Positions 1 through 64,000 of a stretch of 64,000 nucleotides of DNA are shown in pieces (within the stretch, counting starts at the first letter, position 1; every line of letters starts with the position of its first letter). The DNA is taken from NCBI GenBank assembly GCA_048771875.1, contig CM109711.1:4303768-4367767 (forward strand), read 5' to 3'. Under the pieces are notes generated by a model. That model ran no database searches, was not told the DNA's origin, and saw only the letters and a program-made list of their open reading frames with translations. A program made the translations under genes and the position numbers. Source of the stretch: Ctenodactylus gundi. Lineage: Eukaryota.

Positions 1-939
<939 letters not shown>

Positions 940-1210
940 GGGGCTCTACCCTGCATTCCAAGATTTTTCTTCCTGTTGGGAGCTGCCTTGGGCCCATCCC
1001 TCCCCTGGGGGGAGCCCAGTCGATGGCCCTGGCCCCCATGCCTAGGGACCAAGGGAGCCTGAGCGGATTTGTTTACAGCTTCTTTCATGCTCCTGCATCC
1101 TGCCAGGCTCCTGTGCCAACCATAGGCTTCCCCTTTACCTGCACTGTTTCCCACCTCCCTGCACCTCTGCCTGCTAATATTCCCTCAGCCGTCTGACCAC
1201 CCAAACCCTG

Positions 1211-1250
1211 CACTTCTGGAAACCTCCCTGCACTTCTGGAAACCTCCCTG
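1211..1250 (+). repeat. perfect 20-bp tandem duplication (cacttctggaaacctccctg x2) in PRRT2 3'UTR
   Basis: Read directly from the sequence. Confidence 0.9.
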
Positions 1251-2126
1251 AACATCTCCCAGTCTCTCTGTGCTCTCAGCTGACCTGCATCTCTCCCGGC
1301 CTCCTTGCACTTGAGGCCTCCCGATTTCGATTTCTCTGAACCTCACTCCGCCTTGGTCTCCCGCTCCTAACTTCCACTGTCTTGGCGCCCACCCCTTTTC
1401 CTTTCCTTCTTCCCTTCTTTACCATCTGCATACCCCCAGCCTACATTCCCCGCTCCCTTCTCTTTTTCTGCCTCTTCATCTACCCTTAAGCATCCTCTTC
1501 TCCACCTTCCTGCCACCATTTATTCTGCAAAAACTCCAGCATTTATATCAAGCTGGAAGAGGGGGAGCGGTGTCGGGAGAGGGCTATCTAGCGCAGGGCT
1601 CCAGCTGTTCTCTGCCGGCACCTTCCAGGCACAACCCCCACCCCCGCGCGCGCCTTTTGGTCGCGGAGTCGGCAAGCCCAGCTTCTGGGCACCCGTGCAA
1701 GGGACTCCCGATGCTAAACCCAAAGGGGAGGAGAAAGGGGCGCGGCAGCTGAAGGTTCAGCCGGGGTTGACCCGCCCACTTGGGCTTTTAACCTCAGTTT
1801 CTAGCTTGGAGGTGCCAGAGGCTCGGGCCATTCATCTGCTTTGTAATGAAAGAATCCAAAAACTGGGACCAAAGCTTCCAGCTGCAGGGAGCCAGGGAGG
1901 GGCGGGAAGCTCTAATTCCTTAGAGGACTAGGGAGGTTTGTTGCACGCGACATCCCGTTGAAGAGGCAGAGAGCCAGCTACAACGTTGTTCAGAGTTGGC
2001 GGGTTTTTTGGTTTCTAAAAAAAAAAAAAAAGAGGTCGGGGGGGGGACTAAAATTCATTTCTAAAAGGATATATAAAACTGACTCTCCCTTTTTGTATGC
2101 TGGATGCTGCATGCGTCTGAAACACC

Positions 2127-2132
2127 AATAAA
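2127..2132 (+). terminator. AATAAA, candidate PRRT2 polyadenylation signal
   Basis: First canonical hexamer downstream of the PRRT2 stop, about 1.2 kb into the 3'UTR and about 650 bp before the PAGR1 ATG. Confidence 0.35.
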
Positions 2133-2149
2133 CGGAGACTGCATGAGAT

Positions 2150-2780
2150 TCGCTTCCGGTCTCGGTCCCTACGTTCGTTTGCTGGGCCGGGGCACTGCCT
2201 CCCGGCAGAGCCTACTTGGGTGAATACGCATGCGCCGTCTCAATGGCCATCTTTACTGTGGGCTGAAGCCTTGTGATGCCCGAGAGCCTACCCGCGCATG
2301 TGCACACCATCCCTTACTTTCCTCCTCCAAGTAGCTTTGAGTAGACCGAAGCCTCCCGCGCCATTGCTGTGCGCCTGCGTACTGTGACCCTGCGCAGCCC
2401 GGGAGGCGGGTCTTAATTCCAGGTGCGTACGGCGGCTGAGTCGACGCGGCTTTGAACTGCGAGGTTGGGTCCCAGAGCGGAGAGGGGAGATGTGAAGCCG
2501 CGCAGCGTGGGTCCGCCCCTTTTCCGCTCAGAAGTGGTTTCTGAAGGTCCTTGAGAACATCAGAGCTCCAGCTCTGGATCTTGGTCTGTGGGGCGGGGTC
2601 CTTCCCTACAGGGGACTGAGCGCCCCCTCCTGGGAACGAGCCGTTGGGCCGCAGATTCAGTCCAAGCCTGATTGGTTGGAGAGGATTTCCCGAAGCCCTG
2701 GGGATCCCAGTCCCTGGGGGTGAGGGACTTGGAACTCCGATAGCTATTATTATATTGCTGGGCCCCTTCGATAGTGGCCC
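2150..2780 (+). promoter_or_regulatory. CpG-island promoter region of PAGR1 (continues into exon 1)
   Basis: High CpG density, GC boxes and no TATA, immediately 5' of the PAGR1 ATG at 2781. Confidence 0.5.
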
Positions 2781-5897
<3,117 letters not shown>

Positions 5898-5990
5898 CTG
5901 TTGCTGCTCCTGCCATCAGCACATGAAGCTGTGCCTTCTGGGGCCTGGGCTCGCGTCCTAACCCACGACACTGGAACACTGGGGAAGGAG

Positions 5991-5996
5991 AATAAA
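5991..5996 (+). terminator. AATAAA, PAGR1 polyA signal candidate (second at 6105-6110)
   Basis: Hexamers lie 95 and 210 nt after the PAGR1 stop. Confidence 0.45.
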
Positions 5997-6559
5997 ACTT
6001 AAGCCCTCGACACAGCACTTTGCGGAAGGAGGGAGTGTGCATGTGTTTCCTGTTGAGCATCTATTTTGAGACTTGGACTGGTTTGAGATTTTTTCTGAGT
6101 TTAAAATAAAAGGTGCAGAGTTTTCTTCTCCCAATTTTCTTTCTTCCTTACTTACTTTTCTTTCTTGGTACTGAGGATTGAGCCCTGGGGCTTGCACACT
6201 GAGCTACATCCTCCTTAGGTCTCACTAGGCTGCCCAAACTGGGTTTGAATTTGTGATCCTCCTGCCTCAGCTTCCGAGAGTGCTGGGATTACAGGCCTGT
6301 GCCACTGGGCCTGACAAGTTTTCCCCTCTTAGTAGGGGTTGCAGCTAGAGCCTAAACAGTTAGCAGATGCAGAATTTACCCAGGTTGGAAAGTGAAAGCC
6401 ATTTGGGACACAGGCATATTCAGAGAATGCTGCCTTCCCCAACCCCAGCCCTGTGGTCCTCTGACCCAGCTAAGGGAGAAATTCCTAAGCACGGAATGAA
6501 TAAGCTTCAGATGACTCACAAGGCAGAAATTCCTGAGCTGACCTGCCAGCCGCCACTAT

Positions 6560-6833
6560 AGCCTGCCCAAAGGGGAAAAAGCTCGAACCGCTGGTGCCCT
6601 TTAAATACTCAAGCCCCGCCTATCTGCCCCGCCCACCCGGCCCAACCCCAAGCCCAGCGGCCCTTGGCTAGGAAGTGATCCCCAGAGCCGGGTGAGGAAG
6701 TTTCCTGAGGAGCTCTGCGGCTACTAACCTACATGTGAGTACGTCACACTGGTGCTCAGATCCGTGGTGGTCTCTGGGCCCCAAAGCTCTCTTTAGCCTT
6801 GTCCTGCTTTCTAGGACTTTACTTACGGGGCAG
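6560..6833 (+). promoter_or_regulatory. MVP: candidate MVP TATA-less/GC-box promoter and non-coding exon 1 (overlapping the PAGR1 3' flank)
   Basis: There is a TTTAAATA motif and Sp1-like GC boxes (ccccgcc x2) at 6600-6635. Consensus splice donors occur at 6735 (GTGAGT) and 6834 (CAG|GTAAGA). The MVP ATG exon at 23802 opens with a strong acceptor, so a 5' exon must exist. In human the MVP TSS lies inside the PAGR1 3' region. Confidence 0.3.
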
Positions 6834-7424
6834 GTAAGACCTCTTTGAAGCAGAAAGGGAAAAGGGGAGGGCAGAGGCCTCGTTTTGGAAGGTTTTGCTC
6901 ATCTTGATTATCCTAGAATTTGAACTTGAAGGCCCGGTTTAGGTGGTACTGGAGAATTGAACCCCCAGCCTTCGCTTGCTGCTCTAACCACTGTGCTATT
7001 TCTCCAAACCTATGTCTCCTTTATGTACTGGGGCTCCCAGGGCCTTCAAACTGAGTCACATCTCCAGCCCTTTTTATTTTTTGTCTTGAGAGGAATTCTC
7101 ATTAAGTTACCCAGGCTGGGCTCAACCTTGCAATTCTCCTGTCTCAGCCTCCCCTAGCGTTGTGATTACAGGCATATGCCAGTGTCCAGTTCACATCTCT
7201 TAAGAAAAAAGACGGGGCTGGGGGTATAGGTCAGTGTTAGAGTGCTTGCTAGCCTGTGAGAGGTTCTACTAAAAAATTAGGCTGGGCGTGGTAACGCACA
7301 CCTGTAATCGTAGCACTCTGGGAGATTGAGGCAGGAGAATTGCAAAATCGGGCCCACGCTGGGTAACTTAACAATTTAGTGAGACCCTGCCTCTAAATAA
7401 GAAATTAAAAAGGACTGGGGTGGG

Positions 7425-7622
7425 TGGGGGGTGGGGCGCTAGAGGAACCACTCAGCGGTTAAAGCGCTTGCCTGGTTCCGGAGTTCGATTCCCCAGCACC
7501 ACATAAGCCGGGCGCGGTGGCGCATGCCTGTAATCCCAGCACTTGGGAGATTGAGGCAGGAGGATTGCCAGGAATCCAACACCAGCCTGGGCTACAGAGG
7601 GAGTCCCTGTCTCAAAAAAAGA
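7425..7622 (+). mobile_element. composite ID-like + B1-like SINE
   Basis: Contains cagcggttaaagcgcttgcc...gttcgattccccagcaccacataagccgggcgcggtggcgcatgcctgtaatcccagcac... Confidence 0.75.
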
Positions 7623-8961
7623 AAGGACTGGGGTATATAGCTGGATATAGCTCACTGTAAAGATGGTGGCTTCAATCTCCAGTACTGGGGGTGAAAAGGT
7701 TTTTTTGAAGAATAGGTAACCTTATAGATTGCCATTTTAGAACTACATGGGCTTTGATTGTGCAGCGTGCACTCACCCTCTTAAGACCTGGCCTCCAGCC
7801 TGTTCCCTTGAGCGCCCACTATTCCAGGTGTTGAGGGCATACAGGGCTCTGCCAGCTGCAGGCCTTGGCTAGCTGTGAGAAGCTGGTAGCAGAGCGATCT
7901 TGAAGAAGGCCTGAATTGTCAAAAGTGCCGAGTTTAATGCGCAAGTCTCTCTTCTTTTTGCGGGAGGAGAAATGAACCCAAGGAAGCTTCGCTGGACGCA
8001 GCAGCCTGTGATCTGGGGATCCTAGAGCTGTCACTCCACATCAGAGCACTTGACATGGGTGGGGGCAGTTTGGGGCTGCTGTTGCCTGTGCACTCTGCCC
8101 CCTGCTTGGGTAGGCCTGGCTCTGCGGGTCACGTCTGGCTCTCCCAGGAAACCATTTCTGCCTTTGGTGTATAGCACACCCTGCCTGGCCGGAGTGGGGC
8201 CGTTTGGGCAGAATAGCTTCAGGCGCCAACGAGCCGCGCCCCGAGTGGATGGCCCTGGGCAGCCTGCGTGCTCAGGCCACCTTATTGGGTGATGCCCTCC
8301 GACATTCTTGAGAAACAGAGGCTGGGCGCTGGCATAGACTGCAGAAAAGATTCACCTTTGTACTGTGGTGGACTGTTTCCTGGGCAACACCCAGCCCCAC
8401 CCAGGCCCTTAAGTCCTTGTTTTAGTGTCAGAATCAAGCTGACACTTCTGCCTGAGAAGCCGTACCAACTCTGGTTAAGAAACAGAGTGGAATTCTGGCT
8501 AAGGCTTGGAGACATGAGAACTGCGTGATCTTAACTTCTGGGTTCTTAGGAAGATAAAATGAGTTAACTAAAGGTGCTTAGCACAACGCCTGTAGATGGA
8601 TATTAAGTTGACAGTAAGTGGGAGCTGTTGTGTAAAGGCACTTTGTCCTTAATGACCAGCGTATCTGGCGAGGAGGAAATGAAAACACAGACACAATTGG
8701 ATGACACCAAGGGGAATCCACTGAAACCATCAAGGAGGGTTCAAGGGCCTGTCACGCAGCCTCGGGTTACTGGCAGTTGGGAAAACCACAGGGAAAGGCT
8801 ACACGCAGGAACAGAACTGCAAGGAACGGGGAAGGCTTTGCTCGCTGTGTTTTTAGTTGTGTTATCATTCCAGGAGTTACTGATTCAATCGGATAGGAAC
8901 AAATAGGAAATTCGGCACTGGGTAGAGCCATTTCTAGTTTCAGAAATTGACCCACCACACT

Positions 8962-9165
8962 GGAGGAGGAAAGCCGGAGGCACAGCTCAGTAGTTAAAGT
9001 GCTTGCCTAACAATCACAAGCCCTGGGTTCGATTCTGCAGCACCACATAAACCAGGCCATAGTGGCACACGCCTGTGATCCCAGCACTTGGAAGGCTGAG
9101 GCAGGAGGATTGCTGTGTGTTCAAGGCCAGCCTGGGCTCCACAGTGAGTTCGGGACCAGCCTGTT
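8962..9165 (+). mobile_element. composite ID-like + B1-like SINE
   Basis: Same architecture as the element at 7425. Confidence 0.75.
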
Positions 9166-9861
9166 AAGCTCTGGATTGATATCCACATACTTAGGTAAAA
9201 GTTCCAGGGTCTCTCTTGGAGACCTTGACTCAGTGGGTTCAGAGTGAGGCCTGAGAAGCAACATGAATGGGAGTGAACCTTCCAGCCAAAAACAGAGGCT
9301 GAGGCAGGAGGATCCCTTGAAACCAGGAGTTCAAGGACAGGCTGAGTAACAGGTTGTTCTTCATCTTCTTGAGAAGAAGGTCTTGCCTTATAGTCCAGGC
9401 TGGTCCTGAGCTCACTGTGGTACCCAGGCTGGCCTTGGACTCATGGCAATCCTTCTGCCTCAGCCTCCCAAGTGCTAGGATTACAGGCATGCGCCACCAT
9501 GACTGGCTAATTTTTATGTGGTGCTGGGGGATCGAACCCAGGCCCTTGTACAGGCTAGGTAAGTACTTAACCACTGAACTACACACCCAGGCCCACGAGA
9601 CCTCTTCTCTAAGGGCTGGGGACAGGGACGAATCCCTGGCAACTATGGTTGGGTGCGGTAAGGAGCTGGATCCTGGGTCCCTTCTAGACTGTAGTCCTCA
9701 TCCTCAGTTATTGGCATCATTAGCAGCCATAGGGAGGTAGGAGGATCCTGGACTAGCAAAGCTGCTCTCATTCCCCTCCCCCAGGGTAGGTAGGCCACAC
9801 AGCTGCCACAAAGTCACCAGGTGAGCTGGAGCTCAGGTGAGAACTTCATAAGGAAAGAAGT

Positions 9862-10050
9862 TGGGGCTGGAGGAATAACACAGCACTTAAAACACTTGCT
9901 TAGCAAGCACAAGGCCCTGAGTTTGATTCCCCAGTACCACATAAACTGGGTGTGCATATAACCCTAGCACTCAGGAGGCTGAGGCAGAAGAATTTCTGTG
10001 AGTTCAGGACCAGTCTGGACTACAGAGCAATATCCTGTCTCAAAAAAAAG
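9862..10050 (+). mobile_element. composite ID-like + B1-like SINE
   Basis: Same architecture as the element at 7425. Confidence 0.7.
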
Positions 10051-10527
10051 TCTTAAATACAGAAGTGATTTCAGATGTGTTAGTCTCAATTCTGAGATTC
10101 TCATTAATAGTTCCAAGAGCAGGAACTAGTTGTGATAAACCAGGAAGGTGTCAGGGAAACAGACCCTCCGCAGTTCCCGAGTCACGTGACTCGTTCTCAC
10201 AACAGGTTAGAATGCGTAGTTTAAATGGGTGAAGAAAAATTCTGTTGAAGAGAGTGCCCTGTTTGCTGTGGCCGTTCCTTTCCTTTCTCAGGTGCTAGGG
10301 ATTGAATCCAGAGCCTTGGCTAAGCTAGCGTTTTCCCATTAAGCTACACTAACGGGGGAGACCTGTTTATATCGGACTTTACATACGTTTCCCTAAACGT
10401 GAGGTTGGTGGACATCTAGTGGTAGGGCTGGTTACCAACCTCCTGACCTCAGGCAGCCTGGACCAAGAGCCCAAGGTAGGAACTGAAGAGGCTGCTTGGA
10501 GCTGGGGCAGGGTAAATGCTAGCAAGG

Positions 10528-10746
10528 TAGGGGGGCTAGCTTAGTGGTTAGAGCGCATGCCTCACATGCACAAGGCCCTGGGTTCTGTTCCCCAGCACTA
10601 CATAAAAATTAGCCAGGTTTGGTTGTATATGCCTATAATTCCAGCACGCAGCAAACTGAGGCAGGAGCATTGGCAGGAATTTGAGGCCAGCCTGGGTCAC
10701 ACAGTGAGTTCAGGACCAGTCTGACTACAGAATATGACCCTGTCCC
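10528..10746 (+). mobile_element. composite ID-like + B1-like SINE
   Basis: Same architecture as the element at 7425. Confidence 0.7.
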
Positions 10747-11558
10747 TCCCCCTCCCCCAAGAGAATGAATACATGAGCTTCCCTGCCCTTGAGGAACAGT
10801 CTGAGATTGGAGCTCTCCTTTCGCCTCCCTCCCAGCTACATTTGGTGAGCCCCCTGTGCCTTAGGCACGCCTTCCCTAATCCATACCTACAGCCTGAAAA
10901 AGTAGCCAACTTTTTTTTGAGAGAGAGAGAGTATCTCACTCTGTAGATCAGGTTGGTTTTGAACTCCCTATGTAGCCCAGACCGGCCTCAAACTCATGAC
11001 AGTCCTCCTGCCTCAGCCTCCTACGTGCTGGGAATAGAGGCAAGTACCACCACACCCACGGAGCAGAGCAAGGCTCAGTGGCTAGTAAGTGGCCTAGAAT
11101 CCTGCTGGCGGTGACCGAACCCGGCAGATAGACACTTTCTCCATTGGTTCTCAGTCTTGGTTATATATTAGTGTCAGCACGAGGAGCTTTCATCATTCAT
11201 TAATTCATTTGTTTGTTGTAATAGGACTTGAACCCAGGGCCTTCTCACTGAACCATGTCCCAAGCCACTTTTTTGTTTTGAGACAGGATCTCCTTATTAA
11301 GTTTCTATGAGGCTGGGCTGTAACTTATGATCCTTGCAGAGTATCACACTCTGCAAGAGCTTTTACAAGTAGCAGTGAGAAACCAGGCCTGGTGGCACAG
11401 GGTAATCCCAGCACTCTGGGAGGCTGAGACAGGAAGATCACAAGTCCAAGTCCCCCCAGCCTGGGGCAACTTACCCTGAGAACTGGTCTGAAAATTAAAA
11501 ATAAAAGTGGGCTGGGGACATAACTCAGTTTGAATGCCGTGGGCTCAATCACCAATAA

Positions 11559-11617
11559 CACACACACACACACACACACGCACGCATGCACCCACCCACC
11601 CACCAACCCACCACACT
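11559..11617. repeat. (CA)n followed by (CCCA)n microsatellite
   Basis: Read directly from the sequence. Confidence 0.9.
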
Positions 11618-14600
11618 GAATTACTGTGAGAATCCCCAGAGATGGTACCTTTAAGAGACTTCCAGGTGCCCCTGGGAGGTTGACTCAACACTGGAGGATT
11701 GCAAGTTCAAGTCCAGGCTGAGCGACTTAGCAAGGCACTGTCTCAACTTGTAGAAAGGGGCCAGGGATGTAGCTCAGTGTGAAGACCCTAGGTTCAATGC
11801 CTCAGTACCACAAGAGAGAGGAAAACCCGGGGAGCGAGATTTCCAGTTGCGTCTCACGTGTAGCCTGAGTTGGGAGTGGCTGCTGTGGGCCAGCTCTTGT
11901 CTTACTTCACCATGTGCCCAAATCCTTGGAGAATTAGACAGAAAGGGTGAATAATGCCGCAGCTGGAGACAGGGCCTGAGACCTAGTCGCTGCAAGCTTC
12001 CGGTGGGTGTCCCTGCCCCCTGCAGACCACATTCTAGTGTGGTCACTATGGTGTTAGGTATCTCAGATTCACTGTGCCAGCCCCTCACATGTGATCATAC
12101 AGATCTCTGACATGTGATTTGTGACTCATCTATTTCTTAAACTGGGCTGGAGCCAAGTTTTACTTTTAAGAGACTGGAATCAAAAGCCCTTCTTTTGTTT
12201 TTGTGGTGGTGGGCGTATTAAATATTTATGTGTTGCGGGGACAGAATACCTGACACCCATAATTAGAGGGAGGAAAGATTCATTTGGCTCACAGTTTCAG
12301 GTCAATTTTACAGTCCATCTGTGGGCAGCTGGCAGTGATGGAAGCACATGGCAGAGGCTGGGGAGCTGCTCACCCCGCTGCGGACAGAAAGCCAAGGAAG
12401 GCAGGCGCTGAGGGAAGGGAGGAGCAAGCTTTTGTCTGCAGACTCAGGCAAGGCCCAGGAAGAAGCTGGAACGATGTTTCTTATTTCTTCCTTTTCTTAG
12501 TTCTAGCTGCCCAAAGGCCTGCCACACCCAGTATGGTGCCCCCTCCCTTACTTCCTGGCCCACAAATCAGGAACAAACACTGAACGCTCTGCTCTGGGCA
12601 CTCCTCCATCTCAACAAGTTGACACAGTTCCTCCAGATCAAGCCCCCCAGTGTCTGCCTCTTTGAACCAGGCCCTACCTCCCAAGAGCAAAGTTTCACAG
12701 TTATCCCACTGCACCCAAATACAAGAGGCTTTTGGGGGACACTCCAGATCCGAATCATAGCAGTGGCAATAGAACCCAGGGCCTTGAGAATGCCAGGCAA
12801 GTGCTCCAGCACTGAGCTACACCCTAAAACCTTGAACTTGAGAGTGAACCCAGTTTATATGACTTAACCTACTTGAGAGAGAAGTAGCTCCCTATTTGCT
12901 AAGTGGATGTTTTCAGATGTTCTTCATTTGTTTTGAATCCATTTTTATTTACTATAATTTATCATTATTATTTTGGGTCCCATTTTTATTTTTGATTTGA
13001 GACTGAGTCTCACTAAGTTGCCCAGGCTAGGCTCAAACTTGAAATCCTGCCTTAGACACTTTTTTTTTCCCTCTGTGGTACAGACTGGTCCCGGAAACAC
13101 GACGTAGCCCAGGCTGGCCTTGAACTCAAAGCAATCCTCACACTTTAGCCTCCTGAGTGCTGGGGTTACAGATATGCACCACTACACCTGGCTTACGTGG
13201 TGCTAGGGGGATTGAACTCAGGGCCTCCCTTAGACATCTTTAGCCTTTTCAGATCTAGTTGGAAAAGCTTCTATCAATCTGTAAAGGTATTAAAAAAAAA
13301 TCCTAGTTGATATTTAACTCCTGGCAAGGAGGTGATTGTATAAAATCAGCTTGCCCATCCTCACCTGGGTACTGCCATGTCTCCTAGCTGGAGCCACCAG
13401 GGGCGTAGGCTTTGCTTCTTGGAGGTTAAGTGACATGAAGTGCAGGCTGCGAGACCTGGTTAGTGACCTAGTAAAGCCCTTTGCCAGTGAAGTTATGTTT
13501 GCACACCTGGTATAGTTGGTCTTGGCTTGAATGACAAGAGTTGTATTTCGTTAATGGCTTCTCATGCACTGACTACAGAGATGGGATTTCCTGATTTGAG
13601 TCATCCATCTGGCTTGTGGGTGTAGCCCAAGTGACTTCCTCTGGAGCACAGGTAGGAGACAGAAGATGGGGTTCTAGTCCCTTAGAGGCAGTAGCCTTCT
13701 ACCAGGGCCCCATGTGCGGGCCTGTAATCCTGGTACTCTGGGAGGCAGAGGTAGAGGGGCTGCAAGTTTGACTCAGCCTGGGCAAATTAATACTTGGCAA
13801 GACCCTGTCTTGAAATAAAAAATAAAAATGGGTTGGAGGTATAGCTCAGAGTAAAGGCTCTAGGTTTGACCCACAATACTACAAAAACAAAACACAAAAA
13901 CATAAGCTAAGGACTGAGAATGTAGCTCTGCACTGAGGTCCTGGGCTCAAAGCCCAGCAGCATGGAGGCAACAGCCTCCAGAGACTCAGCTAAGGTTTTA
14001 GTGGCTTCATCAGCTCTTTGGTTTCCTAAGCTTCCTCATGGGTTCCTGACCGACAGCACTCTGCAATGAAATATGCCTATCTTAGCTAAGTGGACAGCTT
14101 CTAAGAAAGCTAATACTTGAGGCCTATATTTTATATGGTATTTTAAATGTAGCAACATGAGCCTGTTGGGTTAGAAAGGTTTCTTTCTTTCTCTCTTTCT
14201 TTCTAGAAATGTAACTTAGGGCTTTTTTCAGTGTGCTACCTTCCTTGGCCATTTTTTCGTTTTATTCTGAGACAGAATCTCACTAAACTTCTAAATTGCC
14301 CTGGCTGGGCTTGAACTTGCACTCCTCCTGCCTCAGGCTCCCAACATGCTGGGATTACAGGCCTGCTCCATCAGGCCCAGTTTAAGAAGCGTGTTTGGGA
14401 TCAGTGTGTATTGTGCTTCATTTGCTCTTACTTAGATCCAAGGTTTAAATCAAAGTCATTAATTTAGCCAATGATGCTGATTCCTTGGAGGCGGGGGTGG
14501 GGAGGGTCCTCAATAATATCTGAAAGAAATAATCACATAGCTAGCTCGTCTTTTGCCATTTTTTTATGCAGCATCTGCTGTAAATTAGCCAGATTACATC

Positions 14601-16744
14601 TGAGTTACCACAAGGCCAATCTGCTGGGTCTGATTGGCTGGCTAGGGAAAGTCATTAACAATGTCCAGATGATCATGGGCATGCCCAGATGATTTCCCTC
14701 CTGGTCACATGAATTGAGCTCCGTTGTAGGAAACAAAGTAGCAAGATTGAGTGTGGAACATCTGCAGAGAGACAGTGCTGGTCATAGGCCTCTGCCAGCA
14801 GGCCCAGCAAAGTTTGTGGGACATTCCCTGTTACCCTGGGCTTCTTCGTCTTTTTTAATGACACGGTGTCCCTTGGCAGCCGACTAGGTAGCCCAGGCTG
14901 GCCTTGGACTCAGAGCAATCCTGCTGTTTCAGGCTCGGGGTGCTGGGATTGCAAGCCTGTACCACCACGCCCAGCTACAGGAGCTATGCTGCTGATGGTG
15001 ACACCTGGTAGCTGCCTAGAGGCTCAGGCATCTGCATTTCAGAGGTGACAGCTGAGGCTCTGGACCACAGGGTCTTTTGATCTGTGGGACAATGAACCTC
15101 TTAATGGACTGTTTTGCCCCATTTAGGGCCAGGCGACTTCAGAGGATGCCCACATTCGGGCGCTGCCTCTTCCAGTGGTCTGACTGCTGGCAGATATGAC
15201 ATTTACCAGCTAGCTTGGGGAAAGAGCCAGCAGGTGACATTTGGTCATCTCGTAATGCAGCGAGAAGCGCCACATGCTTTTTGTCTTAGCTTCCGTTTCT
15301 CCCCTTTGTTCTTCCTCTATATTCCAGGGGAAAAATAATTAAAAAAAAAAAAAAACAGAATTAGCAGCATTTGGTAGGTCACCAATGGGAGTTTCAGCTC
15401 CCAAAGATATCCTCTGTGCTATTATGCTGATATCTGGTACTGACTGAGTAAGAGGAAGACTTGGCCCTCCTCATAGAAACGAGGACTTGTCATAGTGTGT
15501 TTTGCACAGTTGTTTGTTTTTTTTTTTTTTTTTTTTTTTGAGACAGGGTCTCAGTCTGTAGCCTAGGCTGGCCTTGGACTCATAGCAATCCTCCTGCCTC
15601 AGCTTCCTGAGTGCTGGGATTACAAGTGTGTGCCACCACGCCCAGCTTATGTGGTGCTGGGGAATCGAACTCAGGTACTTAGCACTTGACATAACACTTG
15701 TTAGGCAAGTGCTTTAGCCACTGAGCCATTCCTCCAGCCCCTTGCACAGCCTTAATGTATCTGGGAAATGCTGACACATTTTCATTTGGGCCCTAATCAG
15801 TGGTTATCAGATTAATCAGTTTGACTTTACTGGCCTTTAACTCTTCTAGAGTGCAAATTATAAATTGTCTATAGGAACTCAGTCTCAGTGGTGCAGGCTT
15901 ATAACCCCAGCACTCTAGGAGGGTGCTGAGGCAGAAGGATCCCAAGTTCAAGACCAGGCTGGACAACTGAGCAACTTAGCATGACCCTTCTCAAAAAAAA
16001 AAAAAAAAAAAGCATAATAGATTCCACAACGTGATAAAATTAGCAGAGCTGAGAGTGTGCCATCTCCTGACTAGAAGAGGTCCCACTCCCAAAAGCGACA
16101 GAAGAGACAACAGAAAGAAAAGCCTAGGAATAGAAGCTGGCACAGAGTGGCGAGTAAGCCGAGGGGGAAACAGGCTCACAAACACAACACCCTGAAATAT
16201 CACAGTGCCTATAATAAGGACCCTGTTCCCACGGTAGAGAGTCACACACATTTCGGAACAGTTTAAGCTCATGCACTTGCAGCATAGCAAAAATGAGAGG
16301 AAAAGGAAGCCTTATGGTCTTACTCCCAGTGACACTAGGCAGGGGGGAAGTCCTGCCTTCCGGCGGTGTATGTCAGCCATATCAGAGGTGGTCACCTGGA
16401 GGCCAGGTCTCAACCCTGCAAGGAACCAGCAACCTCAATTGTATCTTTGATTTTTTAAAAAAAATTTCTGTACTAGGGATCGAACCTAGTACCTTTGTAC
16501 TAAGCTGTGTTCCCAGCCCATTTTTAAAATTTTTTATTTGAGATAGGGTCTCGCTAAGCTGTTAAATTTGCCTGGGTTGGGCTTGAACTTGCTATTCTCC
16601 TGCCGCAGCCTCCTAGAATGCTGACATTGCAGGCCTGCCTCAGTTGCATCTTCAATGAAGGAATTCAGGTAAGACACAGAGTTTGCAATGTTGGTAGAGT
16701 TGTTTGCAAAATCACTGATTTTTCAGAGCAAGAGAGAATTCAAG

Positions 16745-16935
16745 GCTGGGGCATGGCTCATTCGTTAGAGCCTTTGCTTAGCAAGCACCAGACCCTAGGT
16801 CCAGCACTGCAGCACCACATAAGCTGGGCTTGGTGGCGCACTCCTGTAATCCCAGCCCTGGAGAGGCTGAGGCAGGAAGATTGCTGTGTGTTCAACCAAT
16901 CGTGGGCTACAGAGCGAGACACTGTCTCAAAAGAA
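16745..16935 (+). mobile_element. composite ID-like + B1-like SINE
   Basis: Same architecture as the element at 7425. Confidence 0.7.
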
Positions 16936-17971
16936 AGAGAGGGGGAGAGAGAGAGGGAAGAAGAATACATCTTCAAGAGAGAAGATGGCCAAGTGCTGAG
17001 ACACCAGTTGCCCTGAATGAGGTGTCAGGTTAGATTTCGAAAATTAACTTGGTTTTTCAGGGAATCTCCTTTCTTCCCTCCCTGGTAATCATTGTTCTTT
17101 TATAAGTAAAATGGGCTGTGTTGAGTTATATCAGAGAGAACTAGGTCCTTGTTTACTCACTAAGTGTTTTTTTTTTGTTTTTTTTTTTTTTTTTTTTTTT
17201 GGTAGGACTGGGCCTTTGCACTGAACTACATCTCTAGATCTTTTTTATTTTCGATTTTGAAACAAGGTCTCACAAAGTTGCTAGGTTGCCCAGGCTAGGC
17301 TTGAATTTGAGATCTGCCTACCTCAGCCTCCCAGAGTGCTGGGATTACAAGCACGGACCAATACGCCCAGCCCCTAAAGTGGATGTTTTTCGTGTGTTTT
17401 GAGACCTTGAGGTTTCCCAATGCCTCACTCGTAGTCTCAACTTTGTGCAGATCCTGGACCTATCAGCATGCTCCAGTGTGGAGATGTGAGCTCGTGTGGA
17501 TTGTATCTGTAGCTGATCACTAAGAAAGCAAAGGAAGAAGTGATGGGGGTCTCTGCTGTCTCACGTAGCCCTCAGCTTCTTGTGTCCGGGCCTGCTGATG
17601 TCCAGTGCTCTGCCTAGCAAACTTCATGACATTGGAGGCCCTTGTGACCTGGGAAGGCCCAGAGCCATCTGGGGGCAGCTGTCTTGTGGGGGCTGAAGGG
17701 GGTTGGCGTAGTTGGTGGGTGTGGGGAGTTGGGCCAGATCTGAGATTCCAAAGGTCAGTTCAACCCCTTACCCTTGCCCATTGAGGGTCCTGACGTCCTG
17801 GAAGTAACATGCTCCAACTGTGCATGTAATCTGATAACAAAGTTTAAAACTGCGTCTTGCGGGGTGCCCTGGTGGATGCCGGCAATCCCAGCCCCCTGGA
17901 AGGCTGAGGTCAGGGGATCCCAAGTTCAAGACCAGGCTGGGCAGCTTAGACTTTGTCTCAAAATAAAAAAG

Positions 17972-18180
17972 GCTGGAGGGATGGCACAGTGGTTAAAGCA
18001 CTCTTGAGTTGATTCCCCAACACCACGACGTAAAGCTGGCATGGTGGCGCATGCCTGTAATCCCAGCACTCAGGAGGCTGAGGCAGGCGGACTGTTCTGA
18101 GTTCAAGGCCAGCCTGGGCTATGCCAGGGAGTTCAGGACCAGCATGGTCTACAAGAGCGGGATTCTGGCTTAAAAAAAAG
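17972..18180 (+). mobile_element. composite ID-like + B1-like SINE
   Basis: Same architecture as the element at 7425. Confidence 0.7.
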
Positions 18181-18299
18181 AAAAGAAAAAGAAAGAAAGA
18201 AAAGAGAAAAAAAGTGTGGGGTGTGGGGAGACAGAACGGTAGCTCGGTGTGAAAGGCCTTGAGTTCAATCCAGAAAAGTAAAGTGAAAATTTAGAAATT

Positions 18300-18960
18300 A
18301 ACCCATCAACCTGAGGCTTGGTCCAAACATACCTGCCAAGAGTGTAAGGGCAAGAGACTCTCCGAGTGACTCTGGTCAGGGGTCAGGTGGAGGCGCCGCT
18401 GAGAGAGGGGCCGGGGTGGTGAGGGAGCGAGGAGGACAGGACCCTGGCGCCAGCGCAGGCCTTGGCCTAGGAGCAAGGCAGGAGGAGCCCAGCTGGACCC
18501 GCGAAGAATTTGACTTGCTGAGTCACGGAGCTGGGCTAGGCACGCAGGCCCCCTGAAGGGCCCAGCTGGGGCGGCAGATGGCGGCCAGGCCCCAGCAGAG
18601 GGAGCGTGGCGAGCCGGCCAGGAGGAGCCAATGGGGCTGTTCCCAGAGCCGCTTCCAGCCCCGCGTGGCCCCCGGAGTTCCGATCTCCCCTGCGCCCACC
18701 TCCGCCCGCAGCCCCGGCCCTTCCTCTGTCCCATCTGGCTCCCTGGCCCGGCTTCCACCCTGCGGGGAACCCGGCGCAGGCGCTGCTGGGAAGCTCCGCT
18801 CGGCTTTGCTGCGCCTCGCCCTGCAGCTGGGGCGCGCAGACCTGTCACCTTCCCCACCAGGACAGAGGGGCGGTCCCCATGCCAGGCCTCTCTGGTTAAA
18901 AAAGTTGGACCTCGGGCGCTATCCGATGTGCAGGAAACGCACAGTGCTTATGAAGAGCCG
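18300..18960. promoter_or_regulatory. orphan CpG island inside MVP intron 1
   Basis: About 650 bp of unique, very GC- and CpG-rich sequence. It has long ORFs in 4 frames with no recognisable protein similarity, and is flanked by SINEs. Confidence 0.35.
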
Positions 18961-19489
18961 GGCTGTCCTCTGAGCACTTTGCTTTTTAAAGTTACTGTTT
19001 TATTTTACTTTGTGGTCCTGGGAATTGAACCCACGGCCTGGTACAAGGTAGGAAAGTGCTTTACCTCTGAGCATCATGCCGGACCCTCTCAGTGCTCTGT
19101 GCAAAAACTTGCGGACAGTGCTGACTTTGCTGCCCCTCCTCTTTTATTTTTTTAATTTTTATTTTTTATGACACTGAGGTTTGAATCCAGAGCCTTTACA
19201 GTGAGCTACATCCCCAGCCCTTTGATGTCATTTTTTGGCACGAGGTTTTGCTGAGTCACTAAACTGCAGTCTGAGCTTGGACTTGAAGTCTTCCTGCCTC
19301 AGCTTCCCATAGTGCTGGAATTACAGACCTGTGCCCCAGATCCAATTCCCTCATTTAAAATTTTTATTCTATTTTTACTTCAGACAGTGTCTCGCTCTGT
19401 AGTCCAGACTGGTCCTGAACTCACTCTAAAGCCCAGACTAGCCTTGACTCACAGCCTCCCAAATTCTTGGATTACAGGCCCAAGACACC

Positions 19490-20050
19490 ATACGTGGATA
19501 ATTTTCCCCCCACCATTTTTATTAATATATATGCGATGCATAGTGTTTACAATGAACTTGAGTATTTTGTGCACTTATATATCACGTCAGCTTTACAATC
19601 CCTTCCCATTTTCAGCCCTCCCACACCCTACCCATCTATCCACCCTAACTCCCACTATCACACTCATTTGGTTCTATAGAATGCTTGTATTCTGGGTTTC
19701 CCAAGTCAGAGAAACCATACAATATTTAACATATTTAACCTTCTGCTTCTGACTCATTTCACTCAAATCACCACTCTTTAGCTCAGCTTCCCACCCCTAG
19801 AATGGGCTGCAGTGGCCGTATCTTGATGCCTCTTCTCTGGGCAGAGCCCTTTATTGGGATATTTGTCAAAAATTCTTTTTTTCTATATCTTACTACATCT
19901 TTGTTGGGATTCTTTAATGTGGCCTCATCTACCAGTCCACATAAGAAAAATAACAATGTAACTGATAAGGCTAGAAAATGTGAGAAGGAAGGAGAGAAGT
20001 TAAATTTAAAATGCCTTGGCTGAATTCTAAAAGGTAAATGTTTGTACATT
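19490..20050 (+). mobile_element. L1-like 3'-region fragment (plus orientation)
   Basis: The tgactcatttcact... block is typical of the rodent L1 ORF2 C-terminal/3' region. Confidence 0.3.
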
Positions 20051-22700
20051 TAGAAGATGTTCAGGTTATCATTACATCAATCAGTTTTCTTAGGATAAAC
20101 TTACATCAAAGACCAAATAAGTGAATTGCTACAATAAACGAACTTAAGTCTTTATCAAATTTACACATTAAATGAACTTAAATCTATATTACAGAAGTAT
20201 ATTACACTTAAAGCAATAGATATAATGGGATACTTAGTTATTTCAAAAATTTTTAACTTTCATAAATTATTTACTCACATTTCATTACTAACATTTTGCC
20301 AGATTTGGGTTATCATTTTATCTACCTATCCATCCATAAATTCATGCACATGTATTTTTAAAAGATTTTATACCAATTCTTCATGTAGACTATAATTATT
20401 GTTTTTAAAACTAATATATTATTACAAATAATAATGTGGGGAAATTTCACAGATTTTATGAAATAGCTGATACTGTTTTAGAATATCAATCAAATGATTG
20501 AAATACTGATTTTTTTTGTTGCGCTTTCTCTATAGATGTTTCCTTTCTGCCATGTTTTTTGGTGCTGCTTGTCTCTGCCTTGCTCAAAGATTCCTTCAAG
20601 TATTTTCTGCAATGTTGGGCTAGTGGTCACAAATTCCTTTACGGATTCTTGGTCATGAAAAATTTTTGATTCCCCTTTAATATTCAGGGATAATTTTGCT
20701 GGATACAATAACCTGGTTGACACCTGCTGTCTTTTAAAGCTTGAAAGAGTTTCCTCCAGGCTCTCCTGGCCTTTAAAGTTGGCATTGAGAAATCTATAGT
20801 AATTCAAATGGGTTTGCCTTGGTAGAATAATGTCTGTTTTTCTCTTACTGCTTTTAGTATTCTCTCTTCATGTTGCATTTCTGAGGTTTTAATTATATGT
20901 TGTGGTGAGTCCCATTGCTGGTTGAGGTTATTTGGTGTTCTATAAGCATTTTGTACCTGAAAATTAATTTCTTTTTCTAGATTTGGAAAATTTTCTTGTA
21001 AGCTTTCAATGAATAATAAATTCTTTATTCTTTCAGTGCTGTCTTCTGCTCTTTCTCCCACACCCATTATTTTGAGACTGGTTCTCTTTGAAGCATCCAT
21101 CAGCTGTTGTATCCAGCTACTTTGCTCATTTCTAATTTTGGAGTCATGCCTAATTATGGCATTTGTTTCTTCAGTCTTGTCTCACAATATTCCAGTCGTC
21201 TTTCCCTGCATCACATATATTTTTATATCCTGAATTTCATCTAGATTTCTTTTCAAAATTTCTACTTCTCTGCTAAAATGTTCCTTCATATCTTGCATTT
21301 CCTTGTTTACTTCAGGCTTCTATATGCTCAGTAAGCTTTGTCTCCATTAGGACCACTATTTGGTTAGCAAGTTCCTTTTAAGCCCACTGATCAGTGCTTG
21401 TATTTCTTTGAGAATATCTTTGGTCTTTTTCTTTTTTTATTTGATTTTTACTTTTTGGTGCTGAGGACTGAACCCAGGGCTTTGCACTTGCAAGGCAGGC
21501 GCTCTACCACTGAGCTAAATCTCCAACCCCATTTGAGAATATTGTTTGAACTGATTGTTCAACTCATTTATTTACTTTTTGACTTCCTTCTCTCTGAGTT
21601 CTACTATTTCAGGGGCCATGACATCAGTTTCTGGGGTCTCAGGCATCTCTGTGGATGTCCTATTGCCTCGTCTTCTTCCCATGTTTCTGTTGTTGAGGAA
21701 CTTCACTGGAAAGGCCTAGCTGAGAGGTTTCTTTGAGTATGAGAGTGTGTGGGGGGAGCCTAAATTCCCCCTGAGTTCTTTCCAGGGAGTAGGCAGTGAG
21801 GAGGACCAAACAGTATGATAGCCTCTGGGGTGTCATGATCACCCTCAGCCCCCTCAGCCAAGCTCTCCCACCTGTCCTGGCTGCCCTACCCCGAGGGTGG
21901 GGCTCTCCACCCTTGGAGGTGCTCACACTACACCCAGCCATTCAGGAGGTCACTGGCCTCTCTCCTCTTCACAACTGTCTCTTGGGCCAGTTTTTTCCTA
22001 GGCACTATTAAAGAGTGACCCCCAAAACCCTGATGCACTCTTCTGAGCTTTCTTTTACTCTAATTAGTTCATTATCAGGCTCTTTTTAAAAAATGGATAC
22101 TTGCTTACATCATTGCCTATTGATGGCTGCCGAGTGCTGCTTCTGAACTTGGCTCGGGAGGCCTTTTTAAAGAGAAGTTCACAGTGTGTTTGTAATATGC
22201 AGTACCCCCAGGTTTGTTTCTGGAGTCTGGGGCTACCAGCTGCTGTCAATTCCCACTTCTCCTGGATCCACACTTACCTTAGTCTGAGGTTCCAGTCTCC
22301 ACGCTTCCATCTGGGGATGCCGGCAGCTCAGGGCTGCACTGTTTTCCTCTAATTCTGATATGTCTTAAGAGATTTCTGACTTCCCATGGTCTTCTTTCGG
22401 TGTTTGGGGTGCTCCTTCCTCTCCTAGCTCCATCAAAGGTTCCGGACTCCAGCAGCTTTCCTCTGTCTGAGGATGCTGGCAGCTCCCAGCTGTTCACAGT
22501 TGGCCTGGGGCAGCTTCCTGGGCTGTTTTTCCCCAGACTTCCAATGTTCCTTCGGGGATTTCTGACCTTCCCCTGGCCTTTTTCAGTTGTCAGGCCACTC
22601 CTTCCTGTCCTAGCTACATTAAACAGGTGCTTTTTGACTGTATTCTCAACTTTTTAAGTGGTTCCAGGAGAAGACATTTTGCAGCTCCGTTCCTCAGCTG
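20050..22700 (-). mobile_element. LINE-1 element, 5' portion: tandem 5'UTR monomers (about 22310-22620), ORF1 remnants (20490-21100), start of ORF2
   Basis: Minus-strand ORFs 20490..20807 and 20804..21100 encode L1 ORF1p-like sequence (...ENFPNLEKE..., ...YPAKLSLNIKGESKIFHDQESVKEFVTTSPTLQKILEGIF). Two approximately 150-bp direct repeats upstream resemble a rodent L1 promoter monomer array. Confidence 0.55.
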
Positions 22701-23801
22701 CCATTTTGACCGGAACCCTGGCAAATTTTTTTTAAATGTGGTACTGGGTGATCAAACCTAGGGCCTTCCTCAGGCTAGGCAAGCACTCTAACAGATGAGC
22801 TAGGGCCCAAGCCCCAGAACAGTGCCTTTTCCGTATCATGGTATTGTGTAATACCTGGACAGTGAGGCTTACGCAGGAAGTAGCGTTGTTGGTGCTGGCA
22901 GGTTGGCCCATTGGACTGATATCCAGAGGCTGGGCCCAAAACGGTGGAGGGCTTTGCCTTGTGTACATTTGGACCTCTTTGTTGCCCCTACATGGTAACA
23001 GGTGATTGTGATGAGCTACTTGAAAGTTGCTAAGCAGTCACACTAAAAGTTACAATGTAAAGTTACAGTGTTGTGCTTGAAGTTACTAGGCAATGGTAGG
23101 GTGCCCATGCATGCGCGCTTGGTGCGTTGCTGCCTGCTTCTGTTCCGGAAGGAGCCGGCCCAGGTCCCTACCACGGTGGAGCAGACAGCAGGACGAGCAA
23201 CAGAGAGAAAGGAGGGAGAAGCTGGGATGACAGTGGGGCAGGGAACAGGCCAGGAAGTCAGAAAGGCGGCCATTTGCTCCCCAGAGGCAGGAGGGCAGGG
23301 TGGAAAGGTGTCCGACCAGTTTGGAGTGAAGAGGCAGATGCACCAAGTGTCAGGGTCAAATCACACACAAGTGCGCAAGATGGAGAGAGGAGTAGAGTAA
23401 CTTCCTCCCAAGGGGAAACTACCAGGAACCCCGAAACTGTAACCTCTCCCAAAGGGAAGCAAGGGGCTGGAGGAATGGCTCAGCGGTTAAAGCGCTTGCC
23501 TGGCAAGCACTGAGGCAAGTGCTCAGTACCTGAGTTCGATTTCCCGCCCCACGTAAGCGGGGCGGAGACGGACGGGGTCGGCAGCGTCCCCTGGGCTTCT
23601 GTGGTTGACCGCTGCAGGCCATTCTTGGTCCAGCCTTTACAAGCTGTGTTGTCCTGGGCAGAACAGAAGGCAGTCAGCCTGGGAACAGGAAAGAGGGGCC
23701 AAGCGCAGCTGCAGAAGGGAAGGGTGGTAGCCCACGGTCAGCCTGGGACCTGCCTCATCCTCATCCCAGGGCCTGGTGCTCACGTTGTGTCTTCTCCACA
23801 G

Positions 23802-23851
23802 CCGTCTGTCATTCTCTGCGCCCACATTAACGGGGGGGTTTGGAAGTAACC
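23802..23851 (+). other. MVP: MVP 5'UTR part of the ATG-containing exon
   Basis: A pyrimidine tract plus cag acceptor ends at 23801. The ATG is at 23852. Confidence 0.5.
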
Positions 23852-23976
23852 ATGGCAACTGAAGAGTCCATCATCCGCATCCCCCCCTACTATTATATCC
23901 ATGTACTGGACCAGAACAGCAATGTGTCCCGCGTGGAAGTCGGACCAAAGACCTATATCCGGCAGGACAATGAGAG
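23852..23976 (+). CDS. MVP: MVP coding exon 1 (ATG exon)
   Basis: ORF track 23840..24043. GTGGGT donor at 23977. Phase 2. Confidence 0.9.
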
Positions 23977-26900
23977 GTGGGTGTGGGGTCCTTACGCTGA
24001 AAAGCTCCTATTAGTCTGGCTGGTGGGATCGTCCTACCTGTAGGCTAGGAGTGGCCCTCGTTTGAGTGACAGGGAGATTTCTCTGGGTCTGCCACCTCCT
24101 TTGGGTGTGGAGACCAGGGTGTCTGGCATCCTCTGAGCCTGTCTTACCCTCCAACAGGGTACTGTTTGCCCCTGTGGCCATGGTGACAGTCCCTCCACGC
24201 CACTACTGCACAGTGGTCAATCCTGTGTGCCGGGACGCCCAGGGCTCCGTGCTGTTCGACGTCACAGGACAAGTCCAGCTTTGCCACGCTGACCAAGAGA
24301 TCCGGCTGGCCCAGGACCCCTTCCCACTGTACCCAGGGGAGGTGCTGGAAAAGGTACCTACCCTGGCTCCCCGCACCCTGCTTTGCCGTCCTGCTACCTG
24401 TGCCAAGAAAGCAAATGGGGCCAGCGAGAGTGGCTGGGTGGGCAGGCTCCAACCAGCAGGGCTCAGGGACTCACTGCCCCCCCCCCACCCTCTCAGGCAC
24501 CCCCTTCCCCTGTGCATGCCCCAGACAGACTTGTATGCCCAAGGACTGTCACCCGCCTCACCACCAAACCTGCCAGGCTCCGGCTTTCAGACACTCCCAG
24601 TCATGCCCCACTGCATGAGCTGTACTGGAGTCAACCGTTCAGTCAAAGGGGCCAGACATCAATGGGCCAGGATGAAGGAGTAGGGTGTGAGATGCTGGTT
24701 TGTCCCCGGGGAATCCACCCCAGGCCTGGGCCGAGCCAAGGCTCTGTCCAGGTGGCCTTGGCCCCTGCCCCAGCAATTGGCGACCGCCTCGACTTTCTTA
24801 ACAACTTCCTCTCCTCCTCCTCCTCCTCCTCCTCCTCTTTTTCCTCCCTCCCTTCCTTCTTTTCTTCCTCCCCTTCCTCCTCTTCCTCTTGTCTCTCATT
24901 TCTTCTTTTGCAGTAGAACCTGAGGCCTTTGCACTGAGCTGAACCTCCAGCCTGTTTTTTGGTTTCGATTTTGTGACAGAGTCTTGCTAAGTTGCTAAAT
25001 TGTCCAGGTTGGGCTTGAATTTGTGAGCCTCCTGCCTCAGCTTCCCAGACTGCTGGGATTACAGGCCTGTGCTACCAGGCCCAGCTTTATCTCAACCCTT
25101 TTGCCACTGTTACCTATTAATTCTATGTTCCCTTATAACCAGTGCAGTTTTGTTTTGTGTGGCACTGGAGGTGGAATTCAGGGCCTTGCATATGCTAGGC
25201 CACGCCCTTCGGTGCTAAGCTCCACCCCTAGGTCCTGTCCGGTGTTTCTTGATCCTGAATACATAATAATGCTACCCGATGGGCTTTTAGAGTGCATTCA
25301 TGGCCACTAAGATGCAAGCAGTTGAGAAGTATATGAGTAGAGAGAGAAAATGGGGAAAAGTGATTAACCCTTAAGGAACCCAAGGGAAGAGTACAGATGA
25401 ATTATTTGTACTGTTGTTGCAACTTTTCTCTACCTCTGCAGCTCTCAAAATGAAATGTTTGGGGCTGGAGGAATGGCTCAGCATTTAAAGCACTAGCCTA
25501 GCAAGGGCTAAGTCAAGAGCTAAGTGCCTGAGTTCGATTCCCTAGCACCACATAAGCCTGTGTGGGGGTGCACGCCTGTGATCCCAGCACTCAGGAGGCT
25601 GAGGCAGGAGGATTGCCATGAGTCCAAGGCCAGCCTGGGCTCCACAGTGAGTTCAGGACCAGCCTGGACTACAGAGCGAGACCCTGTCTCAAAAAAAAAA
25701 AAGAAAGAAACATTTAAAAATATCCATATTCAGTCTGACTTCAGACCAACTAAATCCCCTGTGGGTGGAGGGCAGTATTTACACTTCCCAAGGGCTGAGA
25801 AGCAAAATTATCTCTGTGACCCCTCCCTGCCCCAAGGCCAGCCTGTGGAAGTTCATTCTCTCACATCTCAATTACCCTACCTGAGAGCAGCACTGGCTTG
25901 TAGAAGGTCCTTTCTCCTCCTTTTTTACTTTAAATTTTCATTTATTTTGTGGTAGTAGGGACCGAGCCCAGGACCTTCACACACGCAGACGTATAATCTC
26001 AGCCCACTTTTGATCTTTAACTTTGAGACAAGATCTTGCTAAGTTGTGCAGGCTGGGCTTGAACATGGGATCTTCCCACCTCAGCTTCCCGGAGTGCTGG
26101 GATTGCAGGACTGTCATTGGCTCAGGTCTCTTGTGCTCTCACCCTGCAGGAAAATAACTCTGGTTCTGACCAGGATTGTCTCCCATCTCCCCCGGCGTCT
26201 CACGCCCACGAGGGGTTCCTGTTGGAACAGAGAGGGCCACGCAGATCCTCCCTCCCATCAGTATCATTAGTAACTCATGTAGTAAATGCTTCATTCCTAG
26301 CCAACCTCTGTTCGCCAGTTCCCTTCCTTTCTGGCCATTTTTTTCTTCCTTTTCTCTGTCTGCTTCTAAATATTTCATGTTGTTAGCTCCCTTCCTGTTG
26401 TCAACTCTCTTATTCTTTCTTGTTCGTTTTCACAGTACTTGGGTGGGATTGAACCCAGGGTGGGATTGAACCCAGGGTGGGATTGAACCCAGGGTGGGAT
26501 TGAACCCAGGGTGGGATTGAACCCAGGGCCTTTGCACGAGCTTTCTCCTCAGTCTCCTTTTTTTAAAAAATGTTAAGACATGGCCTCACTCTGTTACCGA
26601 GGCTGGAATCAAACTTACGATCCTCCTGCCTCAGCCTTCCAGAGTACTGGGATTACAGGCTTACTTCACCAGGTGCGACTCACCTTCCGGCCTTCTTGTA
26701 CTTCCTAGCGAGCACAGGTGCGCACCGAGCTGTGAGACAGTTATTGATTTAGCTTTCCAGATGTCTACACTCGCCTCTTGCCACACAGCACCCCTCTTAG
26801 TACATGATTGGCTCCAACAGCTCCTGAGCACTGCAGAATAGAGCGTGTTCTTGGCTCATCAGCTGGTCCTCTGTCCTTTAGTTCTTTGGCCTCAAAGCCG

Positions 26901-29900
26901 CCCCTTCCTTATACCTTCTCCTGGGTCTTATTTTGGGATGTGTAAAAGATTGATACCATAAAAAAATAAGCAAACCAAAAAAAAAAAAAAAAAGGTCAAT
27001 ACCAGAGCTGGGTAAAATGATATGCACCTATTCTAGCTACTTGGGAGGCCCAAGTAGGAGGATCCAAGTTAGAGTCCAGCCTAGAGAATTTAGCAGGACT
27101 CCGTCTCACAATAAAAAAAAAAAAAAAATCCTGTAATCATAGGCTGAGGCAGGAGGGTTACAAATTCAAGCTTAGTCTTGGCCACTTAGTGACTTATGAG
27201 ATCCTGTGTCAACACCAAGAATAAAAACAGCTCAGGATGTCACTCAGTGTAAAGGCTCTGAGCTCAGTCTCTAGGGGTATCTCTAGTAATAATAATAATA
27301 ACAATAAAGAGAAAGCAATGCCATGGACTCTGATGTCCACAGGACAGGTGTGTGCCTCGGGGTCACAGCACTGAGCGCCCCTCTTTCTTGTTAGGACATC
27401 ACTCCGCTGCAGGTGGTGCTGCCCAACACCGCACTGCATCTCAAGGCACTGCTGGACTTTGTGAACACGGAGGGCCACAAGGTACTGGCAGGAGATGAGT
27501 GGCTGTTTGAGGGGCCTGGTAAGTCCTCTGTCCGGCATGTTGGGGTCCTGCATAGCCCTGGCGCCTCTGGCCGCCAGCGACTCTCCATCTTTCTGTCGCA
27601 GGTACGTACATCCCCCAGAAAGAGGTGGAAGTTGTGGAGATGATCCAGGCCACAGTCATCAGGCCAAACCAGGCTCTGCGGCTGAGGGCGCGAAAGGAGT
27701 GCTTGGACTGGAACAACAAGCAGAGGGTGACAGGTGGGGTCACCAAGGGCACCGATGGCAGGTGGGCCAGGAGGGGGGCTTCTGGGCAGGAGAAGAATGG
27801 GAAAGCCATTGTGCGCCATGGGGGACACTCTCCTGATGTCTCTTGAGAGCTGGGAGAGCTGCCCCTGCTCCTTGCTGCCTCAGCCCCACCCTAATCCCAG
27901 GATCAGGACCTCGCCAACTGGCCTTCTCGTGCCTGTCCCTCACTTTGTACTGAGAGCTGTGGCCAGATCTTTTCTGGTTCTTGCGCGATAAAGCACATAT
28001 TCAAACACAATGAATAAATGCAACATCTACTGTATCGGATGTATGAATAATTCAAAATACTTTCCAGGCCGGGGCCAGTAGTACAGGCCTGCAGTCCTAG
28101 CAGGAGGACCGCAAGGTGGAGCCCAGCCAGGGCAATTTGGTGGCTTAGTGGGACCCTGTTGTGACAACCAAAATAAAGAGGGGCTCGGTGGGAAGGCCCC
28201 GGTCCCACCCAACCCTGACAAAATAATAGTGATAAGAAAATGAAATAACATGCTTTATACGATGTAACTTGCTTAGTCCTTTGATAGCCTGAAGGCATCA
28301 CTGTCGCCCTGTGGCGAAGCAGAGGGGAAGGTTATGACTTGTTCCCATAAACGAAACAGCATTTCCAACATTCCTTCTTTCTAGTACTCAGGGATTAAAT
28401 GCTAGGCCTTCATACTGAGCCCAATTTCTTTTTTTCTTTTCTTTTTGTGAGACAGGGTCTTGCTAAGTCACTCAGGCTAGGTTCACACATGCCATTTTTC
28501 CTGCCTCAGCCTCCCAGGGTGCTGCAGCTACAGAATTTCGGATGTGTGCCTTCCTGCTTGACCCACAGAGGCTTGTTTTGTTTTGTTTTGTTTGAGATAG
28601 GGTCTCACTCTACAGTCCTGGATGGTCCTGAACTCACGCTATAGCCCAGGCTGGCCCTGGACTCATGTCAGTCCTCCTGCCACAGCTTCCCAAGTGCTGG
28701 GATTACAGGCATGCGCCACCATATCCGGCTTACCTTGTGCTGGGAAATTAGCCTCAGGGCCTTGTGCTTTCTAGGCAAGTGCTCAAGCCACTGTGCTTTC
28801 CTCCACCCCCACAATTCTTCGATTCTTCATAGAGGCACTCCTGCTGCCCAGTTTAGGGAAAGGAGAAGTCTCTGGAACGTACAGAAGCCTTGTAGGGTGT
28901 TGGCGTACAGCAGCTTGATTCCTAAAAAGGCTTTTTAAATCCTCCTGGGGCAGAGGTTACTTTTCCTCTGGCTTCTTGAAGACTCCTGGCAGGCCCTGGA
29001 GTGGGACAGTGGCTCCTCTTCATCTGTGAGGCCCAGCTGGCCCTCTGTTGTCAATCTTGTAGGAGGGGACAGCGGGACGTAGATGACCCTCTCCCCTTCC
29101 TCTCATCTCAGGGGAGGAATGGCTGGTCCGCTCGGTGGGTGCGTATCTCCCAGCTGTGTTCGAGGAGGTTCTGGATCTGGTGGATGCTGTGATCCTCACC
29201 GAAAAGGTCTGTGCTGGAGGATGTGGCCCCAGGGGCCAGGGCAAGGACTCTCGCGGTGACGGGGAAGGGTGGCAGGGAGAGTGCCAGTGAAAGAGAAGAA
29301 GTCTGATGAATCTAGATGATTGAGGAACATGATAGAGAGATTTTTAAAAGTGAGTGATTTTATGCAGTCTACTCCGTGGTCTCAGTTACTCCGAAGTAAG
29401 TGTATGTCATTTGATCCTCGTGCTGCAGTGAGTAAAAAGAGAAAAATAAAGACAGCATAAATAGTAAAATATGCTCCAGGGCTGGAGGGTTACCCAGTGA
29501 GAGCTCTCGCCTAGCAGTACAAGGGCCTGAGTATGATTGCCCAGTGCTACAAAGTGCATAATGCCTCGCGCCTACAGTCCCACCACTCAGGAGGCTGAGG
29601 CAGGAGGATTGCTATGGGTTCAAGATCAGCCTGGACTGCAGAATGAGACCCTATCTGAAAAAAAAAAAGAAAGAAAGAAAGCCCTCCTGGGTTGGACGGG
29701 TAGACATTATCATTCAGACCTAAGAGCAGGGATGTTCCCAGCCGCCTGGGGAAGTGGCGGGAGAGAGCTGGAGGGAGGCTTACTCACAGCCAGCGTGGCC
29801 TTCTGCAGACAGCCCTGCACCTCCGAGCGCTCCAGAACTTCCAGGACTCGCAGGGAGTGGCCCGCCGCACCGGGGAGGAATGGTTGGTGACAGTGGAGGA

Positions 29901-30734
29901 CACAGAGGCCCACGTGCCTGACGTCTACGAGGAGGTCATGGGGGTTGTGCCCATCACCACTCTGGGCCCCCGACACTACTGTGTGGTCCTTGACCCAGTT
30001 GGGCCGGATGGCAAGAACCAGCTGGGGCAAAAGCGCGTCATCAAGGTGAGCTGCGCCTCCTGGCGGTCCCCGTGAGGGCCTGAGGCACTGGGCGGGGGGG
30101 GAGCCTCCGCCCTCTCTCCCTTTCTCTGTGCTAGATGCAACTCTGCCTTCGCTCACTGTCCCGCTTGATTTCCCAGCAGCCTCCTTGTTACCTCCTGGGC
30201 CTCAAGTGCTTGGGGAAAGGCTGCTGGCTGTGTGTTCTGGAGTCTGTCACCCTTTGTGAATCTCACCCTGTTCCCACCGGCACCCCACCCCTGATCTCTG
30301 GGAGAATCCCGGGAATCGGCAGATTTCCTCTGTGAAGGACTAGAGAGTAGACGGGTTCTGCATGGTGAACCTCATGGTTCTGTTGAAACCCTTGACTGAG
30401 GGGTCATGAATGCAGCATGGGTGGCATGCAGGCACACGAGTGCCCCCCACCAACCCACCCCCTTTCCTGGAATATCTTATTTGCAAAAACAGGAGGCAGG
30501 AGAATCAAAGTAACCCAATGTTCACTGGTTGATGAAACGATCAAAAAACATCGTGGCATGTCTGTACAATGGGTATGATCACACAGTGGTATGATCCAGC
30601 TGTAAAAAGAGAGGAAGAGCTGGACTGGCGGGTGGTCCAGGCCTGGAATCCCAGCACACTGGGAGGCTGAGGCAGGAGGATCACGAGTTTGAGTCCAGCC
30701 TGGGCAATTTAGCAGCTGAGCAAGACCCTATCTC

Positions 30735-30766
<32 letters not shown>

Positions 30767-33700
30767 GCTGGGATGTAGCTCAGGCAAAGGCTTTAGGTTC
30801 CATCCTTAAGTACTGAGGGAAAAAAATAAGTAAAAGAAGACAAATATAAGACCATATATTGCATGCTCTCCAATATACTAAAACCATTAAATTACATACT
30901 CTAAATGGAAAAACTTTGTATGTGGATTATATCTCTGTAAAATAACAATCAGCCTATCCTCATTATTTTTATTTATTTATATGTTTTTTTGAGACAGAGT
31001 CTTACTTTGCATTCCAGGCTGGTCCTGAACTCACTGTGGGGCTTAGGCTGGCCTTGATCTCACAGCAGTCCTCCTGCCTCAGCCTCCCGGGTGCTGGGGC
31101 GACAGGCCTGCACCACCACGCCCAGTTATTATGTGGTGCTGCTCCACACACCTCGCTGTTCCTCCAGCCCCGCCCCCCTACCTTACCTGTGCGTCTTCAG
31201 GTCCAACCAACTATGGATTGAAGATATTTGGAAAAACAATTGCATCTGTCAAATATGTACAGACCTCCCCCATTGTCATTATTCCCTAAATAACATAACA
31301 AGTGCTTAGCAACATTTGCGTTGTGTTAGGTATTATAAGTAATCCAGAAGTGATTTAAGGTATGTGGGAGCCTGGTGAGCTGGTGTGCACCTGTATCCCA
31401 GCACGTTCATTCGTGGTTTCATTGTGAGTAAGTTCAGTCATTTGGGGGGAGAGGGGGACGCTGGTACTACGGATTGAACCAGGGCCTAGACCCAGAGCCT
31501 TACGCATGCTAAATGGTCTACCACTGAGCTCCCAGGGAGACTTTTTCTGGTGTCATTTGGTTGGTTGGGGTTTACAAGGCCTTGCTCTGTAGTCTAAGCT
31601 GATCCTGAACTCACTGTATTGCTGGTCTTCAAACTCACAGCAATCCTCCTGCTTCAGCTTCCTGAGTGATGAGATTACAAATGTGTGCCACCACAAACTA
31701 ATAGCAGTCCTGTTTAAATTATATTGTAAGGGTTGGAGGAATAGCACAGTGGTTAGAATGCTTGCCTAGTAAGCCCAAGCCCAGGGATCGATTCCCCAGC
31801 ACCACATAAGGTGGGCATGGTGGTGCTTGCCTGTAATTCTAGCACTCAGGAGGCTGAGGCAGGATTGCCATGTATTCAAGGCCAGCCTGGGCTACATAAT
31901 GAGTTCAGAACCAGCCTGGACTACAGGGAGAGACTCTATCTCAAAATAATAATAATAAAATAAATTATATTATCAGGCAGGGTCTCACTAATTTGCCCAG
32001 GCTAGTCTCAAACTTGTGATCTTCCTGCTTCAGCCTCCTCCCCACACATAGCTGGGATTACAGGTGCCACACAACTGGCTGTAGATTCGTGACTTATAAG
32101 GATTCAGCTCCTCATAGTTTGCAGAATCTTTCAAGAACATGTTTGATGGAAGGAGTTTCCACAGGCTGGGTCTAGTGGTGCACAGGCCTGTCACGGCAAG
32201 CACTCTGGGAGGCTGAGGCAGGAGGATCACAGATTTGAGCCCAGCCTGGGCAACTCAGCCACTTTGTGAGCTACTTAGTCTCAAAGTCAAAAATAAAAAT
32301 GGGACCAGTGGAGGAATAGCACAGCAGTTAATGTGATTGCCTAGCCAGCATAAGGTCCTTAGTTTGATCCCCAGACCCATATAAACTGGGGTGGGTGGTG
32401 CTAGGCTGTAATCCCAGGTCTCAGGAGGCTGAGACAGAGGATTGTCCTGAGTCCAAGGCCAGCCTGGGCTCCATAGTGAGTTTAGGACCAGCCTGGACTC
32501 CAGAGTGAGATCCTATCTCAATTAATTTTTAAAATAAAGTAAAAATGGGCTGGGATGGTTGCTCAGTGTAAAGGCCCTGGGCTCAATCTCCAATACCATA
32601 AAAAAAAAAAGAAAGAAAAGAAAACAGAAGGAAAAAGGTGGGCTCCCACAGGTACTTGTCTAGAGCCTCACAATCCAGGGGCATGTGACAGTGTCGGGTG
32701 GGCAGGGAGCGCTGCATGCCTCGGGGATGGGAAGGTCCTCTTAACCCTCTCCCTGTCGCCATCTCCCCCCTAGGGAGAGAAGTCCTTCTTTCTCCAGCCA
32801 GGGGAGCAGCTGGAGCGAGGCATCCAAGATGTGTACGTGCTGTCGGAGCAGCAGGGGCTGCTGCTGAGAGCGCTGGAGCCTCTGGAGGAGGGAGAGGGCG
32901 AGAAGGTGCTGCGCCAGCCCGGGGACCGCTGGCTCATCCGCGGGCCCCTGGAGTACGTGCCCCCCGCCAAGGTGGAGGTGGTGGAGGAGCGCCAGGCCAT
33001 CCCTCTGGACGAGAACGAGGGCATCTACGTGCAGGACGTCAAGACTGGAAAGGTGATGGCTGCAAGATGAGCGGCGCGCTGTGTGACACACCGCAGCTTG
33101 GTCTGGGCAAGCCGTGCCAGTGAGGGAAAGGCGCTGGGGGTGGGTGGATGCCAGGAGCATCTGGCCAGGCTGTCCGGCAGGTGTGGCCACATTTCACCGA
33201 GCATTTCCTATCTCTTTGTCTTAAATGTCTAATTTCAAATTTTAAATGGGAACTGGTGGCACAGGCCTCATAATTGTGGCACTCTGGGACGCTGAGGGAG
33301 AAGGACTGTGAGTTCAAATCCAGCCTGGGCCATTTAGCAACTTTGCGAGACTCTCAAATTCAAAATCAAGATACGGACTGGGGCTGTAGCTCAGTGACAA
33401 GGCCCCGGGCTCAATCCCCAGCGTTGCTCTGTCTCACCAGGTGTGGTGACATCACCTTTAACCTAGCACTCTGGGAGCATGAGGAGCATAGGTTCCAGCC
33501 CAGCTTAGTGTTAGGCCCTTTCTAAAAATAAATATTATTACTATTACTATTTTTGACACAGAGTCTTATTCTGTAGTCCAGGTTGTTCTTGGACTTACTA
33601 GGTAATCCAAGCTGGCCTCGAACTCATGGCAATCCTCCTGCCTCAGCCTCTTGAGTGCTGGGATTACAGAGATGCACCACTATGCCTGGCTAGTTTTTTT

Positions 33701-35307
33701 ATGTGGTGCTGGGGAATCAAACCCAGGATCTTGCGCATGCTAGGCAAGCACTTCAACTGCTGCGCGGTACCCCTCAGCACCTCAACATAAAAATTAAGGC
33801 CTGGTATGGAGATCAGTGTGAAGGTCCTACCTTTGGTCCCCAAGATTGCTTAAAAATAAGCAAACAGTGCAGACCTGGTCCCAGCATAAAGGTCTCACTG
33901 GAGAGTGACCTAGGCACAGGAAGAACCTCCCCCAAACTGGGTATGAGAACACACACCTGTAATTCTAGTGCTCGGGGAACCTGAGGCAGGAGGATCACAA
34001 GTGTACGCCCAGCTGTTCCACTGCAGTTCAGCAACTGAGAGAGACTGTCTCAGAAATGAGAAGGGGCTGGGGGTGTGTTGATGTCTCAGGCCCTGGGCTC
34101 CGTGTCCAGCGTTGGGGAGAGGGAGGGGAATGACCTGCTTCCCTCTGGACCCATCCTTTCCGGCTTTTTCTTTTTCTGCTCCTTCAGGAAAATCTTGACC
34201 ACAGACCCATCTCCAGCTTCTCTTTGTGATGGTCTGGGGAGGGTCAGTGTGTGAAGATGCTTCCAACCGCCCAGGAAGGACGATTTTGAAATAATATTGT
34301 GGTTATGTGCTTAGTGTTGTGCCTTGAACCAGACGTGGTGATGTCCCCTTGCCCCGTGGGGTCCCACCACCGGGTCCATTTGGTGGGCAGCTTGCCCAGG
34401 GTGAGAGCTGGCCGAGGACAGGGCGGAGACTGAGGTCAGCCTGCTACGGAGACGCTGCGCGGGGCCACTGCGTCGGGACTGGCCTGTCCCTGCTCCCGCA
34501 CTGACGACACCTGTCCTGTGCCCCTCCCAAAGGTGCGTGCTGTCATCGGAAGCACCTACATGCTGACCCAGGACGAGGTCCTGTGGGAGAAGGAGCTGCC
34601 CCCCGGGGTGGAGGAGCTGCTCACTAAGGGGCAGGACCCCCTGGCCGACCGGGGCCATAAGGCCGGGGACAAGACGCCTCACCTGCCCCCTGCCCGGAAC
34701 AAGACCCGTGTGGTGAGCTACCGCGTGCCGCACAACGCGGCGGTGCAGGTGTACGACTACAGGGCCAAGCGCGCCCGGTGAGCGGCGCCCCGGGCGGGCG
34801 GCGTGTGGGCGGCGGGCGCGGGGCCCATCAGGCTCTGACCTCGGCTCTCTCCGCAGCGTGGTCTTCGGTCCGGAGCTCGTGTCGCTGGGGCCGGAGGAGC
34901 AGTTCACCGTGCTGTCCCTCTCGGCCGGGCGGCCCAAGCGGCCCCATGCTCGCCGCGCGCTCTGCTTGCTGCTGGGCCCGGACTTCTTCACAGACGTCAT
35001 CACCATCGAAACGGCAGACCACGCCAGGCTGCAGCTGCAGCTGGCCTACAACTGGTGAGGGCCGCAGCTGGGCCAGCACAGGAGACGCCACCCAGGGAGG
35101 GCGGAGCACAGAGGTGCCCAGGTCAGGAGAGCTGGGGGCTGGAGGGATGGCACAGAGGTTAAAGCACTTGCCTAGCAAGCCCCACATCCCGAGTGTGATT
35201 CCCCAGCACCACATAAGCTGGGCATGGTGGGGCAGGCCTGTCATCCCAGCACTGGGGATTGTCCTGAGTCCAGGACCAGCCTGGACTACAAAGTGAGAAC
35301 CTGTCTC

Positions 35308-35346
<39 letters not shown>

Positions 35347-38300
35347 GTAAAAAGGTGAGCTTGGAGGCTAGGGGTGTAGCCAAGTGGTAGAGCCCTTGCC
35401 TAGCGTGCTCTGGTCCCCGGGTTCCATCCTCAGCACAGCACTGGGTGAAGGTGGGGCTGGGGAATCCAGGAAAGAGGCTGGCTCACTCACGCCCTGGCAC
35501 GTGGACTTTGGGATCCAACTGAAGGGCGTTAGGCCAGCTAACCTCCCTTTTGTATCCAGCCCAATGCTTCCCTGAAGTGTTACCAAAAGATTCATTCCCA
35601 GCGCGGTGGTGCAGCTGCGCAGAAGCTCTAGTCCCAGCTACTTGGGAAGCCGAGGCAGGAAGATTGCAAACTGGAGCGCACCCTGAGTGACTTGGAAACT
35701 CAGCTGGGGACTCAGCTTGGTGGGAAGGCCCTGGGCTCAAAACCCCAGTACTAGAAAAATGGAAAAAAGACAGAAAGCCACTTCCCAAGCATTTGTTCCA
35801 TACCTCTTGGCTGAGAGTAGCCAATACAAAGGCGCACGGTACTGGTGAAGCCCAGGACACAGTAGCATTGTGCCTCAGTTATTATTTGTTGCTGCTGTTG
35901 CTACAACACATTACTGAACACCCACCATTCAGGGGAGGAAAGGTTTATTTTCGCTCACAGTTTCATGAAGTCTCAATCCATTTATGGGCAGCCGGCAATG
36001 GTGAAGGCCTGGCCAGGCAAGAGCTGTTTGTGGTATGGTGGACAGGAAGGCAACTGAGCAAGGAAGGGTGGCGCTAACATATACCCTTCCAGATCCCACC
36101 CCTTCTAGGTAGAGCCCCAAGGATTGGCCCCTTCCAGCCAGACCCCGCCTCCTATGAGCACATGGCATCCATAGACTGGATTCTAGGATATCCAAATACA
36201 TGAGACTTTTTGGGGGACATTCCGGATCCAAACCATGACAGTTAAGAGCACAGATCCTACAGCCAGATTCCCTGGCGGCAGCTTTCCGGCGTGTCACACT
36301 TTGGATGACCTTGGGCCAGCCATGTAATCTCTCTGGACCTGTTTCCTCATCTATAAAATGGGAAGAATACTGTTTCCTACCTCCAAGGGTAGTGGAGAGG
36401 ACTAAGTGGGAAAATGAAATAGGTTTCTCTAGGATTTCTTTTTTTTTTTTCTTTTGCATCACCAGGAACTGAACACAGGGCTTTTGCACTGAGCTATAAT
36501 CCCAGCCGTTTTTAATTTTTGTTGTAAGATAGATAGGGTCTCATTAAGTTGCCAAGTTGCTTGAGCTGGGCTTGAACTTGTGATCCTTCTGCCTCAGTCT
36601 CAGACTGCTAGGATGACAGGCCTGCACCACTGGGCTCAGCTGATACTCTTAGGATCTTACTGGGCACAAATGAGCGTTCTAAGCTGTAGGAGATGCTGCC
36701 CGGCCGCAAAGAATCAGTGTCAACTCCTGGAGAGTTAGCATGTCCGGAAGAAAATGGCTTCCCTGCTCTGGGCCTTCCCTTCCAGGCACTTCGAAATCAG
36801 TAACCGGAATGATCCTCAGGAGGCAGCCAAGCTCTTCTCGGTGCCCGACTTTGTGGGTGACGCCTGCAAGGCCATCGCATCCCGTGTGCGGGGGGCCGTG
36901 GCTGCAGTCACCTTCGACGACTTCCATAAGAACTCAGCCCGCATCATCTGCACAGCAGTTTTTGGCTTTGAGACCTCCGAGGTCAAGGGTTCCGACAGCC
37001 TGGTGCTGCCCAGGCCCGGGGACAAGGCCATCTTCCCCCAGAATGGACTGGTGATCAGCAGTGTGGACGTGCAGTCAGTGGAACCTGTGGACCAGAGGAC
37101 CCGGGATGCCCTGCAGCGGAGTGTCCAGCTGGCCATTGAGATCACCACCAACTCCCAAGAGGCGGCCGCCAAGTGAGTGACCTCCGCGGGGGTGCGGGGT
37201 CCCCATCTCACCACGGCCTGGACCAGAACTGAAGGTTTGGCCCAGGGTTGGGGATTGTACAGCCTTTGTGAAATCATTTGCTCTGGCCTGGCCCAAGGCC
37301 TCACCAAAGAGAAGCAGTTGCAGCCGTCACATTAGGGGTGAGTTAATTAAATGTTTTACCAAATCTAGCAGGCTAATTTTTAAGTTGATAATTTTGTAGG
37401 GACCATATTTGTATCCAAGTGGCCCTTGGCAGATAAAAGGTTCCCTGCTCCTGGTTTAGCCAATCCAGGGACAGTGCAGGCTCACCTAGATACGATCGCA
37501 TCCAGGCGGCCAGCCTGCTGCCATCCTTGGCCCCAAGGACCTGTTCTTTACCCAGCAGATAATGTGACCTACTTACAGTGTGAATCAGATGCTGTCCCTG
37601 CTCTCACCGCTTTCCCCCTTGCTTACGAGGGACCCAAAGTCTCAGTGGCCTTCCAGGCTTTCTGAGGTTCAGCCTGTCCCCTGACACCCCACTTTCCAGC
37701 CCTTCTCCTCAAATATGCACAGTTCCTACTTCCAGCCATTTGCACTGGTTGTTCTGCTGCCCAGAAAGCACTTCCTTTGGGGCACTTCTAAGGCAGGCTC
37801 CTCCTAGCCACCGCCCCAAAATCACCTGGTTTGTGCCCCCTGGTTGCAGTAGTGCCCTCTTTGCCAGGTCACCCGTGTCCCTACCCCCACGCCGCCTGCT
37901 GCTGTGCCCCACATGCTTGCTTGCGTGTGTTAGTGGTACTGTCGGTGGGAGCAGTGCAGCATGTGCACCTGCCTTCCCAGGCCGAGGCCGCCCATGGGTC
38001 CTTCCTTGCACGTGTGATGATCGGTCTAAGCAGGCTGCGCGTTGGGTGCAGTCCAGAGCACAGGGCCTGTCCTGGGCTCCCTGCCGCTTGGTGATCCTTG
38101 GCACTGCTGGCTCAGCTCCAGCCCATTCCAGCATCTCTCCTGCCCCTGCTCTCCTCCAGGCACGAGGCTCAGAGACTGGAGCAAGAAGCCCGCGGCCGCC
38201 TCGACAGGCAGAAGATCTTGGACCAGTCAGAAGCTGAGAAGGCTCGCAAAGAGCTCCTGGAGCTGGAGGCCATGAGGCGAGTGAGATCAGAGGAGGAAAG

Positions 38301-40157
38301 CTGGGCGGGCTGGGGGGCTGGAAGGCTGCGGGGACTGGGGGCGCGCGCGCGCGTGTGTGTGTGTGTGTGTGTGTGTGTCAAAGGCCTGCAGTTCACTGCA
38401 AAGCGGGAATCAGGGCCTTCGCTGGGCGGGGCTTCCTCCTGAGTCTCATCCGGCCCCTAATCTGCTTCCCCTTCCAGCATGGCGGTGGAGAGCACAGGGT
38501 CTGCTAAGGCTGAGGCCGAGTCCCGCGCAGAGGCGGCGCGGATTGAGGGCGAAGGCTCCGTGCTGCAGGCCAGGCTGAAGGCGCAGGCCCTGGCTATCGA
38601 GACGGTGAGTCCGGGAAATGCTGACACAAGGCTGTGGCCGCGGGGCTGGAAGGAGCCAGTGTGCCACCGGCCCTGAGGCCAGGCAGGATGGCACGTGCAC
38701 TCGCGCAGAGCCTTGTTCGCTTTGGAATTGGTGCCCCCTTTGCAAGGATCATTGTGCCCATTCCACAGATGAGTATGGAAACAGGGGTCGCCTTTGTGCC
38801 AGTGCTTAACTTGCGCTCTGTTTGTACCATGGCATTTTATAATTGAAATTCCATGGTGTGGCTCAGTGCTATAGTACCTGCCTCGCATGTTTGAGGCCTT
38901 GAGTTTTTTCCTAAGCATTGGGGGAAAAAAAAGCTACCACTGAGGTACTTTTTTTTTTTTTTTTTTTTGGAGATAAGGTCTGGTTTTGTAGTCTAAGCTG
39001 GTCCTCAACTCACTATGTAGCCCAGGCTGGCCTCAAACTCACAGCAATCCTCTTGCCTTGACCTCCTGAGCGCAGGGATTATGGGCATGTGCCACCCTGC
39101 CTGGCTAATTTTTATGGAGTGCTGGGGAATGAACCCAGGACCTTGCACGTGCTAGGCAAGCGCTCTAGCCACTGACGTAGGCCCCTGGGCTGACTTTATT
39201 TGCAGAGGAGAGACCCAGGCTCAGGGTAAGGAACTCCGTGGGTCACTAGCTACATGGGGGCAGAGTTGAGGTTCACACCCTCCTGACTAAGCCCCATCAC
39301 GTGAGCATCAGTTCCCTGGGGCTTGCTGGGCAGTTCCCGGGGGCCACAGTTCTGAAGGCAGCCCGGATTCTCCCTCTAGGAGGCGGAGCTCCAGAGAGTC
39401 CAGAAAGTACGCGACCTAGAATTGGTCTATGCCCGGGCCCAGCTGGAGCTGGAGGTGAGCAAGGCCAAGCAGCTGGCGGAGGTGGAGGTGAAGAAGTTCC
39501 AGCAGATGACAGAGGCCCTCGGCCCCAGCGTCATCAGGGACATGGCCATGGCTGGGCCAGAGATGCAAGTGAGTGTGTACGGAGGTGGGAGGGGTGAGGG
39601 CAGGTCCTGGGACCCGCCTTGGAGCCAGGAAGGTTGGGGGGGCGGGGGCGGGGCGGGGACACATACGCCAGAGCGATGCCAAGGAGGGGAGGGCCAACCG
39701 TCCCCGTGTCACGTGAGCAGCGCCATGCTGCACGGGGTCGGGCACAGGCCCAGACCTCAGGGAGCTGGAGCTCCTGGGAGAGACAGAAAACCGATGGCGT
39801 GGACCTGTGACATGTGCTGTGAAGGACGTCAGGCGGGGTGATCGAACGAGGCGGTGGCACCTCAGATCGGTGGCTCACAGGGGCCGCCGGGAAGGCAGCT
39901 AGATGAGAGAAGTGACCAGCGTCCTTACCTTCTTCCTCCAGGTAAAGCTACTCCAGGCGCTGGGCCTGAAGTCCACCCTGATCACAGATGGCTCCACTCC
40001 CATCAACCTGTTCAGCACAGCCTTTGGGCTACTGGGGCTGGGTCCTGACGGTCAGCCCCCAGCAAAGGCAGGCCCAGGGGCCAGCCCCCAGGGGGGCTTC
40101 CCTTTCCCAGCGCCTTCCTCCCTTCAAGCTGCTGGGGACAAGCGCACGGTGCCTTAG
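23852..40157 (+). CDS. MVP: MVP, major vault protein; 14 coding exons: 23852-23976, 24158-24353, 27395-27518, 27602-27733, 29112-29206, 29809-30045, 32774-33052, 34533-34777, 34857-35054, 36786-37172, 38160-38276, 38478-38604, 39380-39568, 39942-40157; 888 aa
   Basis: Spliced translation is [42 protein letters not shown]|[23 protein letters not shown]...|...[71 protein letters not shown]. It is collinear with human and rat MVP (vault repeats, shoulder and cap-helix). Total 2667 nt = 889 codons. Every junction has AG acceptors and GT donors with consistent phases, except the donor after exon 12, which is GC. Confidence 0.92.
24158..24353 (+). CDS. MVP: MVP coding exon 2
   Basis: ORF track 24066..24683 carries (R)[65 protein letters not shown]. 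Donor gtacct at 24354. Confidence 0.9.
24807..24837. repeat. (CCT)n microsatellite
   Basis: Read directly from the sequence. Confidence 0.9.
25462..25705 (+). mobile_element. composite ID-like + B1-like SINE
   Basis: Same architecture as the element at 7425. Confidence 0.7.
26443..26527. repeat. 17-bp x5 tandem array (gtgggattgaacccagg) derived from a SINE tRNA-like head
   Basis: Five perfect copies. Confidence 0.9.
27395..27518 (+). CDS. MVP: MVP coding exon 3
   Basis: [41 protein letters not shown](G). Anchored to ORF 27413..27643. Confidence 0.9.
27602..27733 (+). CDS. MVP: MVP coding exon 4
   Basis: [43 protein letters not shown](G). Anchored to ORF 27625..27846. Confidence 0.9.
29112..29206 (+). 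CDS. MVP: MVP coding exon 5
   Basis: (G)[31 protein letters not shown]. The acceptor cag ends at 29111 and the donor gtctgt is at 29207. Confidence 0.88.
29478..29680 (+). mobile_element. composite ID-like + B1-like SINE
   Basis: Same architecture as the element at 7425. Confidence 0.7.
29809..30045 (+). CDS. MVP: MVP coding exon 6
   Basis: [82 protein letters not shown] 29857..30075. Confidence 0.9.
30735..30763. repeat. (A)29 homopolymer (SINE tail)
   Basis: Read directly from the sequence. Confidence 0.9.
32774..33052 (+). CDS. MVP: MVP coding exon 7
   Basis: [96 protein letters not shown] 32831..33070. Confidence 0.9.
34533..34777 (+). CDS. MVP: MVP coding exon 8
   Basis: [81 protein letters not shown](R). 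ORF 34518..34781. Confidence 0.9.
34857..35054 (+). CDS. MVP: MVP coding exon 9
   Basis: [65 protein letters not shown](W). ORF 34858..35058. Confidence 0.9.
35133..35308 (+). mobile_element. composite ID-like + B1-like SINE (in MVP intron)
   Basis: Same architecture as the element at 7425. Confidence 0.7.
35308..35345. repeat. (AAT)n microsatellite at a SINE tail
   Basis: Read directly from the sequence. Confidence 0.9.
36786..37172 (+). CDS. MVP: MVP coding exon 10
   Basis: [128 protein letters not shown](K). ORF 36754..37176. GTGAGT donor at 37173. Confidence 0.9.
38160..38276 (+). CDS. MVP: MVP coding exon 11 (ends with non-canonical GC donor)
   Basis: (K)[38 protein letters not shown](S). 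Only an exon end at 38276 (AG|GCGAGT) keeps the frame with the next exon (c atg gcg = SMA). Confidence 0.8.
38341..38378. repeat. (GC)6(GT)13 alternating purine-pyrimidine microsatellite in MVP intron
   Basis: Read directly from the sequence. Confidence 0.9.
38478..38604 (+). CDS. MVP: MVP coding exon 12
   Basis: [46 protein letters not shown] 38479..38676. gtgagt donor at 38605. Confidence 0.9.
39380..39568 (+). CDS. MVP: MVP coding exon 13
   Basis: [66 protein letters not shown] 39422..39841. Confidence 0.9.
39942..40157 (+). CDS. MVP: MVP last coding exon
   Basis: [74 protein letters not shown] 39903..40157. Confidence 0.9.
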
Positions 40158-40182
40158 CTCAGTCCCGCACTGACAACTGACC

Positions 40183-40188
40183 AATAAA
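40183..40188 (+). terminator. AATAAA, MVP polyA signal
   Basis: Lies 26 nt after the MVP stop codon. Confidence 0.7.
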
Positions 40189-42471
40189 ATGTGTTTCTGG
40201 GCATATTTAAATGCTTTTCTATTGTTTCAAGCCAGGGTCGCCCCAGGGCTTAGTGGGGAAGGGAAGCTGCCTGAGGTCTCAAAGGAAACTGGGACAGGCA
40301 GAAGGCTAAGCTGCCTGTGTGCTGTGGTGCACTCAGGAAGCTGAGGCAGGAAGATCTCTGTAAGTTTGAGGCCAGCCTGGGCTACGTAGTGAGTTCAAGT
40401 TCAGCCTGGACTACATAGTGAGGCCCTGTCTCAAAAAAAAAAAATGTAAACAAAGTCACACTGTTAAGAATGTGACTCCAAGTGTCAGTAAGCCCGCTGT
40501 CCTTCAGGCAGTCAGCTTCCCCAGATCGCAGGTGGGCTGCTGCTGGGGTGGGGTCTGCCCAGCCAGCGCTCTGGGATCCCTGGCACTCCCTTCTAGACCC
40601 CAGCTGCTGCGGAGCTGACCCAGCCTCTAGAATGGCGCCACCTGCTGGTCACACCAGCAGCCCTCAGCACCCCAGAAGCACTGTGCACGTCCCGGCTGGC
40701 CAGGAGAACCTTCCCCAGGGGAGCAGGAAGTGGAGTGCCCTCAGAGCATCTGGCTGGGGCTCTCCAGGACCACCAACGAGGGGTGCCCTCTTCCCACCCA
40801 CCCCCGTAACTACTAAGAGGCTCTTCTTATTTGGGAGGAAAATCCAGGCACAGCCAGGCTGGCTCACTGCCACCCTCTGGACCAGGCAGAACTGCAGGTG
40901 CCAGGCCCGCCCCATCTCCACCGAACAAGTAAAAAGATTCCGGGGTGGAGAGAACAGCATGCTCTTGCTCTCTGTGTGGCTATGGAGGGCAGCTCACCCT
41001 CTTCGATCTATTTGGCCATCTGTGAAATGGGCCAGCAGTTCCCTTTGAGCAGTTGGTGCCAATTGCTGATACGATGACGTTTTGGGCAGAATTGGGATTA
41101 AACCCAGGTCCTTGCTGATGCCAGGCAAGTAGTTGGCCACTGAGCTATACACCTTTTCTTTTCTTTCTTTCTTTCTTTTTTTTTTGAGATGGGGTCTTTG
41201 TAGTTCAGGATGGTCCTCACTGTGTATCTTTGACTGGCCTCAAACTCATGGTGATCCTCCTGCCTCAGCCTCCCAAGTGCTGGGATTACAGACATGCGCT
41301 ACCATACCTGGGTTTATGTGGTGCCGGGGAATCGAACTCAGGGCCTTGCGGGCTCTAACTGCTGTGCTCTTCCTCCAAACCCCCCAGCTTAGATTCTGTG
41401 ATCTAGCCACATTACTCACTTGAAACTTCCCTCCACTCCTTCATCTTCCTGTGTTTACTTAGTAGAAAAAGCCCAAGCTGGGCATGTGCCTATAATCCCA
41501 GAGAGGAGGCTGAGGCAGGAGGATATCAACTTAAAGACTTAGTAAGACTCTCTGGAAATCAAAAATAAAAAGGGTTAAGAATGTAGCTCAGTGCAAAGGC
41601 CCTGGGGTTCAGTTGCCAGTGCGGTGAAAAGTAAGAGAAAGGAGACTCGTCCAATCATTTCTGGAACCACCTTCCTCCCTGTGCCCACCCGAGCAGGCAC
41701 CGAAGCTCTCTGGTCCCATTTTAGACTCACTCCAAGGGAGGCCCAGCTGCCCTCACACGGCGCCTGTGTGAGATGCCCTTCCAAACAGCTGTGCTCACCA
41801 CCTCCCTTCTCAGCCTCCTACACCCTGCCCAGCTTTTCTCACCTCTTTGAGAAAATAGAAGCAAACTGGGCAGGAAGGCCGCCTTCTCCCAGCAGCAGAT
41901 CAGCAGGCCGCATGGGCGTCTGTGTCCTCCCCTCCGCCCCCCTCTCTGCCACGTGTGCGCACAAGCAGGTGCTTGGGCCTCCTTCCTGGCCCAGCTCCTC
42001 TGGCGTTCCCTGCGGAAGTTCCTGCTCCTCACCGGAAGTTCCTGCTCATCACCTCTCGGCCTCGGCCTCCACGCTGAACGCATCGCCAGGCCAATTTTCA
42101 AATTTGATTTTTGGAACATGGTCTTCCCTGTGTTGCTAAGTTGCCCAGGCTGGGCTCACCCTTGGGATCCTCCTGTCTCAGCCTGGGATTACAGGCGTGC
42201 CCCACCACGCCCAGCTGTTACGTGGTGCTGGGGATGGAGCCCAGGGCCTGGCACTCCTAGGCAGGCGCTCTTATCCTGGGGCTCCCTCCCCAACCCACCT
42301 GCCTGTTCTCTTCCCGCGCCTCTCTGGTTTCCTTGGCTGGCTCGCCCTCTCTGCTCAGCCTCTGAATGGTGGGTCCCTGTAGGCCCTTTTGTTTTAAACT
42401 TACTTTTTTGACCAGTACCATGACCTTAGATCATGTCCATTCCACTGACTTTGGAAGTCCATTTCTCCAAA

Positions 42472-42531
42472 GCGGGGCTGGGGGGTGGGGAGGGTCGGGG
42501 GGGGGGGGTCGGGGGGGGGGTCGGGTGTCGT
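42472..42531. repeat. G-rich block (ggggtcggggggggg repeats), potential G-quadruplex
   Basis: Read directly from the sequence. Confidence 0.7.
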
Positions 42532-42639
42532 GGTGCCATCCTATAGTCCCAGCACTCTGGGAGGCTGAGGCAAAGCCCAGCCTGGGCAGCTTAGTGACTT
42601 AGAAAGACCCTGTCTCAGAAATATTTGACTTTGGTATTT

Positions 42640-43660
42640 AATGCAACTTGATTTTTCATAATCTTTCATTTTATTTCAGATTGAGAAATTGGTATACTTA
42701 CATCTTGATCATTTTTAACTCCCTTTTCCCGTATCGCCCACATCCCTTTTTTCTCTCCACAAAGTCTCTTCTTAATTTCTTTTTTCTTTTACTATTTGTT
42801 ATGCTTTGGTCTTCTCATGCTGAAGAATCCATGTGATACTTAACCTTCTCTGTCTGATTCATTTCACTAAGGATAGTGTTCTCGAGGTGCACTCATTTTC
42901 CTACAAATGATTCAAATTGATGTTTATGGCATGTGTGGGGATTCAGGTTGGGTTGAAGCCCATCTAGCACTAGTCTGGGACAACCTGGTAGAAGCCCACT
43001 TCACCGCTAGCTCGCGCTAGATGGCGTCAGAGAGGCACACCTCCCACCACCCTGTCCAGTGACGAACTGCTAGTTGGCAAGCCCCATCCTCCTTCCGCTA
43101 CTCCTTCTCTCCCCCTGGGCGACCCCCGCTAGTTAAGACCTTGCTAGTTGAGGTAACTCCCACATTATCCTAGTCTATTTAAGCCCTGTACTTCCTAGAT
43201 AAAGAGATTATGTTCACAGAAACGGGCTCTCAGAGTGGGTACTCTGTCATCTGGCTCCTCAGCTGTTCTTGGGGTCCCCACAGGATGGAGACCCCTACGG
43301 TGGCAGAATAGTACTCCATCCTGTAACGATACCTTATCTTCTTTATCTGTTCATCTGTTGATGGACATATCAGCTGCGCCCAAGATAGGGCTATTGTGAT
43401 TTACGCCACTGTAAACGTGGGTGTGAGTGTGCGTTTACTGCTTTTATATGGTGACTTTAACTCTTTGGGGAAGAACCCCAGAAGAGATGTAGCTGAGTCA
43501 AGTGGGGTATCTACTTTTGGGTTTTGGAGGACTCTCCATAGTGTCTTCCACAATGGTTGTACCAGTTTACAGTCCCACCGAAGGTAGAATGGTTTCTCTT
43601 CCCCTACAACCTAGGCAACACGTTGTTTTTCGAGTTCTTGACACCAGCTATTCTTACTGG
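42640..43660 (+). mobile_element. LINE-1 3'-terminal fragment (ORF2 C-terminus/3' region), plus orientation, split by an insertion at 42931-43305
   Basis: ...tactccatcctgtaacgataccttatcttctttatctgttcatctgttgatggacat... and ...caatggttgtaccagtttacagtcccacc... are canonical L1 3' blocks. Confidence 0.5.
42931..43305 (+). mobile_element. solo-LTR-like insertion inside the L1 fragment
   Basis: About 375 bp that interrupts an L1 consensus block. It begins TG and ends CA, and has a TATTTAAG TATA-like box and a U5-like tail. Confidence 0.3.
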
Positions 43661-46085
43661 AGTTAGGTGGAGCCTTAGTATTGTTTTGTTTGTTTGAGAT
43701 AGGATCTCGCTATGTACTCTGGGCCCAAGCTGACCACAAACTCATGACAAACATCCTACCTTAGCCTCCTGAGTGCTAGGATTATAGGCATATGCCACTA
43801 TGCCTGGCTTTATGTGGTGCTGGGGAATCCAACCCAGGACCTGGTACATGCTAGGCAAGTGCTTTAATCACTAGCTGTGCCTACAGCAATGTTGGTTTAC
43901 ATTTCTCTTAGGGCTAAAGACACTAAACATTTTTTCATGTATTATTGGCCATTTGTACTTCTTCTAATAACTATTAGCTTCAATTGAGCATTTTAAAGTC
44001 AACTCTTTTATTTTGGAAGGTCCAAACTTTTTAGTTCCTTGTGTATTCTAGATAATAGTCCTCTGTCTGAGGAGTAGCTGGCAGATTTTCTTCCCATTCT
44101 GTCAGTTCTGTCTTCACTCTGGATTGTTTGCTTTGCCATGATAAAATCCCATTTGTTGATTTTTGGTGTTATCTCCTGGGCTTTGGGTGTTTTATTAGGA
44201 AAGTCCTTGCCTGTGCCTACGCCTTCAAGGGTTTTGCCTATTTTTTCTTCCAACAAGTTGAGCACTTCCACTTTAGTATCTAGGTCTTGGATCCATTTTG
44301 ATCTGACTCTGGGACACAGTGGCGTCATTCTTCTGCGCGTGGCTAGCCAGCTTTCCCGGCGCCACTTGTTCCCGAGGCGGTCTTTTCTCCAGCATGTTTT
44401 CGGCCCCTTTGTCAAGGATCAGGTCTGTCTCTGCATCCTCAGTTCTGTCACATTGGTCCACCTGCCTACTTTTGTGCCAATGCTGTGTGATTTTTGTCAC
44501 TTCTGCTGTGTAATGTAACTGCATGCCAGGTCTTGTGATGCCTCCTGTTTTTATTTTGTCACTTAAGATTGTTTTGGCTATTCTGGGTCTTTTCTTGTCC
44601 CATATAAATTTTCGAATCATTTTTTCTAGTTCTGGGAAAAATGCTGTTGGCATCTTGATTGGGATTGCTTTAAATCTGTGTATCAGTTTAGGTAGTATGG
44701 CCATTTTGACAATGTTGGTTCTACCTATTCCAGAACTGGGGATGTAATTCCATTTTTAAATATTCTCTGCAATTTCTTTTCTCAAGGTAATTAGTTTTCA
44801 GTATAGAGGTCCTTCACTTGCTTCGCTAGGATGATTCCTAGGTATTTAATTTTTTTTCAGGCTACTGTGAGTGGGACTTTTTAAAAATCTTTTTCTGTGT
44901 GTTTATTATTGCTGTGAAGAATGCTATTGAGTTTTGTGTATTGATTTTATATCCTGCAACTAGGCTGGATTTGTTTATTAGGTCTAAGGCTTTTCCAGTG
45001 GAGTTTTGGGGATCCTCTATGTAAAGGACCATGTCATTAAAAAATAAGGATAGTTTGACTTCTTCCTTCCCTATGTGTGTTCCCTTTATTCCTTTTTCTT
45101 GCCTGATTGCTCTGGTCAAGATTTTGAGCACTATATCAAACAGAAGTGGTGAGGATGGACACCCTTGCCTTGTTCTTGATTTTAGGAGAAATGTTTTTAG
45201 TATTTCCCCATTTAGGATGACGTTGGCTAGTAGGATTGTCCTAAATTACTTTTATCAGCTTGAGGGAAGATCCTTCTATACCTATTTTCATCAGAGTTTT
45301 GATCAGGAAGGGACACTGTCAAAGGTTTTTTCTGCATTGATTGAGATAATCATGTGATTTTTGTTTTTTATTTAGTTTCACTGGTATCTTAATTAATTTA
45401 AACATGTTGAACCATCCTTGCATCCCTGGAACAAAGCTGCTTTGCTCATGGTGCATAATCTTTTTAATAATTGGTTGCATTCACAACTTTAGGGAGAAAA
45501 GGTTTATTTTAGCTCACAGTTTCAGATCACAGTCCGTTCACAGGTTGGGGCTTGAAAAAATGGTGGAATCTCACGATGGGGCCACAGCCAGAGCCAGAGC
45601 TCCAAAGACAGACTTCCTCACAGCATGGCAGAACAGATCCAAGTCAGGGAGGAAGGGCAGAATCAGCGCACACCCCTCCAGGTCAGGCCCCAAGCATCTA
45701 TCCACCCATTCCTGCGAGGCCCCACTTCCCAACAATACACAGTATCTATCGGTACATGAGGCTTTGGGGGGACTCTATAGACCCAAACCACACAGTTTCC
45801 AAGTATCTTATTGAGGGTTTTTGTGTCTACATTAAGGAAATTGGTCTTCAGTTTCTTTTGTTAGGTCTTCATCCAGTTTGGGGATCAAGGTTATGCCATG
45901 AAGGAGTTTGGCAGTTTTCTTTCTCTTTCAACTTCATGGAAAATTTTGAGAAGCATTGATGCTGACTGTTCCCTGAAGTTCTGATAAAAATTCTGCAGGG
46001 AATTCATCAGATCCTTGGCTTTTCTTTTGGGTAGACCTTTTATTACTGCCTCAATTTCATCCCTGGTTATTGGTCTATTTAGGAT

Positions 46086-46092
46086 ACACACA

Positions 46093-46138
<46 letters not shown>
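46086..46138. repeat. (CA)n microsatellite inside L1
   Basis: Read directly from the sequence. Confidence 0.9.
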
Positions 46139-46141
<3 letters not shown>

Positions 46142-47435
46142 GGCCTTGGTTCAAGGGTTTTTGCTTGTTTGTTTTGGTTTGTTTATTGTTTTTATTTTTT
46201 GAGACATTCTGTAGCCCAGTTCAGGCTGGTCCTGGATTCACTGTGTAGTCCAGGCTAACCTTGAACTCAAAGCAATTCACCTGCCTCACCCACCCGAGTG
46301 GTAGGATTACAGACATGCACCACCACAACCAGTTTATATGGTGCTGAAGAACTGAACCCAGGCTCTTGCTTTTCCTAGAGAAAATACTAGAGAGAAATAC
46401 TTTAACCACTGAACTATGTCCCCAGCCCTTCTTGGCTCAATTTTGATTTTTCATGTGTATTGTGGTTTGGATCTGGCATGTCCCCCAAAAGTCTCATGTA
46501 TTTAAATGTTATAGATTGTCTGTGGAACCATGTGCTGTTGAGAGATTGTGGCCTAGTCTGGAGGGGTGGATTACAGGCATGTAAATTAGGATTAAAGGTG
46601 TGTAATGGCCACACCTTCCACCCCTGGATCCAGGAGGTGCTGATCACTGGGAGGAGACCTGGAAGGAGATAGAAGCTGCTTCCTGCCTTCCTGGGGGGAC
46701 TAGTCTCAACCAGTCTCAACTTGCCTGCCTGTCTGTGATGTCGTGAGGAGCTGCCTCCACCTCGGCCTCTGCCATGTACTTCCATTGCTGCCGGTCGCCC
46801 CTGAATGGACTGTGACCTTCTGAAACTGTGAGCTAAAATACACCTTTCCTCACAGCGATGAAAACATAACTAAGACAATGTGTCTGTAAACTTATACAAT
46901 TTGGATGGGAGGAGTAGCCCAGTGGCTACAGTACTTTCATAGCAAGCACAAGGTCATGGTTCAGTTCCCAGCACCAGGTGAACTGGGCATGATGACACAT
47001 GCCTGTAATTCCAGCACTAGGGAGGCTCAGGCAGGAGGACTGCTGTGAGTTTGAGGCCACCCTGGGCTACAGAGCAAGACCCTGTCTCAAAAAACGTACC
47101 CATTTCTTCTGAGATCTCAAATTTATTGGAATATAATTTTTCAAAATAGTTTCTTATAACCTGGATTTCAAAAATTCCTATTCTGACTTCACCATTTTCA
47201 TTAATGTGAATTTTTTCTTTTCTTCTTTTGGTAAGTTTGGCTAGAGGTTTACCAATCTTACTTATCTGTTTGAAGAATCTGCTCTTTGATTCATTCACCT
47301 TTTGTATTGTTTTTTGGTTTTCATTAATTCATTTTCTTATAATTTCTTTCTGTCTGCAACTTTTGGATTTAGCTTGTTCTTACTTCTCTAGGACTTTCAG
47401 CTGCATTATTATAGGTTGAGATTGCTCTGGGTTTT

Positions 47436-47508
47436 TTCTCTTTCTTTCTTTCTTTCTTCCTTTCTTCCTTCCTTCCTTCCTTTCTTTCTTTCTTTTCTTT
47501 TTTTTTTT
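47436..47508. repeat. (CTTT)n/(CCTT)n microsatellite
   Basis: Read directly from the sequence. Confidence 0.85.
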
Positions 47509-48494
47509 GAGACAGGGTCTCACTCTGTAGCACAGGCTGGTCTTGAACTCACAGCAATCCTCCTGCCTCTGCCTCCCAAGTTCTGAGATTATAGGCATGC
47601 AGCACTACAACCAATTTATGTTGCGCTGAAGAATTGAACCCAGGGCCTTCTTCTTGCTAGACAAACACTCTATTTTTTATTTTAATTTTGATGTTGCTTA
47701 TGTGGTTTTGGGGAATTGAACTCAGGGCCTTGTACTTGCAAGGCAAGTGCTTTAACTACTGTGCCATTCCTTCAGCCCCTGTTTTGTTTCAAATGTCCAT
47801 TCATGGCTATAAGTTTCCCTCTTACTCCTTCCTTCATGTCCCATAGATTCTGGTATGCTGTACTTCCATTGTCACTTGACTTTAAGATGTTTTCTTATTT
47901 CTTCCCTGGTTTCTTCTGTGATCCATCACTTGTTCAATAATGCCTTATTTAATCTTTATGTATTTGTATAGTTTCTGTAGCTTCTTTTGTTGTTGATTTC
48001 TAGTTTCATTCCACTATAATTTGAAAGTATGTGGGAAATGATTTCACTTCTTTCATATCTACTTAAGCACATCTTATATCTGAGGACATGCTTTATTTCA
48101 AAAAGTTTCATGTGCTTCTGAGAAAAAGGTGTATTCTATTGACATTGGATAGAACACTGTAGATATTGGTTGAGGCCATTGGTTGCATAGTGTGATTTAG
48201 CTGTTTCTTTGTTGATTTTTTTTAATCATCTATTTGTGAGAGTGGGGTACTGCCTGCCATCTGCTAGTATGATTTTTTTTTTTTTTTTGAGACAGCATCA
48301 AGGCCGGTCCTGAACTCACTATGTAGCCCAGGCTGACTTTGAACACATAGCAATGCATCTGCCTCAGCTTCCCAAGTGCTGGGATTACAGGTGTGCACCA
48401 CCACACCTGGTTTATGTGGTGCTAGGGAATTGAACACAAGGCCTTGAGCTTGCTAGGCAAGTGCTTTCACCACTGAGCCATTCCTCCAGCCCCT

Positions 48495-50098
48495 CTGAGC
48501 CTCATTTTAGATCACTTCAAGGACGTTAGGGAAAGGGCTGAAGGGCCGGGACTTGAAGTCAGGAAAGGAAAGCCTTTTGTCTTTTGCAGCAACAAGTGGC
48601 CAACCTTCAATGTTGGATGGTTGAAAGGCGGAACCTTCGACCTCCCCACCCAGCACTGAATCAAAGGCATTGTCTTTGGCAAACCTGGACACCCACACCA
48701 GGTTCCTAACATCATTACCTGGGAAGATGTGATCAAAGACCCTCCCACCTGGCTTCAACCCTTTCTACCCTCTCGTGCCCAAAACTCTACAGCCCTGGCT
48801 CTTAGAGACAAGGACAAACGCAAACCTAAGCCTTCTGCCCCTCTTTATCCCTTCCTCCAGGGTCCCACTGATGAGGACCTCATGTTTCCACCACCCTACC
48901 AGACTCTGAGGCCAAGCAACCCTACACAGGAGGCACTGGAGGCTCTGGAAGAGCCCCCAGCCCAACCTGAGCCTGCGGAAAGCCAGCAGCCCTCTCCTCA
49001 TGGTAGTCTTCCTCACACTAGAAGGAGGGCTTAGTGGGAACAGCCCAAACCACCAGCTGACTCCACACTTCCACCCCCAAGAGCGATGGCCCCTCCCGAT
49101 GAATATGGGAACTGGTCCTACCAGTACTGGCCGTTCGCCACCACTGATCTTTATAACTGGAAGTTGCAAACCCCTAAGTTTTCGGAGAAGCCAGGGGGTC
49201 TTATAGATTTATTAGATTCTGTGATTTTTACCCACGTGCCCACTTGGGATGATTGTCAACAACTTTTGCAGATCTTATTTACCACAGAGAAAAGGGAAGG
49301 AATTCAGACTGAAGCCTGGAAATTGGTCCTGGGTGCTGACGGGACCCCTACCACCAACCAGGCTCTGATATGTGCGGTGTTTCCGCTGACTACACCCAAC
49401 TGGGATTTTAGTTTGGCAGAAGGTAAAGAGAGGCTCGGCATCTACCACCAGACTCTAATGGGGGGTCTCCAAGCACCTGCTAGGTGGCCCACCAATTTGG
49501 CTAAGATTAGTGATATACAACAAGAAAAAAATAAGTTGTCTGCTGCCTTTCTAGAGAGAGTCATGGAGACATTTAGAACCTACATGCCCATGAACCCTGA
49601 CAAGCCAGAAAATAAATCCGCAGTCATACTTACTTTTGTAAACCAGGTAGTACCAGATACCAGGCGAAAGATATAGAAAGTAGACAGATTAACAGATAGG
49701 AGCTTGCAGGAACTCCTGGCTGTAGTGGAATGAGTCTACAACAACGGAGAGTCCGGAGAAGCAGCAAGCCTGTGCCACCACAGCGGCCAGGGAAAAACAA
49801 ACTCACAGCCTGGTCAAGATTATTCCGGCCACCACAGCCGAATCTCCGGGGAAAAAGGCCCAACAACTCAGATGGTTAGCAACCAACCAAGGTAAGAAGG
49901 GCCCTGGGAGGAACAACCAAAGTTGCAAAAGAACCAGTGCGCCTACTGTAAAATAAATAAATAAATACAAATTAAAAATTTTAAAAAATGGGCCACTGGA
50001 TCAAAGATTGCCCAGAAAAACTGCCTAGAAAAGGCCCAGGCATGACTCTGACCACATACGGGTTCTTGAACTGGATAAACTGAGCGACTAGAGGGGTT
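48495..50098 (+). mobile_element. ERV gag region (MA partial, p12, CA, NC)
   Basis: See the ERV entry. An A-rich microsatellite is inserted in the NC zinc knuckle at 49953-49990. Confidence 0.75.
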
Positions 50099-53000
50099 GG
50101 GGTTCCGACCACCTCCCCGAACCCAGAGTAACCCTCAAAGTGGAGGGGGCACCTGTTAACTTCTTGGTGCACACTTGGTCCTGACTGAAACTTGAGGCAA
50201 ACTGTCCAATAAGAAATCTTGGGTACCAGGGGCCACCGGAATGAATCAGTACTCAGGGACTACCCGAAGAACAGTGGACCTTGGCTCGGGCTGGGTACCC
50301 GACTCCTTTATGGTCATACCAGAATGCCCATACCCATTAGGGGGCAGAGACTTGCTCACTAAAATAGGTGCCTAAATTCACTTCGATCCAGAGGGGCCAC
50401 AAATAATGAGCAGAGGGTCAACCTATCCAAATGCTAACTATGAGACTGGAAGATGAATACAGAATACATCAGGGCATATCTGGCCCACTGGTAGATGTCA
50501 CTAGTTGGTTGCAGAAATTTCCAACAGCATAGGCTGAAAAAAGGGGAATGGGCTTGGCTTCTCATAGGCTGCCAATATGGGTAGAATTGAAGCCTAGAAT
50601 GACTCCGGTTCAGGTGAGACAATATCCCATTTCACAGGAAGCTCAGATGGGTATCACCCCCCACATTAGGCACCTCATGGAATTAGGGATATTAATCCCC
50701 TGTCAGTCACCCTGGAACACCCCCTTACTTCCTGTAAAAAAAAAAAAAAAGCCCCATTCAAACGATTACCAGCCAGTTCAAGATTTGAGAGAAATCAATA
50801 AGCAGGTTATGGACATCCACCCCACAGTGCTAAACCCCTGTACCTTCCTGACTTCTCTACCTCCCTTCCGAATCTGGTACGCTGTCCTTGATCTAAAAGA
50901 TGCCTTCTTTAGCCTACCGTTGGCAGTCCAGAGCCAACCCATCTTCTCATTTGAATGGCAAGATCATGAAAGAGGATTCAACGGCCAACTAACCTGAACT
51001 CGGTTACCCCAGGGTTTCAAGAATTCGCCCATGCTCTTTGATGAGCCTCTACATGAAGACTTGGGTGAGTACCACCTGAGGCACCCTCGGCTTACCTTAT
51101 TACAATATATTGATGATATCTTGATAGCAGCAGATAACTTCCCAGCATGCCAGGCTGGGACTGAGGGCCTGCTAACAACCCTGAGAGATCTTGATTCTCA
51201 GGCCTCTGGGAAAAGACCCAAATTTGTCAGAGGGAAGTGACCTATTTCGGGTATATTCTCAAAGATGGACAGACATGGCTATCAGAGGCTAGGAAAGAGA
51301 CTGTTCTTAAAATAACCACACCTACCTCATAGGGAGACGTGCGGGAATTCCTGGGGTTGGCAGGATTCTGTCAACTTTGGATCCCAGGTTTCACAGAACT
51401 GGCAAAGCCCTTGTATGAGGCTACTAAAGAAAAAAATCCTTTTGACTGGACTGAAAATCAGGAAACAGCGTTTTAAAAAATATCAAGCGGGCCTTACTAG
51501 AAGCGCCTGCCCTTGGGCTACCAAATATCACTAAGCCCTTTCTCCTATATATTGATGAATGGAAAAGCATAGCAAAGGGGGTATTAACACAGACCCTAAG
51601 GCCTTGGAACTGGCCTGTGGCCTACCTGTCTAAAAAACTGGATCCTGTAGCCACTGGTTGGACCCCATGCCTACGAATCATTGTAGCCACGGCTGTTAGT
51701 CAAGGACGCCGATAAACTAACCCTAGGGCAAGAGTTATATGTCACCACCCCTCATGCCATCAAAGGGGTCCTCAAACAGCTCCCTGACTGGTGGATGAGC
51801 AACGCTCACATGACTATCAGAATCTGCTCCTCAACCCCCAACGCATCCTGTTCCTCCCGAGTACTGCTGTGAATCTGGCCACCCTGGTGCCGGACCTGGA
51901 CTTGGAAGCTTCCCTGCACGATTGTGCTGGGATTTTAAGTCAGGTCCATGGAAATGGGGAGGACCTGACTGACCAACCCTTGCCAGATGCCGAGGTCACC
52001 TGGTTCACCGATGGTAGCAGCTTTGTTCAGAATGGACAAACATACGCGGAAGCGGCTGTGGTGACTGGGACTGAGACCATATGGGCAACCACCCTGCCAA
52101 AGGGACTTCAGTACAAAGGGCTGACCTTATTGCCTTGACTGAAGCTTTAAAATTGGGAAAAAATAAAAAACTAAATTAAATGTCTACACAGCAGGTATGC
52201 TTTTGCTATCGCCCATGTACATGGAGCCATCTATCAGGAAAAAGGCCTACTCACAGCAGAGGGAAAACTATCAAAAATAAACAGGAAATACTGGACTTAT
52301 TGGCCACATTATGGTTACCCTGCAAGCTGGCCATAATTCACTGTCCTGGACACCAAAAAGTGGATACCCCCATAGCTGGGGGAATCAAAGAGCTAACAAA
52401 GTGGCCAGGGAGGCCGCCTTAAACCTAGACTCCATTTTGGCCTTGTTGTTGCCTGATCCAGGGCCTCCCACTCTGTCAGACCACCCTATGTACTCTCCAG
52501 AAGACTTAAAGTTAATTCATAAGCTTCCGATGACTCAAAGATTGGGGCTTGATGACAAACAGGGAATTGTAGGATAATCCTGCCCAGTCCAATGGCCAAA
52601 GATCTCCTGCTCCACATCCATTGGTCCACCCATCTGGGGCCTAGGAAAAGGGAGGATTTATTCAGGAACACACACCTGAAAGTTTTCAATCTCAAGTCTC
52701 AAACTGAACAAACAGCAACCAGGTGCTTAAGTTGTCAGTTGACCAATGCAGATAGTAAGCCTTAGAACAAGGGACTCATCTGAGAGACTCCAAGCCTGAG
52801 GCCCCACTGGGAACTGGATTTTACTGAGGTAAAACCTGGAACATATGGTTATAGGAATCTTCTAGTTTTTGTAGATACCTTTTCAGGATGGACAGAAGCA
52901 TTCCCCACCAAACATGAAACTGCCCAGGTAGTGACAAAGAAGCTGCTGGAGGACATTTTTATACGGTATGCTGGCACTCTTAAGTTCAGACAATGGACCA

Positions 53001-53634
53001 GCATTCATCTCTGAAGTAACTCAGGAATTAGTCAAGGTTTTGGGGGCAAATTGGAAGTTACATTGTGCTTACAGGCCTGAGTTCAGGACAGGTAAAAAGA
53101 ATGAATAAGACCCTAAAAGAGACCCTTACTAAATTAACCATGGAGACTGGCAGGGATTGGGTGGCTCTCCTCCCCTTTGCCTTATATAGGGTACATGGTA
53201 CGTCCTATACTCTGGCACTGACACCCTACAAGATAATGTACGGCAGACCCCCTCTTATTCTACCTAACTTGAGGGCCGAATTAATCGCTGAATTTGATAA
53301 TAAACAATTGTTTGATTCTCCTGAAATGTTAGCTTAGGCCCACAAAAAAGTGTGGCCTCACCTGAAAGCCATATACGAGACCACACCACCTCCCACTCCA
53401 CACAACTATAGACCAGGTGACTGGTTCTATGTCCGCAAACATCAACGCGAGACCCTTGAATCCTGCTGGAAAGGACCGTATATCGTGCTCCTAACCACTC
53501 CCACCACACTCAAGGTCGATGGAATCTCCAACTGGATCCACCACGCTAACGCCCGCCTCGCTGATCCACTCACCCAAGCCAAAGACTACAAGCCACAATG
53601 GAAAACAGACAAAAAAGCAAGCAGCCCGCTCTAG
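50098..53634 (+). mobile_element. ERV pro-pol region (PR, RT, RNaseH, IN), multiple frameshifts
   Basis: See the ERV entry. Confidence 0.75.
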
Positions 53635-55425
53635 CTGCGCCGCACCTGATGCACCTCACTGCCCCGGCCACACTGGAACTGTGTGCTCTTGCTCATCTAG
53701 CCCCCACCAACCCTCCAGTCTCACCTGGCTCACTAAAGGCACTGAAATAGGAAACAAAATCAATCAAACCTCACATGTGGCCCCAGCCACAATTTGGTTC
53801 CCCGATTTAGAAATGATGCTAGATGACCTCTCCCTGCGCCTGGCCTTTATTTTTTCGGGGGTGGGGGTAGGGAGGAAGCTCTTGGAGTGATCAGGGGTGA
53901 TTCTATGTTTGCCCTGGGCATAACTGAAACAAAGCTCAGATTACTAAGTGTGGCAGAGCAGGCAGTTATTTCTGTGCCACCTGGGGATGTGAGTCAACCA
54001 GCCACATCTGGTGGACTTCCTCAGGGACCTCAGACTTAATCACAGAAAACTGAAAAACGCTGGACCTTATTCCAGTAAGCCAAAGAGAAGGCTACTAATA
54101 CAATTCACAGACCATGGAAAAAAGGCCACCAGCTGGGAGACAGGTAAAAAGTGGGGTTTACATTTATATGAACCACAGCCTAGAATTGCTCCTCTAGACC
54201 CAGGAATCCTGTTCATTATACAGCTGTTGCAAGCCCCACTGGCCCAAGCTCCAGTGCCCTTCAGACCTAACCTGGTTTTGGCACTGGCACCCCCCTCAGT
54301 TATTCGCATACCTCTTCGCCCCATCAACGATCCTCCTGCCATCTATGATTCCCAAGACTCCTGCTCCAGGACTTCTTCATCTCCTGGAGACTACCTATCA
54401 GGTTCTAAATTCTTTCTGACCTAACTTGACCCAGGCCCGTTGGTTATGCTTTAATACCAAATCCCCTTATGGGGGAATTGCAGTGCATGGAAAATACTCA
54501 TTTGCATCCCACATGAGCTCCGGCTGATGGCAACAATCAAAACAGGGAAATTTAACCCTTCAATCAGTTACTGGAAATGGGTTTTGTGTTGGAAATGTTC
54601 CCTCAGGTTATTCACACCTTTGTAATACTTCGGTGGCTTCAATAACTGAGGCTGGCTACTTAGTCCCCCCCAATAACACCTGGTAGGCCTGTACTAAGGG
54701 GTTGACCCCCTGTGTCTATTCCCAAGTCTTAACTCCTGGGATTTTTGTGTTCTGGTAGTAAGTCCCCAGAGTGACCTATTACTCAGAAGAAATGGTCCTC
54801 AACCTCCTTGAGTCTTCTAATGGCCGCACCAAGCATGAGACTGTCTCGGCAATCCTAGTCGTCTCTCACTGGGGTAGGCATTGCTGGAGGAATTGGGACT
54901 GGTGCGTCAGCCCTAGTTCTTCATGACAAAAACTACTGGCTCTTAAGTGAGGCCATAGATTCAGACTTAGAGCAGATAGAAAAATCAATCATCCATCTAC
55001 AGTAATCACTGACTTCCCTTGTGGAAGTAGTCCTTCAAAACAGGAGAGGTCTAGATTTATTTTTTCTTCAACAGGGAGGTCTTTGTGTAGCACTGGGAGA
55101 AGAATGTTGTTTTTATACTGGTCATTCAGGAATTGTTCGTGAATCTATGGCTCTCCTCAAAAACTACATGAAAGTAGAGAGCAGAATCAAAATTGGTATG
55201 AAAATATCTTTAACTTCTCCCCCTGGCTCACCACCCTCATTTCAGCCTTGGCAGGCTCTCGATGACTCCTGCTGTTGCTCCTGACCTTTGGTCCCTGCAT
55301 CATCAACAGGGTAGCCGCCTTTCTCAGGGAATGCATTAACTTGATCCAGTTAGTGGTCCTTAAAGCCCAATATCAGCCACTGGATCCCTTGACTCAAGAT
55401 GGTCATGAGTACACAGACCCATGAT
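53519..55425 (+). mobile_element. ERV env region (SU + TM)
   Basis: See the ERV entry. Confidence 0.7.
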
Positions 55426-55456
55426 TGGGTATTCGGTACACATCAAGGGGGAAAAT

Positions 55457-55886
55457 GAAGGACCCAGGCAATATGGACTCCATGACAGGCCTCAAACTCT
55501 CCCAAAAGGCGAGTGGGCCTAAGTTTCCGTTTCCCCATAGTAATCAGGCAGTTGCAGGAAACCGCAACTGCAACTGCCCCCAAATCAGCCAATTGGGGAG
55601 GGCCGGGATGCCTAGCATTCCTGAGGCCTATAGATAGTTTGCATAATGTTAGCTAGCCAATCATTTTGTAACAAGTCTGCTCTTCCTGAATGCCACCCAA
55701 TCATTAACTGCTGAGCTAGAAATCACCGTCCCATGCTTAAACCTTGATAAAAACTCTGCCCTGCTATTGTTCAGGACTGCACGGATTCACTGCCTTGGTA
55801 AAGTCTCAGAGTCTGAGCTTAAGCCCAAATAAAGGCTCTTTGCTTCTACATACATGCCTCGGTCTCCTGGTGGTCTTTGGGGTGCC
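55457..55886 (+). mobile_element. ERV 3' LTR (U3-R-U5)
   Basis: The PPT aagggggaaaa at 55446-55456 is followed by TGAAGGACCC (MLV U3 start TGAAAGACCCC). There are CCAAT boxes, an AATAAAGG polyA signal at about 55830 and a ...tgccCA terminus, directly abutting a B1-like SINE. Confidence 0.65.
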
Positions 55887-56200
55887 CACGATCTGGGCAT
55901 AACAGCACACACCAAATCCAAGTACTGGGGAGGCTGAGCCAGGAGGATTGCCATGTGTTCAAGGCCAGCCTGGGCTCCGTAGTGAGTTCAGGACCAGCCA
56001 GGACTATAGAGCAAGACCCTGTGTCAATGCAACAACAAACCCCCAAAAAATCAGGTTTATGCTTTTATCATCTTACTAATAGCTAATATAGAGGCATATA
56101 ACACTTTTAAGTGACTCTGGACATGACAGGCTAAGAAGCAGCAAACACAAACCTAAAGACGAACCTGGGAAATCTTGTCTCAAAGTCGCATCTTTTTAAA

Positions 56201-56202
<2 letters not shown>

Positions 56203-56236
<34 letters not shown>
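56203..56236. repeat. (T)34 homopolymer (tail of minus-oriented SINE)
   Basis: Read directly from the sequence. Confidence 0.9.
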
Positions 56237-56237
<1 letters not shown>

Positions 56238-57347
56238 AGACAGGGTCTCACTCTGCAGCCCAGCTGGTTCTGAACTCACTATGGAGCCGAGGCTGGCCTG
56301 GACTCACAGCAATCCTCCTGTCTCAGCCTCCCATGTGCTTGGATTAACAGGCATGCAGCACCGTGCCCAGCTTATGTGGTGCTGGGGAACTGAACTCAAG
56401 CACTTTAACCACTGAGCCATTCCTCCAGCCCAAAAGTAAAACTTTAAACTATGACTTTCCTTATTTGTTTTTGTGGTACTGGAAACTGAACCAAAGGTTT
56501 CACACTGAGCTTTATCTTAGTCCACTTTTAATTTTGAGACAGGATCTTACTAAGTTGCTAAGATTACAGTCCTGCACCACACCTGGTTCCTTCTCTCTTT
56601 TCTTTTTCTTCTTCTTGTGGTACTCAAGATTGAGTCCCAGATCTTTACACTGAGCTACATCTCCAGCCCATTTTTTTTTTTATTTTTGATTTTGAGACAG
56701 GGATTCATTCAATTGTTAAGTTGCTCAGTATGAGCTGGGCCTAGTGACGCAAGCCTGTAATCTTAGCACTCTGGGAGGGTAAGGCAAGACAACCACAAGT
56801 TTGAGCTGAGACTAGATACCTCAGACCTTGTCAAAACATAAACAGGCCTGGGTATGGGGATATAGCTCAGTATGTAGGCCCTGGTTCAACTCCAGTACAA
56901 CAACAACAACAATAAAAAAGCTGGAGATGTAGCTCAGTACAAAGGTCCTTGGTTCAATTCCCAGTATCACAAAAGAAAACAAACCATCCTATAGTGGTCT
57001 AAAGTCTGAGAAACCAATGATCTTTTCAGGGATATTTATTAAGCAGCTACTACATGCCAGGTTAAAGACAGGAAAGGAAAAGCCTATGTCCTCCTGGAAT
57101 TCACATTCTAGTGGTGACAGAAAACATCATAATACAAAAGCAGATAGCCAGGGCACAAAGCAGGTAGACAAGGGGATGTAACCTGAGCTTGGTGGCAAGG
57201 AGGACCTCCCAGTGAGGTCACCGTGCAATGTGACAGGGACAGGGCACGCAGCAAGCTGGGGACAAGATTTTTCCCAAGCTCCCCTCAACCCAGGCCCTGA
57301 CTGAAGATGTCTCAAAGGAAATCAAGTCCACAGAGTGAAGCTCTGCC

Positions 57348-57353
57348 TTTATT
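57348..57353 (-). terminator. AATAAA on minus strand, candidate CDIPT polyA signal (alternative at 57045-57050)
   Basis: Read as TTTATT on the plus strand, about 480 nt downstream of the CDIPT stop. Confidence 0.3.
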
Positions 57354-57830
57354 ATGGAGGCTTCCAGGGCCTGGACAGACTGGACAAAAAGTCCCATGGG
57401 AAGGATCTAGACAGCAGCTTCCCTCCTGGGCATGGCACCCCAGACTCTGTGTGGCCAGGGGCAGATATTTGACTCTTATGTCTTTTGGGGATCTGCCCCT
57501 ATATCATCTCCCTCACTCAAGGGCCCCTAACCTCTCAGGCCAGGCCAGACTGCAGGGCTGAGCCAGCAGGGCATGCGGCTTACAGTCAGGTCTTCTGGCC
57601 CCCGAGCACCGGCTGTAAGGGCGTGGCTTCCTGAACATCCTTCTTGATTGCAGCCCAGGTCTCTGGAGACCACAGGCTTAGGCCCAGTCTTGAGGATTAC
57701 AGATACCGTGGTACCACTGAAGAGGCTGAACCCCATCCCAGCAGGCTGGAAAACACGTAGGAAGAGGTGAGACTGTGACCGCCTAGAGGAGGGGAGGGGG
57801 GCTGAAAGCTAGGAACTAGACATTCCAGGG

Positions 57831-57976
57831 TCACTTCTTCTTGGCACGGTCTGCCACGTCCAGGGCCGCTATGTTGCGGGCAGCAGTGATCAGGTGGACG
57901 ATGCTGATGAGAGACTTGAGCAAGGCGATGGGGGCAGTGATCCAGAGGCCCATTCGGAAAAGGCCCACAGAGCCCA
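57831..57976 (-). CDS. CDIPT: CDIPT last coding exon
   Basis: Reverse-strand translation (V)GSVGLFRMGLWITAPIALLKSLISIVHLITAARNIAALDVADRAKKK*. The stop is TGA (tca on plus) at 57831-57833. Confidence 0.88.
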
Positions 57977-60230
57977 CTGTGGAGAAAAGGAGGGGAGAAG
58001 GGAGACGGGGAGAGGGAGAAAGAGAGACTGAGGGGCTTGAGGCAGAGCCAGGCAGGGCGGGTCAGAAATCCACTCCCACCCTCCACCCAGCACCTCCCCA
58101 CCTACCTAATGGTCCTTCGGAGAAATGGAACAGGTAGAGGAGGCAGTAGAAGAGCTCATTTCCAGCACACAGCGTAAACAGGGCAGGCTGCACACAGTGC
58201 AAGGCTACTTAAGCAAGAGGCAAGGCCAGGTACCACCCACACCCAACACCAGGGTCCCTCCATTATTGAGGGCCCCCGTGCACCTTGGGGAATTACCCTT
58301 CTTTGTAAAGCTCCACCAGGGGGCTACCAAAGCTCCCAGATCAAAGGCAATGCTCTCCATCCCAACAACCGCCTCCCTGGCATTAGAGGCCTTACTGTCT
58401 CTCTCCCTCCCTCCAGCCACGGTTCCTTCCTGAGGGTATTCTAGCTTCCTGGCACTGCTGCTGGATTCACAGCTGCCCTCCCCACCAATCCTGCTGCTTG
58501 TAGTTCCAGCCCACAGGTACCACCCCCTTAATCCTCTCCTGGCCCTACACAGCCACAGAGTACTCTCTAGACCCAGGGCCAGGGTCCAGCCAGAACTTCT
58601 CTTCCACTAAGTGACAAGGGAGGGGCAGGACATGCTCACCCTGGAAGTGTAGTAGATCCAAAGCACCGGATTCCCAGACAGGTCGATCATCTTGTGACTC
58701 TCACTGCCTTGGACCACGGAACTTAGGGAGAAAACGGGGAACCGGAGTGTTCACAGCAGCTACTAGTATCCATGTAATCTTCACAACAGGGAGCATCACC
58801 CACATGGAATCCTAGAATATGCAGCTACACAGGGCCTGGGAATTGCTTAATCCCACTGTAAACATGACTGATGCTGATCTTAGACAGGGCTTGTCCAGAG
58901 TCCTTTTAATAAGGGAAATCTCGCAGGGCCTACTAACGCAGGCCTGTAATCCCAGCACTCTTGAAGGCAGAGGCAGGAGGATCACAACTTTGAGTCCAGC
59001 CTTGGCATCTTAGTAACTTAGTGAAACTTTGTCTCAGAATCAAAACTAAAAATGGACGGGGGATGTACTTTAGTGTGAAGGCCCTGGGCTTGATCCCCAG
59101 TATCACAAATAAATAAGTAAATAAAGCAAATCTTCCAAGGGGCTTCCCAAGAAGTCTGACCAAGACACCCTCCCCACCACAGTGTCCATAAATGGTCAGC
59201 ACTCCAGAACCACCCAAACAGACCTGTGGAGGTGCAGCCAGTGACTGGCCACATCCAAGCTCATGCTGAGCTGGAAGAGAAGGGTGGCTCGCGGGTACAG
59301 CAGGGCCAGGTTGACCAACAGACACATGGTGGCGCAACGATCTGTCAGCATGTCCAGCATGGCCCCAAAACGGGTTCCTGGAAAACGGGAACTATTAGGA
59401 AGGAGCTGTTGGGGACAGGGGACCACATTTGGTGTATCGCTCTGATGCAAGGTTTATATAAAATGACAACCGTGCCCAGGGAGGAAATCAGGCTGCCATG
59501 AGAAGGGTGTGAGACCGGTAGCAAGGGTCACCACAACCCACCAGGACAGACTGTGAGAGTACGAAGGGAACAGTACTGGAGGGGATGGGAAAGGTAGGTG
59601 TGTCTTCAACTCGACCCCAAAAACCAAGGCTTCAGGCAGGACCTTGGGAGAAGTCTGAGAAGTGGGTCAGACAACAACAGATTAATGAATCGGCCAACTC
59701 TCCAGAAGGCAGCCACTCCTCCCCTGGCCTCTCTCGACCTGCCTTCTGGAATCCCTACCGCTTGTACCCAACACCCAGGAGGCCCAGCAACACCTGTTGA
59801 ATGGAAAGGCTCAGACCAGCCTTCGTCTTCCACACCCTCAAGAGCTAGTGTAACTTAAAGCTCTTCTCCTACAAGACCAGCCAATTCTGTTCTGTCCTCT
59901 ACAGAAATTAGAAGAGCAGAGGCCGGTCTGCGGTGCCGGGCAGGCAAGTGTTGTCACCTTGATTAAGAGCCCGAGCAGCGTGTCCGTCGATAGCGTCCAG
60001 AAGTCCGCTGAGCAGGTAGAAGGAGGAGGCCGTGAGGGGGCAGCAGGGCATGAAGTAGAAAGCAACGATGGCGAAGACAATCCGGGCATAACCTTGGCAT
60101 GGACAAGGCAGACGGGGAAGGTTCAGTGAGCCTGCCCCCAGAGGGCCCGTGCCCTTCCGTTCGGCCCGGGCCACCAGCAGCGCTCACCTATGACATTAGG
60201 CACGAACAGGAAGATGTTTTCGCTTGGCAT
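57831..60230 (-). CDS. CDIPT: CDIPT (CDP-diacylglycerol--inositol 3-phosphatidyltransferase / PI synthase), 6 coding exons on minus strand: 60188-60230, 59958-60092, 59224-59377, 58640-58721, 58106-58187, 57831-57976; 213 aa
   Basis: Translation is MPSENIFLFVPNVI|GYARIVFAIVAFYFMPCCPLTASSFYLLSGLLDAIDGHAARALNQ|GTRFGAMLDMLTDRCATMCLLVNLALLYPRATLLFQLSMSLDVASHWLHLH|SSVVQGSESHKMIDLSGNPVLWIYYTSR|PALFTLCAGNELFYCLLYLFHFSEGPL|VGSVGLFRMGLWITAPIALLKSLISIVHLITAARNIAALDVADRAKKK*. It is collinear with human CDIPT (213 aa). Total 642 nt, with all phases and GT-AG sites consistent. Confidence 0.92.
58106..58187 (-). CDS. CDIPT: CDIPT exon 5
   Basis: Reverse-strand translation PALFTLCAGNELFYCLLYLFHFSEGPL, with a gtgtgcag acceptor and a gtaggt donor. 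Confidence 0.85.
58640..58721 (-). CDS. CDIPT: CDIPT exon 4
   Basis: Reverse-strand translation SVVQGSESHKMIDLSGNPVLWIYYTSR, with a taag acceptor and a gtgagc donor. Confidence 0.85.
59224..59377 (-). CDS. CDIPT: CDIPT exon 3 (CDP-alcohol phosphotransferase motif region)
   Basis: Minus ORF 59196..59450. Confidence 0.9.
59958..60092 (-). CDS. CDIPT: CDIPT exon 2
   Basis: Minus ORF 59908..60174 (GYARIVFAIVAFYFMPCCPLTASSFYLLSGLLDAIDGHAARALNQG). Confidence 0.9.
60188..60230 (-). CDS. CDIPT: CDIPT exon 1 (coding part; ATG at 60230-60228)
   Basis: Tail of minus ORF 60123..60953. A gtgagc donor follows. Confidence 0.88.
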
Positions 60231-60960
60231 CGCGGCGGTCCCCAACTCCACCAGCGTGGCCTCACCCTCCGGCCCGTCGCATCGACCACGCCACCTGCAC
60301 CCTGGACCCCGCGGTCCCCGCCCGGCCCCAGGTGATGAGCCTCGCAGTAGGCCAGCGCATGGGCCGAGCAGACGCGCGCGAACCCCGCCCGGCCGAGGGG
60401 ACGCTCGGGCCTCGCCTGCCCCGCCGGCGCCACCGCCTCCCGCGGCGACCTCGGCTCCGCCAGCGGCGCTAGGCTCCCGGAACCTCCTCCGAGCGAAAAA
60501 GCCGTAAACAGCTCTAAAACCCGGCTGCGTGTCTTTAAGACCGACCAGCTTCCTTTTCCTTTCCTCCGCCTGTTGGCATCGGCTCGTACCAAAGCACAAA
60601 GAGAGGAGGGGAGGACATAGAAGCTCCCGCGCCGAGCCAAGGACGGAACTGAAAAGGAAGAAGAAAAGGGCAGCGGGGTCTGCATACATCGCTCCAATTT
60701 CCTTGTAGGGAGGGCACAGTTTCCCGGAGACAAGGATAAGGCTGAAAGACGCCGACCCGCTGAGCTTCCGCCTCCCCGGAAGACCAAGGGACTTAGTACA
60801 GTCCACATTGTCCCCTCCCCGCCCCTTCAGGCCCCTGCGCTCCGCCCCCCCGGGCCGGTGGTGGCGGCTACTGAGGCTGGAAAAGGCTGGCGGCTGAGAG
60901 GCTCTTCCTCCTAGGGGCGCCTTAGTGGTGGGAGGATTCGGGCTCAGCTCCACCCTGCGT
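60231..60960 (-). promoter_or_regulatory. CDIPT 5'UTR and CpG-island promoter (likely bidirectional)
   Basis: A very CpG-rich block lies immediately upstream of the CDIPT ATG on the minus strand. Confidence 0.55.
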
Positions 60961-63900
60961 CGTCTACCAAACTTCTCTGTAGCGGCAGAGTCGTCGCCCC
61001 GGGAGGAACTGGGCGGGTCTGGAGGAACGAACAGGGCGTGTTAGGATAATCCCTTCGCCTTTGGTTCTAGAACCCCTAATCTCCTGGCAACCGGGCTGCA
61101 GAATGTTAAGGTTTCTGTACCAACCGGGAGCTACGCGCCCTGGTTCCCCGTCTTTCTAACCTTCCCCCCATCTCCTACACACCGTTTCCCACGAAACTGT
61201 AGGCCCTAGACCTCCCTTTTTCCCCACGTGACTCCAAGGTTTCCACCCGTCTGCTGGGGTTGGCTGCAAGTAGGTTGCCTGGGCTGGGAAGGACCGTGGG
61301 AGCTGGTATTCTCTTGGTGAAAGGGAACCCACCCCACCAAAAGAAAAAAGTGTATGACAGCGAAGTTTGGGAGGGGTTAGGGTTGAAGCAGAGTCTTGGT
61401 ATGTAGCCCGGGTTGGCCTTCAACTTGTGATCCTCCCGCCTCAGGCTCCTGTGTGCATGCCTGGCTCAAAAAAAAAGTTGTTTGTTGTGTTTTATTTCGT
61501 TTTCCAGGGAGAACTGAGCCAACCAAGTGTTTCATTAAGGCCTTGAGGAAGCCTGGCTTTGGGGAATGGTGGTGGCATGGGTTCTGGGGGAAAGTGGACT
61601 AGCTTCCCAACCTGACACAGGCTTTGATTGTTCCCAGAGAAATGGCTTCCACTCCCGCCTGGAAGGAGGAGAGCAAGGGCCGCTGGTCATCCCAGGCGGC
61701 GCTGCCCTTGAGTGGCGGGCTGGTGAGCTGGATCGGGTCCCTGCTCGGGAAGGTCTAGAGGCAGGCTGTACTGAGAGGAAGAAATCCCAGGCAGAGGGGG
61801 GCTCCAGTCCTGGGTCTGGGCGGCAAGCCGTCTTCATCCTGAGCTTTTGAGTCCTGAGGCCTGTGTAGACTTGCTCCCTCAGGTCTGGGACCTTCTGGTC
61901 AACCTTTAATACCACACTTTTCTGACCCAAGTTCCCAGCGTGGAAGCTCCCAAAAGGCAAGACTCCAGGGCTGAGCCCTCCTGACCTTTCCTTCCCCAGA
62001 AGGCTTCAGTATCCTGCTCTGAGGAATTACTGACTCGGATCAGCACAGAACTCACGGAAGAGGCCTTGTTTATTGCTCGCTGCCCCATGAATCCTGTGCC
62101 CACCAAGGAAAAGGAGACAAAAGACCAAGGGACCCAGATATCCAAACATGGTGATCCCCACCTCAGGATCACGTGTCCAGAGCCCCTCCCACGCTGCTAG
62201 TTCAAGCCCTAACCCCCTCTCCACTGTTGCTGATCTCACCAGGACTCTCCCCATTCTTGCCGTCCCTGAGCCAGTGTAGACACAGTGCCTCCTACCCAGT
62301 TCCCACTTCTCCCTGTCGCCCAGGAACCCCTTTGGCTCCCCTTTGGCCTAGTCACACCTCGTTGTGGCTTAGGGGACAGTCGTTTTGTGACTGAGGCCTC
62401 TCTTTCAGCATTCTTCACTAAGACCCGAGGCACAGACACCCGGTGAGTCAGTTGCTTCATGGGAGATGCCCCTTGTCGTCCTAGGTGGAGGATGAGCCTG
62501 GAGACAAGAGGGCCAGGGTTTGGCAACTTTGCATAGGGTGGGAGAGATTCAGAGCCCTGAAGTTTACCTGGCTCAGCCTCAGGTTCAGAGTTCTCAGCCT
62601 ACTCCTCTCTCTCTGCCATCCCCAGCGCTGACAGGAATTGTACCCGTACCAAGAGGCACCTCCTGCCGCCCCCTCATGAGAAGGTATGTACCGGCTGTTC
62701 AGTATCAACCAGGCATTTTGCAGGATATGTCAGTCCCTGTGTTAGGGAGTCTGGGACACAGAAATGAATGATGGAGTCACAGCCTTTGAAGAGGAAAGTC
62801 AAGGGAGCAGCTGATTAAAATATAATGTGATGAATATCCATAGTAGAAATGAAAACAATGAGGAAAAAAAAAGTACTTATGTAGCCAGTGTAGCTCAGTG
62901 ATTGAACACCTGCCTACCATGTGTGAGACCCAGGTTCGCTGTCCAGTGCTGAACACGTGAAAAGATAACTTATGTCCAAACCTCAACTGGGACAGGAAAT
63001 AAAGGAATCATGGAGCTTCCTGAAGGAAGTGATTCCTAAGGAAAGAATTTTCCAGGAAAGCAAGGGCCAGTAGGGGTTGCAGGAGTAAGGACACCAAGAC
63101 AAGTCTTAGTACAATGAGTGTGAGCAGTGTGTGCATGTGTGTGTGCACGCTCACCTGTGTGTGTGCTGAGGGCAGGGGGAGGGAGCGGTTCAAAGCATTT
63201 GAACTGATGGAGTCTGTAGGCAAGACAGACAGGGACTCACCAAGAGACTTATGTGTCTTTGTGACGATCCCTAGATGTTTTTCTGTGAGAGAGGGGTCAT
63301 TGCGTTTGATCAGGAAAGATAGGAATTTAAAATCCATCACTTTGGTGGTCAGTGGGAAAGGGGAGAGACTGGGGCCAGGGAAGCCAAGTGGGAATTATTC
63401 TAAAGACTCCAAGCTAGAAACGACTAGGTCCTAACCTGTCACAGTCACAGTAGATGGGGGGCTGGAAGGGACACTGATTAGAAATGGTAGAGGTAGAAGA
63501 TGCAGGTGACTGCCATATTCCTAACCTGAGCAACTGGAGTCTGCGTGTGTCATATTTCTTCTCTGTTTTTGGCCACAATTATTCTTTTTATTAATATTTG
63601 TTGATACTTGTCTTAGTTACTTTTTTGTTGCTGTGAATCAATTCCTGACATCCACAAATTTAGGAACTTTCTCTGGAACTTTGATGCCTCTAACTTGTTC
63701 CTCTTGTTTCCGTATTCCTACCCCTGGACATACTGTGCTCACGGGAGCTCAGGTACATCTTACAAGCAGCCTGTAGACAGTTGGTGATACGGATTCTAGC
63801 ACATGGGTGAGGTCTAGGCAGTGAATAGAGGGCTGGTCCCCAGGGCATCACAGGGAGTTGGCAGTTGACAGGAGGGGGTGTGCTTGCCCTGCGGTATTTT

Positions 63901-64000
63901 ATGTGCAGTAAGAAAGAAGCCAGCGCTGGAGATGGAGCTGTGGAGAATCTGTCCATTAAGGGATTGACAGAACAGGAGAATTTGCTGGGCCTGGTGCACA

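Follow-up and report, generated by a model that had tools for sequence, protein, structure and literature searches.

A short, weak CpG island with clustered promoter-type motifs in intron 1 of MVP, a candidate regulatory element

The MVP locus and the position of the feature

The window that we analysed, a stretch of 64,000 nucleotides, is a mammalian, rodent-type segment syntenic to human 16p11.2. It begins with the C-terminal exon of PRRT2 (45-419), which is followed by exon 1 of PAGR1 (2781-3259) and the remaining PAGR1 exons (about 3442-3526 and 5697-5897) with AATAAA signals after them. MVP has its 14 coding exons on the plus strand, beginning with the ATG at 23852 and ending at about 40154. 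We mapped them with a human MVP sequence as the probe; an unrelated contig of spliced MVP mRNA, with exons that align in the same order at 23835-40110, confirmed the positions independently. In this paper we describe a GC- and CpG-rich stretch at 18300-18960, upstream of these coding exons, which we refer to as the feature.

MVP exon 2 (23802-23976) carries the ATG and begins after ...tcttctccacag, with a ccacag acceptor. The 50-nt part of the 5' UTR within this exon contains an in-frame TAA. The N-terminus encoded at 23852-23974 has Ser6 and Tyr14, where the mRNA contig has Ala and His and the human sequence Phe and His. These are minor lineage-specific substitutions in an exon that is otherwise very conserved. 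Downstream of MVP the minus strand contains L1 ORF2-like ORF fragments at 44000-44710 ('...LPKLIHRFKAIPIKMP...'). Gammaretrovirus-like gag/pol ORFs on the plus strand at 48700-54450, with a PPPY late-domain motif and a reverse-transcriptase-like stretch, indicate a putative endogenous retrovirus inserted between MVP and CDIPT. Exon 1 of CDIPT lies on the minus strand at about 59.8-61.3 kb, together with a strong CpG island. No other island of the window is as strong as this one (59801-61270), which has an observed/expected (obs/exp) CpG ratio of 0.78 without an excess of TpG. It is the promoter of CDIPT, perhaps a bidirectional one, and overlaps with exon 1 of that gene ('MPSENIFLFVPNVIG' near 60.15-60.2 kb).

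The canonical MVP promoter and the non-coding exon 1 are found just after PAGR1, at 6440-6834 on the plus strand. The block at 6440-6735 contains two tandem CCCCGCC GC boxes and an AP-1 motif (TGACTCA) near 6512, and is followed by strong exon 1 donors at 6735 (CAT/GTGAGT, with the slash marking the junction) and 6834 (CAG/GTAAGA). The two alternative donors could yield length variants of the MVP 5' UTR. The promoter is CpG-poor, with an obs/exp of 0.41. The MVP gene is known to have 15 exons and a TATA-less promoter with a conserved GC box, which occurs in three copies in mouse and two in rat (PMC7916137). A gene of 15 exons fits the 14 coding exons plus one non-coding exon at about 6.44-6.83 kb. 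The known characteristics of the MVP proximal promoter, namely a position adjacent to non-coding exon 1, the lack of a TATA box and a conserved GC box, are seen at 6.44-6.74 kb and not at 18.3-19.0 kb.

A metagenome scan baited with MVP residues 1-107 resulted in 80 loci, of which only L001, the mRNA contig already mentioned, is mammal-like. This contig (ERZ786672 NODE-567, 1-3058) is an assembly chimera. A PIM-type kinase fragment is encoded by its nucleotides 3-299; past a junction near GAAATTCCT the contig continues as a rodent-like MVP mRNA, completely spliced and with 14 coding exons, in which the final 70 or so nucleotides ahead of the ATG are true 5' UTR of MVP. Searched against the whole window, the portion of this UTR that precedes exon 2 matches best at 6526-6555/6566, with a score of 37 (compared to 32 for the runner-up and a median of 20; blastn E 0.18). 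Against the feature it reaches only the background score of 20, and L001 shows no similarity to the feature. The UTR match at about 6.5 kb places the feature within MVP intron 1. We recovered a single spliced MVP mRNA, from a different rodent-like species, and its first exon is the one at about 6.5 kb rather than the feature. As this is one transcript from one other species, it leaves room for a restricted use of the feature. Among the 80 loci no genomic contig extends upstream of exon 2, and the contigs that carry MVP fragments in the protein collection are no longer than 4 kb.

The feature begins 11.47-11.57 kb after the candidate exon 1 donors at 6735 and 6834 and 5552 bp before the MVP ATG, and it ends 4842 bp before exon 2. 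A preliminary description of this DNA had placed it about 5 kb upstream of the ATG exon and about 11.5 kb downstream of exon 1, in agreement with the 4.8 kb and 11.5 kb that we measured. It had also called the feature unique and flanked by SINEs, which is borne out by self-BLAST: the feature is contained in a single-copy GC- and CpG-rich block at 18209-18982, a weak intragenic CpG island of which a second copy was not found within the 64-kb window, and multi-copy repeats abut this block on both sides. On the left there is a cluster of B1-type and tRNA-derived elements with an A-rich tail (17869-18208), of which the window has up to 40 copies, and an A-rich array at 18172-18214. On the right there is a multi-copy, tRNA-derived SINE fragment (18983-19072). 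We looked for tandem, inverted-repeat or TE architecture within the feature and found none. An origin of the feature from an interspersed repeat or TE was rejected, as it is single copy in 64 kb and lacks both tandem monomers and the architecture of an LTR element. Intron 1 contains a sharp AT-rich trough a short way past the feature, at 20001-20500, with a GC content of 0.24.

Base composition and island status

With a GC content of 0.678 and 42 CpG the feature has an obs/exp of 0.55, compared to a window average of 0.32, and the values of the containing block at 18209-18982 are close to this (GC 0.645-0.678, 42-44 CpG, obs/exp 0.55). Its CpG density of 6.35 per 100 bp is level with that of the promoter islands of PAGR1 (6.31) and CDIPT (7.41). 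The density is highest in a core at 18600-18850 with 9.16 CpG per 100 bp and a GC content of 0.74, where 100-bp windows have an obs/exp of 0.66-0.76. The best 500 bp of the feature contain 35 CpG at a GC content of 0.70, whereas intron 1 has a mean of 6.5 CpG (maximum 22) and of 0.47 GC (maximum 0.60). Only four loci in the window, the feature among them, have at least 42 CpG per 661 bp, corresponding to the top 3.6% of tiles. The feature is therefore a clear compositional outlier in intron 1.

Once normalised for its very high GC content, the feature is only borderline as an island. The thresholds of Gardiner-Garden & Frommer 1987 (at least 200 bp, GC at least 0.50 and CpG obs/exp at least 0.60) are reached by 18581-19010 only (430 bp, GC 0.658, obs/exp 0.65), and the full 18300-18960 falls short of them at 0.55. 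Those of Takai & Jones 2002 (at least 500 bp, GC at least 0.55 and obs/exp at least 0.65) are touched by a single 500-bp window at 18662-19161, which has an obs/exp of 0.653 and partly consists of flanking SINE. The promoter islands of PAGR1 and CDIPT have a TpG obs/exp of 0.86-1.09, and that of the feature is higher, at 1.29. A CpG ratio as low as 0.55 together with this TpG excess could mean that the feature undergoes germ-line methylation and decay; it suggests partial germ-line methylation or at least some CpG decay. The GC skew is positive (G-rich) on the left and negative (C-rich) on the right, which is the opposite of what is seen in divergent R-loop-type CGI promoters.

Coding sequence of the same gene can reach similar values. 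MVP exons 8-9 (34281-35120; obs/exp 0.71, 8.2 CpG per 100 bp) are at least as CpG-dense as the feature. MVP exons 11-12 (38151-38790) also score as an island, with an obs/exp of 0.63 and 6.3 CpG per 100 bp. Both exon pairs carry just one or two promoter motif types despite their island scores. Since exons 8-9 are no less CpG-dense than the feature, a promoter cannot be recognised by CpG density alone in so GC-rich a region, and island calls are unreliable as promoter markers at this locus.

These results qualify the earlier labels of the feature as an orphan CpG island that is extremely CpG- and GC-rich. The second label captures an intron 1 outlier with the CpG density of a promoter island, but it is overstated for a sequence with an obs/exp of 0.55 that mostly falls below the island thresholds. 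The orphan character, that is remoteness from known transcription start sites (TSSs), is evident from the distances of 11.5 kb to the inferred exon 1 and 4.8 kb to exon 2. The island itself is short, weak and of intermediate CpG content, and therefore we accept the term orphan CpG island only on lenient thresholds, for 18581-19010.

Motif content, splice signals and coding potential

The feature contains several motifs that are typical of regulatory DNA, for which the individual P values of 0.003 to 0.054 are relative to dinucleotide shuffles of the feature. On the minus strand at 18516-18526 there is a candidate ARE or Maf-recognition half-site containing an AP-1 TRE (GTGACTCAGCA, or TGCTGAGTCAC on the plus strand; P=0.003 for TGCTGASTCA), in which the ARE core RTGAYNNNGCR is present. 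The looser ARE class shows no enrichment across the window, with 7 sites found and 8.4 expected. A YY1-type motif, cAGATGGCGGC, follows on the plus strand at 18575-18585 (core ATGGCGGC at 18578; P=0.03). The CTCF-like core CCAGCAGAGGGAG at 18592-18604 (plus strand) is weak, with a mismatch at the conserved GGC position; the relaxed pattern has a P of 0.04 and the strict CTCF core pattern was not found in the feature. An NF-Y type CCAAT box, AGCCAATGG, is located on the plus strand at 18626-18634 (P=0.054) and an NRF1-type motif, GCGCCTGCGC, on the minus strand at 18774-18783 (P=0.016). There are three GC boxes (GGGCGG) at 18569-18574 (plus), 18702-18707 (minus) and 18868-18873 (plus), which is not significant compared to the 1.55 expected, and a G-quadruplex-type run on the minus strand at 18687-18720, visible as C-tracts on the plus strand.

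We also investigated the joint occurrence of such motifs, using a panel of ten non-nested promoter and insulator motif types scored on 661-bp tiles. The feature has 5 of the 10 types, where 0.84 would be expected and none of 500 shuffles matches it, although the panel was partly picked after reading the sequence and the clustering test is therefore suggestive and not decisive. No other 661-bp tile in the window has as high a count. The PAGR1 promoter and the canonical MVP promoter have three types each, and GC-matched or equally CpG-dense gene-body blocks have one or two. With a panel that is partly post hoc, the promoter-type motif content of the feature is above background.

The strongest splice donor around the feature is on the minus strand. 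It lies at 18327-18335 (CAG/GTATGT, junction at about 18332) and scores 9.6 bits, similar to the better MVP exon donors under the same matrix. We can only infer that it would end the first exon of an antisense transcript born in the island. On the plus strand no good donor was found between 18560 and 18960, which weighs against a classical promoter, and the first decent one past the core (AAG/GTAGGA at 19045-19053, junction at 19048) lies within a SINE. Neither the 5' UTR of L001 nor the search for plus-strand donors in the core points to transcripts from the feature that are spliced to exon 2.

All six reading frames are open across the core, and the minus strand has an ORF of 183 aa, of which 51% is Pro, Ala, Arg or Gly. 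The longest stop-free run has 213 codons, a length that is reached by 11.6% of dinucleotide shuffles. The Pfam search of seven open stretches of the feature gave nothing at E<=1. There were 0 matches to the 183-aa minus-strand ORF and a 156-aa plus-strand frame in word-indexed searches of 5.8 billion clusters, and 0 matches in an exhaustive HMMER search of 1.84 billion representatives with a 138-aa plus-strand frame. Exact look-ups of two ORFs of the feature matched no record. A degenerate-pattern scan of metagenome contigs baited with an open frame of the feature also returned nothing; mammalian DNA is present there as short contaminant contigs. With the protein-homology, HMMER and Pfam searches all empty, we rejected a coding reading of the feature. 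The suspicion that the ORFs of up to 183 aa are compositional is thus supported by a length within that of shuffles and by the lack of a Pfam match or homologue, and the statement that the feature lies outside recognisable exons also stands, as no coding homologue or domain was found. The protein databases contained no match to the GC-rich ORFs that would reveal an unrecognised exon.

Signals of an RNA gene were equally sought. Rfam gave no match at the gathering threshold in the whole window and none at E<=1 in the feature, and RNA folding showed no excess stability relative to shuffles on either strand (z +0.59 and +0.47). A scan for bacterial promoters and terminators was empty, which is irrelevant to this mammalian DNA.

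Possible functions of the feature

What we observe of the feature is its composition, uniqueness, position and motif clustering, and that it has no coding or RNA-family signal. It is probably a regulatory element of the ordinary intragenic kind. The reading that we favour, at a probability of roughly 45%, is that of a short, weak orphan CpG island that may serve as a promoter-like cis-regulatory module, whose activity would be low or restricted. We arrived at it by weighing the base rate for orphan CGIs together with the motif clustering and the signs of a weak island with CpG decay. About 40% of the orphan CGIs defined by experiment have H3K4me3 and 42-44% show transcription initiation; the intragenic ones are most often methylated (21-26%) and have been proposed as alternative or non-coding-RNA promoters (PMC2944787). 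The possibility of an alternative promoter or a lncRNA or eRNA start site, raised in the preliminary description, is plausible but unproven, and the motif clustering lends it indirect support. The promoter-like module also draws on the CpG density, which is that of a promoter island; counted against it are the low obs/exp with the TpG excess, the direction of the GC skew, the missing plus-strand donor in the core and the exon 1 usage of L001.

Such a module would involve factor binding, hypomethylation and transcription initiation at the feature, all of which we infer. The clustered NF-Y, YY1, NRF1 and Sp1 sites, together with the stress-responsive AP-1/CNC-sMaf site, would keep a platform of about 500 bp depleted of nucleosomes. 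From this platform RNA polymerase II might start at a low level or at one restricted to certain tissues or to stress. The product could be an alternative non-coding first exon of MVP or a short or antisense non-coding RNA, and the same platform could also enhance MVP and neighbouring genes from within the intron. Because exon 2 has an in-frame TAA upstream of the ATG, the feature could alter only the MVP 5' UTR and never the protein. A gene trap in intron 1 of mouse Mvp results in a liver protein null (PMC10647150), which may speak against the module, depending on where the trap lies relative to the orthologous site. Our literature searches on MVP found nothing specific on an intron 1 element, an alternative promoter or a CpG island, and MVP is not mentioned in the supplements of the orphan-CGI paper (PMC2944787).

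A pure intronic enhancer is a possible, if doubtful, alternative. It would respond to AP-1 and NRF2-sMaf at TGCTGAGTCAC, might loop with the assistance of CTCF, and would boost the CpG-poor MVP promoter or neighbouring genes while producing at most an unstable eRNA. The perfect candidate CNC-sMaf/AP-1 site and the CTCF-like core nearby would suit this explanation, as would the absence of a convincing plus-strand exon structure at the feature. The canonical MVP promoter, with its obs/exp of 0.41, might depend on distal elements, and MVP is induced via JNK signalling and reduced by NRF2 knock-down. But the ARE is single, the looser class is not enriched, an identical 11-mer is found in a nearby repeat and the CTCF core is mismatched at a key position. 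NF-Y, YY1 and NRF1 motifs are more typical of promoters than of enhancers, and only 1.6% of enhancers lie within 100 bp of orphan CGIs (Illingworth et al., PMC2944787). Somewhat more doubtful still is a non-functional GC-rich relic, such as a decaying former CpG island, a hotspot of GC-biased gene conversion or the remnant of an old insertion, in which the motifs would be coincidental. The intermediate obs/exp, the TpG excess, the shortness of the block and its atypical GC skew would all be expected of a relic, the MVP coding exons are equally CpG-dense without being promoters, and no sign of conservation or use was found in the metagenome scans or in L001. What speaks against a relic is that the motif clustering is far above that of shuffles and of every other tile, GC-matched gene-body blocks included, and that the feature has neither repeat or TE architecture nor a second copy in the window.

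An unlikely explanation is a conserved, stress-inducible alternative MVP promoter driven by NRF2 and AP-1, which would give an mRNA with a uATG-rich 5' UTR or an antisense RNA. JNK/Sp1 stress signalling acts on MVP (PMC7916137), and NRF2 knock-down lowers its expression (PMC8992493), which we also counted in favour of the promoter-like module. For its proximal promoter no validated NRF2 site is known and only in-silico sites have been proposed (PMC7916137, PMC8992493). Given this dependence on JNK/Sp1 and NRF2 the candidate AP-1/CNC-sMaf site may be of some interest, but one motif is not evidence of regulation. It is very unlikely that MVP has its main promoter and exon 1 at the feature, with the block at about 6.5 kb belonging to something else. 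The feature is far more CpG-rich than that block and carries a CCAAT box and GC boxes, both of which are listed for the human promoter (PMC7916137). However, the genuine 5' UTR of L001 matches best at 6526-6566 and is at background against the feature, the tandem GC boxes described in rodents and the strong donors sit at 6.5 kb, and the core of the feature has no good plus-strand donor. On the basis of where the L001 UTR maps and of the GC boxes at 6.5 kb, we rejected the feature as the true MVP exon 1. The least probable explanation, to which we give next to no weight, is that a protein-coding exon or a small gene has gone unrecognised here, or that the feature is a gene for a structured non-coding RNA. 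It would make use of the long ORFs in six frames and of the ATG inside the YY1-like motif, but the ORF length fits the composition, the Pfam, protein, metagenome and Rfam searches were empty and the folding z scores are +0.59 and +0.47.

MVP has been linked to drug resistance, stress responses and the 16p11.2 dosage syndromes. If the promoter-like module is active, the feature would be a second control point of MVP, and it could explain the NRF2- and JNK-dependent expression of the gene. If the stress-inducible promoter were real, there would be a second, redox-responsive control of vault expression, separate from the CpG-poor proximal promoter.

Weak intragenic CpG islands with promoter-like motifs exist in their thousands in mammalian genomes, which makes the feature a routine example of a known and well-described class. 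The intermediate-CpG promoters, reportedly described as the ICP class by Weber et al. in 2007, are a related group. Promoters of this type are often regulated by methylation and restricted in their tissue distribution. The best 500-bp obs/exp of the feature, 0.55-0.65, is likewise between low and high CpG, but ICPs are promoters and the feature is a candidate only.

The feature resembles the orphan CGIs of Illingworth et al. 2010 (PMC2944787) in being a CpG cluster in a gene body, remote from a TSS, slightly below the density of classical promoter islands and with promoter-like motifs. Those islands were identified as non-methylated DNA by CAP-seq, whereas the feature is known from sequence alone; compared to the class it is short (about 430-660 bp), with an obs/exp of 0.55-0.65 and signs of CpG decay. 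With the MVP/LRP proximal promoter (Lange 2000, Steiner 2004 and Mossink 2002, summarised in PMC7916137) the feature shares the gene, the GC boxes and the CCAAT box. That promoter, however, is CpG-poor, has two tandem GC boxes and lies beside the non-coding exon 1 at about 6.44-6.74 kb, and the feature is found 11.5 kb downstream. The ARE enhancers of the NQO1/HMOX1 type are comparable in that the feature has a perfect TGCTGAGTCA(C) candidate CNC-sMaf/AP-1 site. In the feature this site is single, not multimerised and a match in sequence only, and its setting is a CpG island with NF-Y, YY1 and NRF1 motifs, unlike a typical distal enhancer. The same ARE 11-mer, GTGACTCAGCA, is also found 720 bp downstream, beyond the feature, at 19249-19259 in a multi-copy repeat, and SINE-borne AP-1/ARE sites occur in this genome.
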